Shown: piece by piece, positions 1 through 64,000 of the stretch
Position numbering within the stretch: position 1 is the first letter of the stretch
Layout of the letters: each line of letters begins with the position of its first letter
Source of the DNA: Thermoleophilaceae bacterium
GTDB lineage: Bacteria > Actinomycetota > Thermoleophilia > Solirubrobacterales > JACPNS01
Direction: 5' to 3'
DNA length: 64,000 nucleotides
Assembly (NCBI GenBank): GCA_016462645.1
Contig: JAEMSX010000001.1
Location: 1,999-65,998 of the forward strand
Notes under the pieces: model-generated
Told to the model about the DNA's origin: nothing
The model's database searches: none
What the model saw: the letters and a program-made list of their open reading frames with translations, nothing else
Translations under genes and position numbers: made by a program

Positions 1-381
1 CTCACCTGCGACGACCTGCACGGCCTCACCGCCGGCGGCTACAAGTGCGGCCAGGTCTGGGGCGTGCGCATCGAGGTCGCCGGCGTGAGCTTCTACCACC
101 AGGGCAGCGCCGACCTGCTCGACGACGAACTCCCGGCGCAGCCGGTCGACTACTTCCTCGCCGGAGTCGCCGGCCGCGAAGTCACGCCGAACTACTGGGA
201 GCGCGTGCTGAAGAAGCTCGATCCGAAATTCGTCGTCCCCACCCACTACGACAACTTCTTCAAGCCGCTCGGCACGCCCGAGGCGCTCGTGGCGCGCTCG
301 AAGCTCGCGCAGCTACCCGATGAGATCCACGCTGTCAGCCGGGACGCGACGATCGCCGCGCTCCGCAGAACGGACGCCTAG
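1..381 (+). CDS. MBL-fold metal-dependent hydrolase, C-terminal part (5' end outside window)
   Basis: Frame 1 is open from base 1 to TAG 379-381. The translation ..VVPTHYDNFFKPLG.. resembles the C-terminal half of UlaG/Lactamase_B_3-type hydrolases. GC3 is high. Family call from memory only. Confidence 0.5.
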   Translation, partial: LTCDDLHGLTAGGYKCGQVWGVRIEVAGVSFYHQGSADLLDDELPAQPVDYFLAGVAGREVTPNYWERVLKKLDPKFVVPTHYDNFFKPLGTPEALVARSKLAQLPDEIHAVSRDATIAALRRTDA

Positions 382-998
382 GAAGCGGCCTTCTGTGCGT
401 CGAGAATCTTCGACTGCTTGTACACGTGGAAGATGCGCTGCAGCATCGTGAACAGCGACATCACCGCGAGCACGTAGATCGCGCCCTTCAGGATCGCGAG
501 TTCGTGACCGTCGATCGTGATGTCGGCCAGGAAGAGTCCGGCTGAGATGATCACCACGCGCACGGCGCGTGACGCGATGCCGACCTTGCACTCGATGCCG
601 AGCGCCTCCGCGCGGGCGCGGGTGTAGGAGACCATGATCGACCCGGTCACCGCGAGCACGACCGCGGTCGCCGCCGCGGAGTCGCCGGCCTCGGCGAACT
701 GCCACGCGATCGCGGCGAGCACGATGCCTTCTTCAATACGGTCGAGCGAAGAATCGAGAAACGCGCCGAACAGCGTCGCCTTGCCGCTCATGCGCGAGTA
801 CTTGCCGTCGAGCAGGTCCATCGCCGAACCGATCGCGAACGCAAAGCCGGAAGCGATCCACCAGCCCTTGAAGATGAAGCCCACGGCGATCAGGTTGCCG
901 ATCAGGCCGATCATCGAGATGAAGTTCGGCGTCAGGCGCGATTCGATCAGACGGTTGCGCGCCGCGTCGGAGAGGATTGGTCGTGGAGGTGTGCTCAT
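378..998 (-). CDS. CDP-alcohol phosphatidyltransferase (PgsA / PI-phosphate synthase-like)
   Basis: 206 aa, multi-TM. The CDP-alcohol transferase motif is present as DLLDGKYSRMSGKATLFGAFLDSSLD. Its ATG (998-996) overlaps the upstream gene's TGA (1000-998), an ATGA junction. Confidence 0.85.
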   Translation of the reverse strand: MSTPPRPILSDAARNRLIESRLTPNFISMIGLIGNLIAVGFIFKGWWIASGFAFAIGSAMDLLDGKYSRMSGKATLFGAFLDSSLDRIEEGIVLAAIAWQFAEAGDSAAATAVVLAVTGSIMVSYTRARAEALGIECKVGIASRAVRVVIISAGLFLADITIDGHELAILKGAIYVLAVMSLFTMLQRIFHVYKQSKILDAQKAAS

Positions 999-2755
999 CA
1001 GATAGGTGGTGCTTCTTCTTCAGGTGTTCGGATCGGATCGCCGTTTTCGTCGGTCGTCCAGCCTTCAGCACATACGTATCCACCGCCGACGAGGCGACCG
1101 AGTGAGAAGTCCGAAGTGATCGAGACCACTGGCGGGACGGAAGATACTCCCCCGGCGTCCTTACTTCCGAGAGACGGCAGCACGACCTCGAGATAGCCGT
1201 CCTCGCTGCCACGCAGGCAGCCGTACGATGGGCGCAGGAAGCGCTGCCAACGGATCCGCGTCTCGGTGACGCCCCAGCGCTCGGGCTTGATCGAGAATCC
1301 CTTGGTCGGATCGTTGTCGCGGAAGTTCGGTTCCGAGCTCGAGGAATCCGGCAACGTGACCTTGTAGATCTCCCAGTTCTTGAAGTTCGCGGTGCGATCG
1401 AGATACGGCAGACCGCCACGGATCAGTTCCGCTTCGTCGCGTCCCGAGTAGTCGAGCGTCGCCGACTTCGGCAGCGCCACCCAGCGCACGTCATTGTCGA
1501 TCAGCCAACGTGCGTACGTGCGCGGGTTGAGGCTCCCGTCGTAGAAGACCGCGTTGTACTTGGTGTCGAGCTGGCGCTCCCAGCCGCGCGCGATCGGACG
1601 CCGGTTGGCGACGTATGCCGCCTCGAAGTGATTGCGCGTGAAGACGATCTCGACCTTCTCGTCACGCTTGGCGTTGTGGGCGTCAAGGAAACGGTTGACC
1701 GGCGCGAAGTAGTGCGGATCCGAGGTGTCGTCGGTCGTGATGACGGCCCAGAACGCAGTCGCGCCCTGCCAGCAGAGCAGCGGCACGATTACCGCAAGCG
1801 CATACCTGCCCGAGCGCGGCCAGAGCACCGCGGCGGCGATCGTCGGGAAGAGCACCATGCCCAGGCGGATCGCGTTGCCGCCGACCGGCGAGGCAATCAC
1901 CTCGTTCATAGTGAGGAACGCGGCGTAGAGCCCGACGCCGGTTCCGAGCATCCGCCGGGCGTCGCCGGAGAGCTCGTCGCGCACCATCACCCAGAAGAAC
2001 CCGGTGATGGCGAGCGCGCCGACGTAGGACGCGAACGCGAACGGCTGCGATCCCCCTTCAGGAAACAGGAATGACACGATCATCGCCGGCATGACCGTCG
2101 CGACGGCGACGGCGAGGTACGCGTGATTCGGCGACTTCCAGATCGCGCGGACCGCGTGCCGCGTCGTGCGAAGCGTCTCCCACGGATGGCCGCCGAGCCA
2201 GACGGTGAAGGCGACGAACGAGATGAACAACGCCGCGAGCGGGCTTGTCAGCGCGCAGTTGATCGCGAGAAACGCGGCGATCCAGCTGCGACCGTGAGCG
2301 GCGGCGATCAGCGCGCCGAGCCCGATCGCCATCGACAGCGCGTAGGGCAGCTGGCCGATCACGAGCGTCGCGCTGAAGACGACCGAGAAGACGTACGACG
2401 CTGCCTTCGCGCCGCGCGGTGGGAAGACCTCACGAGCGAGGATCGAGAACATCAGTACGCCGAGCACATACGAGAGCGCACCGGCCAGGCGAACGCCGAT
2501 CGTCGCCGACAGGGTCGGGAAGATCACCCCGTAGGAAACCACGTAGTGCCCGCCGTACCAGTTGTAGTTCCAGACGAAGAAACCGTCGTCCTTGACCAGT
2601 TCTGCCCGGTAGAGATGCGCGGCCAGGTCGCCGCCGCGCAGGTCGAGGATGAAATACAGCGCGCTCAGGCCAAGTGCGAGAAGTAGTGGGCCGACATGCG
2701 GCCGCAGAAGATTCTTGATGCGTTCGGACATCGCCCTACGCGACTGATTCGACAT
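998..2755 (-). CDS. polytopic membrane protein with C-terminal extracytoplasmic domain (GT-C glycosyltransferase-like, function uncertain)
   Basis: 585 aa. Many hydrophobic segments fill the first ~370 aa, followed by a ~200-aa soluble domain (..RGWERQLDTKYNAVFYDG..VRWVALP..). An alternative ATG at 2731 would remove the 20-nt overlap with the upstream hydrolase gene. The functional call rests on architecture only. Confidence 0.4.
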   Translation of the reverse strand: MSNQSRRAMSERIKNLLRPHVGPLLLALGLSALYFILDLRGGDLAAHLYRAELVKDDGFFVWNYNWYGGHYVVSYGVIFPTLSATIGVRLAGALSYVLGVLMFSILAREVFPPRGAKAASYVFSVVFSATLVIGQLPYALSMAIGLGALIAAAHGRSWIAAFLAINCALTSPLAALFISFVAFTVWLGGHPWETLRTTRHAVRAIWKSPNHAYLAVAVATVMPAMIVSFLFPEGGSQPFAFASYVGALAITGFFWVMVRDELSGDARRMLGTGVGLYAAFLTMNEVIASPVGGNAIRLGMVLFPTIAAAVLWPRSGRYALAVIVPLLCWQGATAFWAVITTDDTSDPHYFAPVNRFLDAHNAKRDEKVEIVFTRNHFEAAYVANRRPIARGWERQLDTKYNAVFYDGSLNPRTYARWLIDNDVRWVALPKSATLDYSGRDEAELIRGGLPYLDRTANFKNWEIYKVTLPDSSSSEPNFRDNDPTKGFSIKPERWGVTETRIRWQRFLRPSYGCLRGSEDGYLEVVLPSLGSKDAGGVSSVPPVVSITSDFSLGRLVGGGYVCAEGWTTDENGDPIRTPEEEAPPI

Positions 2756-3584
2756 CGGCCAGGAAGTTCGCCGTCATGTCGATGATGTCGGGTCGGTCAA
2801 GCCAGGGCCAGTGACCGGCGTCCGGCAGCAACTCAAGGCGCGCGTTCGGGATCGTCTCCGAGTAGAGCGCGCCGAAGCGGGTGGGGATGTAGGGATCCTG
2901 CTCCCCCCAGATCACGAGCGTCGGCGCAGTCAGCAACGAGAAGCGCTCGCCGGCCTCCTCGAGCACCTTCGACGGCGCCGAGCGATAGAGCTTGAGGATC
3001 GCGCGCTGCGTGCCGTGATCGAAGTTCTCCCAGATCGAATCGATCATCTCGGGGGGCAGCTCCTGCCCGTTCGGCCGGGCCTCGCGACTGAGCCTGCGAG
3101 CGATCGACCTGGTCGTGAATCCCATCGCGAGCTCACCGAGCAACGGCGTGCGCCAGACGCGCGCGAGGCGGTGCCACTTGTATCCGGGAAGCAGCGGGAC
3201 GGCATTGATGATCACCACGCGATTGACCCGGTCGTGCAGCTCCTGGGCCGTGACCAGTGCCAGCCCGCCCCAGTCCTCAACCACGAGATTGAAGCGATCC
3301 CAGCCCAACTGCGCGATGAAGGCCTGAAGAAACGCGTTGTAGGCACCGATCGAGCCGTCGAAGTGCATCGGCTTCTCGCTGCGACCGAAACCGGGAAGGT
3401 CGAGCGCGACGCCGCCGGTCTTCTCGAGGAACGGGCTCCACTCGTCGGAGTTGGTCGGGACGCCGTGCACGAAGAGGGTCGGGACGCCCGATGCGGGTTC
3501 GGCAGAACGCCAGAACGTTTCCATTCCGGCGATCTTCTCGTGGTGCTCTGTGACTTCGAGCGAGGACTGAGTGGACTGCTCCAT
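2736..3584 (-). CDS. alpha/beta-fold hydrolase (haloalkane dehalogenase-like)
   Basis: 282 aa. Motifs read: ..LFVHGVPTNSDEW.., nucleophile-elbow-like ..VVEDWGG.., C-terminal ..PDAGHWPW... Typical length for the fold. Confidence 0.75.
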   Translation of the reverse strand: MEQSTQSSLEVTEHHEKIAGMETFWRSAEPASGVPTLFVHGVPTNSDEWSPFLEKTGGVALDLPGFGRSEKPMHFDGSIGAYNAFLQAFIAQLGWDRFNLVVEDWGGLALVTAQELHDRVNRVVIINAVPLLPGYKWHRLARVWRTPLLGELAMGFTTRSIARRLSREARPNGQELPPEMIDSIWENFDHGTQRAILKLYRSAPSKVLEEAGERFSLLTAPTLVIWGEQDPYIPTRFGALYSETIPNARLELLPDAGHWPWLDRPDIIDMTANFLADVESVA

Positions 3585-3607
3585 CGCTCGGAGGATAGTT
3601 TTGCGCG

Positions 3608-4339
3608 ATGGCCCGCACGCCGATCGAACTTCCGGACAAGCGCCGCCTGGCCGCGATCCGCAGACGGCTCCGGGCCCACTACGGCATCCCGGTCCCCAAG
3701 CCGCACCACGATCCGGTCGGCGAACTGGTGCTGACGCTGCTCAGCCAGAACACGAACGACCGCAACCGCGACGTCGCCTACATGCGCGTCGAGGAACGCT
3801 GGGACACCTGGGAGGCAGTGCGCGCCGCGCCGGTGGAAGAGATCGAAGCGGCGATCGCGCCGGGCGGGATCAGCGTCGTCAAGTCCAGGCGCATGAAGCA
3901 GATCCTCGATCGCGTGGCGACCGATCCTCTGCCCGAGGGCGCGGATCCGGACGGTCAGTGGGAGCGCGCGCGCGAGATCGACCTCGACTGGATGCTCCAC
4001 ACCCCGCTCGAGGTCTCACGCGACTATCTCTGCACCCTCCCGGGGGTGGCGCGCAAGACGGCGGCCTGCGTGCTGCTGTTTGCCTACGGTCTGCCCGACA
4101 TCCCTGTCGACACCCACGTCGGCCGCGTCGGCACGCGCCTCGGCCTGTTCCGCGAGAAGGCGTCATTCGAGGAGATGCACGACGCGATCGCCGCCTGGAC
4201 TCCGGCGGAACTCGCGCACGAGGAGCACGTCAATCTGATCCGGCATGGCAGGAACACGTGCCACAAGCGGGCGCCGGACTGCCCGGCGTGCCCGCTTGAT
4301 TCGATCTGCCCGAAGGTCGGCGTCACTTCTTCTTCTTGA
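3608..4339 (+). CDS. nth: endonuclease III family DNA glycosylase/lyase (HhH-GPD with 4Fe-4S loop)
   Basis: 243 aa. HhH-GPD region ..LPGVARKTAACVLLFAYG..VDTHVGRVGTRLGL... C-terminal Cys ladder C-x6-C-x2-C-x5-C present as CHKRAPDCPACPLDSIC. Confidence 0.8.
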   Translation: MARTPIELPDKRRLAAIRRRLRAHYGIPVPKPHHDPVGELVLTLLSQNTNDRNRDVAYMRVEERWDTWEAVRAAPVEEIEAAIAPGGISVVKSRRMKQILDRVATDPLPEGADPDGQWERAREIDLDWMLHTPLEVSRDYLCTLPGVARKTAACVLLFAYGLPDIPVDTHVGRVGTRLGLFREKASFEEMHDAIAAWTPAELAHEEHVNLIRHGRNTCHKRAPDCPACPLDSICPKVGVTSSS

Positions 4340-5957
4340 AATCCTTCAGCGCGTAGTCGCCAGTCTCGAACTTGCTTTGCACCGCGTTGCCAAAGCCGAC
4401 CGCGCGGATCATCAGCTTGCGCTTCTTACCGGCGAACTTGGAGAGCGGCATCGTCTGCACGAAGTCGGCCTTGCAGTAGTCGCCCGAGCGACGCAGCCTG
4501 CTCTTGGTGCGCACACCGATCTTCCGGTACTCGATGCCGTTGGCGACACCGACGGACGACTTCTTGCCGACGCGCTTGTAATAGAAAGCGTCGGCCGCGA
4601 CAACTCCCTTGCATGCCGGCTCCGGGAAGACGAACGAGGACGGCTCGACTTTCAATACGGATCTGATCCGCCAGGCAGTGCCGGTCTTGTTCAGGCGCAG
4701 CCGCGAGGTCGGCTCCAGGTACGCCCAGTTCGGATACTGCGGCTTGGTCACGAGCTCAAGGCCGGCGACCTGGGTGGGCGATCCGCCGGCGCCCCAGCAG
4801 AATGAGTCGCCGCCGCGGACGATCGCGCACTGGCTGGCGGCGCTCGATCCGCTCGAGAGGCTGGCGACATCCGAAAGCGGAACGATACGCGGAGATCCAC
4901 TCGCTGTCAGTTCGCCCCAGCACTGCAGGGCACTGTCCTTGCTGACCTTCGAGTTGTTGGCGGCGGTGACGGTGCGTGCGGTCGCGCATCCGGAATTGGC
5001 GTTGCCGCCGAGCGTCTTCACATCAGTCAGTCCGGCAACGTTGCTGACTCCGCGCGGAACGGTCTCACCGACCGTGCCCTGCGCGAGCTGACCCAGAAGG
5101 TTGTCGCCCCAGCAACGCAGGGCGAACTCGCCCCAACCGAGCGAGCACACGTGATTCGCGCCGGCGACGAGGTTGTACGAGTCCTTCAGCTCCGGTACGT
5201 CAACCGGCGTGCCGCTTGAAGCGCCGACGGCTCCCGAGCCCAGCTGGCCCTTATCGTTGGCGCCCCAACACTTCACCTTCGTCGACTCAAGATTCGCGCA
5301 GGTGAAGCTCGCGCCCGCCGTCAGTGACTTGAGCTTCTTCACGCCGGACACCACAACCGGAGCAGTCGAAACACCTCCGACGGTTCCGTTTCCGACCTGC
5401 CCCTGGGCGTTCGAGCCCCAGCAGCTGAGGTCACCGTTCCAGGCCGCGGCGCAGAAGTGGTTCGCGCCTGCCGCCAGGAGGTAGAAGTCCTTGCTCCCCG
5501 GGATCTGCGTCGGGGTCGAGTGCGGCGTCGCATCGGCCGTGCCGAGGCCGAGCTCGCCGAATGCGTTCGATCCCCAGCACCAGATGCTGCTGTCAACGCT
5601 GATCACGCACGTGGCGGTGGCCGACGCGGCGATCGTGGATGCCCGCTCCAGCGTCGCAGGCTTTGGCGTCTCGCCGCTGTTGTTCGCGGCCGTCAGCCGC
5701 AGCGCCTTCGCCGGGGTCCCGGACGGCGCAGTCCCGCCGTTGCCGAGCTGGCCAGCGGCGTTCTCGCCCCAGCACTTGACCGACCCGTTGTCGGCCAGGG
5801 CGCAGGTGTGCGCGCCGCCGGTCGCGATCTTCGGAGTCGCCGCGCCGCCGTTGGCGAACGCGGAGGATTCAAACACGAACAACGCGGTGAAGGCCGTGAG
5901 CACGGCGAGAAGGAGGCGTGGCGCGACCGCGTGGAGCGCCGGAGCGAAGTGAGTCAT
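4323..5957 (-). CDS. secreted RCC1-repeat (beta-propeller) protein with basic C-terminal domain
   Basis: 544 aa. N-terminal signal-like segment LLLAVLTAFTALFVFESSAFA. Repeated ..H(T/F)CA....V.CWG.N..GQLG.G.. units (e.g. CWGENAAGQLGNGG, CWGSNAFGELGLG, CWGSNAQGQVGNG, CWGANDKGQLGSG). The last ~150 aa are Lys/Arg-rich and lack repeats. Confidence 0.8.
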   Translation of the reverse strand: MTHFAPALHAVAPRLLLAVLTAFTALFVFESSAFANGGAATPKIATGGAHTCALADNGSVKCWGENAAGQLGNGGTAPSGTPAKALRLTAANNSGETPKPATLERASTIAASATATCVISVDSSIWCWGSNAFGELGLGTADATPHSTPTQIPGSKDFYLLAAGANHFCAAAWNGDLSCWGSNAQGQVGNGTVGGVSTAPVVVSGVKKLKSLTAGASFTCANLESTKVKCWGANDKGQLGSGAVGASSGTPVDVPELKDSYNLVAGANHVCSLGWGEFALRCWGDNLLGQLAQGTVGETVPRGVSNVAGLTDVKTLGGNANSGCATARTVTAANNSKVSKDSALQCWGELTASGSPRIVPLSDVASLSSGSSAASQCAIVRGGDSFCWGAGGSPTQVAGLELVTKPQYPNWAYLEPTSRLRLNKTGTAWRIRSVLKVEPSSFVFPEPACKGVVAADAFYYKRVGKKSSVGVANGIEYRKIGVRTKSRLRRSGDYCKADFVQTMPLSKFAGKKRKLMIRAVGFGNAVQSKFETGDYALKDFKKKK

Positions 5958-6040
5958 CTTCCAGTTTTCGGCAGATACAAACGAATCCTTTTGAACGTTT
6001 GGCCAGCTTTCAGCGCTTCACAGATCTATAACAACCACAC

Positions 6041-6069
6041 TTAGATTTTCTACATACATGTCGTACAAT
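6041..6069 (+). promoter_or_regulatory. candidate sigma-70-type promoter of the dnaK operon
   Basis: TTAGAT (6041-6046), 17 nt spacer, TACAAT (6064-6069). It lies in a conspicuously AT-rich ~160-bp gap, ~48 nt upstream of the dnaK ATG. Confidence 0.35.
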
Positions 6070-6116
6070 GTGTCCATCTACTTATAAATCCCCACCCCTG
6101 GGAGCAGTTCAGAAAC

Positions 6117-8015
<1,899 letters not shown>

Positions 8016-8065
8016 AAAGGTGCAAATTCCGGCACTTTTGACGAGCTAAGTGACTAAGGCCACAT

Positions 8066-8719
8066 ATGACCGACACAAATGACATAATTCGAGACGGAAC
8101 CGACGGCTCTGGGGAAGAGCCCGCAGGACGCGGGTCCCCTCTTGGCCGCACCACATCTGACCCGGCGGAAGCCGAGACCGTTTCCGGGTCGCAGGGATCA
8201 CCATCGCCTGGCTCTTCGGAGCCGGGCGATGGCCCTATTTCCGATGCCGAAGTGATCGAGGAAGAGCTCGACGAGCTTGCTCAGACTGCCCTTGAGCGCG
8301 ACGAGTACAAGGACCTCGCGCTGCGCGCGAAGGCCGACTTCGAGAACTACCGCAAGCGCGCCGACAAGCGCGTGGCCGAAACACGCGGCGTCGCGATCGC
8401 CGGTGTGATCCGCGAGCTGCTGCCCGTGGTCGACAACCTCGACCGCGCGGTCGAAGCTGCCGGCACGGCCGCCGACGGCGATGCATTCGCCGAAGGCGTT
8501 CGCCTGGTTCACGCGGACCTCCACTCAGTGCTCGACCGGCTCGGCCTCACCCAGCAGGACCCGACGGGTGAGCAGTTCGACCCGAACTTCCACCAGGCGA
8601 TCTCGCAGGCTCCGGCCTCTGAGGCGCAGCCCGCGGGCACGATCATCGAGACCGTGCAGAAGGGCTTCCTGCTCGGCGAAGTAGTCGTGCGTCCCGCCAG
8701 CGTCGTGGTTTCGGCGTAA
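8066..8719 (+). CDS. grpE: nucleotide exchange factor GrpE
   Basis: 217 aa. RAKADFENYRKR motif and position between dnaK and dnaJ. Confidence 0.9.
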   Translation: MTDTNDIIRDGTDGSGEEPAGRGSPLGRTTSDPAEAETVSGSQGSPSPGSSEPGDGPISDAEVIEEELDELAQTALERDEYKDLALRAKADFENYRKRADKRVAETRGVAIAGVIRELLPVVDNLDRAVEAAGTAADGDAFAEGVRLVHADLHSVLDRLGLTQQDPTGEQFDPNFHQAISQAPASEAQPAGTIIETVQKGFLLGEVVVRPASVVVSA

Positions 8720-8728
8720 GGGGCGACT

Positions 8729-9847
8729 GTGCCAGTGACTGATCCATACAAAGTGCTCGGCGTCGCAAAGAACGCCAGCGAGGGCGAGATCAAGAAGGCC
8801 TATCGCTCGCTCGCGCGCAAGTGGCACCCGGATCAGAACGCCGGCAACGAGCAGGCCGAGGAGAAGTTCAAGGAGGTCCAGGAGGCCTACGACATCGTCG
8901 GCGACCCGAAGAAGCGCAAGGAGTTCGACCGCGGCGGATTGAACATCCCGTTCACCGGTGGCGGCAATCCCTTCGGCGGGGCGAATCCATTCGGCGGTGG
9001 CGGCGTCAAGTTCGAGAACATCGGCGACATCTTCGGCGGCGTGAGCGGAATGTTCGGCGGCCGCGGAGGCGGGCGTCAGCGCGTGGAGCGCGGGCGCGAC
9101 CTCGAGGCCAACGTGGCGATCGGGTTCGACCAGTCGATCAACGGAACCGAAGTTTCAGTCTCGGTCCCGCGCCGCGAGACCTGCGACACCTGTCACGGCA
9201 ACGGAGCAGCTCCGGGCACCAGCCCGAAGACCTGCCCCCGCTGCCAGGGCACCGGCGTCGAGTCGGTCGGCCAGGGCATGTTCTCGATGAGTCAGCCCTG
9301 CAGCCAGTGCCACGGCAAGGGCCAGATCGTTGACTCGCCGTGCAAGACCTGCCGCGGTGAAGGCACCGTCGTCAAGACGCGCAAGTACCGCGTGAAGATT
9401 CCGGCAGGCGTCCGCGATGGCGCGCGTATTCGCGTCGCCGGCAAGGGCGAGACCGGTGAGAACGGTGGGGCCGCTGGCGATCTGTTCGTGGTTGTGAACG
9501 TCAGCGACTCCCCCGTGTTCGCGCGCAAGGGCGAGCACCTCGAAGTCAAGGTGCCCGTCACCGTGACCGAGGCGATCCGCGGCGCGACGATCGAGGTCCC
9601 GACGCTGAACGGCATCAAGCAGATCAAGGTTCCGGCCGGCACCAAGCCCGGGACGGTCATCCGCCTGAAGGGCGAAGGCCCGGCGCACTCCAAGGGCAGC
9701 GGCCACGGCGACCTGCGCTACCGCATCGAGGTCGAGATCCCCAACGCCAATGAGCTTTCCAAGGAACAACAGGACGCGGTCGATGACCTCGCGAGCGTCC
9801 TGACCAACAACCCCCGCGAAGACCTGCTCGCGCGCTCGGCGAGGTGA
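8729..9847 (+). CDS. dnaJ: molecular chaperone DnaJ (Hsp40)
   Basis: 372 aa with a GTG start. J-domain YRSLARKWHPDQN, Gly-rich linker, and four CxxCxGxG zinc motifs (CDTCHGNG, CPRCQGTG, CSQCHGKG, CKTCRGEG). Confidence 0.95.
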   Translation: MPVTDPYKVLGVAKNASEGEIKKAYRSLARKWHPDQNAGNEQAEEKFKEVQEAYDIVGDPKKRKEFDRGGLNIPFTGGGNPFGGANPFGGGGVKFENIGDIFGGVSGMFGGRGGGRQRVERGRDLEANVAIGFDQSINGTEVSVSVPRRETCDTCHGNGAAPGTSPKTCPRCQGTGVESVGQGMFSMSQPCSQCHGKGQIVDSPCKTCRGEGTVVKTRKYRVKIPAGVRDGARIRVAGKGETGENGGAAGDLFVVVNVSDSPVFARKGEHLEVKVPVTVTEAIRGATIEVPTLNGIKQIKVPAGTKPGTVIRLKGEGPAHSKGSGHGDLRYRIEVEIPNANELSKEQQDAVDDLASVLTNNPREDLLARSAR

Positions 9848-10275
9848 TGATCATGGGCGAGCAGAAACAGGGGCTCTACATGATCTCGGTCGCGGCGTCG
9901 CTCGCCGGCGTTCATCCGCAGACCCTGCGGATCTACGAAGAGCGTCACCTGATCCAGCCGACGCGCACGCCCAAAGGCACGCGCCTCTACAGCGATGAGA
10001 ACGTCGAGACCCTCCGACGCATCCAGGAGCTGACCGACGAGGGCATGAACCTCGCCGGCGTCCAGCGCGTCTTCGAGATGGAGGCGCGAATCGCGCGCAT
10101 GGGACGCCGGATCGCTTCGCTTGAGCGTCAGCTCAAACAGACCCGCGCCGACGCGCTCGCCGAGATCGACCGCATCCGCCGCGCCGGTCGAGCAGAAATC
10201 GTCCGCTACCAGCCACCCCAGCCCACCCGAATTCCAGTGCAACGACCCGCAGAGAACGAAGAGAAGGAGGCCTGA
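9844..10275 (+). CDS. hspR: MerR-family heat-shock repressor HspR
   Basis: 143 aa. Mer[41 protein letters not shown]. Canonical position after dnaJ. Its GTG start overlaps the dnaJ TGA (GTGA). Confidence 0.8.
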
Positions 10276-10279
10276 CCAG

Positions 10280-12919
<2,640 letters not shown>

Positions 12920-12933
12920 ACAAGCCTTTCCCA

Positions 12934-12968
12934 CTCCTTACTCCCGTCGATTCGACGGGAGTAAGGAG
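12934..12968 (+). terminator. perfect 16-bp hairpin after clpB (terminator or REP-like element)
   Basis: CTCCTTACTCCCGTCG-ATT-CGACGGGAGTAAGGAG, 15 nt after the clpB stop. No U-tract follows. Confidence 0.5.
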
Positions 12969-13046
12969 CAAAACTGGCTCTGAGCTGGCTCAAAGGATTT
13001 GCATTCATGTCTTGAACTGCAACTCGCGACTGAGTTGCATGGAGTC

Positions 13047-13661
13047 ATGGCCTACAAGTACTCACGGGATCGCCGCGAACTCGGCGCCTACCACGTCTAC
13101 AACCGTGCGATCGACGGGACGCGCCTCTTCGGAGACGATGAAGATCGACGGGTCTTCGCCGGGATGACTCAACGACATCTCACCGCAGTGCCGGAGAAGG
13201 ATCGGCGCGGGAGGCCCTACAGGTCCCTACGAGACGAGGTCAGGATGAACGCGCGCTGCCTCCTCACATCGCTCTTTCACCTTGTCCTGTGGCAAAGAGT
13301 CGCTGGCGGCATCGATCGACTGATGCGACGCGTCCTCGGGGCGTACGTGAGGTATTTCCACAAGAAGTACGGCGGGTCCGGTCCGATGTTCGCCGGCGAG
13401 TTTCGTGCCCGTCGGATCGACGGTCCGAACAGCTTCAAGTGGCGGATCGGCTACGTGCACGACAACCACGAGCGGCTCGGACTCGACTACGAGTTCTCGA
13501 CACACGGTCTGTACCTCTCGCCGAATGAGGCGCCGACCTGGCTTGACGTCGGATCGACGCTGAAGATCTTCGGGGGTCTTCCGGCCTACCTGGACTACAT
13601 GAAACAGCGAGCCGAGCGCGCACGACTGGACCAGGAACTTCGACGGGATCAGCGTTTGTGA
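13047..13661 (+). CDS. Y1 (IS200/RAYT-like, COG1943-type) transposase homologue with degenerate HUH motif
   Basis: 204 aa from the ATG at 13047. It aligns by eye to REP-associated tyrosine transposase-like proteins: YHVYNRAIDGTRLFGDDEDRRVF .. ARCLLTSLFHLVLWQ .. GPMFAGEFRA .. GYVHDNHERLGL. No terminal inverted repeats or second IS gene were seen. Confidence 0.5.
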   Translation: MAYKYSRDRRELGAYHVYNRAIDGTRLFGDDEDRRVFAGMTQRHLTAVPEKDRRGRPYRSLRDEVRMNARCLLTSLFHLVLWQRVAGGIDRLMRRVLGAYVRYFHKKYGGSGPMFAGEFRARRIDGPNSFKWRIGYVHDNHERLGLDYEFSTHGLYLSPNEAPTWLDVGSTLKIFGGLPAYLDYMKQRAERARLDQELRRDQRL

Positions 13662-13883
13662 GCGCCGCAAAGGTACGGCCCCCCGGACAAATCCGAGGGG
13701 CCGCGCCGAGTACGTCTTAAAGGAATGCACCACGCAGGCCGCCGGGATCGACGACAACTACGAGGGTTGCGAGTGATGACAAGGCAAGCATTACGCGGAA
13801 CGCACGCAGGCCGAGTGAGGAGTGGTTCTCCATCACAGGCTCCTTCTATGTATGGAATCTGCTGCGGGCTTTTGCCGAGCCGC

Positions 13884-13965
13884 TGGCCTCAATCCGATAC
13901 TGAGGCCCAGATCCGAACCGACTTGGTGGATCCTCCAGATCGCGGCCTCAGACTACCGCGATCTG
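13884..13965. other. cluster of mutually exclusive inverted repeats in a 328-bp convergent intergenic region
   Basis: GGCCTCA (13884-13890) pairs with TGAGGCC (13900-13906). CTGAGGCC (13899-13906) can instead pair with GGCCTCAG (13943-13950). CCAGATCGCGG (13934-13944) pairs perfectly with CCGCGATCTGG (13955-13965). Confidence 0.4.
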
Positions 13966-13989
13966 GCGAATACCGTCCAATTCAGTTGT

Positions 13990-15546
13990 CTAAGGATTCG
14001 TGTAGACCTGTGTGAAGGATGCACCCGGCATCGTCGCGGTGCCGATGTAGCTGCCCTTCAACGTGACCGTCGCCGAGCCCATGCTCTTCGTGATCGAACG
14101 CGCGGAGAAGCGCGTGGTGCACTTGGTCGAGCCGCTCGGCTTGAGCTTCTGCTTGAGCTTCTTGGTCACCGTCGCACCGTCCTGGACGATCGTGACCGTC
14201 AGGTTCGCATTTGTCCTGCATTGATCCTTGATGTCTCCGGCGCGCGGCGGGACCGCCACGAACGTCGCCTGGAAGTTCGAGTGACCGGCGACCTTGGTCA
14301 ACAGCACCGATGAGTAGTGGACACCACCGAGCGAGAGCACCTTGACTGCGGTCAGGCTGCTGGTGTTGCCACCGTTGCCGAGTTGGCCCTTGGTCCCGCG
14401 GCCCCAGCAGTAGATGTCGTTGTTGTCGAGGCGCGCGCAGGAGTGATATCCACCGGCGCTGATTTCGCTCGCCGGGCGACTCAGGCCGATCACACTGACC
14501 GGCTTTGACGATGTCGTCGAGTTGCCGTTGCCGAGCTGGCCGAACTCGTTCGAACCCCAGCACTTGACTCCGCCACCGGCGATCAGCGCGCAGGTGTGGG
14601 ACACGCCGGTGCTGACCTGACGGGCGTCAGCGCCGAGTCCGGTCACGTCGACGGCGCCCTTGAACGGGGCGACGGTGCCATCACCGAGCTGTCCGAAGCT
14701 GTCGGCACCCCAGCATGAGACGGCCCCACCGGAGTGGATTCCGCAGCTGTGATCCGCCATCGACGCGAGCTGCGTGATGTTGTTCGAAAGGCCCGGGACG
14801 TCGACCGGAGTGCTGCTGAAAGGAACCGCGTTGGTAGGCGTTCCGAGCTGGCGGAAGTTGTTCACGCCCCAGCACTTGACGTTGTTGTTGTCGAGCAGCG
14901 CGCAACTGTGATTGGCGCCCGAGACGACACGTGTTGCGCGTGTTGCCGCGCTGGCGGCGGTGATCCCGGCAACTTGGACTGGAGTGCTCGAGTTGGTGTT
15001 CGTGGCGTTGCCGAGTTGCCCGACGTTGTTGGCGCCGAGGCACTTCACGGTCGCGTTGTTGTCGCGATAACAGACGTGGCCGGCACCGGTCGACTCATTG
15101 GACGGCGTCGCCCACGGGGCGATCAAGGAGGCGGCCGACTGCGCGCTCTTGGCGAAGCCGCCGAGATTCTTGGCGCCGAGCGCTCCGGAGGCGTTCTTGC
15201 CCCAGCAGCTGACGCTGCCGGTGACCAGCAGCGAACAGGCCGAGCTGTAGCCATTGGAGACGCCGACCGGCTGCGATGTGACGCCCTTGACCGGATACGG
15301 GCGGGTGCCGTACGAGAGCCGCGCGTTGCTGCCAAGCCCGAGCTGCGTCGAACTGTTGGAACCCCAGCAATAGAGGCGCTTGTTCGAATTGATCGCGCAC
15401 GTGCTGTACACACCGGCGGACAGCTGCGGGTTGGGAATGTCCGCCGAAGAGCGTTGCGCGCTGATGGCGAAAAGTGTGACGAATGCGGTTGCAATCACGG
15501 CAAGGCGGAGCGCGCGTGACTGGTAAGTCTGAGCTGCGAACTGCAT
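13990..15546 (-). CDS. secreted RCC1-repeat (beta-propeller) protein, second copy
   Basis: Start trimmed to the ATG at 15546 (MQFAAQTYQSRALRLAVIATAFVTLFAISAQRSSA = signal peptide). Repeats such as CWGSNSSTQLGLG, CWGKNASGALG, CLGANNVGQLGN, CWGVNNFRQLG, CWGADSFGQLGDG, CWGSNEFGQLGNG and CWGRGTKGQLGNG. The ~110-aa C-terminal domain has no repeats. Confidence 0.8.
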   Translation of the reverse strand: MQFAAQTYQSRALRLAVIATAFVTLFAISAQRSSADIPNPQLSAGVYSTCAINSNKRLYCWGSNSSTQLGLGSNARLSYGTRPYPVKGVTSQPVGVSNGYSSACSLLVTGSVSCWGKNASGALGAKNLGGFAKSAQSAASLIAPWATPSNESTGAGHVCYRDNNATVKCLGANNVGQLGNATNTNSSTPVQVAGITAASAATRATRVVSGANHSCALLDNNNVKCWGVNNFRQLGTPTNAVPFSSTPVDVPGLSNNITQLASMADHSCGIHSGGAVSCWGADSFGQLGDGTVAPFKGAVDVTGLGADARQVSTGVSHTCALIAGGGVKCWGSNEFGQLGNGNSTTSSKPVSVIGLSRPASEISAGGYHSCARLDNNDIYCWGRGTKGQLGNGGNTSSLTAVKVLSLGGVHYSSVLLTKVAGHSNFQATFVAVPPRAGDIKDQCRTNANLTVTIVQDGATVTKKLKQKLKPSGSTKCTTRFSARSITKSMGSATVTLKGSYIGTATMPGASFTQVYTNP

Positions 15547-15692
15547 CTGGATTGATACCCCCTCTTGGATCGGTCCAGATTGGTTTTGGGAACTGCTTAC
15601 TGAGTAGGGAACCCTCGCAGGCGGCACATGTTGCGCATGCCGGATTGCGCGATAGATTCAGGGCACCAACTCTTCTACCCGCTGGAGCTGCA

Positions 15693-15974
15693 ATGCCGAC
15701 CTACATCATGTACAGCAAGTTGACCACCGAAGGTGTGCGGACGATCAAGGAGAATCCGAAGCGGATCCTTGAAGTCAACGAAGAGGTCAAACCGCTGGGC
15801 ATCGAAGTCATTGCGCAGTACGCGTCGCTCGGCCCTCACCACTTCATCAGCATCGTCACCGCCCCGAACGAGCAAGCGATCGCTCGCGCAGCGATTGAAC
15901 TCGGCTCACGCGGCACTGCGACCTATGAGATCGTTCCCGCGGTCGAGGTCCAGACGCTGATCGACTCTTTCTAG
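15693..15974 (+). CDS. GYD domain-containing protein
   Basis: 93 aa from the internal ATG at 15693. MPTYIMYSKLTTEGVRTIKENPKRI..GPHHFISIVTAPNEQA.. resembles the small GYD family. Its TAG is directly followed by the purD ATG. Confidence 0.65.
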   Translation: MPTYIMYSKLTTEGVRTIKENPKRILEVNEEVKPLGIEVIAQYASLGPHHFISIVTAPNEQAIARAAIELGSRGTATYEIVPAVEVQTLIDSF

Positions 15975-17249
15975 ATGAAGATTCTCGTTGTCGGGTCGGG
16001 GGGCCGCGAGCACGCGATCGTGCGCGCGCTCGCCCGCACCTGGTCCGACAAGGAGCAACTGGAGCTGCTCTGCGCGCCCGGCAACCCCGGTATCGAGGCC
16101 GACGCGCGTTGCATCCCTGAAGTCGGGGGCGAAGACGTTCCCGCACTGGTCGAGCTCGCCCAGCGCGAAGCAGTCGACCTCGTGGTGGTCGGCCCGGAGG
16201 TCCCGTTGGTCGACGGCCTCGTCGATGAGCTCGCCGCCGTGGGGATCAAGGCGTTCGGACCCTCCCGTGCGGCCGCGCAGCTTGAGGGATCGAAGATCTT
16301 CTGCAAGGAAGTGCTGGTCGCCTCCGGAGTACCGACCGCCGGCTACAAGGTGCTGCGCTCGCGCGAAGAAGCGCTCGCAGCTGCCGCCGAGACCAACTAC
16401 CCCGCCGTCTTCAAGAGCGACGGCCTGGCCGCGGGCAAAGGCGTGATCATCTGCGCCGACGAGGCCGAAGCGAAGGCCGCGATCGACGAATACTTCACCG
16501 AGCAGCGCTTCGGCGAGACCGACGTGATCCTCGAGGAGTTCCTTGAAGGCGTAGAGGTCTCGCTGCTCGCGATCTGCGACGGCGAGCGCGCCTACTCGCT
16601 GGTGCCCGCCCGCGACTTCAAGCGCATCTTCGACAACGACCAGGGCCCGAACACGGGCGGCATGGGCGCCTTCTCTCCGGTGCCCGAGCTTCCGGTCAGC
16701 GAGATCGAAGCGATCTCCGCGCAGGTGCACCAACCGATCATCGACGAGATGAAGCGCCGTGGCGCCGCCTTCCATGGGATTCTCTACGCAGGACTGATGC
16801 TGACGGCCGATGGAGTGAGAGTGCTTGAGTACAACACGCGCTTCGGAGACCCGGAGACGCAGGCGCTGCTGCCGCGGCTGACGAGCGACCTCGCGGAGCT
16901 GATGCTCGCGAGCATCGAGCCCGGTGGACTGGCCGGCCACGACATCACTTTCAGCGAACAGCGCTCGGTCACGCTCACGCTCGCGTCCGCCGGCTACCCG
17001 GAGGGATCGAGCAAGGGCGATGTGATCAAGGGCCTCGACGAAGTCTCAACCGCGATCGAGGTGACACACGCGGGAACCGCGCGCAACGCCGACGGCGCGA
17101 TCGTCACCGCCGGCGGCCGCGTACTCAACGTGACCGCACTGAGCGACTCCGTGCCACGCGCGCGTGAGGCCGCCTACGCCGGCGCCGCGCTGATCGACTT
17201 TGACGGCAAGCAGCAGCGCAGCGACATCGCCGCGGGGATCGAGCTCTAA
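15975..17249 (+). CDS. purD: phosphoribosylamine--glycine ligase
   Basis: 424 aa. KILVVGSGGREHAIV, ATP-grasp core ..FKSDGLAAGKGV.., ..GPNTGGMGAFSP.., ..LEYNTRFGDPE... Confidence 0.95.
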   Translation: MKILVVGSGGREHAIVRALARTWSDKEQLELLCAPGNPGIEADARCIPEVGGEDVPALVELAQREAVDLVVVGPEVPLVDGLVDELAAVGIKAFGPSRAAAQLEGSKIFCKEVLVASGVPTAGYKVLRSREEALAAAAETNYPAVFKSDGLAAGKGVIICADEAEAKAAIDEYFTEQRFGETDVILEEFLEGVEVSLLAICDGERAYSLVPARDFKRIFDNDQGPNTGGMGAFSPVPELPVSEIEAISAQVHQPIIDEMKRRGAAFHGILYAGLMLTADGVRVLEYNTRFGDPETQALLPRLTSDLAELMLASIEPGGLAGHDITFSEQRSVTLTLASAGYPEGSSKGDVIKGLDEVSTAIEVTHAGTARNADGAIVTAGGRVLNVTALSDSVPRAREAAYAGAALIDFDGKQQRSDIAAGIEL

Positions 17250-17825
17250 ATGGCGCGTCGTCGCTTCAGGCCGCAGCGCTCGAACCCGCCGGTGCGCCCG
17301 CGCCCGAGCGTGGGTCGCGCGCCGATCGGCGACCCAATGGCAGGAAGCGCCGAATCCGGGGGCACGGCAGGCGTTCTGATTCCGGAGCCAGAGACCCAGC
17401 TCGATGAGATCGAGATCCGCGAGGGTCCGCTCGTCGCCGTCGTGATGGGCGCCGAGAGCGACCGCGTCGTGATGGCGGCCGCCTGCGACGAGCTGAAGGA
17501 GCGCGGAATCTCATTCGAGGAGACCGTCGTATCCGCGCATCGCGACCCCGAGCAGGTGCGCGAGTACGCTCGCGGCGCCCGCATTCGCGGCATCAAAGTG
17601 ATCATCGCCGGAGCCGGCATGGCCGCCGCTCTGCCGGGTTCGATCGCCGCCTACACGGACCTTCCCGTGATCGGCGTGCCGATCCGCAGCGAGAACGCCG
17701 TCAGCGGCGGACTCGACGCGCTGCTCTCGATCGCGCAGTCACCGAGCGGCGTTCCCGTGGCCTGTGTCGCGATCAACGGCGCGCAGAACGCCGCGATCCT
17801 CGCCTCAAGAATTCTCTTCGCCTGA
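17250..17825 (+). CDS. purE: 5-(carboxyamino)imidazole ribonucleotide mutase
   Basis: PurE core [37 protein letters not shown]... The ATG at 17250 abuts the purD stop but gives a ~55-aa Arg/Pro-rich N-terminal extension. The ATG at 17337 is an alternative start. Confidence 0.9.
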
Positions 17826-19789
17826 TGGGAAGTGCGAGCCGGCTCCGGCGAGAACGGGCAGCCGCGCGCCTGAAAGATGCCTCGACGACTCCTTCGGCCA
17901 CGCGCCGCAGAACACGCTCGCGCACATCGCTCGGCGCCCGCCTGAGCTACTCCTTCGACAACTCGATGGCGCGCGGACCGAGCGCGCTGATCTGGTACCT
18001 CGGTGCGCTTGTCGCGGTGATCGTGCTGCTGGTCGCGCTGCTCGTCCTGCTGTTCGGCGTCGGACCGTCGGACAACCCCATCACCGCCGTCTACCAGGCG
18101 TTCCTGCACGCAATCGACACCGGCACGATCGCCGGAGACAGCGGCACGAACTACATCCTGCTCCAGCTGATCGTGACGATCGCCGGGATCTTCGTCTTCA
18201 GCGCCTTCATCGGTGTGATCGCCAACCTGATCGACGCCCGCCTGACCGAGCTGCGCAAGGGTCGTTCGCTCGTGCTCGAGAGCGGACACACGTTGGTCCT
18301 CGGCTGGAGCGAGAGCATCTTCACGGTGATCAGCGAACTCGCACTCGCCAACGAGAGCCGCAAACACGGGGCGTGCGTGGTCGTGCTCGCCGACGAGGAC
18401 AAGGCGACGATGGACGATGAGATCCGCGCCCGCCTCGACGACCTGCACGGGACCCGCGTCGTCTGCCGCACGGGATCGCCGACGTCGATCGAGGACCTCG
18501 AGCTCGTGAACCACGCCGACGCCCGCTCTGTGATCCTGCTCCGTCCGGAGGGCACTGACCCGGACATGTACGTGATCAAGTCGCTGCTGGCGCTGACGCG
18601 GGAACCGGTCCCCGGCCGCCACATCGTCGCCGAGATCGCCGACCGTCGCCACCTCGAAGCGGCGCGCGTCGCCGGCAAGGGCGCGGCCGAAGTGCTCGAC
18701 CGCGGCTCGATCGCCAGCCGGCTGCTTGTGCAGACGTCACGCCAGAGCGGCGCCGCGCGCATCTACGAAGACCTGTTCGACTTCGAGGGCCACGAGGTCT
18801 ACGCCCGCGCCGACGCGCAGCTCTCGGGCAAGACCTACGGCGAGGCGTTGCTCGCCTACGAGGAGTGCACCGTGATCGGATTCCAGTCCGAGGGCGCAGT
18901 CACGCTCAACCCGCCGGCCGCCACCGTGATCCCGGAAGGTGCCGAACTGATCTCGATCGCCGAGGACGACTCGATCCTCGACGCCGCCGTCGCGGGAAGC
19001 GCGAGCTTCGACGCCAGCGCGTTCGTCACGGCAACGCCGGCGGTCGAACCGCCGGAGTCCACGTTGCTGCTCGGCTGGAACATGCAGACCGCCACCGTCC
19101 TGCAGTCGTTGGACGACTTCGCACCCGATGGATCGAGCGCCGAGATCGTCGCCCTGAACCCGCCGGACGAGGACTGGCTGCAGGCGGCCGCCGCGGATTT
19201 CAAGCGCCTCAAGGTCAGCATGCGCGCAGGCGACCCCGTCGACACCGCAGTCCTTGAATCGCTCGACCTCGACCGCTTCGACCGCGTCATCGTCGTTTGC
19301 GAGGAATCTGACGACCACGACCGCGCCGACGGTCGCGTTCTGCTCTCGCTGATCCACCTGCGCGAGATCTCCAGGCGCACGGGCGCCGAGTTCTCACTCG
19401 TCTCCGAGCTGATGGACGAGGCCGACCGCGACCTCGCGGCAGTCGCGAGCGTGGACGACATCGTCATTTCCGAGCAGGTGATCTCCTACCTGTTGGCGCA
19501 GATCTCCGAGAACCGCAGCCTCGCGACGATTTTCGACGAGCTGCTCAAGGCCGACGGCTCGGAGGTCTACCTGCGACCGGTGGGCGACTACGTGAAGCTC
19601 GGCGCGGAAACTCAGTTCGCGACCGTGATCGCCTCCGGGCGCGAGCGCGATGAGACGGTGATCGGGTATCGCAAGGGCGCATGGTCACGCGACCCGGAGG
19701 CCGACTTCGGCATCCACCTGAACCCGCCCAAGAGCGCGCAGCTCCTGCCCGTCGAGGGCGACAGCGTGATCGTGCTCAGCGAGGACTGA
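17825..19789 (+). CDS. CASTOR/POLLUX-related putative ion channel (TM pore region plus tandem RCK-like domains)
   Basis: 654 aa. N-terminal TM segments (..LIWYLGALVAVIVLLVALLVLLF.., ..LLQLIVTIAGIFVFSAFIGVIANLI..) are followed by ..GHTLVLGWSE.. and a second ..TLLLGWN.. Rossmann-like start. Its ATG shares its A with the purE TGA. Confidence 0.55.
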   Translation: MGSASRLRRERAAARLKDASTTPSATRRRTRSRTSLGARLSYSFDNSMARGPSALIWYLGALVAVIVLLVALLVLLFGVGPSDNPITAVYQAFLHAIDTGTIAGDSGTNYILLQLIVTIAGIFVFSAFIGVIANLIDARLTELRKGRSLVLESGHTLVLGWSESIFTVISELALANESRKHGACVVVLADEDKATMDDEIRARLDDLHGTRVVCRTGSPTSIEDLELVNHADARSVILLRPEGTDPDMYVIKSLLALTREPVPGRHIVAEIADRRHLEAARVAGKGAAEVLDRGSIASRLLVQTSRQSGAARIYEDLFDFEGHEVYARADAQLSGKTYGEALLAYEECTVIGFQSEGAVTLNPPAATVIPEGAELISIAEDDSILDAAVAGSASFDASAFVTATPAVEPPESTLLLGWNMQTATVLQSLDDFAPDGSSAEIVALNPPDEDWLQAAAADFKRLKVSMRAGDPVDTAVLESLDLDRFDRVIVVCEESDDHDRADGRVLLSLIHLREISRRTGAEFSLVSELMDEADRDLAAVASVDDIVISEQVISYLLAQISENRSLATIFDELLKADGSEVYLRPVGDYVKLGAETQFATVIASGRERDETVIGYRKGAWSRDPEADFGIHLNPPKSAQLLPVEGDSVIVLSED

Positions 19790-20420
19790 CCGGCCGACGC
19801 CAACGGCTGAGGCCCACGTACGCCAGTGACAGCACGATCGCGAAGATCGTGATCGCGAGGATGTTGACCGCGACCTTGCCGTACCCATGCAGCTCGACGT
19901 CGATGAACGGGTACGGATACCAGTCGACGATCGCTCCGCGGATCAGCGTGTAGGCCACCCATACAAGCGGCCAGATCAACGTGCGCGGAACATCGCTCAG
20001 CGTCATCGCCGGCCACGGCCCGTAGATCAGCCACGCGAAGACTGCGAGCGGCGGGCCGACGTAGTGGAGCATGTAGTTGGCAAGCTGAGAAAGGCCGTGC
20101 AGGTCGGAGTCCCCGGCGAGAATCGTCATGTAGACGATGCCGGTGACAGTGATTCCGACCATAGAGGCGAGTCGCAGGGTTCGCCACCAGGGGTCGTCGA
20201 GCGGCTTGTCCTTGAGGACCGCCAGTCCGGCGAGCAGCACGACGATGTTGCTCTGGATCGTGAAGTAGCTGAAGAAGCGGACCATGCGAGTCAGCAGATC
20301 AGGATCGTCGGGCGCCGGATCGGGATCGAAGATCGTGATCCCGAGACGCAGGAGCAGCGCCGCGCTGACGAAGACGACGATCAGCAACTGCACCCGCTTT
20401 GCGGTGGTCGAGGCGGCCAT
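19776..20420 (-). CDS. Pr6Pr-family (FAR-17a/AIG1-like) integral membrane protein
   Basis: Trimmed to the ATG at 20420 (MAASTTAKRVQLLIVVFVSAALLL..), 214 aa with ~6 TM segments. It carries the ..FSYFTIQSNIVVL.. motif recalled for this family. The upstream part of the ORF-track entry overlaps purB antisense. Confidence 0.45.
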   Translation of the reverse strand: MAASTTAKRVQLLIVVFVSAALLLRLGITIFDPDPAPDDPDLLTRMVRFFSYFTIQSNIVVLLAGLAVLKDKPLDDPWWRTLRLASMVGITVTGIVYMTILAGDSDLHGLSQLANYMLHYVGPPLAVFAWLIYGPWPAMTLSDVPRTLIWPLVWVAYTLIRGAIVDWYPYPFIDVELHGYGKVAVNILAITIFAIVLSLAYVGLSRWRRPVSPR

Positions 20421-20457
20421 CCGTCCTGACTTCGACGCTCCGCATAGGATCTCCCCC

Positions 20458-21747
20458 GTGATTGATCGATACACACGCGACGCGATCGGCGCGGTCTGGA
20501 GCGAGCAGGCGAAGTTCGACAGCTGGCTGCAGGTCGAGCTGGCGGTCTGCGACGCACTCTTTGACGCGGACGTGATCCCGGCGGCCGATCTCGTCGCGAT
20601 CAAGGACAACGCGAAGTTCACGGTTGCCGCCGTGAAGGAGCGCGAGGAGATCACCAACCACGACGTCGCCGCGTTCGTGGACGTGATCAGCGCTGACGTC
20701 GGTGAGGCCGGTCGCTGGATCCATTACGGACTTACCAGCAGCGACGTGCTCGACACGGCGCTCGGCATCCAGATCGCCAAGGCCGGCGAGATTCTGTTGG
20801 CAGGCGCGAGCGAATACGCCGATGCGCTGGCGCGCCGCGCAAAGGAATTTGAAGACGCGACAGCCGTCGGCCGCACCCACGGCGTGCACGCCGAGCCCAC
20901 GACCTTCGGCGTCAAGCTGGCCGGATTCGCTTTCGAGGCCCGCCGCAATGTGGAGCGGCTCGAGCGCGCATTCGAGCAGTGCCGTGTCGGCGCGCTCTCA
21001 GGTGCCGTCGGCACCTACAGCGCCAACGGCCCGGACATCGAGGAGGCCGTGCTCACCAAGCTCGGTCTCGAGCGCGAGCCCGTCTCGACGCAGGTCGTCG
21101 CCCGCGACCGCCACGCAGAGCTGCTCTCCGCGATCGCGATCGCCGGCGCAGGACTCGAACGCTTCTCCACCGAGATCCGCGCCCTGCAGAAGACCGAAGT
21201 GCGTGAGGTTGAAGAGCCTTTCGCCAGCGGCAAGCAGAAGGGCAGCAGCGCGATGCCGCACAAGCGCAACCCGATCACCAACGAGCGCATCACCGGCCTT
21301 GCCCGCGTGCTGCGCGGAAACGCCAACGCCGCGATCGAGAATGTCGCCCTCTGGCACGAGCGCGACATCACGCACAGCTCGGTCGAGCGCATCATCCTTC
21401 CGGACTCCACGATCCTGCTCGACTACATGCAGTCGCTCGCGATCAAGGTCGTCAACGGCATGACCGTGCACACCGACCGCATGCTCAGCAACCTCGAAGT
21501 CACGCACGGCGCGCTGTTCAGTCAGCGCGCGCTGCTCGCTCTAGTGAACGCGGGGCTGACCCGCGACGACGCCTACCGGATCGTCCAGCAGGGCGCGCAA
21601 GAAGCCTGGGACACCGGCGTGAACTTCCGCGACCTGCTCGCCGCTGAAACCGAACGTCAGGGAATCGACGTCGATATCGACGCGATCTTCGATCCCGCGG
21701 CCTACACCAAGCACGCCCGCGCAATCGTGGCGCGACTCGACCAGTAG
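20458..21747 (+). CDS. purB: adenylosuccinate lyase
   Basis: GTG start at 20458 (V)[19 protein letters not shown]... Fumarate-lyase signature [11 protein letters not shown]. ~429 aa. Confidence 0.9.
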
Positions 21748-21773
21748 CGCACCTGCGCCATTAGGATCAAGCG

Positions 21774-23201
21774 ATGGCGGATGCCTCGCGCCAAGCGATT
21801 GTCCTACTTGCCGATGGCGCCCGCGCCGACGTGTTCGCGCGCATGCTCGCCGCCGGGGAACTCCCGGAGATCGAAAACCACGTTTTATGCCGCGGCGGCC
21901 ACCGCACCGCGACCAGCACCTTCACCAGCACGACGATCCCCGCGCACCTGCCTTTCCTGACCGGCCGCTTCGCCGGCAGCGCGGATGTGCCCGGCTACCG
22001 CTGGTTCGATCACCGCAAGCAGCCGCGCCACGCCCCGCTCGGACCGTGGAGCTTTCGCAGCTACAACGGGATCGAATCGATCAACGTCGATCGCGACATC
22101 GCGGCCGACGCGCCGACGCTCTTCGAGCTCGCGCCCGGCTCGCAGAACATCTTCGGCGCGATCACGCGCGGCCTCGGTCGCGGCGGAAACCTCGCGGCGA
22201 CGCGCAAGAACTTCCTCTGGCTGAAGGCGCACTACCGCGAGGACTACCGCGTGGCCGACGACGCCGCGCGCAAGGTGCTCGCCCGGTCGCTCGACAAGCA
22301 CGCGCCCTTCCGCTTCGTCGTGATCCCGGGGATCGACTGGAACAGCCACTACGACGACCCGTTCGGCGAGGGCGCCTACGAGGCATATCGCCGCGTCGAT
22401 CGCACGGTCGGCGAGATCGCGCGCAAGCTCGATCGGCTCGGTCGCTACGAGGACACTCTGCTCGCGGTGGTGAGCGACCACGGCCACGAGCCCGTGCGCG
22501 AACACTTCGATCTCGGACCGCGCATGGCCGAGGATCTGGGCCTGAAGGTCGCCTACCACTCGCTGAAGGCCTGGCGCTTCAAGCCCGACGCGCTCTGCGC
22601 GGTCAGCGGCAACGCGATGGCGCACCTCTATCTGAACACCGTCGTTCCGGAGCTGACCGATTGGCTGCTCGCTGAGCCCGCCGTGGACATCGTCGCTTCG
22701 CGCGAGCACGACGGATCCGTGCTGGTCGAAAGCAGGCGCGGCCGCGCGCGACTCGCGGAGACCGAGCGCGGCCTCGCCTACCGACCGATCGCGGGCGATC
22801 CGTTCGGCTACGGCGCGCTGCCCGAAGAATTCGACTTCGAGACCGCGTTGACCGCGACGGCCGGCACCGAGCATCCGGACGGCCTGCTCCAGCTGGCCCA
22901 GATCTTTCGCTCGGCGCGGACGGGCGACGTCGTCGTCAGCGGCGCGCCCGGCTACGACCTGCGCAAGCAGTACGAGCGCCCCGAGCACCGCTCATCGCAC
23001 GGGGCGCTGCACGCGTCGCACATGAACGTCCCACTGGCGATCAGCGCGCCGATCGCCGAGGGGCCGGTTCGGACTGCCGACGTGTTCAGCATGGTGCTCG
23101 AACACCTGGGAATTGCCAGCCCGCCGGGCGTCGACGGCCGCTCGCGCCTGCTTGACGCAGCTCAGCCCTCGGTTGAGCCGGCGCTTGCTCCTTCGAGTTG
23201 A
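21774..23201 (+). CDS. alkaline-phosphatase-superfamily nucleotide pyrophosphatase/phosphodiesterase-like protein
   Basis: 475 aa. ..VLLADGARADVF.., ..FTSTTIPAHLPFLTG.., ..VVSDHGHEP.., ..SSHGALH.. are metal-ligand patterns typical of the type I phosphodiesterase family. Confidence 0.65.
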   Translation: MADASRQAIVLLADGARADVFARMLAAGELPEIENHVLCRGGHRTATSTFTSTTIPAHLPFLTGRFAGSADVPGYRWFDHRKQPRHAPLGPWSFRSYNGIESINVDRDIAADAPTLFELAPGSQNIFGAITRGLGRGGNLAATRKNFLWLKAHYREDYRVADDAARKVLARSLDKHAPFRFVVIPGIDWNSHYDDPFGEGAYEAYRRVDRTVGEIARKLDRLGRYEDTLLAVVSDHGHEPVREHFDLGPRMAEDLGLKVAYHSLKAWRFKPDALCAVSGNAMAHLYLNTVVPELTDWLLAEPAVDIVASREHDGSVLVESRRGRARLAETERGLAYRPIAGDPFGYGALPEEFDFETALTATAGTEHPDGLLQLAQIFRSARTGDVVVSGAPGYDLRKQYERPEHRSSHGALHASHMNVPLAISAPIAEGPVRTADVFSMVLEHLGIASPPGVDGRSRLLDAAQPSVEPALAPSS

Positions 23202-24145
23202 CTCAGCTTCTCCGCGTTGATCGCGCGCGAGCGACGCACCAACTCGAACGCTCCGTAGATCGAATAGACGGCGGCGGCGACAATCGCGCTCGCCAGCAGC
23301 ACCAGGCCCGCGGAGGCCGTCTTGTCGAGTCCTTCGTTGGCAAACAGCGCCGCGGATGCAGCGATCGAAGATGGACCCGGTCCGATCGGCAGCGCATTGA
23401 AGACCGTGGTCAGCAAGAACGCCAGCAGCGCATCGGACATCGACGGATCGAGACCGAGCGCCTTGAAGGCGATGTAGTACCGGATCGGCTGGAGCGTGAG
23501 AACCACCGTGAGGAGCGCCGCGAGCTTGTAGCGCTGGCTCGAGTTCTGCAGTACGCGCGCCGTCCGTGCGAACTCACGCTCCTTGTAGCGGATGAAGACC
23601 CAGCGCACGATCAGCAGCAGGACGCCGACCGCGGCCGCAAAGACGAAGATCCACCACCACTCGAGCGATGAGGTGAGCACCGCGGCGACGATCAGACCGA
23701 TCGTGATGACCGCTTCGACGAGCAGCATCAGTCCATCCGCCGTGAACATCTGCCCGATCGTCGGCGACGGCGAGGCGCCCGGCCTGGCGGCGCGCGGTGC
23801 GTCGTAGCGGCGGACGAGTCCGATCCGCACCCAGGCGCCGATGTAGGTCGGCACCACGGTGTCGGCGAGGAATCGCAGCGAGCTCGAACTGTGCAGCAGG
23901 CTGCGCTCGATCGGCGCGCCGGCGGCATCGATGCAGAGCCCCCAGGCCTCGGCACGCAGGAGCAGCGCAATCAGGTGCAGCAACACGAGCGCTGCGGCGG
24001 CCCGGACTGAGATCAACTTCCAGGCTTCACCGATCTCATCGAAGTGGGGCCACAGCAGCGCGATCAGAACCGCGATCGCGATCAGCGGACCGAGAATGCC
24101 GCGAACGACTTGTGAGCGCTCGAGCTTGCGCTCCTCCTCGGTCAT
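23162..24145 (-). CDS. LPG-synthase-TM / UPF0104 flippase-like membrane protein
   Basis: Trimmed to the ATG at 24145 (MTEEERKLERSQVVRGILGPLIAIAVLIALLW..), 327 aa with ~8 TM segments. Family call is by general resemblance only. Its 3' end overlaps the convergent phosphodiesterase gene by 40 nt. Confidence 0.45.
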   Translation of the reverse strand: MTEEERKLERSQVVRGILGPLIAIAVLIALLWPHFDEIGEAWKLISVRAAAALVLLHLIALLLRAEAWGLCIDAAGAPIERSLLHSSSSLRFLADTVVPTYIGAWVRIGLVRRYDAPRAARPGASPSPTIGQMFTADGLMLLVEAVITIGLIVAAVLTSSLEWWWIFVFAAAVGVLLLIVRWVFIRYKEREFARTARVLQNSSQRYKLAALLTVVLTLQPIRYYIAFKALGLDPSMSDALLAFLLTTVFNALPIGPGPSSIAASAALFANEGLDKTASAGLVLLASAIVAAAVYSIYGAFELVRRSRAINAEKLSQLEGASAGSTEG

Positions 24146-24220
24146 TCCGCTCGCGTCTTGAATATCCGCCTGGTGAGGTTCCTCCACGTTGAGTTGACCG
24201 TACCCGGATAGCCTGCGGGA

Positions 24221-25093
24221 ATGAACCTGGGAAAGCGGCGGAGCGACGAGGCTGTGGCCGAGCTTCTGATCGACCAGCTCACGATCGTGCGCGCCAACGT
24301 CGACGGAGCGATCGCCGGTGACGACCCGGAAGCGCTGCATGACCTTCGCGTCGCCGTGCGCCGCTCGCGCACGCTGCTCAAGGGAATGCCCGGGGTGTTC
24401 ACGCCGGCCGACCACGAGCGCTTCACGCGGGAACTCAGAGAGCTGCAACTGATCACCGGGCCGGTTCGCGACTACGACGTGCTGCTCGAGGACCTCGAGT
24501 GCTTCATCGAGGAGCGGCCAGAGCTCGCGAGCGAATCTGAGGCGCTGCGCAAGGAACTCATGCGCCGACGCAGCGCGGCGCGCGCCAAGCTGGCCCGCCG
24601 CCTGAAGTCAAAACGCTTCGCAGACCTGCTTGATGCCTGGCAGGCGACGATCGAGGCGCTTCCCACGACCGATGAGAGCGATCGACCGGATTCACGCACG
24701 CCGATCGGCAAGCTCAGCGCGGCGCGAATCGATGCGGACCGCAAACGGTTCAAGAAGCTCAGCGCCGATGCAGTCGCGTCAGGCGACCCGGCCGCAGTTC
24801 ACCACGCGCGCAAGCGCGGCAAAGCGCTGCGCTACAACCTTGAGTTCTTCGGACATCTCGGCGACAAGAAGAGGTCGAAGCGCCTCGGCAACCGGCTGCG
24901 GAAGACCCAGGACGAACTCGGCGCCTACCAGGACACCGTCGTGCACGAGGCCGCGCTGCGCGAGGCAGCCGAATCTGCCGGTTCGGTTGCCGTGGCGATT
25001 GCAGCCGGAGCGATGATCGAGCGGGCGCTCGATGAACGCGACTACCGACTTGAACAGTTCGAGCGCCGCGTGGCAAGGCGCGACAAGCAGTAG
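24221..25093 (+). CDS. CHAD domain-containing protein
   Basis: 290 aa, helical and Arg-rich. DPEALHDLRVAVRRSRTLLK and a later ..VHHARKRGKALRYNLEFF.. are typical CHAD repeats. There is no fused CYTH domain. Confidence 0.7.
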   Translation: MNLGKRRSDEAVAELLIDQLTIVRANVDGAIAGDDPEALHDLRVAVRRSRTLLKGMPGVFTPADHERFTRELRELQLITGPVRDYDVLLEDLECFIEERPELASESEALRKELMRRRSAARAKLARRLKSKRFADLLDAWQATIEALPTTDESDRPDSRTPIGKLSAARIDADRKRFKKLSADAVASGDPAAVHHARKRGKALRYNLEFFGHLGDKKRSKRLGNRLRKTQDELGAYQDTVVHEAALREAAESAGSVAVAIAAGAMIERALDERDYRLEQFERRVARRDKQ

Positions 25094-25099
25094 ACGCGC

Positions 25100-25729
25100 T
25101 CAGGCCTCCGGCGTGGCATCGATCGATGCCCACAGGTACAGGCAGGCAAGCGTGCGGTAGGGGCGCCAGGGCTCTGCCAGCTCGACCATCTCGGGATGAC
25201 TCGGAAGCTCATCGAGTCCGTACTCGATCATCATCGCCTTGCGAATACCGAGATCGCCGGTGGGCAGCACGTCCTCGCGTGAGAGATGGAAAATCAGGAA
25301 CATGTGCGCAGACCAGACGCCGAGGCCCTTCACCGCCACCAACTCCGCGATCACTTCGTCATCGGGAAGCTCATTGAGTCTGTGCAGCTCCAGTTCACCA
25401 CTGATCACGTGTTCGGCGAGCGACCGCAGGTAATTCGTCTTCGCGCGTGAGAGCCCGCCAGCCGCCTTCAGCTCATCGGGATCGGCGTCGAGGATCTGCT
25501 GCGGCGTCGGCACCTCGCCGCCGAAGAAATCGAGCACGCGTTGGTAGATCTTGGCCGCGGCCTTGACCGACAGCTGCTGCCCGGTGATCGTGCGCAAGAG
25601 CGAGCCGTAGTGATCATCGGGACGCTCGGCGTCGGTGTTGTCGAGGTGCTTCTCGGGCGTGCGCTCGATCAGTGCGGCCAGGACCGGGTCGGCGCGCTTG
25701 AGCCGCGTGACGGGCTTCATCGCGGCCAT
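25100..25729 (-). CDS. DNA-3-methyladenine glycosylase II family (AlkA-like, HhH-GPD)
   Basis: Trimmed to the ATG at 25729 (MAAMKPVTRLKRADPVLAAL..), 209 aa. ..VKGLGVWSAHMFLIFHLSREDVLPTGDLGIRKA... The N-terminal 146 aa of the ORF-track entry overlap the next gene out of frame. Confidence 0.8.
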   Translation of the reverse strand: MAAMKPVTRLKRADPVLAALIERTPEKHLDNTDAERPDDHYGSLLRTITGQQLSVKAAAKIYQRVLDFFGGEVPTPQQILDADPDELKAAGGLSRAKTNYLRSLAEHVISGELELHRLNELPDDEVIAELVAVKGLGVWSAHMFLIFHLSREDVLPTGDLGIRKAMMIEYGLDELPSHPEMVELAEPWRPYRTLACLYLWASIDATPEA

Positions 25730-25733
25730 CGCG

Positions 25734-26315
25734 TCATCCTGCAGAGAGTTCGTCGATCGTGCGCGCGAAGTCGTCGAGCTTTGCGGCGCAGTTCGGGCCG
25801 AGGTCGTCGGCGCGTGCGGTGAAATGGCGAACCAGCTCGCCGTAGTACCAGAGCTGTCCCTCGCGGCCCTCTTTGAAGCGTGGCCAGATCTCGTCGCCGA
25901 TCTGGCGGTAGTCGAGCAACGTCGCGCGCGCGTTGTGCAGCTTGTCGGCCAGCGAAATAAGCAGCTCGTCGCGCTGCTTGCCCGGGAGTGAGTCGAGGTA
26001 CTCCTGTTTGCGGGCGCGCCACGGCGGCTTGGGCTTCTGGTCGGTGTCGGTGTTGGCCAGCACGATCCGCGCCACATCGTCGCCGAACTTCGCGCGCACG
26101 CGGTCGGCCATCGGCGCGCCGCCGCAGTCCTCGACCACGTCGTGGAGCAGCGCCGCGATCGCCTCATCCTCGGTCCCCTCCATCTCGAGCACGATTGACG
26201 TCACCCCGAGAAGATGCGAGATGTACGGAAGTTCAGTGCCTTTGCGCGCCTGATTCTTGTGCGCCTTGCGCGCGAATTTGACGGCCTTGTCGAAGCGTTT
26301 TGTGAGCGTGACCAT
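25734..26315 (-). CDS. HD-domain protein, RelA/SpoT-type (p)ppGpp hydrolase-like (small alarmone hydrolase candidate)
   Basis: 193 aa. ..AHKNQARKGTELPYISHLLGVTSIVLE..AIAALLHDVVEDCG... Its stop lies 4 nt upstream of the AlkA-like start. Confidence 0.65.
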   Translation of the reverse strand: MVTLTKRFDKAVKFARKAHKNQARKGTELPYISHLLGVTSIVLEMEGTEDEAIAALLHDVVEDCGGAPMADRVRAKFGDDVARIVLANTDTDQKPKPPWRARKQEYLDSLPGKQRDELLISLADKLHNARATLLDYRQIGDEIWPRFKEGREGQLWYYGELVRHFTARADDLGPNCAAKLDDFARTIDELSAG

Positions 26316-26361
26316 GAGGCCGGAGACTCTAAGCGCTTCCAGACCGTTTAGCTTCTGTTCT

Positions 26362-26832
26362 ATGAACGATCAAGTACCGATGTCCCAGGCCGCATACGAC
26401 GAACTCGAAGCCGAGATCCAGAAGCTCGAGAACGAGGAGCGCCCAAAAATCGCAGCGAAGATCTCCGTCGCCCGTGAAGACGGCGACCTCAAGGAGAACG
26501 CGGAGTACCACGCCGCCAAGAACGACCAGTCATTTCTCGAGACCCGCATCCTGCAGTTGCGCGAACAGCGCCAGCACGCGGTGATCGTCGAAGCCACCGG
26601 CAATGAGACCGAGATCGGCTTCGGCTCAACCTTCACGCTGCTCGACGACACGAGCGGCAAGGAGATCACCTACACGATCGTCGCCTCGTACGAGCAGGAC
26701 GCGTCGGCCGGCAAGCTCTCAAACAGCTCGCCCGTGGCCGAGGCCGTGATCGGCAAGAGCGCGGGCGACGTGGTCACCGTGAATCTGCCGAACGGGAAGA
26801 GCCGCAAGTTCAAAGTCGTGAAGCTCGGCTAG
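26362..26832 (+). CDS. greA: transcription elongation factor GreA
   Basis: Internal ATG at 26362, 156 aa. ..REDGDLKENAEYHAAKNDQSFLETRI.. and C-terminal ..ISNSSPVAEAVIGKSAGD... Confidence 0.9.
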   Translation: MNDQVPMSQAAYDELEAEIQKLENEERPKIAAKISVAREDGDLKENAEYHAAKNDQSFLETRILQLREQRQHAVIVEATGNETEIGFGSTFTLLDDTSGKEITYTIVASYEQDASAGKLSNSSPVAEAVIGKSAGDVVTVNLPNGKSRKFKVVKLG

Positions 26833-26886
26833 CAATCATTCATTTTGTAACCAAGCGTTTTCAGTCGCCGCATTACGATCTGCGCC

Positions 26887-27501
26887 ATGGCGAGTAGGGA
26901 GCTTGAGAAGCAGATCGCCCGCGCTTTGGCGGACACAGAGCGCTGGCTGCGCAAGCAGCCGACGTGGAAGGGTGGCCACCTCGAGAACAAAAAGGGAAGC
27001 GCGGTCAGCCACCGCGGGCCGGCAGTTCTCAGCACGTCGGACGCGGTCCTCCAGTTTGCTCGGTTTCTGAACAAGCAGGGCGTGGCCTGGCGCGACATCC
27101 ACATCGACGTCACCCCCGCACAGTGGCTCGTGGATCCAACCAACGGACGCAAGCGACCGCAGCGCATCGACCTTGCGATTGTCGACCGCGATCGACTGGC
27201 CGGCCGCACCACTCCGTTCTCGCCCGCGCGCGACAAGGACTTTCTCTTCGACGCGATCTTCGAGTTCAGGCTCGCTAGCAATTCCTGGGACCGACCGCGC
27301 AAGAGCGGCCGCAAGCCGCGCCCACCAGCGCGCGTTGAGGCGGGCATCAAGGCCGAGGTGAAGAAGATGAGTTCCTACCTGCGGGACCTGTGGGCCAACC
27401 GCGGCTACGTGGTTGTGATCGAAGAGAGCGACCACGGTTGGAAGCGCCCGACTGACGCTTCAAACGACGGCCTCAGCGTGCACTACTTGAAGTGCTTCTA
27501 G
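26887..27501 (+). CDS. hypothetical protein (possible PD-(D/E)xK-like fold)
   Basis: 204 aa. High GC3 supports coding. There is no TM or signal. ..QRIDLAIVDRD.. and ..FDAIFEFRL.. could be a D...E-x-(K/R) nuclease-like core, which is a weak visual call. Confidence 0.5.
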   Translation: MASRELEKQIARALADTERWLRKQPTWKGGHLENKKGSAVSHRGPAVLSTSDAVLQFARFLNKQGVAWRDIHIDVTPAQWLVDPTNGRKRPQRIDLAIVDRDRLAGRTTPFSPARDKDFLFDAIFEFRLASNSWDRPRKSGRKPRPPARVEAGIKAEVKKMSSYLRDLWANRGYVVVIEESDHGWKRPTDASNDGLSVHYLKCF

Positions 27502-27524
27502 TGGCGCCTGAATAGCATCGGGCC

Positions 27525-28436
27525 ATGTCCGATTTCGAGAACTTCCCGGCCCTGGACCTGCCGCTGCTCTCCAAGGGGAAGGTGCGCGACACCTACGAAC
27601 TTCCCGGCGGCGATCTGCTGATGGTCGCGAGCGATCGGATCAGTACCTACGACGTGATCCACCCCAACCCGATCCCGGGCAAGGGGCAGGTGCTCACCGG
27701 CACATCTGTCTTCTGGTTCGAAGAGCTCGGCGGGCTGGTGCACAACCACCTGATCAGCACTGTCGAGGACATCCCGCCGCATCTGCGCGGACGCTCTATG
27801 AAGGTGCGCCGGCTGGAGATGCTGCCGATCGAATGCGTCGTCCGTGGGTACCTCGCTGGATCCGGCTGGAACGACTACACCGAGACCGGCGCGGTCTGCG
27901 GCGTTGAGCTTCCGGCGGGCCTGCTCGAATCGTCCGAACTGCCCGAGCCCATCTTCACCCCCGCGACCAAGGCCGCGATCGGCGATCACGATGAGAACAT
28001 TGACGAGGCGGGAGCAATCGCGGCGCTCGGCGGCGACGCCGAGACCTTCGCCGAGCTCAAGCGACTCAGCATCGCGATCTACAAGCACGCGCGCGAGTAC
28101 GCCGCGGGCAAAGGGATCATCCTCGCCGACACCAAGTTCGAGTTCGGAATCGATCCCACCACCGGCACCATCACCCTGGGCGACGAAGTGCTCACGCCCG
28201 ACTCCTCGCGCTACTGGCCGGCTGACGCCTACGAGCCCGGTCACCCACAGGCCTCCTTCGACAAGCAGTTCGTGCGCGACTGGGCGCGGTCGACCGGCTG
28301 GGACAAGTCACCGCCGGCCCCGGTGATCCCCGATTACATCGTTGAGCAGACGCAGGAGCGCTACATCGAGGCCTACGAGCGACTCTCGGGCAAGACGTTC
28401 AGCAGCTGGCTCGACAGCGTCGGCTCCGTCGCCTGA
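27525..28436 (+). CDS. purC: phosphoribosylaminoimidazole-succinocarboxamide (SAICAR) synthase
   Basis: 303 aa. ..[26 protein letters not shown].., ..[10 protein letters not shown]... Confidence 0.95.
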
Positions 28437-28448
28437 CCGGGTCGGGCG

Positions 28449-29306
28449 ATGACGGCCTTCCCGCCGATTCTCGATCAGAACCTGGCCGGACGCCTCGCGA
28501 TGGACGAGCCCGAGTTCGCGGAGCTCGCCCACCGACTCGGGCGACGCCTCGGCGGCCGGCCGATGGAAGACGCAGACTTCGAGCGCGCGCTCGGTTACCC
28601 CTGGGAGCGACCGGTCGAATCGTTCCTGATGCGCGACGGCTCGGTGCAACTGCTCGGTGCAGGCGATGATCTGTCGCAGCTGGAGCTCGGCAGCGAGCCG
28701 CGCTATCCGCTGATCGCCTTCGGATCCAACGGCGCGCCCGGCGTGCTGTCGGCGAAGCTCGCGGTGCTCGACGAGGACTCACGCGACGTGCTGGCACTGA
28801 CCGGCGAGCTGAACGGATACGACATCGTCGCCTCCGCGCACGTTGCGATCTACGGCGCGCTTCCGGCGACGATCATCCCGTCCGCGCAGACCCGCGTGCG
28901 CGCGGGGCTGCTGATGGTCACCGCCGAGCAGTTCACCGCGCTGACGCGGACTGAGTTCAACTACGCAGTGGCGCGGATCGACGGCTCGGCGTTCACTCCC
29001 GATCTCGAATGGTCAGCGCCGGACGCGGTGTTCGCATATGTCTCACGAAACGGAGCATTCACGATCGAGGGCGATCACGTGGGACTCAAAGCAATACCCG
29101 CGAGCAATCGCAGCTGCCACGAGCTTGAGCAGGAGCACGTACTCGATGCCGCCGCCGAATTGATCCTCGGACCCGAGGCTTCAGCGCTCGACGTGGTGCG
29201 CGAGGTGATCGCCGACTATGCGTGGTCGATCGAAGTCGCGCGGCCTGCGCTGGCCGGCGTCACGAATCCGTTCAGTCCTGAGGATTGGCAGCTGCTCGGA
29301 CGGTGA
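28449..29306 (+). CDS. hypothetical protein (possible gamma-glutamylcyclotransferase-like fold)
   Basis: 285 aa, 12 nt after purC. ..YPLIAFGSNGAP.. resembles the (Y/F)GSN motif of GGCT/AIG2-like proteins. No other support. Confidence 0.35.
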   Translation: MTAFPPILDQNLAGRLAMDEPEFAELAHRLGRRLGGRPMEDADFERALGYPWERPVESFLMRDGSVQLLGAGDDLSQLELGSEPRYPLIAFGSNGAPGVLSAKLAVLDEDSRDVLALTGELNGYDIVASAHVAIYGALPATIIPSAQTRVRAGLLMVTAEQFTALTRTEFNYAVARIDGSAFTPDLEWSAPDAVFAYVSRNGAFTIEGDHVGLKAIPASNRSCHELEQEHVLDAAAELILGPEASALDVVREVIADYAWSIEVARPALAGVTNPFSPEDWQLLGR

Positions 29307-29312
29307 GGGCGG

Positions 29313-30014
29313 TCAGCAGTCGCCGCTGATCACGCACTGGGTGACCTTGTCGAAGATGCTCTGGCTCTCGGCCTGCTGGTCCTGCTGAGCCTTTGCCGCA
29401 CCTTCTGCGAGTGCCTTGTCCCGAGCGGCCTCAATAGCCGCAGCGGCTTGCGCCTGCATCTTGTCGAAGGCCCTGCGATAGCTGTTGGCCGCACTCTGTT
29501 TGGCTGCCTGTACCGACTGATCGATGCTCTGGTCAACCTGAGCCTGGCTCGGGCGGGTCGACTGACCGATGAAGAACGCCACGACGATCGCCGCGGCAAA
29601 AAGCAGGACGGTGAAGACAACCTTGCCGGCGCCACCGCTGCTCGCGGACTTCGCGGCCTTGGGCGCGGGCGGCGGAGGCGTGACGCCACGACGGCGAGCC
29701 GATCGCGTGAGCGGCGGCTGGCTGCCGACGCGCGCAGGCGAGACGGACCGCGCGGGCATCACACGCGTTGCTCGAACGCTCTCGCGCGCCGTCTTGTCAA
29801 AGGCAGTTCCGCACGACGGGCACCACTCGCCCGTGACCTCCCAGGCGAGCGAGCACTGCGGGCACACACGCAGCGGCGCGTAGTGGCGCGGGTCGAGCTT
29901 GTGTGTCTCGGCCTCGTCGCCGGTGAAGTTCTTGACCGTCGGCTGGTCGGGCCCGAGGTCGCGGCGTGTCTGGCGAGTCGGGGTAAGCGTGTCTGTGTCG
30001 CGTTCGCGGCTCAT
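29313..30014 (-). CDS. zinc-ribbon membrane-anchored protein
   Basis: Trimmed to the ATG at 30014 (MSRERDTDTL..), 233 aa. CPQCSLAWEVTGEWCPSCG zinc ribbon, basic linker, one TM (VVFTVLLFAAAIVVAFFIG), then a Gln/Ala-rich helical tail ending ..CVISGDC. Confidence 0.5.
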   Translation of the reverse strand: MSRERDTDTLTPTRQTRRDLGPDQPTVKNFTGDEAETHKLDPRHYAPLRVCPQCSLAWEVTGEWCPSCGTAFDKTARESVRATRVMPARSVSPARVGSQPPLTRSARRRGVTPPPPAPKAAKSASSGGAGKVVFTVLLFAAAIVVAFFIGQSTRPSQAQVDQSIDQSVQAAKQSAANSYRRAFDKMQAQAAAAIEAARDKALAEGAAKAQQDQQAESQSIFDKVTQCVISGDC

Positions 30015-30048
30015 CGGTGAATTAGAACACCGATGACGCGAAAAGGTC

Positions 30049-30540
30049 TCACCTGTGCGGGAGGAATTCTCCTGCGGACTTCTGACGCCGGTTGGCTCCG
30101 GGGCCCGGACGCAGACGCGTGTTACCGGCCTTGAGGTCGCCGCCACAGTGGTCGCAGACGACCTTGGCGTGGATTTCGTGGCCGCAATCCTCGTGGTAGA
30201 GCACGCGCGGCGGGCCGTCAGGGGCGGCGTACTTGTCGCCCCAGGAGAGCATCGCCAGAAGGATCGGTTGGGCGTCGATGCCCTTCTTCGTCGGAACGTA
30301 GCGCTCGACGCTCTGGCCGTCGGCGTCCTCTTCGACACGCACAACGATGCCCTGATCCACAAGCACCTGCAGGCGGTCGCTGAGGATGTTCGAGGCGACG
30401 CCGGTGTTGCGCTTGATCTCCGAGAACCGCTGACGCCCGAGAAAGAGCTCGCGCAGGATCAGCATCGTCCAGCGCTCAGTGAAGATCTCGGCGGCGCGAG
30501 CGATCGAACAGTTCTGGTTCTCGAAGGGGCGGAAGGGCAT
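30049..30540 (-). CDS. HxlR-family transcriptional regulator with C-terminal Cys/His extension
   Basis: 163 aa. ..CSIARAAEIFTERWTMLILRELFLGRQRFSEIKRNTGVASNILSDRLQVLVDQGIV... An extra ~50-aa tail carries CGHEIHAKVVCDHCG. Confidence 0.8.
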   Translation of the reverse strand: MPFRPFENQNCSIARAAEIFTERWTMLILRELFLGRQRFSEIKRNTGVASNILSDRLQVLVDQGIVVRVEEDADGQSVERYVPTKKGIDAQPILLAMLSWGDKYAAPDGPPRVLYHEDCGHEIHAKVVCDHCGGDLKAGNTRLRPGPGANRRQKSAGEFLPHR

Positions 30541-30561
30541 GGGAGCACTATACCGGACTTA

Positions 30562-30618
30562 GTTGCATTTTGCAACCACCTGTGTTACGATGGCGCCCGT
30601 TGGTTGCAAAACGCAACC
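30562..30618. promoter_or_regulatory. two related palindromes in the hxlR/MFS divergent promoter region (candidate operators)
   Basis: GTTGCA-TTT-TGCAAC (30562-30576) and GGTTGC-AAAAC-GCAACC (30602-30618). Both are perfect and lie between the HxlR start (30540) and the MFS start (30651). Confidence 0.5.
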
Positions 30619-30650
30619 GCATCCCATCCCCGCTCGCAGGAGTCACCCCC

Positions 30651-32099
30651 ATGCAACACAAGTGGAAAGTCCTCACCATCGTCTCGGTTGCGATCTTCAT
30701 GGGCAGCCTCGATCTGTTCATCGTCAACGTCGCCTTCCCGGACATCGCCGCCGAGTTCGGCGGCGCCTCGCTCAGTGACCTCTCATGGGTTCTGAACGCA
30801 TTCGCGATCGTCTTCGCCGCCCTGCTCGTGCCCAGCGGGCGGATGGCCGATCGCTTCGGGCGCAAGCGCTTCTTCGTCGGCGGGCTCGTGACGTTCATCG
30901 TTGGCTCAACGCTCTGCGGACTTGCCCCATCACTCGAGGCGCTCGTAGCGGCCCGCGTGATCCAGGCCGCCGGAGTCGCGGCGATGGCGCCGACGAGCCT
31001 CGCCCTGCTCCTGCCCCAGTTCGAGCCGGCCGAACGCCCGACGGCGATTGCCGTCTGGTCAGCGGCCGGTGGAATCGCGGCCGCGGTCGGACCGCCGCTC
31101 GGGGGCCTGCTGGTGACGCTCGACTGGCGCCTGATCTTCTTCGTCAACATCCCTGTCGGACTGATCGCGCTCTGGTTCGCAGTACGCACGCTCGACGAGG
31201 CGCGCGACGAATCCGCGACCGAGCTGCCGGACCTCTTCGGCACGGCTCTGCTGATCACCTCCGTCACTGCGCTCTCGCTCGGGCTCGTGCGGTCGAACGA
31301 CTGGGGTTGGACCGGTACGGCCACGCTCGCGAGCTTCGCAGTCTCGGCGATCACTGCCACTTTGTTCGTGCGCAGGTCCAGTAGGCACTCATCACCCGTG
31401 CTCGATCTCGACCTCTTCAAGGTCCGCTCGTACGCGATGGCCAACGTTGCATCGCTCTTTTTCTACGCGGCATTCAGTGCGGGGCTGCTCGTGATGGTGC
31501 TGTTCCTGACGCAGGTCTGGGGCGAGTCCGAGCTGACCGCGGGATTGTGGCTCGCCACCGGCCCCGCCTTCGCGGCAATCGCCAGCGTGCCTTCGGGCAA
31601 GCTCGGCGCGCGCGTAGGGCAGGGATACGTCGCCGCGACGGGATCGTTCCTGTTCGCGCTCGCGACGGGCATCTTCGCGCTCCGCGTGACGACAACCCCA
31701 GAGCCGCTGACCGTGATGACGCCATCTTGGATTCTCGGCGGCATCGGTGTCGGCATGGTGCTTCCGACGATCACAGGTACGGTCGCGGCGGCGCTCCCGC
31801 CCGCACGCTTCGCGACCGGCAGCGCGGTGATGACGACGGCCCGACAGGTCGGTGCCGTGATCGGGATCGCGCTGCTGATCCCGGTGCTCGGCACTCCCGA
31901 CCCCGCCGACCCGATCCCCGCGTTCATGAATGCCTGGTTGCTGATCATCGGACTGATGCTGGTCGCGTCCGTCGCGGGCCTGCTGTTCGGAAAGGTTTCC
32001 CAGAACGCCGAGATCGCACCTTCAGAAGTGTTGGCGCACGAAGTTGCCATCGCGCCGGCAATCGTGGTCGAGCCCGAGCCGGAGCCCGTCCACGCATAA
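30651..32099 (+). CDS. MFS transporter, DHA2 (EmrB/QacA-like, 14-TM) drug:H+ antiporter family
   Basis: Internal ATG at 30651 (MQHKWKVLTIVSVAIFMGSLDLFIVNVAFPDI..). ..LVPSGRMADRFGRKRFF.. motif A. ~482 aa with many TM segments. Confidence 0.85.
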   Translation: MQHKWKVLTIVSVAIFMGSLDLFIVNVAFPDIAAEFGGASLSDLSWVLNAFAIVFAALLVPSGRMADRFGRKRFFVGGLVTFIVGSTLCGLAPSLEALVAARVIQAAGVAAMAPTSLALLLPQFEPAERPTAIAVWSAAGGIAAAVGPPLGGLLVTLDWRLIFFVNIPVGLIALWFAVRTLDEARDESATELPDLFGTALLITSVTALSLGLVRSNDWGWTGTATLASFAVSAITATLFVRRSSRHSSPVLDLDLFKVRSYAMANVASLFFYAAFSAGLLVMVLFLTQVWGESELTAGLWLATGPAFAAIASVPSGKLGARVGQGYVAATGSFLFALATGIFALRVTTTPEPLTVMTPSWILGGIGVGMVLPTITGTVAAALPPARFATGSAVMTTARQVGAVIGIALLIPVLGTPDPADPIPAFMNAWLLIIGLMLVASVAGLLFGKVSQNAEIAPSEVLAHEVAIAPAIVVEPEPEPVHA

Positions 32100-32133
32100 T
32101 CGCTCCCCAGCGATCCAGACAAGCAAGGCGCTC

Positions 32134-32172
32134 GCGGCCAGAACGACTCCCCCAGGGGCGTGTTCTGGCCGC
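32134..32172. terminator. bidirectional hairpin between convergent MFS and beta-helix genes
   Basis: GCGGCCAGAAC-N17-GTTCTGGCCGC, an 11-bp perfect stem with an inner CCCC/GGGG pairing. It lies in the 131-nt convergent gap. Confidence 0.5.
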
Positions 32173-32230
32173 GGCACTTTGTATCCCCCGGAACAGCTCT
32201 GCCGGGGACGTGGAGAGAACCCGGGGGGCT

Positions 32231-34123
32231 CTACTTCAGCCTGATGTCCGTCGTCACAGGCTTGCCGGCGACATCATTGGGCGACAGCGGCGTGATCGTG
32301 ACGCGGTACCTACCGGCCTTCAACTTCTTGCCGCCGAAGAAGATCTTCACGGTGCCGTTTGAGACCTTGATCGTCTGGCTGCCCTTGATCCCGATCAGCT
32401 TCCTGCCCTTGAGACGCTTGAGCGTGAACTTCGCCTGCGCCGCTCCGGTGAAGATGACGCTGAAGCTGCGCTGGCCCTTCTTGGCCACGGAGAAGCCCTT
32501 CTTGCCGCGCTTGAACGCCTTCGTCGCCTTCGCGGCGATGCGGGCGGTCGGCAACGGGAGGATCGTGACGCCGGTCGTGGCGGTCGCGGTCAGACCGGAC
32601 TCGTCTGTGACGACGGCCGTGCCGGTGTGCAGGCCCGGCGTCGCAAAGCGGTGAACGGCGGAGCTGCCGCCGCCCCGCTCGCCGTCGTCGAAACTCCAGA
32701 CGACCGTGGAGGACTCGCCGTCGGCGTCGGCGGTGACGGCGGTGAATTCAACGGGGAAGAGCGTCTCGGCGGGTTGCGGCGACGCGGCGACCGAAAGCGT
32801 CGGCGGTGTGCGCTGGTACTCGAACGCGCCAAGATCCACAACGGCGCTGCCGTTGCCGTCGCCGTCGACAACTCGCGTTCTGCCGATCATGTCAAGCTCG
32901 GAAGGGCTGATGATCTCGCCCGCAAATCCTCGGTCGATCAGCGGTGAGTCGGGCTTCAGCCGGAAGTCTCCGGCGGCGAGGTCCCTGAATCCCGGATCCG
33001 TCGCCGACAGATCCGTCTTGTTGTTCTCAGTTGTGCTGCAGCCGCTCAGATCCAGATCCGCGCCCTTGGCGGCGTAGCTGTTGACGGTCGCGGTGAGCGA
33101 GACCGAGGTTCCGCCCTGGCATATGAGCGCGTTCGATGTCTCGCCCGCGGCATACAAGACCATGTCGAAGAACCCGCCAGTGAAGCTCTGATTGCCGGCA
33201 GCGCCGGCACCGATGGCGAGCGCTGTCTGGAACGGGCCGGTCCCGACGATCGTGACCCGCGAGACGTCGGCGAAGATGTCGGAGTTGCTGATGCCGTTGT
33301 ACGCATCGAGGCCCTGTGCTGCGTTCTGCGAGCCCATCTCGATCGCGGAGTTGGTGAGCTTGAACGAGCCGGTCGTGACCTCGACGCCGCGGCCGAAGCG
33401 GGTGATCCGCATCCGGTCGAACGATTTCACCCCAGCGGTGTTCGTGTCGATCAAGATTCCGCTCGAGCCGCCGCCCGGTCCGGTCATCGTGATCTCAGAG
33501 GCAGTGCCGGCACCATCGTCGCCGGATGCTCCGGAGGAATTCAGGTGAATGCCGACGCCGCTGCCTGAGGTCAGCGAAATCGATCCGCGCTTGGCGCTGG
33601 CCCCGGAGTCAAGTGCCAACGCGTGGAACCCGGACGCGAGCCCGCCGGGCTGCGCGACAGCGAAGTCGGTGAGTCCACCTTTGAAGACCTGAACGCCGGT
33701 GCCGCTACTGGGCGTGCCGGTGAAGTTCACCGTGAAACCGCTTGCGTCGCTGCCTGTCGTGGTGAAGTTGAGGGTGAGCAACGCGGCGCTTGCGACTGAG
33801 CCGATGAAAGTCGTCAGGCCGGCACCAGCGCCGACGATGTGGACGTCCTGCAGCGCAGCAAAAGTCGGATTCAATGGGGTTGCAAGGTTGTATGTACCGG
33901 CCGCCAGGAAGATCGTGTCCTCGCCGGACAGTGCGTTGGCAGCCGCGACGGCGTTGGTGATTCCCGTGGCGTCCGCGCTGAAGTTCGGCTCCGGGCTGCC
34001 GAGGCACGTCGGCACCGATCCGACGCAGAAGTTCGCCGCGGACGCCGCCGAGGGCAGAATCGCGAACGCGGCGAGGGTCAGGGCCAGAAGCAGTAGTCGA
34101 CGGCGCATCTTCTCAGCCAGCAT
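32231..34123 (-). CDS. secreted right-handed beta-helix protein with PKD-like domain and Lys-rich C-terminal domain
   Basis: 630 aa. Signal peptide ..LLLLALTLAAFAILPSAASA. Gly/Ser/Thr-rich beta-helix region ending ..DPGFRDLAAGDFRLKPDSPLIDRG..VVDGDGNGSAVVDLGAFEYQ. PKD-like ..VEFTAVTADADGESSTVVWSFDDG..HRFATPGLHTGTAVVTDESG... A 109-aa basic tail follows. Confidence 0.75.
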   Translation of the reverse strand: MLAEKMRRRLLLLALTLAAFAILPSAASAANFCVGSVPTCLGSPEPNFSADATGITNAVAAANALSGEDTIFLAAGTYNLATPLNPTFAALQDVHIVGAGAGLTTFIGSVASAALLTLNFTTTGSDASGFTVNFTGTPSSGTGVQVFKGGLTDFAVAQPGGLASGFHALALDSGASAKRGSISLTSGSGVGIHLNSSGASGDDGAGTASEITMTGPGGGSSGILIDTNTAGVKSFDRMRITRFGRGVEVTTGSFKLTNSAIEMGSQNAAQGLDAYNGISNSDIFADVSRVTIVGTGPFQTALAIGAGAAGNQSFTGGFFDMVLYAAGETSNALICQGGTSVSLTATVNSYAAKGADLDLSGCSTTENNKTDLSATDPGFRDLAAGDFRLKPDSPLIDRGFAGEIISPSELDMIGRTRVVDGDGNGSAVVDLGAFEYQRTPPTLSVAASPQPAETLFPVEFTAVTADADGESSTVVWSFDDGERGGGSSAVHRFATPGLHTGTAVVTDESGLTATATTGVTILPLPTARIAAKATKAFKRGKKGFSVAKKGQRSFSVIFTGAAQAKFTLKRLKGRKLIGIKGSQTIKVSNGTVKIFFGGKKLKAGRYRVTITPLSPNDVAGKPVTTDIRLK

Positions 34124-34214
34124 AATGGTGATGCAGATGGGTGTGCAGGAACTTCGCGCGGAGCGGCGCGTAGCCGTCCCCGGTCGATCCCAGCCGCAGC
34201 CAGCCGGCGCTCGG

Positions 34215-36098
34215 TCAGCGCTTGAGCTTGAGGGTCAGCGTCACCGGGGTGCCCGAAACGCCTGTGGAATCCAGGGGCGCGATCGTCACCTTGTAGGTGC
34301 CGGGCTTGAGCTGCTTCTTGTTCCAGAAACCTGCGAACGTGAACTTGTTGGTCCCGCTCTTCACCTTCAGGGTCTGCGAGCCGCGCTGTTTTGCGATCTT
34401 GAAACGCGCTCCCACGGCGTCGGCGAAGGTCACGGAGAAGGTCGGCGATCCCTTGGTCACGACGGCAAATCCCTTCTTGCCGGCCTTGAATGCCTTCTTC
34501 GGCTTGGCCGCGATGCGTGCGGTCGGGGCCACCCGAGGAAACGGATTGACAGTGACGACGGCCACGGCAGTCGACTTCGCTTCGGCTTGATCGATCGCCG
34601 TGAGCGTTGCCGTGTGCTGACCCACTGCGGCGAACGCGTGACTCACCGAGCTCACGTTCCCGGCGCTCGCACCGTCGTCGAAACTCCACGCGAGAGTGAC
34701 CTCTTCGCCCTCGGCGTCGCTCACTGCGGCGTTGAAAGCAATCGGCGCGCCGGGCAGAACAGATGTCGCCGACGCAGAGATCGAAACCTGCGGCGCGGCG
34801 CGCTGGTACTCGAAGGCACCAAGGTCGGTCTTGACGGTTCCGTCGCCATCGCCGTCAACTGCGCGCCTGCCGCCCGCCAAGTCCTGGTCGGAGTCGGCGA
34901 GCGTGCCTGCCGTTGAACCCTTGTCGATCAGTGGTGAAGTGCGCACGAGCCGGTAGTCGCCGGCCGCTGCGTTGCGGAACCCGGGATCGACGAACAGCAG
35001 CTCGGTGAATTTGCCCGTCTCGAAGCTGAAACCACAACCGGTGTCGACCTGCCAACTGCCGATCGCCGCGAAGAAGCCGAGGTCCATGAAGGCGGTGTTC
35101 ACGCTGCTGGACGCGCCGCGACAGTCGAATGCGCTGTAGGTCGAGACCCCCGAATCAGACACCCAGGTGACGACGTCGGAGACTCTGGCGTTGAGACCCG
35201 AAGGCAGATCGGCCGAATAGAGGCTCAGGCCGGTCTGGTCCGTCCCGCTGCCGACGATCGTCACCCGCTCCACGTTCAAGTCGATCGTCTTGCCGTCGTA
35301 CGCCTCCGCGGCGACACCGAAACCGCTGGCTGCGGCGCCCAGATCGATCAGCGAGTCGGTCAGCGTGACCTTCTTCTCCCCGACACTCAGACCAGTGGTG
35401 AACCCCTTGATCTTCACGTGGTGAAAGTTGAGTTCAGTGTCGGGCTCGCTGCTGTTCACATAGATTCCGGTGCCGGTGTTGCTCGGCGTGGACGTCCTGA
35501 CATCGAGGTTGTATGCGGTCCCGGATTTGTAGTCGGCGTGGATGCCGATTCCGCCGTAGGTCGCGAGATCGATCGTGCCGTCGTGGGCCGTTCCGCCCCA
35601 CCCGATTTCGAGGCCGCTGAAGCCGGCTGAATTGCTGGGAGAGTCCTCGAACTTCTCGACCGCGAAGTCGCTGACGTTGGAGCGCATGACTGACAGTCCC
35701 GATCCGTTCGCGGAAGGCGCATCCACGCGGACCGTGAAGCCGCCCGCCCTGGACCCCGGCTCACCGACGATCGACAACACGTCCTGGCCGGGATACGCAC
35801 CTTGGAAGATCGTCTGCCCGACGCCCGCACCGACGATCGTGGTATCGGAAGCCGGAACGAGGGTCAGCGGTTCAATCAGATCGAATACGTGGGGAGCGAC
35901 CACAACGCTGTCGGCGCCGGGATTCGCGTCGGCGGCATCTTCCGCGCTGATGATCCCAGCGGTGCTCAGGCCGTAGGTTGCAACCGGGCAGCGCGGGAGA
36001 CTCACTCCGACGCAGAAGTCTCCTGCCATCGCGCCCGGCGCGGTCAGGCCAAGTGCGGTTGCAGCGACCAACCCGACGAGCAGCGAGCGAAGCTTCAT
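34215..36098 (-). CDS. secreted right-handed beta-helix / PKD protein, tandem paralogue
   Basis: 627 aa with the same architecture. Signal ..LVAATALGLTAPGAMA, ..DPGFRNAAAGDYRLVRTSPLIDKG..AVDGDGDGTVKTDLGAFEYQ, PKD-like ..IAFNAAVSDAEGEEVTLAWSFDDG..HAFAAVGQHTATLTAIDQAE.., and a 110-aa basic tail collinear with the neighbour. Confidence 0.75.
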   Translation of the reverse strand: MKLRSLLVGLVAATALGLTAPGAMAGDFCVGVSLPRCPVATYGLSTAGIISAEDAADANPGADSVVVAPHVFDLIEPLTLVPASDTTIVGAGVGQTIFQGAYPGQDVLSIVGEPGSRAGGFTVRVDAPSANGSGLSVMRSNVSDFAVEKFEDSPSNSAGFSGLEIGWGGTAHDGTIDLATYGGIGIHADYKSGTAYNLDVRTSTPSNTGTGIYVNSSEPDTELNFHHVKIKGFTTGLSVGEKKVTLTDSLIDLGAAASGFGVAAEAYDGKTIDLNVERVTIVGSGTDQTGLSLYSADLPSGLNARVSDVVTWVSDSGVSTYSAFDCRGASSSVNTAFMDLGFFAAIGSWQVDTGCGFSFETGKFTELLFVDPGFRNAAAGDYRLVRTSPLIDKGSTAGTLADSDQDLAGGRRAVDGDGDGTVKTDLGAFEYQRAAPQVSISASATSVLPGAPIAFNAAVSDAEGEEVTLAWSFDDGASAGNVSSVSHAFAAVGQHTATLTAIDQAEAKSTAVAVVTVNPFPRVAPTARIAAKPKKAFKAGKKGFAVVTKGSPTFSVTFADAVGARFKIAKQRGSQTLKVKSGTNKFTFAGFWNKKQLKPGTYKVTIAPLDSTGVSGTPVTLTLKLKR

Positions 36099-36249
36099 CG
36101 ATTCAGATTACTAATCAGTATTCAAAGTCATTTTTCGCAATTTGCGGGATGTCTTCAAACACCCGCAAAACCTGCATGGAAAGCGACAAAACGCCGCCCT
36201 CCGTCTCGATACGCTCAGACCTCACTCGGTCCTCGGAAGGAGCCACACC

Positions 36250-36483
36250 TTGGCCGTCAAAGCCACCGTCCTGATCCGTCCCAAAGAAGGCATCCTCGAC
36301 CCTCAGGGCGAGGCCGTCGAGAACGCACTTCCCGCGCTGGGATTCTCCGGCGTCAGCCACGTACACGTTGGTCGCCTGGTCGAGCTTGAGATCGAGGACC
36401 CCTCGCAGCTGGAGTCGATGTGCGAGAAGCTGCTCGCAAATCCGCTGATCGAGGACTACGAGGTCGTGACCGCCTCCGCATGA
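36250..36483 (+). CDS. purS: phosphoribosylformylglycinamidine synthase subunit PurS
   Basis: TTG start at 36250, preceded by GGAAGGAG 6 nt upstream. 77 aa: (M)AVKATVLIRPKEGILDPQGEAVENAL..LANPLIEDYEV... Its stop overlaps the purQ ATG. Confidence 0.8.
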   Translation: MAVKATVLIRPKEGILDPQGEAVENALPALGFSGVSHVHVGRLVELEIEDPSQLESMCEKLLANPLIEDYEVVTASA

Positions 36484-37154
36484 CCAGGTTCGGGATTCCA
36501 CAGTTCCCCGGCTCCTGCGACGAGACCGACACTCTGCTGGCCTGCAGCCGCGTCGGCGAAGCGGAGCTGCTCTGGCACAAGGACAAGGACCTCAAGGGCG
36601 TCGACGTCGTCGTCGTGCCCGGCGGCTTCTCGTACGGCGACTACCTGCGCGTCGGTGCGATCCCGCCGTTCTCGCCGGTCATGCAGGCCGTCAAGGAGTT
36701 CGCCGCTGAGGGCGGGCTCGTGCTCGGAATCTGCAACGGCTTCCAGGTGCTCACCGAAGCGGGCCTGCTTCCGGGCGCGCTGCTGCCGAACGTCAATCTT
36801 GCCTTCACCTGCCGCCAGGTGGATCTGGTCGTCGAGAACGTCGAGACGCCACTGACGCACGAGTTCGCCCCGACCGAGCGGATCTCAGTCCCTGCCAAGC
36901 ACACGACCGGCCGCTACTTCGCCCCGACCGAGATGCTCAACGCGCTCGAGGCCGAGGGCCAGATCATCCTGCGCTACGCCGAGGGCCACAACTTCAACGG
37001 CTCGGTCAACGACATCGCCGGCGTCTGCAACGAGCGGCGCAACGTCTTCGGCCTGATGCCCCACCCCGAGCACGCGGTCGATCCGCTGACCGGCTCGGAC
37101 GACGGACTGAAACTCTTCTCATCGCTTGCGAGCGCTGCGGGGGTTCCGGCATGA
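36480..37154 (+). CDS. purQ: phosphoribosylformylglycinamidine synthase glutaminase subunit PurQ
   Basis: 224 aa. ..VVVPGGFSYGDYLR.., ..LGICNGFQVL.. (catalytic Cys), ..LMPHPEH... ATGA overlaps at both ends. Confidence 0.92.
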   Translation: MTRFGIPQFPGSCDETDTLLACSRVGEAELLWHKDKDLKGVDVVVVPGGFSYGDYLRVGAIPPFSPVMQAVKEFAAEGGLVLGICNGFQVLTEAGLLPGALLPNVNLAFTCRQVDLVVENVETPLTHEFAPTERISVPAKHTTGRYFAPTEMLNALEAEGQIILRYAEGHNFNGSVNDIAGVCNERRNVFGLMPHPEHAVDPLTGSDDGLKLFSSLASAAGVPA

Positions 37155-39445
37155 CGACCGCGCAAGCTCCGCACATCGCCCTTGGCCTCACTGACCCCGA
37201 GTTCGAGCTGATCGTGGAGAAGATGGGCCGCGAGCCCAACGCCACCGAGCTCGCGATGTTCAGCCTGATGTGGTCTGAGCACTGCTCCTACAAGCACAGC
37301 AAGAAGATCCTCGGGCAGCTGCCCGTCGAGGGACCGCACCTATTGATGGGTCCGGGCGAGAACGCCGGCGCCGTGACCGTGGGCGACGGACTGGCGATCG
37401 CCTTCAAGGTCGAGTCGCACAACCACCCGTCTGCGGTCGAGCCGTTCCAGGGCGCGGCCACCGGAGTCGGCGGAATCCTGCGCGACATCTTCGCCGTCGG
37501 TGCCCGCCCGATCGCCGTGCTCGACTCACTGCGCTTCGGCGAGCTCTCGAGCCAGCGCTCGCGCTACCTCGCCGACCAGGCCGTGGCAGGCATCGGCCAC
37601 TACGGCAACTCGATCGGCGTCCCGACTATCGGTGGCGAGATCTACTTCGAGAGCCCGTACGAGCAGAACTGCCTCGTGAACGCGATGGCGCTGGGCCTTG
37701 CCCCGGTCGACCAGTTGATCAAGAGTGCTGCGGCCGGAGTTGGCAATCACCTCGTCCTCTTCGGCGCCTCGACCGGCCGCGACGGCATCGGCGGCGCGTC
37801 CGTTCTTGCCAGCGCCGAGCTCGGCGACGATGACGGATCCAAACGCCCGACAGTCCAGGTCGGCGACCCGTTTGAAGAGTCGAAGCTCGTTGAGTGCTGC
37901 CTCGAGCTGCTGGGCAAGGATCTGCTCGCATCGCTTCAGGACCTCGGCGCGGCCGGGCTGACCAGCGCTTCGTCAGAGATGGCAAGCAAGGGCGAGGTCG
38001 GCCTCGACATCCACGTCGACCGCGTGCCGCTGCGCGAGCAGGGCATGGAGCCGTTCGAGATCATGGTCAGCGAGTCACAGGAGCGCATGCTCTGCGTCGT
38101 GACTCCGGAACTGCTCGACGAGGTTCTCAGCGTCTGCGACAAATGGGACCTCCACCACGCCGTCATCGGCGAGGTCACAGACACCCGCCACATGAAGATC
38201 TACGAGAACGGCGAACTCGTCGGCGACATGCCGGTGCCGGCGCTCGTGGACGACTGCCCGGTCTACACGCTCGCGCCCGAAGAGCCGACCGAGCAGATCT
38301 ATCCCGCGCCGTCAGTTGACTCTGAGGCCGCGCGCGCAGCGCGGGCTGCATTCGACGACAACGCGCAAGGCATTCTCACCGCGCTGCTTGCCAGTGACAA
38401 CATCTCCAGTCGTCGCCACTACTTCGAGCGCTACGACTGCATCGTCGGCTCGCGCACGACCAAGCGACCCGAGCAGGCAGAGGCCGCGGTCCTCCACCTC
38501 TGGAAGCAGAACGAATCCGGCGCGCCGATCCCCGGGCCGAGCATCGCCGTCAGCATCGACGGCTCCGGCCGCAAGGTCGCCGCGGACCCGTACCGCGGCA
38601 CGATCGGCAACGTGCTCGAGTGCGCCGCGAACATCGCCTGCGTCGGCGGTGAGCCGCTCGGCCTGACCAACTGCCTGAACTTCGGCAACCCCGAAAAGCC
38701 GCACATCGCCTGGCAGCTGACCGAATCGGTCAAAGGCATGCGCGATGCCTGCAACGCGCTGAAGCTGCCGGTCGTCGGTGGCAACGTCTCGCTCTACAAC
38801 CAGAGCGCCGACGGCCCGATCTACCCGACGCCCGTCGTGGGCATCGTTGGCGGCGTTCCCGACCCGGCAGTCGTCGCCACCAACACGTTTGCCGAGGAAG
38901 AGCTCTTCGTCGGGCTGATCGGACCGTTCGAGCCGACGCTCGCGGCATCCGAGCTCGCCAAGCTGATCGGCGACGAGCTGCCCACGCGCCTGCCGGATCT
39001 CGATCTTGCAAAGCACGCCGAGTCGCTCACGCTCGTCCGCGACGCGGTACGTGCCGGGACGATCAAGGTTGCTCGCGACATCTCAGAGGGCGGCCTCGCA
39101 ACGGCGCTCGCCGAATGCTCGCTCGGTGGCGTCGGCGCGACGATCGACATCGCGCCATTGGTCGAGCGGGTCAGCCGCGCCTACCCAGACGCAGAGCCGC
39201 ATCAACATGCCCGCACCGCACTTTTCGGCGAAGGCCCCGGCGGAATCGTCGTCGCCGGCAGCCGCGAGGACCTGCTCGCGCTTTCGAATTCTGCTGCAAG
39301 CATGGGCTTTCTGGCGCTCGGAACGACCGGTGGACAACTGTTGACCATCTCCGACCCCACTGGTACCTTGAAAGAAGTCTCACTACCTGCAAGCGAGATT
39401 CAGCGCATTCACGGCGGAGCGCTGTCGGAACGAGTTTCCAGTTGA
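37151..39445 (+). CDS. purL: phosphoribosylformylglycinamidine synthase subunit PurL
   Basis: 764 aa. ..FSLMWSEHCSYKHSK.., ..VESHNHPSAVEPFQGAATGVGGILRD... Confidence 0.95.
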   Translation: MTTAQAPHIALGLTDPEFELIVEKMGREPNATELAMFSLMWSEHCSYKHSKKILGQLPVEGPHLLMGPGENAGAVTVGDGLAIAFKVESHNHPSAVEPFQGAATGVGGILRDIFAVGARPIAVLDSLRFGELSSQRSRYLADQAVAGIGHYGNSIGVPTIGGEIYFESPYEQNCLVNAMALGLAPVDQLIKSAAAGVGNHLVLFGASTGRDGIGGASVLASAELGDDDGSKRPTVQVGDPFEESKLVECCLELLGKDLLASLQDLGAAGLTSASSEMASKGEVGLDIHVDRVPLREQGMEPFEIMVSESQERMLCVVTPELLDEVLSVCDKWDLHHAVIGEVTDTRHMKIYENGELVGDMPVPALVDDCPVYTLAPEEPTEQIYPAPSVDSEAARAARAAFDDNAQGILTALLASDNISSRRHYFERYDCIVGSRTTKRPEQAEAAVLHLWKQNESGAPIPGPSIAVSIDGSGRKVAADPYRGTIGNVLECAANIACVGGEPLGLTNCLNFGNPEKPHIAWQLTESVKGMRDACNALKLPVVGGNVSLYNQSADGPIYPTPVVGIVGGVPDPAVVATNTFAEEELFVGLIGPFEPTLAASELAKLIGDELPTRLPDLDLAKHAESLTLVRDAVRAGTIKVARDISEGGLATALAECSLGGVGATIDIAPLVERVSRAYPDAEPHQHARTALFGEGPGGIVVAGSREDLLALSNSAASMGFLALGTTGGQLLTISDPTGTLKEVSLPASEIQRIHGGALSERVSS

Positions 39446-40956
39446 CCTCAACGGATTTTTTCGAGGATCGTGACGGTCCACGCGACGAATGTGGCGTGTT
39501 CGGTATCTACGCACCCGAACTCGATGTCGCCCGCCTGACCTACTTCGCGCTCTACGCGCTCCAGCACCGCGGACAGGAGTCAGCGGGAATCGCCTCTTCT
39601 GACGGCTCGCACATCATCACGCTGCGCGACACCGGTCTTGTCAGCCAGGTCTTTGACGAGGAGAAGCTGCGCGGACTGACCGGAAACATGTCGGTCGGCC
39701 ACGTCCGCTACTCGACCACGGGATCTTCCGGTTGGGAAAACACCCAGCCGATCTACCGCGCCGACCACCACATGATCGCGCTGGCGCACAACGGCAACCT
39801 GATCAACGCCGTCGAGCTCCACGCCGAACTGCGCGAAGAGGGCATCACTTTCCGCTCGACCAGCGACAGCGAGATCATCGCCGCGCTCGTCTCGAACTCC
39901 ACCGCCGAAACGATCGCGGACGCCGTCGCCGAGATCATGCCCCGCCTCGCCGGAGCATTCTCCACGGTCATCTGCAACAAGGAGATGGTCGTCGGCTTCC
40001 GCGACCCGAACGGTCTGCGCCCGCTGGCGCTCGGTCAGATCCCGACTCCCGATGGCGGTGCCCGCTACTGCTTCGCCTCCGAGTCAAGCGCGTTCGACAT
40101 CATCGGCGCGAAGTTCCTGCGCGAGGTCGAGCCCGGCGAAATGATCGCGCTCACAGAGGGCGGCATGGAAGTGACGATGGTCGTGCCCGGCGAGCGCAAG
40201 GCGTTCTGCGTTTTCGAGCACATCTACTTCGCCCGCCCGGACACGCACCTCGAGGGCCAGCTCGTCCAGCAGTCGCGCGGACGTATGGGCGAGATCCTCT
40301 GGCGCGAGGCGCCGGTTGAGGCCGACATGGTCGTCGCAGTTCCGGACTCGGGCAACCCCGCCGCCAAGGGCCTCTCGCGCGCGTCGGGCATCCCGATGGA
40401 CGACGGCTTGATCAAGAACCGTTACGTCGGCCGCACTTTCATCCAGCCCGGCCAGGAGCTGCGCAAGCTCGGCCTGCGCATGAAGTTCACGCCGCTGCCG
40501 GAGATCGTCTCCGGTCAGCGCCTGATCGTCGTCGACGACTCGATCGTCCGCGGCAACACGACGCGCCAGATCATCGGGATGTTGAAGGAAGCCGGCGCCG
40601 CCGAAGTGCACCTGCGCATCAGCGCCCCGCCGATCCGCAACAGCTGCCACTACGGCATCGACATGAGCACAAACGAGCAGATGATCGCCTACGGCCGCAC
40701 GGTCGAGGAGATCGCCGCCGAACTCGGGGCCGACTCGCTGGCGTACATCTCACTCGAAGGCGTCTACGAAGCGATCCGCGGAGAACGCGGCGAGCATTGC
40801 GACGCCTGCTTCTCCGGCGAGTACCCGTTGGCCGACACCGACCGCGCCACGGGCAAGTTCGCGCTGGAAGAGCTGTCGCCGCTGCCACAGGCGACGAACG
40901 GCAATGGCGCACACGAACCGGTGGCCGCGCTTGAAACCGTCTCGCCGATTCAGTAG
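39442..40956 (+). CDS. purF: amidophosphoribosyltransferase
   Basis: TTG at 39442 overlaps the purL TGA and is chosen over the ORF-track start at 39115, which overlaps purL out of frame. Propeptide then nucleophile Cys in ..DECGVFGIY... PRPP motif ..LIVVDDSIVRGNT... C-terminal Cys residues (..CHYGID.., ..CDACFSGEYP..) are consistent with an Fe-S type PurF. Confidence 0.9.
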   Translation: MTSTDFFEDRDGPRDECGVFGIYAPELDVARLTYFALYALQHRGQESAGIASSDGSHIITLRDTGLVSQVFDEEKLRGLTGNMSVGHVRYSTTGSSGWENTQPIYRADHHMIALAHNGNLINAVELHAELREEGITFRSTSDSEIIAALVSNSTAETIADAVAEIMPRLAGAFSTVICNKEMVVGFRDPNGLRPLALGQIPTPDGGARYCFASESSAFDIIGAKFLREVEPGEMIALTEGGMEVTMVVPGERKAFCVFEHIYFARPDTHLEGQLVQQSRGRMGEILWREAPVEADMVVAVPDSGNPAAKGLSRASGIPMDDGLIKNRYVGRTFIQPGQELRKLGLRMKFTPLPEIVSGQRLIVVDDSIVRGNTTRQIIGMLKEAGAAEVHLRISAPPIRNSCHYGIDMSTNEQMIAYGRTVEEIAAELGADSLAYISLEGVYEAIRGERGEHCDACFSGEYPLADTDRATGKFALEELSPLPQATNGNGAHEPVAALETVSPIQ

Positions 40957-41029
40957 TTTCGACTGGACTCTTCGTTCTATCGCCAACGCGCGGCGGCAAC
41001 CCCGCCATGCACCCGGAAGGAAGTTCCAC

Positions 41030-41731
41030 ATGTCTCGCAACACTTTTCGCCGTCCTTCGGCGACCATGATGATTGCCGTACTTGCGCTTGTTGTCGCGGT
41101 CTCCGGCGGCGGTCAGGCCATCGCCGACACCACCGTCAGCATCGCCAAGCAGATCAGCGGCAGCTCGATCAAGAAGGGGTCGATCACCGCAAAGCAGATC
41201 AAGTCCGGAACGATCACGGCAAAACAGGTCAAGAGCAACACCCTCACCGGCAAGCAGATCAACGAGGGCACGCTCGGCACGGTGCCGTCGGCAGGCACGG
41301 CCGGCAGCGCAGGTTCCGCAGCGATCGCTGACACCGTCGGCGGCACGTACGTCCGTACGATCCACTTCAAGGGCGACACGAACTCCGGAAAGACGACAGT
41401 CTTCGAGCACGGCGGTTACCGCGTGCAGGCTGAGTGCGACGGTGCGACCAAGCCGCAGCTGACGGTCACGAACGTGTCGGCCGGCCCATCTGAGCTGATC
41501 AACTGGCGCTCGTTCGTGTCGGACAACCCGGTCGCCGACACCACGTTCGCCTTCAACCAAGGAGTTCAGGTCGCCGTGCTCGACCCGGCCAAGCCGCACG
41601 GCGCAGCGACAGTGAACGCCGCAGGCAGCGGTGGGGCAGTCCTGAGCGGCCAGGTCCTGTACGACAACAGCACGAGCTTCGGTGGCACCTTCAGCGGCTG
41701 CTTCATCGCGGGCACGTTCTCCGCAACCTGA
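41030..41731 (+). CDS. secreted/anchored hypothetical protein with N-terminal decapeptide repeats
   Basis: Internal ATG at 41030 with GGAAGGAAG upstream, 233 aa. Signal/anchor ..MMIAVLALVVAVSGGGQAIA. Then ISGSSIKKGS-ITAKQIKSGT-ITAKQVKSNT-LTGKQINEGT, followed by a beta-rich domain. Confidence 0.6.
   Translation: MSRNTFRRPSATMMIAVLALVVAVSGGGQAIADTTVSIAKQISGSSIKKGSITAKQIKSGTITAKQVKSNTLTGKQINEGTLGTVPSAGTAGSAGSAAIADTVGGTYVRTIHFKGDTNSGKTTVFEHGGYRVQAECDGATKPQLTVTNVSAGPSELINWRSFVSDNPVADTTFAFNQGVQVAVLDPAKPHGAATVNAAGSGGAVLSGQVLYDNSTSFGGTFSGCFIAGTFSAT
41153..41272 (+). repeat. four tandem 30-bp coding repeats (decapeptide [IL]T[AG]KQ[IV](K/N)x(G/N)T)
   Basis: atcaccgcaaagcagatcaagtccggaacg / atcacggcaaaacaggtcaagagcaacacc / ctcaccggcaagcagatcaacgagggcacg, preceded by a degenerate copy. 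All are in frame within the 41030-41731 CDS. Confidence 0.7.
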
Positions 41732-41749
41732 GCATCTAGCGTTACGCGG

Positions 41750-42343
41750 GTGAGTCTCGCTCAGCACGAAATCACCCGCGTAGCCGTTCTCGCCTCTGGC
41801 GAGGGCTCAAACCTTCAGGCGATCCTCGACGTCGTGCACAAGAAGCACGGCGTCGAGGTTGTCTGTGTCGTCAGCGACAAACTCGGCGCGAGGGCGCTCG
41901 AACGAGCGACCGAAGCCGGTGTTCCCACCGCGATTTTCCCGGTGGCCGAGTTCGAGGACCGCCGCGCGCGCGACATGGCGATCGCCTCGCATCTGCGCGA
42001 CATGCGGACTGACCTGGTCGTGCTCGCCGGCTACATGGCGATCCTCTCCGAGGAGTTCATCGGCGCCTTCTTCGGTCGGATCATCAACGTCCACCCGTCG
42101 CTGTTGCCCAAATATCCGGGACTGCGCGCGATCGAGCAGGCGATCGAGGCCGGCGAGAACCACACCGGCGTGACCGTGCACTACGTGGACGAAGGCGTTG
42201 ACACCGGCGACGTGATCGCCCAGGAGGTGATCGGAATCGCGCCCGGCGAGACAGCCGAGCAGGTCGCTGAGCGGATTCACGAGATCGAACACCAGTTGCT
42301 GCCTGAAGTGATTGCCCAGATCGCGGCGTCCCGCAACGGGTAA
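41750..42343 (+). CDS. purN: phosphoribosylglycinamide formyltransferase
   Basis: 197 aa with a GTG start. ..VAVLASGEGSNLQAIL.., ..IINVHPSLLPKYPG.., ..TGVTVHYVDEGVDTG... Confidence 0.92.
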   Translation: MSLAQHEITRVAVLASGEGSNLQAILDVVHKKHGVEVVCVVSDKLGARALERATEAGVPTAIFPVAEFEDRRARDMAIASHLRDMRTDLVVLAGYMAILSEEFIGAFFGRIINVHPSLLPKYPGLRAIEQAIEAGENHTGVTVHYVDEGVDTGDVIAQEVIGIAPGETAEQVAERIHEIEHQLLPEVIAQIAASRNG

Positions 42344-42352
42344 TCTGCCCCC

Positions 42353-43948
42353 ATGCCCGAGGAGACGCAGAACCCCACCAACGTTGAAGTGACCCAGCCC
42401 GGCGCCGTGCGCATCCGCACCGCCCTGATCAGCGTTTCCGACAAGCGCGGGATCGTCGATTTCGCCAAGGGCCTGGAAGAGCTCGGAATCCGGATCATCT
42501 CGACCGGCGGTACGAAGAAGGAGCTCGAGGAGAACGGCGTGAAGGTCACCGGCATCTCCGACTACACGGGCTCGCCCGAGATCCTCGGTGGCCGCGTGAA
42601 GACTCTGCACCCGACGGTCCACGCCGGTCTGCTCGGCAAGCTCGACGAAGAGGACCACATCCGGCAGCTCAACGAGAACGGGCTGGGTTCGATCGACCTT
42701 GTCGTGGTCAACCTCTATCCCTTCCAGCGCTACGCGAACCGTCGCGGCGTCACCGACGCCGAAGTGCTCGAGCAGATCGACATCGGCGGACCGACGATGG
42801 TGCGCGCCAGCGCCAAGAACTACAAGTTCACCGGCATCGTCGTCAGCCCCGAGAGCTACGACGCGGTGCTCGACGAGCTCAACGAGGAAGACTGCCTGCT
42901 CGGTCTCGAGACGCGCGAGTCGCTCGCCGTCGACGCCTTCAACTACACCGCCCAGTATGAGGCCGCGATCAGCACCTGGTTCAACGAGCGCTCGGGCAAC
43001 GTGCCGGACCAGTTCGTGCGCGCCTACGAGAAGCAGATCGACCTGCCCTACGGAGAGAACCCCCACCAGCGCGCCGCCTACTACGCAGCGGTCGGCAACC
43101 GCACCGACCTGCTCAGCATGGTCAGCCAGGAGCAGGGCAAGGAACTCTCCTACAACAACCTTCTCGACCTCGACGCCGGTCGCCGCCTGATCGAAGAGTT
43201 CGAGCTGCCCACCTGCGTGATCCTCAAGCACAACAACCCGTGCGGGATCGCGATCAGCGCCACGCTCGAGGACGCCTACCTCAAGGCGCTCCACACCGAC
43301 CCGCTCTCGGCGTTCGGGGGCATCTACATCTACAACCGCGAGGTCGACGGTTCGCTCGCGGCGAAGATGGTCGAGAACTTCGTCGAGCTGGTGTTCGCGC
43401 CGGGCTACACCCCCGAAGCGCTGGAGATCTTCTCCGCCAAAGAGAACCTGCGCGTGCTGGTCAATAACGAGCGCCGCTTCTGGCCCGTCTCAGATCCCGA
43501 CCTGCGCGGCGTGCGCGGCGGACTTCTGCTGCAGGACCGCGACGTCGACATCGATCCACGCGAAGCGATGCAGGTCGTCACCCAGGCCCACCCCACCGAG
43601 AAGCAGTGGGGCGACCTGCTCTTCACGTGGCGCGTCTGCAAGCACGTCAAGAGCAACGCGATCGTGATCGGCAATGATCTCGCCACGCTGGGTATTGGTG
43701 CCGGCCAGATGAGCCGCGTCGACTCAGTCAAGCTTGCGGTCAAGAAGGCACGGGTCGAGCTTGCCGGGGCGGTGCTCGCGGGCGACGCGTTCTTCCCGTT
43801 CGCTGACGGCCCGGAGTACGCGATCAAGGCCGGTGTGACGGCGATCATCCAGCCGGGTGGATCAAAGCGCGACTCCGAAGTCGTGAAGGCCTGCGACGAC
43901 GCGGGCATCGCGATGGTCTTCACCGGCCGTCGTCACTTCCGCCACTAG
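42353..43948 (+). CDS. purH: bifunctional AICAR transformylase / IMP cyclohydrolase
   Basis: 531 aa. ..ALISVSDKRGIVDFA..STGGTKK.., ..VVNLYPF.., ..ILKHNNPCG.., ..IIQPGGSKRD... Confidence 0.97.
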   Translation: MPEETQNPTNVEVTQPGAVRIRTALISVSDKRGIVDFAKGLEELGIRIISTGGTKKELEENGVKVTGISDYTGSPEILGGRVKTLHPTVHAGLLGKLDEEDHIRQLNENGLGSIDLVVVNLYPFQRYANRRGVTDAEVLEQIDIGGPTMVRASAKNYKFTGIVVSPESYDAVLDELNEEDCLLGLETRESLAVDAFNYTAQYEAAISTWFNERSGNVPDQFVRAYEKQIDLPYGENPHQRAAYYAAVGNRTDLLSMVSQEQGKELSYNNLLDLDAGRRLIEEFELPTCVILKHNNPCGIAISATLEDAYLKALHTDPLSAFGGIYIYNREVDGSLAAKMVENFVELVFAPGYTPEALEIFSAKENLRVLVNNERRFWPVSDPDLRGVRGGLLLQDRDVDIDPREAMQVVTQAHPTEKQWGDLLFTWRVCKHVKSNAIVIGNDLATLGIGAGQMSRVDSVKLAVKKARVELAGAVLAGDAFFPFADGPEYAIKAGVTAIIQPGGSKRDSEVVKACDDAGIAMVFTGRRHFRH

Positions 43949-43963
43949 AACCGACCGGCCAGC

Positions 43964-43991
43964 CGCGCCGGCCCCAGATGGGACCGGCGCG
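43964..43991. terminator. bidirectional GC-rich hairpin between convergent purH and amidase genes
   Basis: CGCGCCGGCCCC-AGAT-GGGACCGGCGCG, a 12-bp stem with one mismatch, in the 69-nt convergent gap. Confidence 0.5.
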
Positions 43992-44017
43992 ATCGACCAG
44001 TGCGGAAGTTCGGTGAC

Positions 44018-46942
44018 CTACTTGACGGTCACCGTTGTCGCCTTGGCGCCGAGCGTGTCACCTGTGCCTGTGATCGTCACGGTCGCCTTGACCTTCTTCT
44101 TCTTGGCCAGCAACTTGGCTGAGCTTGCCGGCGGAGTGATCTTCACCGCGACGAGCTTTCCGGGCTTGACCGTCACCGACTTGGCGAAGGTCTTGCCGCC
44201 GACCTTGACTGCGACCTTTCCTGTGCAGGTCTCCTTCTCTGCGGCACACCCGATCAGAACCTTGAACGGGTGCTTCTTGCCACTCGACTTCACGCTCGAC
44301 ACGAGCACCGTCAACGTCTTCGTCGACTTCGGCGTCGTGATCGTCGGGACTGGAGTGACCGGCGTCGGCAGGACCGGCAGCGTCGTCTCTACGGCCGGCG
44401 GGATCGCATCCGAGTCGTACGTGAGCGACGGCGTCGTGCTCAGCGGTTCGACCTGGCCGTTGGCCTGCTTCTCGAAGGCGTAGGCGAAGCCCATCAGTTC
44501 TGCGTCCGAGAACTCCGGTCCTTCGAGCTGGAGGTTGATCGGCTGACCGTGGTCGTTCACCCCGGCGGGGAAGATCACGGTCGGCACGCCGGACGCCGAC
44601 GACTGCGGGTCCAGGCGGCCGAAGCTCGGCTGGATCGAGTCGTTGAGGTGGATGTCGCTCAGCTGACCCGGGAACACCGTTGCGTCAACGCCGTTGTCAT
44701 CCATCCACTGCTTGAGCAGCGCGCGATAGTTGGCCCGGTAGGCCTCGCGACCCACGATCTGCTCGTCCGTTGCCGCGCCCGTGCCGGCGTAGGGCGTGGT
44801 GTTGCGGAACTGCGGGATACGCAGCGGGTTGCGAATGATCTGCGTCACATCCGAGTACGGATTGTTCGGGTGCGCGAGCATCCACTTCCACCAGCCGGTG
44901 TAGCCCATGTCTCCGAATGCGTTGCCTCCGCTGGGAGCGGACGGCGGCGCGGGGATGTCCACGACGGTCGCACCGGCGGCTTCGAAGTGATCCATCGCAG
45001 CCATCATCGCGTCCTTGGTCCCAGTGGTCCCGAACGGGTCGTTGAACGCACCGGCCGGGATCCCGATCGTCTTGCCTACGAGCGCGTCGTCCTTGAGGGT
45101 GGCCGACCAATCCGTCGGGCGGTGTCCGTTGGAGACATCGTCACGGGGATCCTCGGGGTTGTCGGCGGTCGTCGCATCCAGCATCAGCGCCAGGTCCGGG
45201 AGCGTCTTTGCGATCACTCCCGCGTAGTCCTGGATGAACGTCAGCGGCATCACGCCGTCAGCGCTCTGCATTCCGTCGGTTCCGCGCAGCGACACGAGGC
45301 TCGCGGCGCTCGACGGACCCCAGAGGGAATCGCCGGTCTGCGAGCCGAGTGACGCCGCAGCGAAACTCGATGCGACGGCCACGGCCGATCCGCCGCTTGA
45401 CCCGATCGAACTGCGTGACGGGTCGAACGCGTTCCAGACCTGGCCGTAGGCGCTCGGGCTGAAGTGACCGTCGGTCGCGTACTCAGCCAGGTTCGCCTTG
45501 CCGAGGATGATTGCGCCCGCTTCACGCAGCTTCGCGACGATCCACGAGTCCTTGGTCGGCCGGTAGCCGTCGAACACGAGTGATCCGCCGGTCGTCGGCA
45601 TGTCCTTCGTGTCGTAGAGGTCCTTCGCCAGAATCGGAATTCCGAGCAACGGTCGCTTGTCACCAGCGGCGCGCGCGGCGTCGGCCGCCTTGGCCTGCTC
45701 CATCGCGTCCGGGGCGACGGCGAGCACTGAGTGCAGACCGAGCGGGCCCTGGTCGTAGACCGCAATCCGGTCGAGGTAGGCGCGGACGATCTGCCGCACA
45801 TTCGTCTTGCCCTCGGCAAGGTCGGCTTTCAGGTCCGTGATCGACTTCCCGACCACGTCATACGGCGATGTCGTGACCGGCGTCGGCGCGGCGACCGAAC
45901 CGAGCACCGGCGCCGAGAGCGGCTCGCCCTGGGTCAGCGGACAGTTCGCGGAGCTGAACCCCGGGATCGTGAGCGCCGACAGGTTGTAGTTGACAATCGA
46001 GCAGATCTCGCCCGTGGTCAGACCGGAGAAGTCGGGCGTGGTCGCCAGCGCAGCAGCCATCGTCTCGACCGCGGTCGTCTGGGTGTCGATACCCGGAGCG
46101 GCGCCGCCACTCGGAGTCGTGCGCGTTTCAGAAAGTCCGGTGACGACGAAGTGCGTGACCGAACGCGTCTGCTTCGGCGGGATGATCAGGCGCGTCACGA
46201 GTCCGACGTGGTTGGACTCATCGCCAGTCGTCGGCAGCGCGTTCGAGAACGGATCCCGCACGAACGGACCAGTCTTCGTCAAAGCGCTGGCGTAGCCCGC
46301 GGTTCCGACCGTCGTCGCCGATGGACCGTTCGCGCTCGCCGTGCCGGGACCGGCCGACGGCGTGTACGACGAGAACCAACCGTCAGCGCTCGTGATCGTG
46401 GTGTCACCGCTGGACGTGCTCTTGATCGCGCTCTGGTTGGTGCCGGTGTTGTAGCCGAGCTGACCACCGAACGCGACGTCAACCGTGACGGTCGCCTTTG
46501 TCGTGTTCGTGAACGAATCGAAGAACCGCGCCCAGTTGTCGGTCTTGTTGATCAACAGCTGCCTGCTGGCGGCAACTCCGTCGATCTTCACGGCGTTCTG
46601 GCTGAGGAACTGGTTGACGCCGTCGAACTTCAGGCCGAAGCCGCGCAGCAGGATCCCGCTGAGGCGATCACTCCCGCCGGCAACTTCCATGCGGATTCCG
46701 CCGTAGCCCTGGAGTGAGCCTGTGGCTGTGTTGTGGATACTTCCGGTGTCCAGACCCGGAATCGCCGCATCATTCACGGCCCAGTAGTCGCTGTTGGTGT
46801 TGGTGACCTGGTTCCAGGCGCCGGCCGTGGAGGCCAGCATGGTGAGGGCGAAGATCGTCAGGGCGAGAACCTGAATCGTGCGCACGAAACGGCGCAGTTT
46901 CAGGGGTCGCCGAGACGACCCTCGAGGTACGAGAGCGTTCAT
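44018..46942 (-). CDS. large secreted amidase-signature (AS) family amidase with unknown N-terminal domain and Lys-rich C-terminal domain
   Basis: 974 aa. Signal/anchor ..IQVLALTIFALTMLASTAGA. AS core ..LGIPILAKD..TTGGS.. and ..SSIGSSGGSAVAVASSFAAASLGSQTGDS... The ~340 aa preceding the AS domain have no motif I recognise. The last 106 aa are a Lys-rich beta-strand-like tail. Confidence 0.8.
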   Translation of the reverse strand: MNALVPRGSSRRPLKLRRFVRTIQVLALTIFALTMLASTAGAWNQVTNTNSDYWAVNDAAIPGLDTGSIHNTATGSLQGYGGIRMEVAGGSDRLSGILLRGFGLKFDGVNQFLSQNAVKIDGVAASRQLLINKTDNWARFFDSFTNTTKATVTVDVAFGGQLGYNTGTNQSAIKSTSSGDTTITSADGWFSSYTPSAGPGTASANGPSATTVGTAGYASALTKTGPFVRDPFSNALPTTGDESNHVGLVTRLIIPPKQTRSVTHFVVTGLSETRTTPSGGAAPGIDTQTTAVETMAAALATTPDFSGLTTGEICSIVNYNLSALTIPGFSSANCPLTQGEPLSAPVLGSVAAPTPVTTSPYDVVGKSITDLKADLAEGKTNVRQIVRAYLDRIAVYDQGPLGLHSVLAVAPDAMEQAKAADAARAAGDKRPLLGIPILAKDLYDTKDMPTTGGSLVFDGYRPTKDSWIVAKLREAGAIILGKANLAEYATDGHFSPSAYGQVWNAFDPSRSSIGSSGGSAVAVASSFAAASLGSQTGDSLWGPSSAASLVSLRGTDGMQSADGVMPLTFIQDYAGVIAKTLPDLALMLDATTADNPEDPRDDVSNGHRPTDWSATLKDDALVGKTIGIPAGAFNDPFGTTGTKDAMMAAMDHFEAAGATVVDIPAPPSAPSGGNAFGDMGYTGWWKWMLAHPNNPYSDVTQIIRNPLRIPQFRNTTPYAGTGAATDEQIVGREAYRANYRALLKQWMDDNGVDATVFPGQLSDIHLNDSIQPSFGRLDPQSSASGVPTVIFPAGVNDHGQPINLQLEGPEFSDAELMGFAYAFEKQANGQVEPLSTTPSLTYDSDAIPPAVETTLPVLPTPVTPVPTITTPKSTKTLTVLVSSVKSSGKKHPFKVLIGCAAEKETCTGKVAVKVGGKTFAKSVTVKPGKLVAVKITPPASSAKLLAKKKKVKATVTITGTGDTLGAKATTVTVK

Positions 46943-47019
46943 CAGAACGAGAGCTCCAATTCTGGCGCGCCGGGGCCGTAGGCGCCGACGACGCCATGGG
47001 GGGATTTACTTGGGGTCAG

Positions 47020-47056
47020 GTCCTCGAACTACGAATGAGTGGGGAGGTTCGAGGAC
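47020..47056 (-). terminator. 10-bp perfect hairpin between the sigma-fusion B stop and the amidase start
   Basis: GTCCTCGAAC-N17-GTTCGAGGAC, ~110 nt after the stop at 47168 and ~78 nt before the amidase ATG. No U-tract, so it may be a terminator or a structured leader. Confidence 0.35.
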
Positions 47057-47167
47057 ATCTCGCAAGTTAGATCGGGATCGAACACAAGCGTGCGGCCCGA
47101 TGTATAGGTTCCTAAGCAATCTCCTGTACGCACGACCAACTCAAAATTGGGAGGTGTCCAGAAGGGG

Positions 47168-48451
47168 CTAGGGAACGTCGAACTCCTGGCTCGGATCGGT
47201 ACTCGGTTTCGGTTGAGCCGGTGCCCTGGTCGGAGTCTGCTGCTGCACCTGCGGCGCTGCCTGTGGGACCTGCTGAACCTGCGGGGTGGTCACCGGAACG
47301 GCCGCGTTCGTCGATGCTGATCGCCTTGCTGCTGCAGCGCGTGCGCGTGCGCGGGCTCGAGCTCTCGCGCGGGCTCGCGAGCGAGCCCTTGCGTCACGCC
47401 TGCGCTCCGCCCTGCGCTCGCGGGCAGCACGCGCCTTGCGCCTGGCCTTCGCAGCTGCCGCCTTCTCCTCCGCGCGATCGGCCGCCGAAGTGTCGGCTGT
47501 CTGCGCGGACTTCACGCTGGCATCGTCACCGCCGCCGAACATGCTCAAGGTCGTGACGCCAGCGAGCGCGATCGCCACCACCGCGGCGGCAGTAACGGCG
47601 ATACGCGTGAAGCGTCCGGAAGAACTCGTGCTCGCTCTGCGCGCGGGCCGGCCGCGCAGCGGACTCGGAGCGCGGCGCGCGGCGTTCGGCGGACTCGCAA
47701 TGCCGAGGCTGACGCTGCCCGTGAGCGCGCGCAGGATCGGCGCGCTGGGATTGGTGATCGCGGTCAGCCCACGCGCCTCGATCGCGTGTCGCTGGCAGCC
47801 GACGCACTCGTCCACGTGGCGCGAGGCCGCACGGTATTCGTCTGAGCGCGGGTCGAGGATGCCGAGCGCATACTGGTTCACCAGCGGAAGCAGTTCATCG
47901 CACGGCTCGCCCTCGTCGAATCCCTCGAGCACCGGCTCCAGCGCGGCAAGCACGTCATCCAACGCCTCAACGATCCGGAACCCCCCGACGCCCGCGACCT
48001 CGGCGGCCTCGAAGGCCTTGAAGCCATAGACGCGGCAGAGCGTTATCGCCTGGAGCTCGCGTTGGTTGAGCGTGGTGCGCATCCGTGTGGAGAACTCGCG
48101 TTGGAGCACCTGTTGTTCCGGCGTCGCCTCGATCGGGTCGGCGATGCCGACGGCCTCAAGCACCTCCAGCTCCATGCGCGACGCCGGGTGGAGCACGCGG
48201 TGCTCGTCGATGGCCTGTCGGCAAGTTGAGTCAGTCAGCAGCTGTTCGAGATTGTCGATCTCGCCCTTGGCCCAGAGCCGCGAGAAGACCCCGTGCCACG
48301 CGCGGTTGTAGAACGTGTCCACGTCGCGCGCCGCGAAGTCGATCCCGTCGCTCGCGAGCTGGTTGTATGCGACGCGCGAGACCTCGCTGCGGTGCCTCGC
48401 GTATTCGTCGCCGACGATCACGAAGTCGTGCTGTTCGGTCGCCCCGCTCAC
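47168..48451 (-). CDS. single-chain ECF sigma factor / zf-HC2 anti-sigma membrane protein (copy B)
   Basis: GTG start at 48451 overlaps the upstream gene's TGA (GTGA), 427 aa. Region-2-like ..FYNRAWHGVFSRL..LLTDSTCRQAIDEHR... Region-4-like ..LNQRELQAITLCRVYGFKAFEAAEVAGV... Then ..ASRHVDECVGCQRH.. (H-x3-C-x2-C), hydrophobic segment IAVTAAAVVAIALAGVTTLSMF, an Arg/Ala polybasic block and a Pro/Gln tail. Confidence 0.65.
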   Translation of the reverse strand: MSGATEQHDFVIVGDEYARHRSEVSRVAYNQLASDGIDFAARDVDTFYNRAWHGVFSRLWAKGEIDNLEQLLTDSTCRQAIDEHRVLHPASRMELEVLEAVGIADPIEATPEQQVLQREFSTRMRTTLNQRELQAITLCRVYGFKAFEAAEVAGVGGFRIVEALDDVLAALEPVLEGFDEGEPCDELLPLVNQYALGILDPRSDEYRAASRHVDECVGCQRHAIEARGLTAITNPSAPILRALTGSVSLGIASPPNAARRAPSPLRGRPARRASTSSSGRFTRIAVTAAAVVAIALAGVTTLSMFGGGDDASVKSAQTADTSAADRAEEKAAAAKARRKARAARERRAERRRDARARSRARARARARARARAAAARRSASTNAAVPVTTPQVQQVPQAAPQVQQQTPTRAPAQPKPSTDPSQEFDVP

Positions 48452-50049
48452 GGCATCACCAGCGCCTGCACGACGGGGCTTGCCTTGCTCGGCCACGGCC
48501 AACCCTGCTTGGCGCGGACGATCGCGCGAAAGCTGAACAGTGTCGGGCGCGTGACGCGCGTGAAGCGGTGCTGCCACTTGTAGGCCCCGCTCCTGCCCGC
48601 GGTGACAACCTCGATGGCGCTCCAGCGCTTGCCGTTCCTGACCTCGATCTCGACCGGAGCGCCGCCCGCTGCCGAAGCAGCTCCTGCGAGGCGACCAGCG
48701 ATCGTCAAGCTGGCGCCGCGACGCAGCACGCGCTGGGATCCACGGGCGCTGAGCGTGAGCGCCTGACGCAGGGTTGTGGATGCCGAGGCGGTGCTCTGCG
48801 CGCCGTCGGCCGGCCGGAAGACGAACGTGATGCGCAGCGCACCGCTCGGCTTGACCTTGAAACTGAACTTGCCGTCGGCCTTCGTCCTCGTCGTTCCGAT
48901 CGGGATCAACGTTGACGGACCGAAGAGGTTTGACTTGTAGACCTCCAGCGTGGCGCCGCCGATCGCGCCGCCGGCGCTGGTGCGCAAGACGCCGCGCACG
49001 GCCACCTTCTTCGCCGACTTGGCGGCGATCAGCTTCTTGCTCGTGGAGAGCGCGGGTACCTCGACTGCCGGGGTGCCATTCGCGCCGACGCCACCGATCG
49101 TGAAGTTGATCGGCGCGAGCGCGCCGACGTTGCCGGCAGCGTCGGTCGCGTACACGACGACGGTGTGCCTGCCGGAGCCGTAGTCGCCGAGGTTGAACTC
49201 ATAGTTCTTGCTGACGGCCGAGGGGCACGGGACGGTCTTTGTATACGGGGTGCTGCACGAACCGCCCGAGTCGGACGCTGACTTCACCACCCCGTCGACG
49301 CTCAGCGCGACGGTGCGAACTCCGCCGCCGACATCACTCGCGGCAACGGCGAGCGAGAACTTTCCGGCCAACGCGACGGCACCGGGGAGCGTTCCCCCGG
49401 TGAGGGCGACGACCGGCGCGTTCAGATCCCTTAGTTCGACCTGCGAGTTGTAGAGCCGTGCCCACAGCGAAGGGGTGGCGCCGGACGGGCAGCCGCTCGG
49501 CTCAACGCACTCGACGCCGAGCTGGAGACTGCTCGCGTTGATGCCACTGGACTGGGTCCCGTTGGCGGCAATCGCGCAGTCGACCTTCTTGGCTTCGCAT
49601 TCGCCCCAGTAGGTGTTGGCAGAAGCGACTGTGCGCCTCAGCCCGGCACTGATCGCCGGGTGCGAGCCGCTGGTTGCGAACGTAACGGCCGCAGAGCGCT
49701 TGATGTCGTAGTTGAGAATCGTGGTTCCGGCCGGTGCATCAAAGCGCACGCCCGCGTTCTCACCGGAGACCATTGCCAGTCCCACGGAAGCGACCACCGA
49801 GAACCCATTGCACGCGGTGCCGAGACTGAAGAGGTTCGCGTGCCCGGGCACCGAGGCCTGCGTGACCCAGGCGTCGTTGCCCACCACTTCGTCGTTCGGG
49901 CCGAGGCAGCTGTAGACGCTGTAGGTCCCGGCGGAAGCAGACGCCGCCGCCATCGCGAACACCGTGCAGGCAGCGGCGAGCACGGCAAAGCACGCGGACA
50001 CGCGTCGCCAACGCACGGCTATTTGCCGAGATACAACCACCGAGTTCAC
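48448..50049 (-). CDS. secreted 8-Cys / Ig-like-domain surface protein (P1)
   Basis: 533 aa. GTG at 50049; GTG at 50040 has better AGGGAG spacing. Signal ..RWRRVSACFAVLAAACTVFAMAAASASA then GTYSVYSCLGP... Eight Cys in the mature N-terminal half. Ig-like ..GGGVRTVALSVDGV..HTVVVYATDAAGN... Carboxypeptidase-regulatory-like ..GATLEVYKS..ADGKFSFKVKP... C-terminus ..RFTRVTRPTLFSFRAIVRAKQGWPWP... Confidence 0.7.
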   Translation of the reverse strand: MNSVVVSRQIAVRWRRVSACFAVLAAACTVFAMAAASASAGTYSVYSCLGPNDEVVGNDAWVTQASVPGHANLFSLGTACNGFSVVASVGLAMVSGENAGVRFDAPAGTTILNYDIKRSAAVTFATSGSHPAISAGLRRTVASANTYWGECEAKKVDCAIAANGTQSSGINASSLQLGVECVEPSGCPSGATPSLWARLYNSQVELRDLNAPVVALTGGTLPGAVALAGKFSLAVAASDVGGGVRTVALSVDGVVKSASDSGGSCSTPYTKTVPCPSAVSKNYEFNLGDYGSGRHTVVVYATDAAGNVGALAPINFTIGGVGANGTPAVEVPALSTSKKLIAAKSAKKVAVRGVLRTSAGGAIGGATLEVYKSNLFGPSTLIPIGTTRTKADGKFSFKVKPSGALRITFVFRPADGAQSTASASTTLRQALTLSARGSQRVLRRGASLTIAGRLAGAASAAGGAPVEIEVRNGKRWSAIEVVTAGRSGAYKWQHRFTRVTRPTLFSFRAIVRAKQGWPWPSKASPVVQALVMP

Positions 50050-50130
50050 TCCCTGAACGCGCGGACGTGGCCGAGTGCCGAGTACCGCGTACAGGGAAGT
50101 TAACCGACCGGGGAGCCTTTGGCAAGCTGA

Positions 50131-51348
50131 CTACTGCAAATCGAACTCAGCGCCGCTGTCGTCCGACGGATCGTTCGGCGTGTACTTCGGCGCGGCGGGC
50201 GCGGGCGCCACCGGCTGCGCGGCCTGCGGCTGCGTCTGTTGCGGGACCGGCTGGCTGGCTTCAGGCTTCGCCGCCGCGGCCCTCTTTCTGGCTGCTGACC
50301 GGCGGGCGGCGGCGCGTTTCTTGGCCGCCTTCTCCTTTGCGGCGGCCTTCGCCGCGACCGCATCCGCTGCACCGCTGCTCGCACCCTGACTCACGGGCGC
50401 AGAGCTTCCTGCGTCGTCTCCTGCGGAAATCTTGTTGGCGGCCACAAAACCGCCTGCCGCGACCACAGTCACCGCGGCAATCACAGCCGCAGCCTGCGCC
50501 GCCCCGCCGATTCCGGCACCACCCGCAGCAGCGCCTCCGGCCGAAGAACCTCCGGCTGCCGAGCTACCCGTTGCGGCGGCCGCGCCTGCGGCACCGACGC
50601 CGGCGGCAGCACTCGTCAGCGCGAAGAGCAGGAGCGCGCTCGGGATCGTCACAGCGGTCAGTCCGCGTGTGCCCATCACATGGCGGCGGCAGCCCGGGCA
50701 ACCTTCAAGATGAGCGACGGCCTCGCGGTAGTCGTCGCTTTCCGGCTCGAGCGCGCCGAGCGCAAACTGGTTGATCAGCACCGCGCGGTCCTCGCACCAG
50801 GTGCCTTCCTTGATCGAAGCCAGCACCGGTCGCAGCTTGCGGGAGACCTCGTCCATGATCTTCTCCATGCGTTTCGGGCGCACACCGATCTGTTCGGCGG
50901 CCTCCGGACGCGAGAAGCCGTAGACGTAACAGAGCGTCGCCGCCCGCAGCTCGCGCTGGCTCAGCTCGGAGCGCATGCCCTCGACGAACTGCTTGAACTC
51001 GCGTTGCTGGTCGAGCGTCTCCTCAATCGGGTCGTCAGTGCCGAGCGTCTCAAGCACCACCGGGTCGGCGTGGCGATCGGGATGCAGCGTGCGGTACTCG
51101 TCGATCGCGCGGCGGTAGGTCATCTGCACGAGCAGGCCCTTGCGGTTCTCGATCTGCTGCCCGTCCTGAAGCTTGGTGTAGAGGCCGTACCAGGCCTGGT
51201 TGTAGAAGCCGTCCATGTCCAGCTCGGCGAAGCGGATCTTCGACGCCGCGAGCTTGCCGGCGACCGTACGCGTGACCTCGTCCTTGAAGGCTTCGTACTC
51301 CTCGCCGATCACCTGGTCGGCGTTGATGACTGAAGCGGGGCTACTCAT
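50131..51348 (-). CDS. single-chain ECF sigma factor / zf-HC2 anti-sigma membrane protein (copy A)
   Basis: Trimmed to the ATG at 51348, 405 aa. ..FYNQAWYGLYTKL..LLVQMTYRRAIDEYR.., ..LSQRELRAATLCYVYGFSRPEAAEQIGVRPKRMEKIMDEVSRKL.., ..AVAHLEGCPGCRRH... Gly/Ala-rich hydrophobic segments, a Lys/Arg/Ala block, then a Pro/Gln tail ending ..DPSDDSGAEFDLQ. Confidence 0.65.
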   Translation of the reverse strand: MSSPASVINADQVIGEEYEAFKDEVTRTVAGKLAASKIRFAELDMDGFYNQAWYGLYTKLQDGQQIENRKGLLVQMTYRRAIDEYRTLHPDRHADPVVLETLGTDDPIEETLDQQREFKQFVEGMRSELSQRELRAATLCYVYGFSRPEAAEQIGVRPKRMEKIMDEVSRKLRPVLASIKEGTWCEDRAVLINQFALGALEPESDDYREAVAHLEGCPGCRRHVMGTRGLTAVTIPSALLLFALTSAAAGVGAAGAAAATGSSAAGGSSAGGAAAGGAGIGGAAQAAAVIAAVTVVAAGGFVAANKISAGDDAGSSAPVSQGASSGAADAVAAKAAAKEKAAKKRAAARRSAARKRAAAAKPEASQPVPQQTQPQAAQPVAPAPAAPKYTPNDPSDDSGAEFDLQ

Positions 51349-51904
51349 CCTGAAAACTGTCGGCAACCATGAACAACGCCACGCTTGCGCCCAGCGCGTT
51401 GGCAACATGCCCAGGGACGCCCATGCGATCGGCCGGCGCGCAGGCCAGCGCCGCGAAAATGCTCGAAGCGATCCGGCGCGCGAGCGTGACGGTCTCGCCG
51501 CCGGCGCGCAGGCCGTTGAACATCAGGTCGCGATCATCGCTCATCACAAGTGCCGTCTCATCGAGTGCTCCGGCGATCCAGACGTCCGGGTCGTAGCCGG
51601 TGTCGCGCGCGTGGATCTCCAGCGCGCGGGCGGTCAGTCGCGCGACGCCCGCAGATGCACTGCGAAGCATCGCGGCGTGCTCGTCCGCTGTCGGGGCGGC
51701 TTCAAAGATCTGGGCGATCATCGCGAGATCGACCGCGGCGTCACCCGCAAGGCAGAGCAGGTCCTGCGTCGAGCACGCGGTTTCGATGTCATACGACGTC
51801 CCGGTGAAGTTGCCGCCGATCGCTATCGCCGTGCCGTGGGCGCGAGCGATCGACTCGCGACCGCGCCGCCCGAGTTCCACCAGTGCGCGCTCGAACGGAG
51901 TCAT
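51341..51904 (-). CDS. hypothetical cytoplasmic Ala-rich protein, present in only one copy of the module
   Basis: 187 aa from the ATG at 51904, which overlaps the upstream TGA (ATGA). Its TAG at 51341-51343 overlaps the next gene's start by 8 nt. High GC3, no TM or signal, no recognisable motif. Confidence 0.5.
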   Translation of the reverse strand: MTPFERALVELGRRGRESIARAHGTAIAIGGNFTGTSYDIETACSTQDLLCLAGDAAVDLAMIAQIFEAAPTADEHAAMLRSASAGVARLTARALEIHARDTGYDPDVWIAGALDETALVMSDDRDLMFNGLRAGGETVTLARRIASSIFAALACAPADRMGVPGHVANALGASVALFMVADSFQDE

Positions 51905-53535
51905 CGCGCCACCAACACAGTCACCGACTGCGCCGTCTCGGTGGGCCAGGGCCAGGACTTGTTCCTGCGCACGATCGCGCGGAAGGTGAACCGCGTGGGC
52001 TGCTTCACGCGGGTGAACCGATACTTCCACTTGTAGCTGCCGCGCGAGTTCGCCTCGACCACGCCGACCGCACGCCAGGACTTGCCGATTCGCGCGTCGA
52101 TCTCGACCGGGGTGCCGTCGGCCGCCGCGCCCGCGCCGTCGAGCGCGCCCCTGAGTGTGAGTGCGCCACCGGGCCTGACGCGCGACTTCGAACGCTTGAC
52201 CGAAAGCCGCAGATCCTCTCGCACGATCGATGACGTGACGGCCGTCCCGATCGAGGACGGGTACGGCTTGAACAGCACGCTGATGCGCTGCGCGCCATGC
52301 GGCTTGACTCTGACCGAGAAGCGTCCGGTGGAAGTTGTGGTGATCGTTCCGATCGACCTGGTTGCAGCGTCGAACACACCAAGATCGAGCGAGGTGACCT
52401 CAAGCGCCGCCCCGGCAACCGGAGCACCGGCTGGAGTGGTGAGCGTTCCTTCCACCACGACGGTCCTGCCGTTGACCGAGGAAATCACCGACTTCTCGGT
52501 TCTCACGGTCGGCTGCTCGACGGCCGGCGAGCCGTTGCTCGGTGGAGTTCCGCCGCCGCCAGCGCCCCCGCCCGAAAGGCCACCCGAGGTGACGCTGAAG
52601 GTGAAGGTGTGGGGCGAGCTGAGATTTCCGGCCGCGTCCGTGGCCGTGAGCGTCGCGGTGTGCACGCCGTTGGTCAGCGCCGCCGTGTTGACGCTGAGCT
52701 TGCCCAGAAGACCCGAGGGGCACGGCGCGCGCAGCGTGTAAGGCTGACCGCAGCTGCCGCCGGCGACGCTTGTCTGGCTGAAGACTCCGTCGATCGCAAG
52801 GTCGATCATGCGCACGCCGCCACCGACATCGGTCACAGTCGCATCGATCGACTGAACAGCGGCGGCGCTCGCAGAGCCCGGCAACGAGCCTGCGACCGAA
52901 GCGATCACAGGGGCGGTCGGATCTTCGAGATCCACTCGCGCATTCATCAGTCGCGTGGAGAGCTGGGTGAACGAGCCGGTTCCGCAACCGGTGTCATCAG
53001 AGCAGCGAACGCCGACGCTCAGCTTCGAGACAGCCAGGCCGCTGCGCGAGAACGCGTCGGTGAGTGAGCCACAAGGGGTGGTCACGTTGACGCAGTCGAA
53101 GCCGGTTGTTGTGGCACCGCTGGTCTCGCTCACCCCGGCCGAGACGACGCTCGGCGGCGGAGTCGCGACCGGGAAGGCGATCGCGACCGCGCGGTTGAGC
53201 GAGTAGCCACTGATGGTCGTTCCGGCCGGCGCGTCAAAGACGTACTCCGCGCCGTCGCCGAGCACGTACGCGCGGGTCGTTGAAGCGGCGACGCTGAGAT
53301 CGCCGCAATTCGTGCCGAAGGCGAAGTCGAGCGTCTGATTGGGGTCGTTGACCGATGTGAGCCAGGAGGAGTTGGGCAGCGCTTCCGCGCTCGGGCCGAG
53401 GCAGGAGTACACGCTGTAGGTCGCGGCATTGGCCGGGCCGACCGCCGCGAAGGCAATCGCGCACAGCGTCAGACCGGCAACGATGACTGTTCGCGCCGCG
53501 AGGAGCCTGCTTTTCGATCGAACCGTGATCTGCAT
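51901..53535 (-). CDS. secreted 8-Cys / Ig-like-domain surface protein (P2, paralogue of P1)
   Basis: Trimmed to the ATG at 53535 (MQITVRSKSRLLAARTVIVAGLTLCAIAFAAVGPANA then ATYSVYSCLGP..), 544 aa. Collinear with P1, including ..FDAPAGTTI.., ..GGGVRMIDLAIDGV..HTATLTATDAAGN.., ..GAALEVTS..STGRFSVRVKP.. and ..RFTRVKQPTRFTFRAIVRRNKSWPWP... Confidence 0.7.
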   Translation of the reverse strand: MQITVRSKSRLLAARTVIVAGLTLCAIAFAAVGPANAATYSVYSCLGPSAEALPNSSWLTSVNDPNQTLDFAFGTNCGDLSVAASTTRAYVLGDGAEYVFDAPAGTTISGYSLNRAVAIAFPVATPPPSVVSAGVSETSGATTTGFDCVNVTTPCGSLTDAFSRSGLAVSKLSVGVRCSDDTGCGTGSFTQLSTRLMNARVDLEDPTAPVIASVAGSLPGSASAAAVQSIDATVTDVGGGVRMIDLAIDGVFSQTSVAGGSCGQPYTLRAPCPSGLLGKLSVNTAALTNGVHTATLTATDAAGNLSSPHTFTFSVTSGGLSGGGAGGGGTPPSNGSPAVEQPTVRTEKSVISSVNGRTVVVEGTLTTPAGAPVAGAALEVTSLDLGVFDAATRSIGTITTTSTGRFSVRVKPHGAQRISVLFKPYPSSIGTAVTSSIVREDLRLSVKRSKSRVRPGGALTLRGALDGAGAAADGTPVEIDARIGKSWRAVGVVEANSRGSYKWKYRFTRVKQPTRFTFRAIVRRNKSWPWPTETAQSVTVLVAR

Positions 53536-53951
53536 CTTCTGACTCTCAAACACCCGCGAGCGGGAATCGGTGTGCCCAAAGAAAACTAACTGCCAGCCGC
53601 CACCGGAGACTGCACCCGCGAAATCGCGACAATACCGCGAGTGAAGTAGATCCCGGTGGGCGACTGGCAGCCGCGTCCACGTGATGAAGCTGCGCGTGCG
53701 CAAAGGCCCGAAGGGTCCCGACCATCCATGATCAAGCGCTCGCGCGTGGAACGTTGGCCGTCGCGGTGTCTGCCTGAGACCGCGTGTCCCGTCAACGCCG
53801 AAAGCTGCGCCGGAGCCCCCCGGCGCATGTATGACGTGTTCCACCTCACCACGTCACGCATGGAACGTCCAACTGACACCGGGGGGAAAATCGAGGCGTC
53901 AGCCTCCACATGCGTGGCTGCGTGTCCGGAGCTCCGCTCCAGAGAGTTGCT

Positions 53952-53969
53952 GTGAACATCATGTTTCAC
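53952..53969. promoter_or_regulatory. AT-rich inverted repeat sharing an 11-mer with the merR-divergent promoter palindrome
   Basis: GTGAA-CATCATGT-TTCAC. ATCATGTTTCA (53958-53968) is the exact reverse complement of TGAAACATGAT at 54888-54898. Confidence 0.35.
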
Positions 53970-54028
53970 ACCCGTATGTCGGGAGCATCGCCATCGCTCC
54001 CCCCCCCTCTCGGGTGCGAGGAATTTCG

Positions 54029-54853
54029 CTAGCTGCGGCGTGAACGGCGACCGGAAGACTTCTTGTCTTTCGGTTCTTTGGGCTGGCGCTCGGCCTTCTT
54101 GTGGCCGTTTAGCCTGAGGTCTTCCTTGGCGATGCGCTGGAGGATCTTGCCGAAAGCCTCTTCGGCGGCCGTGTCCATGTTCACGCGGAATGAGGCCATC
54201 ACGGTCTCGGTGGCCAGCGGGCGAAGTCCCTCGATCGCTTCAACGACCTTGGGGAAGCTCTCGGGCGGCAGACCGGCCTTCTCCTGCGGACGAACGACGC
54301 CAGTGTCGACCATCTTCGTGAAGACTTCTGCGATCGCTCGTGTGTGTTCGTTGACCTTTTTGAACACGTCAAAGAGCGTGTCGACGGGCACCCCCAGTTC
54401 GAGCGCGCTGATGCCTGCGCGCAGGAGCGTCGGGCTGAGCACCTCATAGCGATCGTCGCCCAGCGGAATGACGAAACCGAGGTCGATCCCCTGCTTGATC
54501 ATCCGCGAGTCGATCTCGCCGACCTGCTCGGCCAGCTCCTTCAGCGTCATCACCTCGGAGGGCTCTTCCGCGAACGGCGTGAGCACGAGATTGCGCAGGT
54601 CGCCGATGTTGTCGCCGGTCTCTTCGGCACGCTCGACCAGGCGCTGGATCGCGGTGAGGTTGAAGCCGCCGGCCTGCAACTGCTGGATCAGCTCCAGCCG
54701 GGCGATGTGGCGATCGCCGTAGTAGCCGATACGTCCTTTTACGTCGGGCGCGGGGAGCAAACCGCGAGACTGATGGGCGCGGATGTTGCGCACCGTCATT
54801 CCGGTCTGCTGCGCGAGTTCGTCGATCGTGAGTTGGTCTTTGCTTTCAGCCAT
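54029..54853 (-). CDS. MerR-family transcriptional regulator with long C-terminal domain
   Basis: 274 aa. HTH ..LTIDELAQQTGMTVRNIRAHQSRGLLPAP..GYYGDRHIARLELIQQLQ... A ~190-aa C-terminal region of unknown function ends in a Lys/Arg-rich tail. Confidence 0.8.
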   Translation of the reverse strand: MAESKDQLTIDELAQQTGMTVRNIRAHQSRGLLPAPDVKGRIGYYGDRHIARLELIQQLQAGGFNLTAIQRLVERAEETGDNIGDLRNLVLTPFAEEPSEVMTLKELAEQVGEIDSRMIKQGIDLGFVIPLGDDRYEVLSPTLLRAGISALELGVPVDTLFDVFKKVNEHTRAIAEVFTKMVDTGVVRPQEKAGLPPESFPKVVEAIEGLRPLATETVMASFRVNMDTAAEEAFGKILQRIAKEDLRLNGHKKAERQPKEPKDKKSSGRRSRRS

Positions 54854-54885
54854 TGAATGTGAATCCTATATTCAAGACAGACTTG

Positions 54886-54904
54886 CATGAAACATGATTT
54901 CATG
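54886..54904. promoter_or_regulatory. palindrome inside a candidate promoter between merR and the divergent membrane-protein gene
   Basis: CATGAAA-CATGA-TTTCATG (7-bp arms). It is flanked by TTGCAT (54883-54888) and TAACAT (54905-54910) with a 16-nt spacer. The -10 ends 6 nt before the ATG at 54917, implying a leaderless mRNA. Confidence 0.45.
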
Positions 54905-54916
54905 TAACATAACCGG

Positions 54917-56836
54917 ATGACACACACCCTCTTCTCTTCAATCCTTGCAGTGACTGAAGCCGCCCCGCCAGCCGGAGGCGCCGCGCTCAAGGAAATCATC
55001 ATCGCCACCCTGATGGGCGGCATCGCCTTCGGTGGCGTCGTGTTCCTCGCGCTCGGGCACCGCAGCGGCAAGATCCACTGGCTGCAGACGGCCGGCGACT
55101 TCGCCGGCAGGCAGCTGAGCCTTCCGGCCTGGGCGGCGCTTCCGCTCGTGGTTCTGACTGGATCGCTGATCGCCGCAGTGTTCGGCCTGTACTGGGACGT
55201 CTCGCTCCACCTTTCAAAGGGCCGCGACGCGGGTCCGCTGGCCAACCCCTCGCACTACTTCATCCTCGTCGGCCTGCTCGGCTGCTTCTCTGCCGGAGTG
55301 CTGGCGCTGACGATGCCCAAGCCCGGCACCAAGCCGAGTCCATGGTCCGTCAAACTCGCCGAAGGCTGGTACGCGCCGGTCGGCGGTCTGCTGATCGCAA
55401 TTTCAGCCGCGTTCGGCCTCGCCGGCTTCCCGCTTGACGACTTCTGGCACCGCATGTTCGGCCAGGACGTCACGCTCTGGGGTCCCACCCACCTCCTGAT
55501 GCTGACCGGCGCCGGCCTCTGCCTGATCGGCGCATCCGTGCTGCTGATCGAAGGTGGCCTCGCAACCGACCGCAAGCGCGGCAACCGCGAGCTGACCCGC
55601 CAGGAGAAGCTCATCCGCACCGGTCGCCGCGCGATGTCCGCCGGCGGACTGCTGGTCGCGCTCTGCATCTACATGGGCGAGTTCGACTTCGGCATCGCGC
55701 AGTTCCAGCAGGTCTTCCACCCGCTGATGGTGATGTTCGCCGCCGGCGTGGCGCTGACCTACGCACGCTCCACAGCCGGTAGGGGCGGCGCGATCCTCGC
55801 CGTGCTCTTCTACCTGCTGGTCCGCGGCCTGCTCACGCTGATCGTGTCGGATGTGTTCGGTCGACCGGAGGCGAGCTTCCCGCTCTTCCTCGGTTGCGCC
55901 ATTGCCGTCGAGCTTGCCGCCCTGGCAATGGGCTCGAGGGTCTACACGAAGCCGATGCAGTTCGCGATCGCCTCCGGTGCTGCGATCGGCACGCTCGGTC
56001 TTGCGACTGAGTGGGCGTGGACCAACGTCTGGGGCATCTACCCGTGGACTTCCGCACTGCTGCCCGAGGGCGCGATCATCGGCTTCATCGCTGCGGTCGC
56101 CGGCGCCTTCATCGGTGCTTGGATGGCCAACTCCCTGATGCTGCGCCCGCGCCCGATGGGCGCACTGCGCTACGCGCCGGTCGCCTCGGTGCTCGTGATG
56201 ATGGTGATGATCGGATACGGCCTGCACCAGTACTCGCCGAAGGGCCTTGAGGCGCAGCTGACCAACACGCCAGCCGCGACGCCTCCGGGCGAGACCGGCA
56301 AGTGGGTCAACACCACGATCAAGCTGAACTCGGACTACTTCGACACCGACCGCAAGTGGGCGAAGTCGATCGCGTGGCAGGGTCCGGGCTTCGTCGTGAA
56401 CGATCTCAAGCAGACCGGCCCCGGCACGTTCGAGACGACCGAGCCGATCCCGGCCTACGGCAAGTGGAAGTCGATGGTGCGCTTCCACAAGGACTCATCG
56501 CTGATGGGCGTCGCGGTGTTCGAACCGCTCGACGCAGCGATCCCCGCCGCGGAGGTCCCGGCCGCACCGCAGGTCACGCGCGACCTGAGGCCCGACCGCG
56601 TGATCCTCCAGCGCGAGGCGAAGTTTGAAGGCGGCTGGCTGACCAACTTCGGCTACTTCCTGCTGTTCGCGATCGCAATGTCGCTGCTCGGCCTGCTGGC
56701 CTGGGGCATCCAGCGCGTGAGCACGCCGCTCACCGAGGAGCAGGGCGCGACCGAGGACGAGGTCGAGAAGGCCAGCAGGCCTCCGGCGACCCGCAGCGCC
56801 TCTAGCGCCCGGCCGTTGACTCCGCGCGACGCTTGA
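54917..56836 (+). CDS. large polytopic membrane protein of unknown function
   Basis: 639 aa. ~11-12 hydrophobic segments, a ~130-aa soluble segment (..KWVNTTIKLNSDYFDTDRKWAKSIAWQGPGFVVNDLK..), then a final TM and an acidic tail. No motif recognised. Confidence 0.65.
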   Translation: MTHTLFSSILAVTEAAPPAGGAALKEIIIATLMGGIAFGGVVFLALGHRSGKIHWLQTAGDFAGRQLSLPAWAALPLVVLTGSLIAAVFGLYWDVSLHLSKGRDAGPLANPSHYFILVGLLGCFSAGVLALTMPKPGTKPSPWSVKLAEGWYAPVGGLLIAISAAFGLAGFPLDDFWHRMFGQDVTLWGPTHLLMLTGAGLCLIGASVLLIEGGLATDRKRGNRELTRQEKLIRTGRRAMSAGGLLVALCIYMGEFDFGIAQFQQVFHPLMVMFAAGVALTYARSTAGRGGAILAVLFYLLVRGLLTLIVSDVFGRPEASFPLFLGCAIAVELAALAMGSRVYTKPMQFAIASGAAIGTLGLATEWAWTNVWGIYPWTSALLPEGAIIGFIAAVAGAFIGAWMANSLMLRPRPMGALRYAPVASVLVMMVMIGYGLHQYSPKGLEAQLTNTPAATPPGETGKWVNTTIKLNSDYFDTDRKWAKSIAWQGPGFVVNDLKQTGPGTFETTEPIPAYGKWKSMVRFHKDSSLMGVAVFEPLDAAIPAAEVPAAPQVTRDLRPDRVILQREAKFEGGWLTNFGYFLLFAIAMSLLGLLAWGIQRVSTPLTEEQGATEDEVEKASRPPATRSASSARPLTPRDA

Positions 56837-57233
56837 GCGCGGAATTGAAACCTGCGTGAACCCGGTCGGGCACCGCCTTGAGCGGCCCGACCGGTTTGAA
56901 CGCCCCGGTGAAGACCTCGTGATGACGCAGCAGCGTCGTCGTCTCGTCGACCGGTTCGATGATGAAGCGGTGGTCTGCGACGAACGCGCCCGGCACGCCG
57001 CCTTTCCAGCGCAGTTCGACGTTCGGCTCGACGGTCAGAAGCGTCGGGAAGAACGGCACGGTCGCGGGCCCGAGCCCAAGCTTGCCCTTCAGCCGCGCGC
57101 CTTCTCTCAGCTCGCCCTTCATCCCCGGCGTCATCGGATTCCAGGCCGGAAACTCACTGAAGTCGGTGATGACCTGCCAGACACGCTCGGGGCTGGCCTT
57201 GATCTCGACGGACTGGGTGTTGGCGATGCTCAT
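56802..57233 (-). CDS. SRPBCC (polyketide cyclase/dehydrase-like) domain protein
   Basis: 143 aa. ..IKASPERVWQVITDFSEFPAWNP.. is typical of the SRPBCC/Polyketide_cyc2 family. Its 3' end overlaps the convergent gene by 35 nt. Confidence 0.7.
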   Translation of the reverse strand: MSIANTQSVEIKASPERVWQVITDFSEFPAWNPMTPGMKGELREGARLKGKLGLGPATVPFFPTLLTVEPNVELRWKGGVPGAFVADHRFIIEPVDETTTLLRHHEVFTGAFKPVGPLKAVPDRVHAGFNSALKRRAESTAGR

Positions 57234-57272
57234 GCCAGCGGAGGGTACCCGCGACCCTTCTAGGATTCCCCC

Positions 57273-57344
57273 GGGTCCTTAGCTCAACTGGTAGAGCATC
57301 GGGCTTTTAACCCGACGGACAGGGTTCGAGTCCCTGAGGACCCA
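57273..57344 (+). tRNA. tRNA-Lys (anticodon UUU)
   Basis: Cloverleaf folded by hand. Acceptor GGGTCCT/AGGACCC, D arm GCTC-AACTGGTA-GAGC, anticodon arm TCGGG-CTTTTAA-CCCGA, T arm CAGGG-TTCGAGT-CCCTG, discriminator A. CCA is not encoded. Confidence 0.9.
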
Positions 57345-57398
57345 CTCTCTTGTTTGCAGTTCGACGCAATCTCGCGCGGCTCGTTAGGTTGGACTGGC

Positions 57399-58199
57399 GT
57401 GCGATTGCGAATTGAAATCTCCGTCGCGACGGTCTTGGTGGTCGCGGCGCTCACCGGATGCGGGACGGATCCCCGTGAGATGGGGAAAGGCTGGCTCACG
57501 TGCACCGGCTACTTCAACCCGGCCAACACCTTTCGCGAGCGTGCCCTGAAGCATCGCGCCGGCGCCGAGCGCATTGACGCCGCGCCCAACCGTGCTTTGA
57601 AGAGAGCCATCGACGGTTCAAATGCGCGCGCGCGAGGTTTTGACCGGCCGGGATGGATCGAGCTTCAAACGAAGCCCGGGATCGTGAAGTTCGGTCTTCC
57701 CTCCAGGCCGTGGGGTCTGGTCGCTCAAGCTACGGCAACTCGCGAAGGAGGCACATGGAAGGCCTCGATCGGGACATGCACGCTCCAGGAATCCACTCCA
57801 GATCGACTCATACTGACGCTCAGGGAACCGGTCAGCGGGTTTGGTGACCCCAACGCTCATGCGGTTCAGGTCTCGACATCCCACGACCTCGACGCATGCC
57901 GACCGGTACGACCCGATTTCGAGATCCGCGAAACGCGGACCCAGGTGACGCTCACTGCAACCTACCCCTGGGATGCGAAGAATCTGAGGATTCGTGACGC
58001 AGATCAAGACGACTGCGCAGGAACCGGCAATGTACGTAGCTACACGGTCAGTCTCCGCGAGCCGCTGGGAACCCGTGCGGTTCGGCAGGGTGGCTACGTG
58101 CCCACGCGGATTCTCGAGTCCGATGCGACGGGGAACTGGGGACCGGGGCCACCCGCGTTCCCGATCGACAGCAGCCCGCCCGGCTCGATCGCGTTCTGA
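57399..58199 (+). CDS. putative lipoprotein
   Basis: GTG at 57399 gives (M)RLRIEISVATVLVVAALTGCGTD.. with the lipobox L-T-G-C. 266 aa, no recognisable domain. The start is uncertain. Confidence 0.45.
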   Translation: MRLRIEISVATVLVVAALTGCGTDPREMGKGWLTCTGYFNPANTFRERALKHRAGAERIDAAPNRALKRAIDGSNARARGFDRPGWIELQTKPGIVKFGLPSRPWGLVAQATATREGGTWKASIGTCTLQESTPDRLILTLREPVSGFGDPNAHAVQVSTSHDLDACRPVRPDFEIRETRTQVTLTATYPWDAKNLRIRDADQDDCAGTGNVRSYTVSLREPLGTRAVRQGGYVPTRILESDATGNWGPGPPAFPIDSSPPGSIAF

Positions 58200-58256
58200 G
58201 GAAACTCTCAGTTTTCTCACAGCGCTGGCTCACGCCTCCCGGCTTAGATCCCGTGC

Positions 58257-59690
58257 ATGATCAACTTCCCATACCTGAAGGCCGAGCTCACGCGACGCCG
58301 GACAAAAACGATTCTGATTTCGATCGGGCTGGCTGTGCCGATCGCGCTCACGATCATGATCGGGGCCTACTCGACCGGACTCTCGAACGCGCAGGACGAT
58401 GTGCTCGAGCCTCTGGTCGGTCTTGGCACCGACATGACCGTCGCGAAAACCTTCACCCCGGGGCAGCGCCCCGACGGTGCCGGGGGTCCGCGAATCGGGC
58501 TGAGCAGCGCCGATGCCGGCGAGAAGATCTCGACAGATACCTACACGACCGGCTTCAACGGTGAGTTCTCCAGCGCCAACGTGACCAAGGTCGCAGGCCT
58601 GGACGGGGTGGAGAGCGCCGTCGGCGGACTGACCGTCAACAACATCAAGGCATCCGGCACGCTCCCGTCGGCGGCTTCTGGCGGCGGCCAGGTCGGTCCG
58701 GGCGCGGCGCCACCCACCGGTGGGCAGGACGGCGGTTTCAACATCGACACTCGCTCGATCACGGGTATCGATCCTTCCAGCGATCTCGGGCCGGTCTCAT
58801 CCGATCAGCTCCAGAAGGGCACGCTGTTGAGCAGCGGTGACGCGAAGGAAGCGCTGCTCACGTCGACCTACGCGAAGTCCAAGTCTCTCACCGTCGGCGA
58901 GACAATCACCCTCAAAGACACCAAGTTCAAGATCGTGGGAATCGTCTCGGCCCCGCTCGCGGGATCGAGCTCCGACATCTACGTGAAGCTCGATCAGCTC
59001 CAGTCGATCGCGGACCTCAAGAACAAGGTCAACAAGATCTACGTTCGCGCCACCGACCAGGCCGCGGTCGCCGCGGTCTCCAAGGAGATCAAGTCGAGTG
59101 TCAGCAATGCGACCGTCACGACCAACGCCAGCCTGGCCGGTCAGGTCAGCGGCTCCCTTGTCGACGCCAACAAGCTGGTCAAGAAGATGGGCGTATTCCT
59201 CGAGCTGATCCTGCTGCTCGCGGCGATCATCATCACGACGATCCTCACGCTGAACGCGGTGAACAAGCGCACGCGTGAGTTCGGAACCTTGAAGTCGATC
59301 GGCTGGAGCAACGCGCGGCTGATCCGCCAGGTGATGGCCGAGTCGCTCTCGACCGGGCTGCTGGGCGCGGCGGCCGGCGTGATCATCGGCGGGGCGGGAA
59401 TGCTCATCGCCAAGGCCGTGCCGATGACGATGAAGATCAGCGGACAGACGACGGGCGGCGGCCCACTCGGCGGCAATGGTGGTGGCGGGGGCAACTTCGC
59501 TCCACCCGGCGCAGCCCGCGCAGCATCAAGCGCAGCCAGCCAGACCATCACCGTGATCCCGACGATCAGCGTCACAACGATCCTGATCGCGGCCGGAATC
59601 GGCGCGGCAACCGCGCTGATCGCCGGCGGACTCGGATCCTTCAAGACATCAAAACTCAGCCCAGTGGAGGCCCTCAAGCATGTCGACTGA
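58257..59690 (+). CDS. ABC transporter permease, FtsX/MacB type
   Basis: 477 aa. N-terminal TM, a ~270-aa extracytoplasmic domain, then an FtsX-like three-TM bundle (..REFGTLKSIGWSNARLIRQVMAESL..). A Gly-rich insert (GQTTGGGPLGGNGGGGGNF) precedes the last TM. Confidence 0.85.
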   Translation: MINFPYLKAELTRRRTKTILISIGLAVPIALTIMIGAYSTGLSNAQDDVLEPLVGLGTDMTVAKTFTPGQRPDGAGGPRIGLSSADAGEKISTDTYTTGFNGEFSSANVTKVAGLDGVESAVGGLTVNNIKASGTLPSAASGGGQVGPGAAPPTGGQDGGFNIDTRSITGIDPSSDLGPVSSDQLQKGTLLSSGDAKEALLTSTYAKSKSLTVGETITLKDTKFKIVGIVSAPLAGSSSDIYVKLDQLQSIADLKNKVNKIYVRATDQAAVAAVSKEIKSSVSNATVTTNASLAGQVSGSLVDANKLVKKMGVFLELILLLAAIIITTILTLNAVNKRTREFGTLKSIGWSNARLIRQVMAESLSTGLLGAAAGVIIGGAGMLIAKAVPMTMKISGQTTGGGPLGGNGGGGGNFAPPGAARAASSAASQTITVIPTISVTTILIAAGIGAATALIAGGLGSFKTSKLSPVEALKHVD

Positions 59691-60417
59691 AACTCTCAAC
59701 CAGAATGCATTCGAACTGATCGGCGTCGGGCGCACATATGCCACCGAGGCCGGCGGGATCGATGCGGTCAAAAACATCGACCTGGTGATTGGCCGCGGCG
59801 AGTACGTCGTGATCGTGGGACCATCGGGCTCCGGCAAGAGCACGCTCCTGCAACTGATGGGGATGCTCGATCAGCCGACGCGCGGTCACATCAAGTGCGC
59901 GGGTGAAGAGGTCTCCGCGCTCTCTGAGGCCGAGCTCGCAGAGATGCGTCTGCACAAGGTCGGGTTCATCTTCCAGCAGTTCAACCTGATCCCGACGCTC
60001 ACCGCGCAGCAGAACGTCGAGATCGCGATGTTCCCGACCGACCTCACCAAGGACGCGGCAAAGGCACGCGCGATCAAGCTGCTCGGACAGGTCGGGCTGG
60101 CCGATCGAGCCGACCACTACCCGAGCCAGCTCTCAGGCGGCGAACAACAGCGCGTCGCGATCGCGCGGGCGCTTGCGAACGAGCCGGAGATCCTGCTGGC
60201 CGATGAGCCGACTGGAAACCTCGACTCCACGACCAGCGACGAGATCCTCACGCTGCTGCGTGGCCTGAACGACGAGGGGCTCACGCTCGCGCTGATCACG
60301 CACGACCGCGAGATCGCCGAATCCGCACCGCGCACCTATGTGATGCGCGACGGCGAGCTGAACTCTCAGGAAACTCTCAGCGAAGCTACAGGCGCCATTA
60401 ACACGGCTGCGCTTTGA
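59680..60417 (+). CDS. ABC transporter ATP-binding protein (MacB/LolD-like)
   Basis: 245 aa. Walker A GPSGSGKST, signature LSGGEQQRVAIARAL, Walker B ILLADEPTGNLD. Overlaps the permease gene by 11 nt. Confidence 0.95.
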   Translation: MSTETLNQNAFELIGVGRTYATEAGGIDAVKNIDLVIGRGEYVVIVGPSGSGKSTLLQLMGMLDQPTRGHIKCAGEEVSALSEAELAEMRLHKVGFIFQQFNLIPTLTAQQNVEIAMFPTDLTKDAAKARAIKLLGQVGLADRADHYPSQLSGGEQQRVAIARALANEPEILLADEPTGNLDSTTSDEILTLLRGLNDEGLTLALITHDREIAESAPRTYVMRDGELNSQETLSEATGAINTAAL

Positions 60418-60525
60418 TGTACGAGTAAGCACAGCGGGTTCGGTTCGCCACTTTTGAGCGAGCGAGGCGGACCGATGCGGAAGGCTTTTGAGCGAGAGCT
60501 CTTCCGCGGCAGACCGCGGTGTTCA

Positions 60526-60580
60526 GGCGGTTCCAGTCCCGAGGTTTCCCCCTCCCACACTGGAGCCGCCTTTTCCTTTT
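60526..60580 (+). terminator. hairpin plus T-tract (intrinsic terminator of the ABC operon, or attenuator of the downstream fasciclin/dipZ genes)
   Basis: GGCGGTTCCAGT-N21-ACTGGAGCCGCC (12 bp including one G-U) is followed by TTTTCCTTTT (60571-60580). Confidence 0.5.
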
Positions 60581-60722
60581 GGCGATTCTTTTAATCCGGT
60601 AGCGGCTGCTTCCCGTAGAAGCAACGACGGGCGAACTCGTTTCCATCCTTCGCCCGCGAAACCACCCACATACCTACCGGCCGGGGTCAGCCCGCGATCC
60701 GGAGATACGAAGGAGTCCAACA

Positions 60723-61349
60723 ATGCGCTCACTCACGCGTAGGCCGCTGCTTGCGGTCATGATGATGCTCGTCCTCGGTTTGGCCGCAGTGGCCGCCGGT
60801 GGTTGCGGCAGTGACGACAACACCTCCTCCTCGAGCGACACCGCTTCGGGCGAGTCGATGAGCAGCACCAGCGAAGGCGTGGAGGTCGGCGGCGCGATGA
60901 TGACGCCGAACCGCGACATCGTCGCCAACGCCTCTGACGCCTCCAACGTGACCACCCTGGTCGCGCTGGTCACACAAGCAGACCTCGTCGAGACCCTCCA
61001 GGGCAAGGGACCGTTCACCGTCTTCGCGCCGGACAACGACGCCTTCGCCGCGCTGCCCAAGGAAACAACCGACAGTCTGATGAAGGACGAGAACAAGAAG
61101 CAGCTCGCCACCATCCTGACCTACCACGTTGTTCCGGGCGAGTACGACGCGGCGAAGATCACTGAGATCGCCAACGAGGGCGGAACCCTGACCACGGTCG
61201 AGGGCGGCAAGCTGACTCCGGAACTCGACGGCGACAAGGTCGTGATCAAGGACGAGAGCGGCGGTACGGTGACTGTCACCCAGGCAGACATCACGTCTTC
61301 GAACGGTGTGACGCACATTGTCGACGGCGTCCTGATGCCGAAGTCGTAG
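60723..61349 (+). CDS. fasciclin (FAS1) domain lipoprotein/secreted protein
   Basis: 208 aa with GAAGGAG 8 nt upstream. Signal with ..LAAVAAGGCGSD.. lipobox-like Cys. FAS1 motifs ..TVFAPDNDAFAALP.. and ..ILTYHVVPGEY.., ..NGVTHIVDGVLMP... Confidence 0.85.
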   Translation: MRSLTRRPLLAVMMMLVLGLAAVAAGGCGSDDNTSSSSDTASGESMSSTSEGVEVGGAMMTPNRDIVANASDASNVTTLVALVTQADLVETLQGKGPFTVFAPDNDAFAALPKETTDSLMKDENKKQLATILTYHVVPGEYDAAKITEIANEGGTLTTVEGGKLTPELDGDKVVIKDESGGTVTVTQADITSSNGVTHIVDGVLMPKS

Positions 61350-61359
61350 AACCCACGCA

Positions 61360-63123
61360 ATGCTCCTGCTGCTTCTATTCGGATTTATCGCCGGCGCGGC
61401 CACCGCGGTATCTCCGTGCGCGCTGCCGGTTCTGCCTGTCGTCTTTGCGGCGGGCGCGACCGGCGGCAGGAAGCGGCCGGCCGGGATTGCCACCGGCCTT
61501 GCCCTCAGCTTCACGTTCGCGACCGTCCTGCTCGTCTACCTGATCTCGGCGCTCGGACTGTCCGACAGCATCATTCGCTACTTCGCGATCGGAGTGCTGC
61601 TGATCTTCGGACTGAGCCTGGTGATCCCGAGCGTCTCGATGCGGCTCGAAGGCATAATCAGCCGCGTCACGGCGCGCAGCGCGGGCAGAATCTCCTCCGC
61701 CACGCAGGGCGACGGCACGAAGGACGGCTTCTGGTCGGGTGTGCTGATCGGATCCGGACTCGGCCTGGTCTATGCACCCTGCGCAGGACCGATCCTCGCC
61801 GGAGTCATCACCGTCTCCGCCTCGCAGAGCTTCTCGGCCGGGCGAATGGGCGTCGCGCTCGCCTACGGGCTCGGTTCGGCGCTCACCTTCTATGCGCTGA
61901 TGCTCGGCGGGCGCAGGCTGATCACCCCGCTCGCCAAACGCAGCCAGACCTTCCAGTACGCGATCGGCGCCGTGATGATCGTCGTCGCGGTCGGCATGTT
62001 CGCGAACCTCGACACGAAGTTCCAGACGGCGATCGCCAGTGATCTCCCCGCCTTCCTGGTCAACCCGACCGAGAGTCTCGAGCGCTCCAAGACCGCACAG
62101 GCCAAGCTCACCGCGCTGCGCGGCGATCGCGCGGCGGCCTACACATCTTCCGACACGAAGCAGGGCGAGAAGCTGCCCGACATCGCGGTCGCCCCGGACT
62201 TCGTCGGCACTCAGCGCTGGTTCAACACGCCGGGCAACAGGCCGCTGACGAAGGCCAGCCTGCGCGGCAAGGTGTACCTCGTCGACTTCTGGACCTACAC
62301 CTGCATCAACTGCATCCGCACGTTCCCGTATCTGAAGGCCTGGCAGAAGAAGTACGAGGACAAGGGCTTTGAGATCGTCGGTGTGCACACGCCCGAGTTC
62401 GCGTTTGAAAAATCGGCCAGCAACGTGCAGGGTGCGATCAACCAGAACGGACTGGACTACGCCGTGGCGCAGGACAACGACTTCAAGACCTGGGACGCCT
62501 TCCGCAACCAGTACTGGCCGGCGCACTATCTGATCGACGCGAAGGGGATGATTCGCGACATCCACTACGGCGAGGGCAAGTATCTCGAGACCGAAGAGGC
62601 GATCCGCTCGCTGCTGCGCGAGAACGGCGTGCGCGGACTGGGCACGGACGCGACAAGGAGCGTGAAGGCCGAGCACGCCACGAGTTTCAAGATCTCCCCG
62701 GAGACCTACCTCGGCGCCGCGCGCGCCGACCGCTACGAAGGCGAGATGCCGTCCGCTGACACATCGAACTACGGCAGCAAGACGATCAAGCTTGTGCCGT
62801 CGACGTTTCGCCTCGGCGGCGTGTGGAAGGTCGGCGAGCAGGGCGCGACTGCGGGCTCCGGCGCATTCCTGGACTTCCGCACGGTCTCCCGCCGCACGTT
62901 CCTGGTGCTCGGCTCGAAAGGCAACAGGCCGCGCAGGATGCAGGTGTTGCTCGACGGCAGGCCGATCAGTGCTGCGGACGCGGGCAGCGATGTCAAGAAC
63001 GGCGTCGCGACGATCAGCAACCAGCGGCCCTATCGGCTGGTTGACACCGGCAAGATCGAGACGCACATGCTGACGCTTCGCCCCGCTCCGGGGATCAGCG
63101 GCTATGCGTTCACCTTCGGCTAG
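61360..63123 (+). CDS. DipZ-like protein: CcdA/DsbD-type thiol-disulfide transporter fused to a thioredoxin-like domain and a C-terminal beta domain
   Basis: 587 aa. ..AATAVSPCALPVLPVVF.. and ..LVYAPCAGPILAGV.. are CcdA/DsbD TM Cys motifs. ..VYLVDFWTYTCINCIRTFPYL.. is a redoxin CxxC motif. Architecture as recalled for mycobacterial DipZ. Confidence 0.8.
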   Translation: MLLLLLFGFIAGAATAVSPCALPVLPVVFAAGATGGRKRPAGIATGLALSFTFATVLLVYLISALGLSDSIIRYFAIGVLLIFGLSLVIPSVSMRLEGIISRVTARSAGRISSATQGDGTKDGFWSGVLIGSGLGLVYAPCAGPILAGVITVSASQSFSAGRMGVALAYGLGSALTFYALMLGGRRLITPLAKRSQTFQYAIGAVMIVVAVGMFANLDTKFQTAIASDLPAFLVNPTESLERSKTAQAKLTALRGDRAAAYTSSDTKQGEKLPDIAVAPDFVGTQRWFNTPGNRPLTKASLRGKVYLVDFWTYTCINCIRTFPYLKAWQKKYEDKGFEIVGVHTPEFAFEKSASNVQGAINQNGLDYAVAQDNDFKTWDAFRNQYWPAHYLIDAKGMIRDIHYGEGKYLETEEAIRSLLRENGVRGLGTDATRSVKAEHATSFKISPETYLGAARADRYEGEMPSADTSNYGSKTIKLVPSTFRLGGVWKVGEQGATAGSGAFLDFRTVSRRTFLVLGSKGNRPRRMQVLLDGRPISAADAGSDVKNGVATISNQRPYRLVDTGKIETHMLTLRPAPGISGYAFTFG

Positions 63124-63311
63124 TCGCTGGGGCGTTCGTGCAGAAGGCTCTCGCGCAGTACACGGGCCTGAATCGCGAACTCGATCATCTCGGGATCGCC
63201 GGCAGCGCGACGGTACTCGTCTGAGTCGATGAAGCTGATGACCGGCTCAGGGCGTTCGCTCGCAGACGGTGCGACGGGGACCTGCTGTTCGATGGGACGA
63301 CGCCAATCCAT
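63120..63311 (-). CDS. small hypothetical protein
   Basis: 63 aa with high GC3, 39 nt downstream of the DoxX-like gene on the same strand. No motif. It may not be real. Confidence 0.3.
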   Translation of the reverse strand: MDWRRPIEQQVPVAPSASERPEPVISFIDSDEYRRAAGDPEMIEFAIQARVLRESLLHERPSD

Positions 63312-63350
63312 ACAAATTGTGTCGGCGTCCGACGGGATTACTTGAGCGCA

Positions 63351-63728
63351 CTACTCGGTACGGCGTTGCGATCCGCGCCAGACGAGCGCGATCGCCGCAA
63401 ACTGCAGCGGCAGGCGTGCCCAAAGCGCCCACGCCGGGAACTGCTTGAACCGATCGGGGTTCAGCGCCATGTTGATGTTCGCCGGGAAGACGGCGATCAG
63501 CAGTGCGATCAGGCCCTTGCCCGCAAGCTTGCGCGTGCGCGGAATAAGGACACCGGCGGCACCGGCGAGTTCGGCAACACCCGAGATCTGGACGAGCGCC
63601 TTCGGGCTCGGGAGGCTCTTCGGGACGATCGCGATGAAGAACTTCTCGTGCGTGAAGTGCAGGATCCCCGTGGTCGTGAAGATCGCTGCTGTGCCGACGC
63701 GCGCTGCGGTGGTGCGGTCCCTTGCCAT
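63351..63728 (-). CDS. DoxX-family membrane protein
   Basis: Trimmed to the ATG at 63728 (MARDRTTAARVGTAAIFTTTGILHF..), 125 aa with 3-4 TM segments. ..ISGVAELAGAAGVLIP.. and ..LIAVFPANI.. resemble DoxX/DoxX_2 proteins. Confidence 0.55.
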   Translation of the reverse strand: MARDRTTAARVGTAAIFTTTGILHFTHEKFFIAIVPKSLPSPKALVQISGVAELAGAAGVLIPRTRKLAGKGLIALLIAVFPANINMALNPDRFKQFPAWALWARLPLQFAAIALVWRGSQRRTE

Positions 63729-63785
63729 CGCGCAGGAGCCTACCCGTTGCCGCCGGTTCGTGGTTACGATCCCGGCGTGGCTCAT

Positions 63786-64000
63786 ATGCGAACAATCGGG
63801 ATTCTGGCGGCCGCGCTCTTTCTGCTCTTCGCAGTGACTGGCTGTGGCGACAGTGAGACGAGTCGTCCGGCGAATTCACCCACGCCAACGGCCGCGGCCG
63901 GGCCCTCCGGCAACAGCGGCGCAACGACTTCTCCTTCTGCGCCGTCAGCGGACGCGGCCACACCGAAACTCGACAGGTCCGGGAAGCGGTTCGCGGCGAA
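63786..64000 (+). CDS. putative lipoprotein, N-terminal part (3' end outside window)
   Basis: The ATG at 63786 gives MRTIGILAAALFLLFAVTGCGDSETS.. with lipobox V-T-G-C, followed by a Pro/Ser/Ala-rich linker. The frame is open to the window edge. It is not in the ORF track because no stop is reached. Confidence 0.45.
   Translation, partial: MRTIGILAAALFLLFAVTGCGDSETSRPANSPTPTAAAGPSGNSGATTSPSAPSADAATPKLDRSGKRFAA

Follow-up and report, generated by a model that had tools for sequence, protein, structure and literature searches.

The locus examined here raises the question of whether large secreted proteins, encoded directly ahead of single-chain proteins that join a predicted ECF sigma factor to an anti-sigma domain, act together with them in signaling across the cell envelope. 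Within the window (the whole 64,000-nucleotide stretch of Thermoleophilaceae DNA that was analyzed) the locus comprises five ORFs:

53535->51901, minus strand: P2, a secreted protein of 544 aa
51904->51341, minus strand: O187, a 187-aa ORF
51348->50131, minus strand: fusion A, 405 aa
50049->48448, minus strand: P1, 533 aa, a paralog of P2 with identical domain order
48451->47168, minus strand: fusion B, 427 aa, a faster-evolving paralog of fusion A

A tandemly duplicated module with a facultative third gene

All five ORFs of the original prediction are present at these coordinates, and the junctions between them are as it described: the P2 stop and the O187 start share an ATGA, the end of O187 and the ATG of fusion A overlap by 8 nt, an 81-nt gap (50130-50050) separates fusion A from P1, and the P1 stop and the GTG of fusion B form a GTGA. 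A GTG at 50040, lying 8 nt downstream of AGGGAG, is an alternative P1 start and may be the true one. P1 and P2 are 41% identical over 543 aa (E=4e-119) and fusions A and B 44% identical over 268 aa (E=3e-71), and judging from the sequences the paralogy proposed for both pairs is far beyond chance. The duplication of the P/fusion unit, common to three more genomes (L001, L002, and L004), is old, and the 64-kb window contains no further copy of either P or the fusion. Thus, the predicted duplication stands; strictly, however, the duplicated unit is more than a gene pair, since O187, a conserved third gene, belongs to the P2 copy.

This ORF had been treated as incidental, but an HMM of it detects it in 17 of the 48 loci, in each case adjoining the P/fusion pair and sharing its strand, in three gene orders; when it lies between P and the fusion, the P stop overlaps its start. 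It has neither a signal peptide nor a TM helix, lacks matches in Pfam, NCBIfam, and the PDB (the last searched by profile), and its 53 homologs are without exception labeled 'hypothetical'. O187 is a genuine third member of the module, present facultatively.

The fusion proteins unite a divergent ECF-like sigma factor with a ZAS-type anti-sigma domain

The following regions can be delineated in the fusion proteins:

Fusion A, aa 10-88: σ2-like region
Fusion A, aa 108-181: σ4-like region
Fusion A, 50605..50799, minus strand (aa 184-248): predicted ZAS-type anti-sigma domain with C185, H213, C217, and C220
Fusion A, 50437..50493, minus strand (aa 286-304): predicted TM helix, Kyte-Doolittle peak 2.26
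Fusion A, aa 305-405: predicted extracytoplasmic tail
Fusion A, 50134..50148, minus strand: C-terminal peptide EFDLQ, an example of the conserved family ending E[FY]-x-[LF]
Fusion B, aa 284-302: predicted TM helix

Neither A nor B on its own passes a curated sigma or zf-HC2 model of Pfam or NCBIfam. The hmmscan check that had been proposed for both yields sub-threshold sigma and zf-HC2 matches for A, the sigma ones being to Sigma70_ECF (17 bits), Sigma70_r4_2 (14.4 bits; cut-off 25.7), and TIGR02937 of NCBIfam (32.7 bits against a cut-off of 42.9; aa 36-173, E=5e-8), with no match to Sigma70_r2, and no family match in either collection for B. When 17 family sequences are searched individually against Pfam, Sigma70_r4_2 is matched by 10, Sigma70_ECF by five, zf-HC2 by four (weakly), PhyR_sigma-like by two, and Sigma70_r2 by none. 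Since the scores against curated models are sub-threshold, the sigma assignment rests on three other lines of evidence, which together uphold the predicted sigma identity: phmmer links to canonical ECFs, the AlphaFold model with its Foldseek matches, and a C…H-x3-C-x2-C motif.

Regarding the first, phmmer searches initiated with fusion A recover Solirubrobacterales proteins (P0099-P0118; E 2e-11 to 9e-4) that carry the Pfam Sigma70_r2/r4_2 domains, one of them with zf-HC2 as well. Regarding the second, the AlphaFold model of fusion A, for which the input was an alignment that includes distant canonical ECFs (A4), shows pLDDT >90 over aa 10-240, with helices at 10-88 and 108-181 that correspond to the two-domain σ2 + σ4 architecture lacking σ3 and σ1. 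The structural check foreseen by the original prediction places sigma factors on top: the best Foldseek matches of this model in the PDB are all to sigma factors (SigE, SigL, SigH, CnrH, and SigK) or to sigma chains of 3hug (the complex of SigL σ4 with RslA), the ECF sigmas aligning over 170-190 columns with a probability of 1.00. The profile of the same A4 alignment, distant canonical ECFs included, matches CnrH at 4.8e-14, and a profile restricted to the core family has the σ4 of WhiG as its sole match (E=0.002). Two ECF motifs are near-invariant in the family, namely D-x-D-x-x-Y-N-Q-A-W (region 2.2-like) and L-L-V-x-x-T-Y-R-R-A-I-D-E-x-R, and in the HTH R160 is invariant, with M-E-K-I-M-D shared among the closer relatives.

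It might be argued that the sigma-like domain has degenerated into a mimic of the PhyR type without a transcriptional role, and that the protein is a membrane scaffold, given that the σ2 region passes no curated model, that the PhyR_sigma-like matches noted above occur, and that copy B, besides having no family match, has part of its putative recognition helix changed. Nevertheless, the typical ECF motifs are retained almost without variation, the A-type N-terminal domain is strongly constrained (80-84% identity between genomes), and PGAP labels the fusion A-type protein a sigma-70 family sigma factor, and we regard such a mimic as highly improbable. From sequence and model, A and B would instead be divergent ECF-like sigma factors (σ2 + σ4) joined to an anti-sigma.

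The anti-sigma part provides the third line of evidence for the sigma assignment, and the predicted presence of both functions in one membrane polypeptide is supported. C185 and H213-x3-C217-x2-C220 are invariant across 17 sequences, with the spacing of ZAS zinc ligands, i.e., H-x3-C-x2-C with a further C or H ~25-30 residues upstream. Among 70 sequences H213, C217, and C220 remain invariant and C185 is conserved in at least 90%, and fusion B likewise keeps the H..C..C motif. Fusion A scores 14.3 bits against zf-HC2 (PF13490), under the gathering score of 22.2, and the A4 profile, canonical ECFs included, recovers RslA (3hug_B) at E=0.0088. In the model the helices of aa 184-248 are contiguous with σ4 and the domain has pLDDT >90.

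Each fusion has one strong hydrophobic segment, and in fusion B a charge of ~+8 ahead of it and acidic residues beyond it indicate an N-in/C-out topology. The ~100-aa tail of fusion A is of low complexity, has pLDDT <50 bar one helix, and is devoid of Pfam domain matches; its composition is that of a disordered segment, at first basic and then Pro-rich. The corresponding tail of fusion B is Arg/Ala-rich and then Pro/Gln-rich, and ends in EFDVP. The tail end, which had been overlooked, is near-invariant as EF-x-[LF], with E401 and F402 of fusion A invariant. Among the 4280 ORFs of the sampled loci and the window, 38 end in E[FY]-x-[LF], and all of these are fusions except two small Pro-rich proteins. 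A clade represented by L043 and L044 keeps EF-x-F despite lacking an adjacent P; therefore, the motif is independent of an adjacent P.

Proteolysis controls many membrane-bound ZAS anti-sigma factors (RslA and RsdA among them), and this counts against the notion that the ZAS domain is itself the sensor, with oxidation or thiol stress releasing its zinc, a conformational change freeing the sigma domain as in RsrA or RshA, and the tail and P having no part in signaling. The complete zinc-ligand set is indeed invariant, and redox-sensing ZAS proteins are well known (PMC8999054, section 2.1). However, without cleavage the sigma domain would remain membrane-bound, and an extracytoplasmic function is implied by the conservation of three features, viz., the TM helix, the end of the tail, and the pairing with P. 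Sensing by the ZAS domain is accordingly improbable in our assessment.

The P proteins are secreted multi-Ig proteins with a conserved Cys-rich domain

The P proteins are exemplified by P2:

P2, aa 1-37: signal peptide with an AXA site
P2, aa 38-205: Cys-rich N-terminal domain, all-beta
P2, aa 210-315: Ig/Big_13-like domain, followed by a Gly-rich linker
P2, aa 343-440: CarboxypepD_reg-like domain
P2, aa 443-542: Ig-like domain

The description of these proteins as secreted, with eight cysteines and Ig-like domains, is borne out in all its parts. Both P1 and P2 possess a signal peptide with an AXA site, and all P homologs combine a signal peptide with a conserved mature N-terminus; 45 homologs show little or no variation at C45, C77, C148, C155, C178, C184, C262, and C272 of P2; and the AlphaFold model of P2 (mean pLDDT 88) displays four all-beta sandwich domains, in line with its weak Pfam matches to Big_13 and CarboxypepD_reg. 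P has no anchor of its own. Foldseek searches of the PDB and BFVD with P2 return only generic Ig/MG/FN3 chains at TM <0.25, the N-terminal domain is without a Pfam match at E≤1 in 45 homologs, and no FecR or TonB-receptor domain is matched at the module in Pfam or NCBIfam.

The P family is large, with ~1700 clusters at 50% identity, and its distant members have extra Ig domains inserted in the manner of adhesin stalks. Between genomes P is 48-56% identical as against the 80-84% of the fusion (A-type N-terminal domain), a faster divergence that would be expected of an exposed sensor or receptor. A Rosetta-stone search with the P profile against 1.84 billion representatives uncovered no fusion of P to a sigma or anti-sigma domain in the best 150 of the ~1700 clusters. 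Two matches resembling fusion proteins were rejected, viz., one of 906 aa, which looks like a miscalled start, and one of 696 aa, in which two tandem P genes were read as one. When metagenomes were scanned with the P alignment, no loci emerged at first; a second scan recovered 13 distant ones.

The pairing of P with the fusion is conserved in Thermoleophilia

The adjacency of P and fusion genes in relatives, which the original prediction had singled out for checking, is strongly conserved: P lies directly upstream of the fusion in 43 of the 46 informative loci, sampled from Conexibacter, Patulibacter, Solirubrobacter, and Thermoleophilaceae (four genera or families). As predicted, the fusion gene also comes after that of a large exported protein, with translational coupling through the GTGA, 8-nt, and ATGA overlaps of the present locus and, more widely, through an overlap of the P stop with the fusion start (xTGA) in 17 pairs, the two being 0-2 nt apart in 4 more. 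No other neighbor is conserved around these loci, the module has no linked protease gene, and searches with defense-system and phage libraries show no relation to it. The P-fusion module was found in Thermoleophilia only. The pairing recurs even with distant P relatives of 25-30% identity (L048, L059, and L061), and in L048 the paired fusion has a PD40-like outside domain of its own. In the wider P family, 6 of ~9 informative loci have P beside other genes, for instance one for a polysaccharide deacetylase or for an S8 peptidase, and members without a nearby fusion are seen in L050, L052, L054-L056, and L063.

Such solitary P-family proteins, together with the L043/L044 fusions that retain the tail motif without an adjacent P, the PD40-like domain in L048, and the adhesin-like Ig insertions, would be in keeping with P being the main output of the system, i.e., a protein at the surface or secreted, structural or adhesive in role, whose gene heads an autoregulated operon and which makes no contact with the tail, the signal being sensed by the tail or elsewhere. 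We consider this possible, if doubtful: one would not usually expect a simple target gene to precede its regulator and to keep a stop/start overlap with it throughout a deep clade, an anchorless P would be lost from a cell that is most likely monoderm, and only P and the fusion stay together while their other neighbors change. Were P indeed not to bind the tail, the fusions would still form a well-delimited new ECF subgroup missed by curated models.

A proposed mechanism of proteolytic sigma release

We lean, with slightly more belief than doubt, toward the fusion being a one-polypeptide ECF-type signaling protein with P as its secreted partner, such that the sigma domain is released proteolytically and the tail works with P outside the cell. 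We infer the P-tail contact, the proteolytic release, and the autoregulation as follows. The cytoplasmic σ2-σ4 unit would be held inactive by the ZAS domain of the same chain, and the fusion tethered to the membrane by its single TM helix. The ~100 aa outside would present an Ala/Lys/Arg-rich helix, a Pro/Gln-rich stretch long enough for the wall, and the EF-x-L end. P, made from the same mRNA just ahead of the fusion and then exported, would associate extracellularly with the tail and supply what the fusion is missing, a ligand-binding or 'cap' part; ECF52 has a carbohydrate-binding module in the corresponding position. Loss, occupation, or damage of P would open the tail to a site-1 protease, and intramembrane cleavage would next free the sigma domain, which most probably transcribes its own operon. 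O187 would serve as a cytoplasmic accessory protein.

A more specific version, which we offer tentatively and think unlikely, envisages P and the fusion as a split, wall-spanning surface sensor: in the anchorless, secreted P an Ig stalk would carry a Cys-rich head that evolves fast, the EF-x-L peptide would dock into the C-terminal β-sandwiches of P, removal or occupation of P would uncap the tail and set off proteolytic release of the sigma domain, and O187 would act as a cytoplasmic modulator. If true, this would constitute a Gram-positive counterpart of cell-surface signaling, of a kind not yet described in monoderms. More generally, should P bind the tail, a monoderm surface protein would be coupled to transcription without a two-component system, and a large 'hypothetical' secreted family of soil Thermoleophilia would acquire a function.

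Relationship to described single-chain ECF systems

To our knowledge, fused sigma/anti-sigma ECFs are known mostly from sequence surveys, with only SCO4117 and IutY having been studied. The P-fusion family provides a clean handle on what the actinobacterial fused ECFs sense and how they are cleaved, in that the partner on the sensor side is a protein in its own right, conserved and co-translated, its tail ends in a five-residue conserved peptide, and its hosts include cultured ones (Conexibacter and Patulibacter). The claim that no described system fits was, however, overstated: ECF sigmas with a C-terminal ZAS domain and 1-2 TM helices have been described in Actinobacteria, namely ECF48, ECF52 (SCO4117), and ECF53, and a sigma/anti-sigma hybrid, IutY, in Pseudomonas, so that single-chain designs already exist (PMC8999054, section 3.5.3; PMC5826349; PMC5411451). 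Activation by proteolysis of the fused anti-sigma has been predicted or shown for these proteins (PMC8999054; PMC5411451). What is new here is the partner set and not the single-chain design: the conserved secreted partner, the third small gene, and the conserved C-terminal peptide are undescribed.

Like ECF52 (SCO4117 of Streptomyces coelicolor), ECF48, and ECF53, the fusions combine an ECF sigma, a ZAS domain, a TM segment, and a long Pro-rich extension in one chain, and like them they are confined to Actinobacteria and predicted to be activated by proteolysis (PMC5826349; PMC8999054). The set that characterizes the ECF52 type in PMC5826349 (sigma, zinc finger, TM, and Pro-rich extension) is found in the fusions, and the ECF48/53 architecture (ZAS with 1-2 TM), as given in PMC8999054, is compatible with them. 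In contrast to these groups, the sigma domain is much more divergent here, falling below the Pfam and TIGRFAM cut-offs, and the gene upstream of the fusion, conserved and translationally coupled, encodes a secreted multi-Ig protein, with O187 frequently present as well; the available parts of PMC5826349 and PMC8999054 do not mention a comparable secreted partner for ECF52/48/53. Furthermore, the ECF52 extension ends in a carbohydrate-binding module (PMC5826349), whereas the fusions have a short EF-x-L instead of a globular tail domain.

IutY of Pseudomonas putida (ECF243) likewise unites sigma and anti-sigma in a single membrane protein; it needs the extracytoplasmic partner IutA, and its sigma is freed by Prc and then RseP (PMC5411451), the same scheme as we propose here. 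Its periplasmic part is of the FecR type and its partner an outer-membrane TonB-dependent transducer, whereas the fusions are of the ZAS type with a disordered tail, and their partner, unlike IutA, is the product of an upstream gene, a soluble secreted protein with Ig domains.

In the RseB/RseA pair the partner shields the anti-sigma from site-1 proteolysis. Similarly, in FoxA/FoxR an extracytoplasmic partner guards the anti-sigma's C-terminal domain from proteolysis (PMC11637429). The protective role that we propose for P would resemble both, with an outside protein blocking degradation of the anti-sigma until a signal arrives, and P has no sequence or fold relationship to FoxA, FoxR, RseB, or RseA in Pfam and Foldseek searches.

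A candidate regulatory RNA upstream of P2

The region upstream of P genes was searched for a shared ECF-type promoter by k-mer enrichment, CGGTA-anchored inspection, and comparison of bipartite motifs (4-mer/spacer/4-mer) with shuffles. None was found across 33-39 P upstream regions, the output consisting only of blocks private to the P2 orthologs; a scan for consensus promoters and terminators was at chance level, and Rfam gave no match in the region. The leader of the P2 operon contains a conserved element:

53590..53671, minus strand: predicted leader hairpin of the P2 operon, 82 nt (RNAalifold)

The invariant GCGGTATTGTCGCGAT lies within this hairpin, a U-rich run comes after it, and a MerR-like protein is encoded adjacently; 88.7% of its cells are paired as against 25-46% in slid controls, and double changes occur at 13 pairs. 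A covariance model of the hairpin finds matches only upstream of P2 orthologs, on the sense strand, which makes it a candidate clade-specific cis-regulatory RNA.

Organization of the duplicated module

The module consists of five minus-strand ORFs, whose order, overlaps, and gap, as set out in the original prediction, were reproduced exactly by the ORF table and the minus-strand sequence:

53535->51901, minus strand: P2, a secreted Ig-like protein
51904->51341, minus strand: O187, a 187-aa ORF sharing an ATGA overlap with P2
51348->50131, minus strand: fusion A, a single-chain sigma/anti-sigma protein overlapping O187 by 8 nt
50049->48448, minus strand: P1, the second secreted protein, after an 81-nt gap from fusion A
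48451->47168, minus strand: fusion B, the second sigma/anti-sigma protein, meeting P1 at a GTGA overlap

Third codon positions in all five have the G+C bias that genuine genes display in this genome (65% G+C). P2 and P1 share 41% identity over their whole length (E=4e-119) and fusions A and B 44% over their first 268 residues (E=3e-71), bearing out the proposal that they are two paralogous pairs; no additional copies of the module were found in the window. The duplication is common to three related loci (L001, L002, and L004), with the P1-type proteins forming one clade. Between these and the window, the A-type sigma domains are 80-84% identical, whereas their P2 partners retain only 48-56% identity; the B-type fusions are fast-evolving (26-41%). 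This far greater divergence of P than of the cytoplasmic domain of its A-type partner is the pattern expected of a surface protein exposed to diversifying pressure.

Fusions A and B combine a divergent ECF-like sigma factor with a zinc-type anti-sigma domain

Three independent lines of evidence, namely a sequence bridge, structure, and zinc ligands, identify A and B as sigma/anti-sigma fusions, supporting the earlier view that one membrane polypeptide carries both functions. The matches anticipated from hmmscan materialized only for fusion A and below threshold, viz., TIGR02937 (E=5e-8, 32.7 bits against a cut-off of 42.9, aa 36-173) and Sigma70_ECF, r4_2, and zf-HC2 (14-17 bits each); fusion B alone matched no Pfam or NCBIfam model. 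A phmmer search from fusion A recovers 98 close family members (E=4.6e-254 to 8.8e-33), all 98 from Solirubrobacterales, Conexibacter, or Patulibacter and many named sigma-70 or sigma-24 by PGAP or IMG, and then reaches longer Solirubrobacterales proteins (P0099-P0118; E=2e-11 to 9e-4) that carry Pfam Sigma70_r2 and r4_2 and, in one, also zf-HC2. The AlphaFold model of fusion A (pLDDT >90, residues 10-240) displays consecutive helices at 10-88 (σ2), 108-181 (σ4), and 184-248, and its top PDB matches in Foldseek are all sigma factors (M. tuberculosis SigE, SigL, SigH; CnrH, SigK, RpoE) or sigma chains of the SigL σ4-RslA complex. Some caution is in order, as this model was fed by the fusion-family alignment with distant canonical ECFs added, from which a strong profile match to CnrH (4.8e-14) also came.

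The profile of the 17 core sequences has WhiG σ4 as its sole match (E=0.002), and a per-member Pfam scan of this core family detects r4_2 in 10/17, Sigma70_ECF in 5/17, zf-HC2 in 4/17, and Sigma70_r2 in 0/17; hence, the σ2 part is truly divergent and the family is missed by curated models. In the fusion-family alignment, C185 and H213-x3-C217-x2-C220 are invariant; these are the ligands of a zinc-type anti-sigma (ZAS) domain with the usual spacing. Also present are the ECF-like motifs DxDxxYNQAW and LLVxxTYRRAIDExR, and an HTH with an invariant R160 and conserved M-E-K-I-M-D.

The outside tail ends in a conserved short motif

A and B each contain a single strongly hydrophobic segment (286-304 in A, 284-302 in B); in B, about eight Arg lie on its N-terminal side and acidic residues on its C-terminal side, indicating an N-in/C-out orientation. 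The outside tail of ~100 aa comprises a predicted Ala/Lys/Arg-rich helix (328-358 in A), a stretch rich in Pro/Gln, and a near-invariant end of the form [DG]-x-x-x-E-F-[DEG]-[LF]-x. Of the 4280 ORFs ≥80 aa in the window and 47 related loci, 38 have E[FY]x[LFIVM]x0-2 at the C-terminus, all being module fusions except two small single-pass Pro-rich membrane proteins. These are encoded just 3' of the fusion(s) in two loci (L043 11799-12482; L044 9380-9949) and end in EF-x-F-E, the same motif as the fusion tails; the fusion tails of this P-less L043/L044 clade have EF-x-F twice per tail. Given its presence twice on tails and on a small separate protein, the motif behaves as an independent short linear signal.

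The only P-less fusion also devoid of the EF-x-L end is from Patulibacter minatonensis, and has a Gly/Ala/His/Ser-rich tail; its gene comes right after one for a free-standing, canonical ECF sigma (L035, the two genes at 6904-7665 and 7233-9287). Strict pairing of P with the tail peptide is countered both by the retention of EF-x-F in the L043/L044 clade with no adjacent P and by this arrangement in L035.

Domain architecture of the P proteins

P2 starts with a signal peptide with an AXA site, and its mature N-terminus fits the conserved pattern x-Y-x-V-[YW]-[SA]-C; 39/39 P genes examined share these features. It has no sortase signal, lipobox, or TM anchor. Its AlphaFold model (mean pLDDT 88) contains four β-sandwich domains:

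aa 38-205: Cys-rich N-domain
aa 210-315: Ig/Big_13-like domain
aa 343-440: CarboxypepD_reg-like domain, after a Gly-rich linker
aa 443-542: C-terminal Ig-like domain with a conserved W-P-W-P

The eight cysteines described originally are conserved, and Pfam matched the Cys-rich domain in 0/45 homologs. Foldseek searches with the model returned generic Ig/MG/FN3 domain chains and nothing more specific. The P family spans ~1700 clusters at 50% identity (E≤1e-30), mostly of 520-600 aa, with some members carrying additional Ig domains that separate the head from the C-terminal pair.

Conservation of the P-fusion pairing and of O187

Scanning with the fusion alignment, one genome per species, returned 47 loci, all from Thermoleophilia. 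The adjacency noted earlier holds widely: by tblastn, a same-strand P gene lies immediately upstream of the fusion in 43/47 loci, i.e., 43/46 informative ones (L041 being incomplete), and is absent in L035, L043, and L044. The P stop and fusion start overlap (xTGA) in 17 pairs and are 0-2 nt apart in four more; in loci with O187 in between, the stop of P instead overlaps the O187 start. O187 is a real gene with 53 homologs and no match to known families in Pfam, NCBIfam, or PDB; its HMM detects it in 17/48 loci, in every case next to the module and on its strand. Thermoleophilaceae, Conexibacter, and Patulibacter have it between P and the fusion, L012, L016, and L017 have it downstream of the fusion, and L037 has it upstream of P.

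No other neighboring genes are kept around the module; outside close relatives, the sole recurring neighbor is a MerR-type gene, found within ~5 kb in 11 loci at varying positions. Its window version is the following:

54029-54853, minus strand: MerR-family regulator (274 aa) immediately preceding the P2 leader; its C-terminal domain is long and its end rich in Lys/Arg/Ser

Among distant P relatives from metagenomes (25-30% identity), a σ-ZAS-TM fusion again lies 3' of P in L048, L059, and L061; in six other informative loci, it does not, and the neighbors differ. In L048 (P homolog and fusion at 520-2541 and 2799-4156), the outside part of the fusion resembles a PD40/TolB-type β-propeller repeat, with the contig ending inside it, implying that the P-fusion pairing is older than the tail type. 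The pairing is thus near-obligatory in the window's subfamily and recurrent, not universal, in the wider P family.

Relationship to known systems and a proposed mechanism

The module encodes an ECF-like sigma factor that is tethered to the membrane, carries a ZAS domain of its own, and has an outside tail whose end is conserved; the co-translated partner is an anchorless secreted protein. The original prediction could map it to no described system; this central novelty claim fails, as the single-chain σ-ZAS-TM design is already known. Compared with the described σ-ZAS-TM groups, the sigma core is much more divergent, the tail has a conserved terminal peptide in place of a globular domain, the upstream secreted partner is conserved and translationally coupled, and a third gene, cytoplasmic in its product, is facultative. 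A full-text literature search combining Thermoleophilia with ECF and anti-sigma retrieved nothing.

Analogy with ECF52, ECF48, ECF53, and IutY (PMC8999054, PMC5826349, and PMC5411451) suggests that the sigma factor is probably released by regulated proteolysis. P would stand in for the globular sensor domain found on the Pro-rich extension of ECF52, and may keep the tail protected up to the arrival of a signal, much as the FoxA signaling domain shields FoxR (PMC11637429). Autoregulation lacks support, as no promoter motif common to the P genes was found in their upstream regions.

A conserved leader hairpin and other features of the window

The P2 operon leader contains a conserved structure:

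53590-53671 (53671->53590), minus strand: 82-nt hairpin between the MerR-like gene and P2

Within it is an invariant GCGGTATTGTCGCGAT, and a U-rich run, UUAGUUUUCUUU, comes after the hairpin. The structure is supported by compensatory changes, with double changes in 13 pairs, 88.7% of cells paired versus 25-46% in slid controls, and G-U pairs that are frequent solely on the sense strand. Its covariance model scores 82-104 bits in sense versus at most 20 bits in antisense, and finds it only upstream of P2 orthologs (window, L001-L004, L006, and L027); Rfam gave no match. Its role could be that of an attenuator or of a leader bound by a protein. A GC-rich palindrome, GCGCCGGGGGGCTCCGGCGC (53807-53826, minus strand), conserved in 5/6 aligned P2 orthologs (the L006 segment did not extend that far), lies ~200 nt past the stop of the MerR-like gene with no T-run after it, and may be the terminator of that gene.

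Two further loci encode secreted or probably secreted proteins:

44018-46942, minus strand: 974-aa protein, 225 nt downstream of fusion B
32231-34123 and 34215-36098, minus strand: tandem pair of 630 and 627 aa

The former combines an unassigned stretch of ~380 N-terminal residues, an amidase domain (PF01425, E=2e-63), and, at the C-terminus, a β-like region rich in Lys; syntenic relatives lack it, and there the purine genes come directly next. The latter two, similar in size, each have one PKD domain at the same position, and are probably a further tandem duplication of a secreted protein.

Follow-up and report, generated by a model that had tools for sequence, protein, structure and literature searches.

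The window, the whole 64,000-nucleotide stretch of DNA that was analyzed, carries on its minus strand two cassettes, each opening with a gene for a secreted protein (X1 or X2) and including a gene for a chimeric protein in which sigma factor-like domains, a zinc-binding anti-sigma (ZAS) domain, a transmembrane (TM) helix, and a tail follow one another in a single chain (copies A and B, encoded by sigmaA and sigmaB). The features are collected in Table 1. Every peptide quoted in a preliminary description of the locus was found in the minus-strand open reading frames (ORFs) 51348..50131 and 48451..47168, and the order that it gave was borne out by the ORF translations, which in both copies read a sigma-2-like region, a sigma-4-like region, a C-x27-H-x3-C-x2-C motif, a strong TM helix, and a basic/Pro-rich tail. 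Copies A and B share 44% identity over 268 aa (E = 3e-71).

Table 1. Features of the locus (all coordinates are those of the window)
Feature	Coordinates	Strand	Description
Copy A (sigmaA)	50131..51348	-	405-aa fused ECF-like sigma/ZAS anti-sigma/TM/tail protein
sigmaA sigma-2 (region 2), divergent	51073..51321	-	Residues 10-92, three predicted helices
sigmaA sigma-4 with HTH YGFSRPEAAEQIGVRPKRMEKIMDEVSR	50806..51030	-	Residues 107-181
sigmaA ZAS-type anti-sigma domain	50644..50805	-	Residues 182-235; C185-x27-H213-x3-C217-x2-C220
sigmaA TM helix AAAVIAAVTVVAAGGFVAA	50428..50517	-	Residues 278-307; Kyte-Doolittle 19-mer mean 2.26
sigmaA tail	50134..50427	-	Residues 308-405; basic A/K/R helix, then Pro/Gln-rich, low complexity
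sigmaA conserved C-terminal motif ..DSGAEFDLQ	50134-50151	-	End of the tail
Copy B (sigmaB)	47168..48451	-	427-aa paralogue, same part order; sigma domains probably degenerate
X2	48448..50049	-	517-533-aa secreted all-beta protein, first in cassette B
187-aa protein	51341..51904	-	Acidic cytoplasmic orphan, between X1 and sigmaA
X1	51901..53535	-	544-aa secreted all-beta protein, first in cassette A
Structured RNA (leader or noncoding RNA)	53589..54006	-	Between merR and X1
MerR-family regulator	54029..54853	-	Upstream of the RNA and both cassettes; Pfam MerR_1, 2e-19

In the ORF list, the maximal ORFs start at 51408 for copy A and at 48577 for copy B. The starts used here are supported by their overlaps with upstream stops and by a public gene call of equal length (P0001, with an identical 405 aa). 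From its ATG on, sigmaA shares 8 nt with the end of the gene for the 187-aa protein, the start of which overlaps the X1 stop (ATGA), and the GTG of sigmaB overlaps the stop codon (TGA) of X2, the 533-aa gene upstream of it (GTGA). A gene fusion or frameshift artifact could be ruled out, with a single ORF kept in ~90 ORFs from isolates and metagenome-assembled genomes.

Copy A contains a divergent sigma-2/sigma-4 core

The preliminary description had read the N-terminal region of copy A as a sigma-70 region 2/region 4 fold, and profile-profile alignment, structure prediction, and structural searches all agree with this reading. With hhalign, the family profile matched that of Pfam-positive (r2 and r4_2) fused ECFs with the same domain order at 99.7% probability (E = 9e-26), the alignment spanning sigma-2, sigma-4, and ZAS. 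Each domain also matched its counterpart in these relatives on its own (sigma-2, residues 1 to 95, 94.1%, E = 1.2e-7; sigma-4, 90.8%, E = 1.2e-6), with cross-domain controls at or below 0.3%. The AlphaFold 2 (AF2) model of copy A has a pLDDT above 90 over residues 10 to 235, including the junction of sigma-4 and ZAS, and places three sigma-2 helices at residues 10-35, 42-61, and 69-88, all with pLDDT values above 90. About 14 to 18 residues (89-106, with low pLDDT at 103-106) separate the helical domains of sigma-2 and sigma-4. The best Foldseek matches in the PDB are mostly sigma factors (WhiG, SigH, BldN, SigL, SigK, CnrH, RpoE, and SigW, probability ~1), those to ECF sigmas spanning 165 to 200 columns, and the family profile likewise matches sigma-4 of WhiG and CnrH. 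The RMSDs of 13 to 19 Å are found with both anti-sigma-bound and holoenzyme-bound sigmas and do not tell the two states apart.

Against curated models the same region stays below threshold, so that a check by profile HMM upheld the homology at the level of profile-profile comparison and failed at the curated cutoffs (Pfam PF04542, PF08281, and PF07638 and TIGR02937). Copy A scored 17.0 bits for Sigma70_ECF (cutoff, 21.1), 14.4 bits for r4_2 (cutoff, 25.7; E = 0.029), and 32.7 bits for TIGR02937 (cutoff, 42.9). Pfam Sigma70_r2 did not appear in the search with copy A and matched one of 59 relatives, and r4_2 (PF08281) was matched by 24 of the 59 at E < 0.01. Compared with canonical relatives, sigma-2 has DxDxFYNQAW in place of AEDxxQ(D/E)xF and (L)L....R in place of WLYR..N. 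Since residues invariant in the canonical proteins are replaced, binding of RNA polymerase by copy A is not assured.

Conservation among orthologues from seven genomes is strongest in the part predicted to read DNA: the HTH is 96% identical, sigma-4 90%, and sigma-2 87%, whereas X1 in the same genomes is just 40 to 75% identical. Copy A keeps R157, K159, R160, and K163, the basic residues of its recognition helix. This pattern indicates that the HTH is under strong purifying selection and is the signature expected of a conserved surface in contact with DNA and polymerase; copy A looks functional. The sequence comparisons and the model together support a sigma-70 group-4-like r2/r4 core that is covalently followed by an anti-sigma motif of the zf-HC2 type and an anchor in the membrane. 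A bipartite 5-mer/4-mer enumeration in 49 regions upstream of X genes gave no ECF-type promoter above shuffles (the best motif was counted 18 times against a shuffle maximum of 16, and all words were GC rich), and the short spacer between sigmaA and X2 holds small conserved blocks alone.

The anti-sigma domain, membrane segment, and tail

The H-x3-C-x2-C motif had been proposed to be that of a zf-HC2 anti-sigma domain, and the invariant ligands and profile comparison support this. None of the 59 aligned homologues departs from C185, H213, C217, or C220, C-x27-H-x3-C-x2-C is present in every complete ORF (~90 ORFs from ~85 loci), and the domain matched the ZAS of canonical fused relatives at 95.5% (hhalign, E = 1.3e-8). 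The best PDB sequence match, a weak one aligned on the zinc motif, was RslA (3hug_B). Here too the curated model falls short, with zf-HC2 (PF13490) at 14.3 bits in copy A (cutoff, 22.2), no match in copy B, and matches in 8 of the 59 relatives at E < 0.01. By its ligands, the domain would be expected to bind zinc. AF2 predicts its helices at residues 184-196, 205-216, and 218-248 (pLDDT > 90), with only 2 to 3 residues between the last helix of sigma-4 and the first of the ZAS.

Hydrophobic sequence after the zinc motif, as had been described, is present in both copies. A strong hydrophobic helix (Kyte-Doolittle > 2) lies 60 to 70 aa past the motif, with an equivalent segment in all but one of the 59 relatives; those relatives that have charged flanks show K/R on the N-terminal side and GGDD on the C-terminal side. 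A weaker segment directly after the zinc motif is seen in copy A and not in copy B (Kyte-Doolittle 1.84 versus 0.93).

Beyond the membrane segment, the tail is predicted by AF2 to be disordered except for a helix at residues 328 to 358. Tails across the family have 8 to 33 prolines, and the two at this locus have pI values of 9.5 and 11.9, with an excess of K/R. Almost every complete ORF of the family, those of a distant clade (..REFSPG) among them, has an EF motif within its last 2 to 6 residues, and among the 59 aligned homologues E401 is invariant and F402 more than 90% conserved. The EF motif was also considered as a PEF-CTERM-type sorting signal, which we rejected from the sequence because neither a TM helix nor a basic cluster follows it.

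Copy B is a probable pseudo-sigma factor

Copy B had been described as a second protein of the same kind. The order of its parts is indeed the same, but its standing as an equivalent second sigma factor does not hold up, because its sigma domains evolve fast and the recognition helix is absent from three of seven orthologues. No Pfam or NCBIfam sigma model matches copy B, and of the four basic residues in the recognition helix of copy A it keeps only one. Among its orthologues the HTH is 30% identical, the loss in the three being a 12-aa HTH deletion, while ZAS, TM helix, tail, and a KPSTDPSQEF motif are retained. With sigma domains not under strong constraint and the recognition helix lost in three of seven, copy B is probably a pseudo-sigma that does not recognize promoters. 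Judged by its sequence, the X-sigma cassette as a whole has a paralogue in tandem, to which copy B belongs and in which the sigma domains appear to be decaying.

A clade restricted to Solirubrobacterales

A profile of residues 1 to 240 searched against 1.84 billion representatives recovered 510 clusters at 50% identity, 201 of them at E <= 1e-30, and among the 150 matches listed, the match is nearly always one stretch from sigma-2 to the zinc motif. The sigma-to-ZAS arrangement is far beyond chance. Since just 510 were found in a set of this size, the family has drifted away from ordinary ECFs, which number in the millions. It forms a clade restricted to Solirubrobacterales and sits below curated HMM cutoffs.

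Partner genes and a structured RNA upstream of the operon

X1 begins with a signal peptide (..GPANA|ATYSVYSC) and is 41% identical to X2. Of the 42 loci in the clade of at least 41% identity, 40 have an X homologue immediately upstream of the gene for the sigma fusion. The AF2 model of X2 (mean pLDDT, 85.7) is made entirely of beta strands, and its Foldseek matches are to tandem beta-sandwich proteins only (complement/alpha-2-macroglobulin MG domains and adhesins), with no enzyme fold; a role of X as a protease or other enzyme was rejected on these results. Pfam gave sub-threshold Ig-like and CarboxypepD_reg matches only. X2 has 8 Cys and a pI of 9.9. Electrostatic pairing of X with the basic tail was rejected because X is itself basic (pI 9.1 to 9.9). 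The 187-aa protein, without a match in Pfam or among PDB sequences, occupies the same position in loci L001, L006-L011, and L110-L115; in a number of other genomes it is encoded close to the module.

Upstream of the operon we also observed a covariation-supported RNA of ~420 nt, which ends in a long helix followed by TTAGTTTT. Its consensus has 143 pairs over 13 orthologous loci, all with the MerR gene at the same position; 88% of cells are paired compared with 36 to 44% in slid controls, 81 pairs show double changes compared with 39.5 ± 3.8 in shuffles, and the single-sequence z score is -4.0. A terminator-like site lies at 53606-53593 in the 3' part. Rfam gave no RNA match at the gathering score or at E <= 1-5. 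In a search for further copies, an invariant 20-mer hairpin was found in 24 metagenome contigs and the rest of the RNA in none.

Relation to known sigma/anti-sigma systems

Fused sigma/anti-sigma proteins are already known in Actinobacteria as ECF48, ECF52, and ECF53, in which a ZAS and 1 to 2 TM helices are fused C-terminally and activation by proteolysis has been predicted (PMC8999054); the C-terminal extensions of ECF48 and ECF53, in which a ZAS is likely, reach up to ~400 residues (PMC8999054). The view in the preliminary description that single-chain architectures have not been characterized experimentally is contradicted by two precedents. SCO4117 (ECF52) of Streptomyces coelicolor has been knocked out and truncated, its sigma domain is active alone, and release by a protease has been proposed (PMC5826349; PMC8999054). 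Processing of IutY (ECF243) of Pseudomonas putida by Prc, which recognizes C termini, and then by the site-2 protease RseP has been followed by Western blots of the released sigma domain, a free fragment of ~23 kDa (PMC5411451).

SCO4117 resembles copies A and B in combining an ECF core, a zf-HC2 domain, one or more TM helices, and a long Pro-rich C-terminal extension in one polypeptide, and ECF52 is limited to Actinobacteria. It differs in reaching the thresholds of TIGR02937 and pfam13490, where copies A and B are sub-threshold, and in carrying a carbohydrate-binding module, whereas the tails of copies A and B contain no Pfam domain and that of copy A is mostly disordered. In a comparison by published description, the ending in an EF motif and the coupling to a secreted beta-sandwich protein also set copies A and B apart from ECF52. 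ECF48 and ECF53, compared in the same way, share the architecture of copies A and B and of their Pfam-positive fused relatives, but sigma-2 and sigma-4 of the family in the window diverge far more than those of typical ECFs that have been classified.

IutY likewise holds sigma and anti-sigma within one membrane-spanning polypeptide, but its anti-sigma is periplasmic and of the FecR type and works with a TonB-dependent outer membrane receptor in a Gram-negative organism, whereas copies A and B have a putatively cytoplasmic ZAS and belong to Thermoleophilia. No FecR domain was matched by Pfam in copies A and B, and their neighbors are the beta-sandwich protein, the 187-aa orphan, and MerR. The pairs SigL-RslA (3hug), SigW-RsiW (5wuq), and SigR-RsrA share with our proteins the H-x3-C-x2-C motif and an upstream fourth ligand; RslA and RsiW are single-pass membrane proteins, and SigL and SigW are among the fold matches of copy A. 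These pairs are encoded by two genes and bind in trans as two polypeptides, whereas copies A and B are each one chain. Copy B further recalls PhyR, in which a degenerate ECF-like domain is no longer a sigma factor, and PF22233 (PhyR_sigma-like) matches 9 of 59 relatives. PhyR is, however, soluble, has a receiver domain, and titrates NepR, whereas copy B has its own ZAS, TM helix, and predicted external tail. What is new here is the sub-threshold Solirubrobacterales clade itself, the terminal EF motif, and the translational coupling to a secreted all-beta protein of ~540 aa.

A proposed mechanism of activation and its alternatives

The explanation that we favor, and hold to be on balance probable, is that copy A belongs to the ECF-type sigma factors, is strongly divergent and specific to Solirubrobacterales, and is synthesized as a single-pass membrane protein with a fused anti-sigma domain, to be freed by proteolysis. 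Cytoplasmic sigma-2 and sigma-4 would be followed directly by the class I-like ZAS, after which come a linker rich in Gly/Ala, a single TM helix, and a basic/Pro-rich tail outside the cytoplasm with the EF motif at its end. At the membrane, the ZAS would silence sigma-2 and sigma-4 in cis until a signal from outside leads to trimming of the tail, a step in which the cotranslated X1 and/or the C-terminal EF motif may take part. A site-2 protease would then cleave inside the Gly-containing TM helix, and cytoplasmic removal of the ZAS remnant would yield a soluble sigma factor. Activation of copy A by regulated proteolysis, as suggested in the preliminary description, is a reasonable inference because it has been proposed for ECF48, ECF52, and ECF53 (PMC8999054) and demonstrated for IutY (PMC5411451). 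Several observations count against this explanation: scores stay below the curated cutoffs, residues of sigma-2 are replaced, no ECF-type promoter motif was recovered upstream of X genes, a very basic tail is unusual in an external segment, and no site-1 or site-2 protease gene was found among the 36 gene products scanned in the window.

Because of the basic tail and the second, weaker hydrophobic segment of copy A, the single-pass topology is one that we infer. Were residues 229 to 251 a first TM helix, the A/K/R-rich tail would lie in the cytoplasm, where nucleic acid or the surface of the membrane could be its binding partner, and it would sense no external signal. The K/R excess of the tail would fit such an arrangement, as would a Kyte-Doolittle value of at least 1.6 for this segment in 33 of the 59 relatives and the match of one relative's tail to a histone-H1-like model. 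We nevertheless find it very improbable, as the segment is below 1.6 in the other 26 relatives and weak in copy B, has conserved prolines, and runs straight on from the helix of the ZAS in the way expected of ASD helix IV; where the main TM helix has charged flanks, K/R are also on its N-terminal side and the acidic GGDD on its C-terminal side. A switch that works without proteolysis, in which the ZAS lets go on thiol oxidation or zinc loss in the manner of RsrA, would leave the sigma factor tethered and active at the membrane, or the tether might merely localize it. Such a switch is favored by the sensing of thiol oxidation by ZAS proteins such as RsrA, by the invariant four-ligand C/H-C-C site, and by the absence of a linked protease gene among the 36 products scanned. 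Many ZAS domains are not redox sensitive, however, and a purely cytoplasmic switch needs neither the conserved TM helix nor the ~100- to 170-aa external tail and its C-terminal motif; a tethered sigma factor must also bring polymerase to DNA at the membrane. We therefore regard this possibility as improbable, if less so than a second TM helix.

The divergence of the sigma domains allows yet another reading, in which the N-terminal domains of both copies are sigma mimics, as in PhyR, or a mere intramolecular ligand of the ZAS, and the proteins act as membrane signaling or anti-sigma-like factors that target another, canonical sigma factor. Sigma-2 is so divergent that PhyR_sigma-like finds more of the 59 relatives than Sigma70_r2, only 510 proteins were recovered from the whole profile search, and orthologues of copy B drop the recognition helix and keep everything from the ZAS to the EF motif. 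Mimicry of ECFs by domains is given as established in PMC7826278. The orthologues of copy A show the opposite pattern, with HTH, sigma-4, and sigma-2 far better conserved than X1 and all four basic recognition-helix residues in place, and we consider it unlikely that both copies are pseudo-sigmas. Similarly doubtful, taken as a whole, is an extension of the favored mechanism to a three-layer module of a functional tethered copy A, a sigma mimic in copy B, and an RNA gate, a kind of module not known from any ECF system. The EF peptide would be a handle for a site-1 protease that reads C termini or for secreted X, copy B, left with its ZAS-TM-tail-EF half, would compete for that protease or partner or serve as a decoy, and the ~420-nt RNA with its terminator-like 3' helix would gate transcription of the whole operon downstream of MerR.

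Actinobacteria are predicted to have fused one-component ECFs in large numbers, and the worked-out activation path is that of IutY only, from a Gram-negative organism and with another type of anti-sigma. For the ZAS-fused groups, the family offers clean handles on the site-1 event and its signal in the invariant zinc site, the single predicted TM helix, and the C-terminal peptide, to which are added an obligate, translationally coupled secreted partner and a natural A/B pair in which one member is without a DNA-reading helix. Should the upstream RNA be confirmed, it would represent a new class of large RNA associated with genes for envelope signaling. The family also shows that curated HMM cutoffs overlook a whole order-level clade of sigma factors.

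Tandem sigma/anti-sigma cassettes between purH and merR

All of the peptides quoted in the preliminary description were found, in the order it gave, in two minus-strand open reading frames (ORFs), copy A (sigmaA) and copy B (sigmaB), which are 44% identical across 268 aa. Copy A starts at an ATG within an 8-nt overlap with the end of the preceding 187-aa gene, and copy B at a GTG that overlaps the TGA stop of the preceding 533-aa gene; these overlaps, together with a public call for copy A of the same length (P0001, 405 aa), support the chosen starts. The minus-strand order is merR, a 490-nt spacer, X1, the 187-aa gene, copy A, an 81-nt spacer, X2, and copy B, with the gene for a 974-aa secreted protein next. 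X1 and X2 are paralogues (41% identity), and the entire X-sigma cassette has therefore been duplicated in tandem, the purH-to-merR interval being the place where sigma cassettes are inserted. Copy B with X2 is optional, since it is present in the window and at L001, L006, L007, L009, L110, and L111 but missing from loci L112 to L115, where purH directly follows copy A.

Features of the window
Feature	Coordinates	Strand	Remarks
RCC1-repeat protein, ~545 aa	4323-5957	minus	
RCC1-repeat protein, ~545 aa	13990-15627	minus	
Housekeeping context	6117-12919, 15975-43948		dnaK-like, grpE, gene at 8729-9847, clpB, purine genes
PKD-domain protein, ~630 aa	32231-34123	minus	secreted
PKD-domain protein, ~630 aa	34215-36098	minus	secreted; adjacent to the preceding
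974-aa secreted protein	44018-46942	minus	amidase domain in the middle (Pfam, 2e-63); lies between purH and copy B
Copy B, 427 aa	48451..47168	minus	
EF-motif C terminus, copy B	47171-47188	minus	
X2	50049..48448	minus	
Copy A, 405 aa	51348..50131	minus	
EF-motif C terminus, copy A	50134-50151	minus	
187-aa acidic protein	51904..51341	minus	apparently cytoplasmic; between X1 and copy A
X1	53535..51901	minus	
Candidate RNA element, ~420 nt	53589-54006	minus	merR-X1 spacer
merR	54853..54029	minus	
639-aa polytopic membrane protein	54917-56836	plus	divergent from merR; no Pfam hit
tRNA	57273-57344		

The 974-aa protein carries ∼380 aa of N-terminal sequence without assignment, and its gene looks like a lineage-specific insertion, as it is missing from the syntenic loci L001 and L110. 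A 635- to 642-aa gene (cut), a counterpart by position and size, lies where the 639-aa gene would be at L001 and at all six loci L110 to L115. Secreted repeat proteins are numerous in the window, and some of them look duplicated. The purine cluster of the window is scattered (purD, purE, purB, and a purQ-like gene, with purN and purH inferred from synteny with L001).

Identity of the sigma and anti-sigma domains

Copy A scored below the thresholds of Sigma70_ECF (17.0 versus 21.1 bits), Sigma70_r4_2 (14.4 versus 25.7), and zf-HC2 (14.3 versus 22.2) in Pfam and of TIGR02937 (32.7 versus 42.9), and copy B matched none of these curated sigma/anti-sigma models. Searches of PDB sequences returned weak matches to the zinc-binding anti-sigma (ZAS) protein RslA, aligned on H-x3-C-x2-C, and to sigma-70 region 4 (sigma-4) of WhiG and CnrH. 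A protein search gave 98 close relatives, nearly all without precomputed Pfam hits, and ∼20 distant relatives of 450 to 500 aa with Pfam Sigma70_r2 and r4_2, which also have C...H-x3-C-x2-C, a Gly/Ala-rich stretch, a transmembrane (TM) helix, and a Pro-rich tail. Profile-profile comparison of the close and distant sets gave 99.7% probability (E = 9e-26) over 208 columns, from region 2 (sigma-2) through sigma-4 to the zinc domain. By domain, the values were 94.1% (1.2e-7) for sigma-2, 90.8% (1.2e-6) for sigma-4, and 95.5% (1.3e-8) for ZAS, while all six cross-domain controls stayed at or below 0.3%.

The AlphaFold model of copy A, built from an alignment of 59 sequences, has pLDDT above 90 over residues 10 to 235. 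Sigma-2 is modeled as three helices and, past a short linker, sigma-4 as four, with the helices carrying C185, H213, C217, and C220 beginning only 2 to 3 residues later. Sigma factors make up most of the model's top PDB fold hits, with a probability of ∼1 and E values that are modest because domain orientations differ. The four putative ligands are invariant in the alignment, and the C-x27-H-x3-C-x2-C spacing is kept in all complete ORFs from ∼85 loci. Taken together, these comparisons establish that the region 2/region 4 fold and the ZAS-type motif of the fusion are real, as the preliminary description had read them.

Distribution and conserved neighbors

The family is found only in Solirubrobacterales (Conexibacter, Patulibacter, Solirubrobacter, and Thermoleophilaceae MAGs), with 300 stretches confirmed in species-representative genomes, and members are already named "sigma-70 family" or "sigma24" by NCBI and JGI. 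A profile search of 1.84 billion representatives gave 510 clusters at 50% identity and recovered no ordinary ECFs, which indicates a far-diverged family; among the 150 matches listed, nearly all span sigma-2 to ZAS without interruption.

In the clade at least 41% identical to copy A, an X homologue lies directly upstream at 40 of the 42 loci with sufficient flank, and it is absent from that position in the 35 to 40% identity clade. X is a secreted, basic, Cys-containing, all-beta protein, for which AlphaFold (pLDDT 85.7) and Foldseek gave tandem beta-sandwich domains only and no enzyme fold. The 187-aa gene is coupled to X1 and sigmaA by overlapping start and stop codons; its product has no match in Pfam or PDB sequences and accompanies the module repeatedly across many Solirubrobacterales, at times in a different position.

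A candidate structured RNA upstream of X1

The merR-X1 spacer shows stronger DNA conservation than the genes on either side. Thirteen orthologous loci, all between merR and X1 (the window, L001 [5346-5835], L006 to L009, L011, and L110 to L115), gave a consensus fold of 143 pairs in 22 helices. In this consensus, 88% of cells are paired compared to 36 to 44% with slid partners, a fraction inflated by deriving the structure from the same alignment. The stronger evidence is that both sides change in 81 of the 143 pairs, against 39.5 ± 3.8 in shuffles (none of 500 as high) and 27 to 33 in slid controls. The alignment energy is −267, compared to −90 ± 7 for column shuffles and −240 for the reverse complement, and the single-sequence z-score is −4.0. 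The 3′ end has a long helix followed by conserved TTAGTTTT, terminator-like and ∼55 nt ahead of the X1 start. The element has no match in Rfam 15. Its invariant 20-mer hairpin, GCGCCGGGGGGCTCCGGCGC, has exact matches in 24 metagenome contigs (L086 to L109) that are otherwise unrelated and lack the remainder, so that the hairpin by itself is not diagnostic. The element, with its strong covariation support, is a candidate new large leader or noncoding RNA that may control the X1-small-sigmaA operon.

Copy A and copy B differ in constraint

The two copies are not equivalent, and an earlier reading that took them as equals is wrong in this respect. Among orthologues from the same seven genomes, identity for copy A and copy B, respectively, is 87% and 38% in sigma-2, 90% and 37% in sigma-4, 96% and 30% in the helix-turn-helix within sigma-4, and 82% and 53% in ZAS. 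In three of the seven copy B orthologues (L006, L007, and L111), a 12-residue deletion takes out the sigma-4 recognition helix and a further 20 residues are lost between domains, while the zinc ligands, TM helix, basic tail, and a near-invariant KPSTDPSQEF C terminus are retained. In copy B of the window the recognition-helix segment is still there, but of the four basic residues that copy A has in it just one is left (RPKRMEK to GGFRIVE). Copy A thus behaves like a working, DNA-reading sigma factor, and copy B like a paralogue that has kept its signaling half while constraint on its sigma half has relaxed. That both copies are pseudo-sigmas is unlikely.

Membrane anchor and a proposed activation route

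As described previously, a hydrophobic segment follows the zinc motif: one strong helix 60 to 70 residues past it (Kyte-Doolittle 2.26 in copy A and 2.29 in copy B), with a counterpart in 58 of 59 relatives. A second, weaker segment right after the motif scores 1.84 in copy A and 0.93 in copy B and reaches at least 1.6 in only 33 of 59 relatives; it has conserved prolines and runs on from the last ZAS helix, and is probably a fourth anti-sigma helix or a linker rather than a TM helix. Charged flanks, where present, have K/R N-terminal to the main helix and an acidic GGDD C-terminal to it, which fits an N-in/C-out orientation. A topology with two TM helices and a cytoplasmic tail, for which the weaker segment of copy A would be needed, is the least probable of the alternatives considered here.

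The tail is a low-complexity region of ∼100 to 170 aa with an A/K/R-rich helix and then a Pro/Gln-rich stretch. It is poorly conserved, but nearly every member (∼80 ORFs, L001 to L085) ends in a highly conserved EF motif (AEFDLQ in copy A, QEFDVP in copy B, and EFELR, EFGFER, or REFSPG in others), with E401 invariant in the alignment and no TM or sorting-signal features downstream. The motif may be a recognition peptide for a protease or partner.

The analysis documents the homology, order, and conservation of the parts, along with the membrane segment, the coupling within the operon, and the asymmetry of the two copies; the route of activation is a prediction from these. Activation by proteolysis, as proposed in the preliminary description, is plausible. 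Sigma-2 and sigma-4 would be inhibited in cis by the adjacent ZAS domain, with the tail outside the cell; trimming of the tail would be followed by intramembrane cleavage of the Gly-containing, Ala-rich TM helix and then by removal of the ZAS remnant in the cytoplasm. The terminal EF peptide and the cotranslated X would be the obvious candidates for the signal input. The predicted ZAS domain probably binds zinc, and the invariant ligands could also serve a redox or zinc switch independent of proteolysis; with an anchor and a C-terminal peptide kept across the family, we consider such a switch improbable.

Relation to known fused sigma factors

Single-chain sigma/anti-sigma proteins had been thought uncharacterized, which is incorrect given SCO4117/ECF52 (PMC5826349), ECF48/52/53 (PMC8999054), and IutY (PMC5411451). 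ECF48, ECF52, and ECF53 have, by their published descriptions, the same architecture as copies A and B, and the same proteolytic activation model was already proposed for them (PMC8999054). For IutY, release of a 23-kDa sigma domain by the C-terminus-recognizing protease Prc and then RseP has been demonstrated (PMC5411451). Copies A and B lack the carbohydrate-binding module of ECF52 and are not ECF52 in the strict sense, and, without the FecR domain, they are not IutY-like. We classify them as a divergent, order-specific clade of a known fused architecture. Its hallmarks are sub-threshold sigma domains with systematic region 2 replacements, an EF peptide at the C terminus, X and the 187-aa protein as partners, and the pairing of copy A with a decaying copy B. 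The fusion itself will not surprise a specialist; the clade is a useful system for its EF terminus, coupled partner, natural pseudo-sigma paralogue, and upstream RNA.
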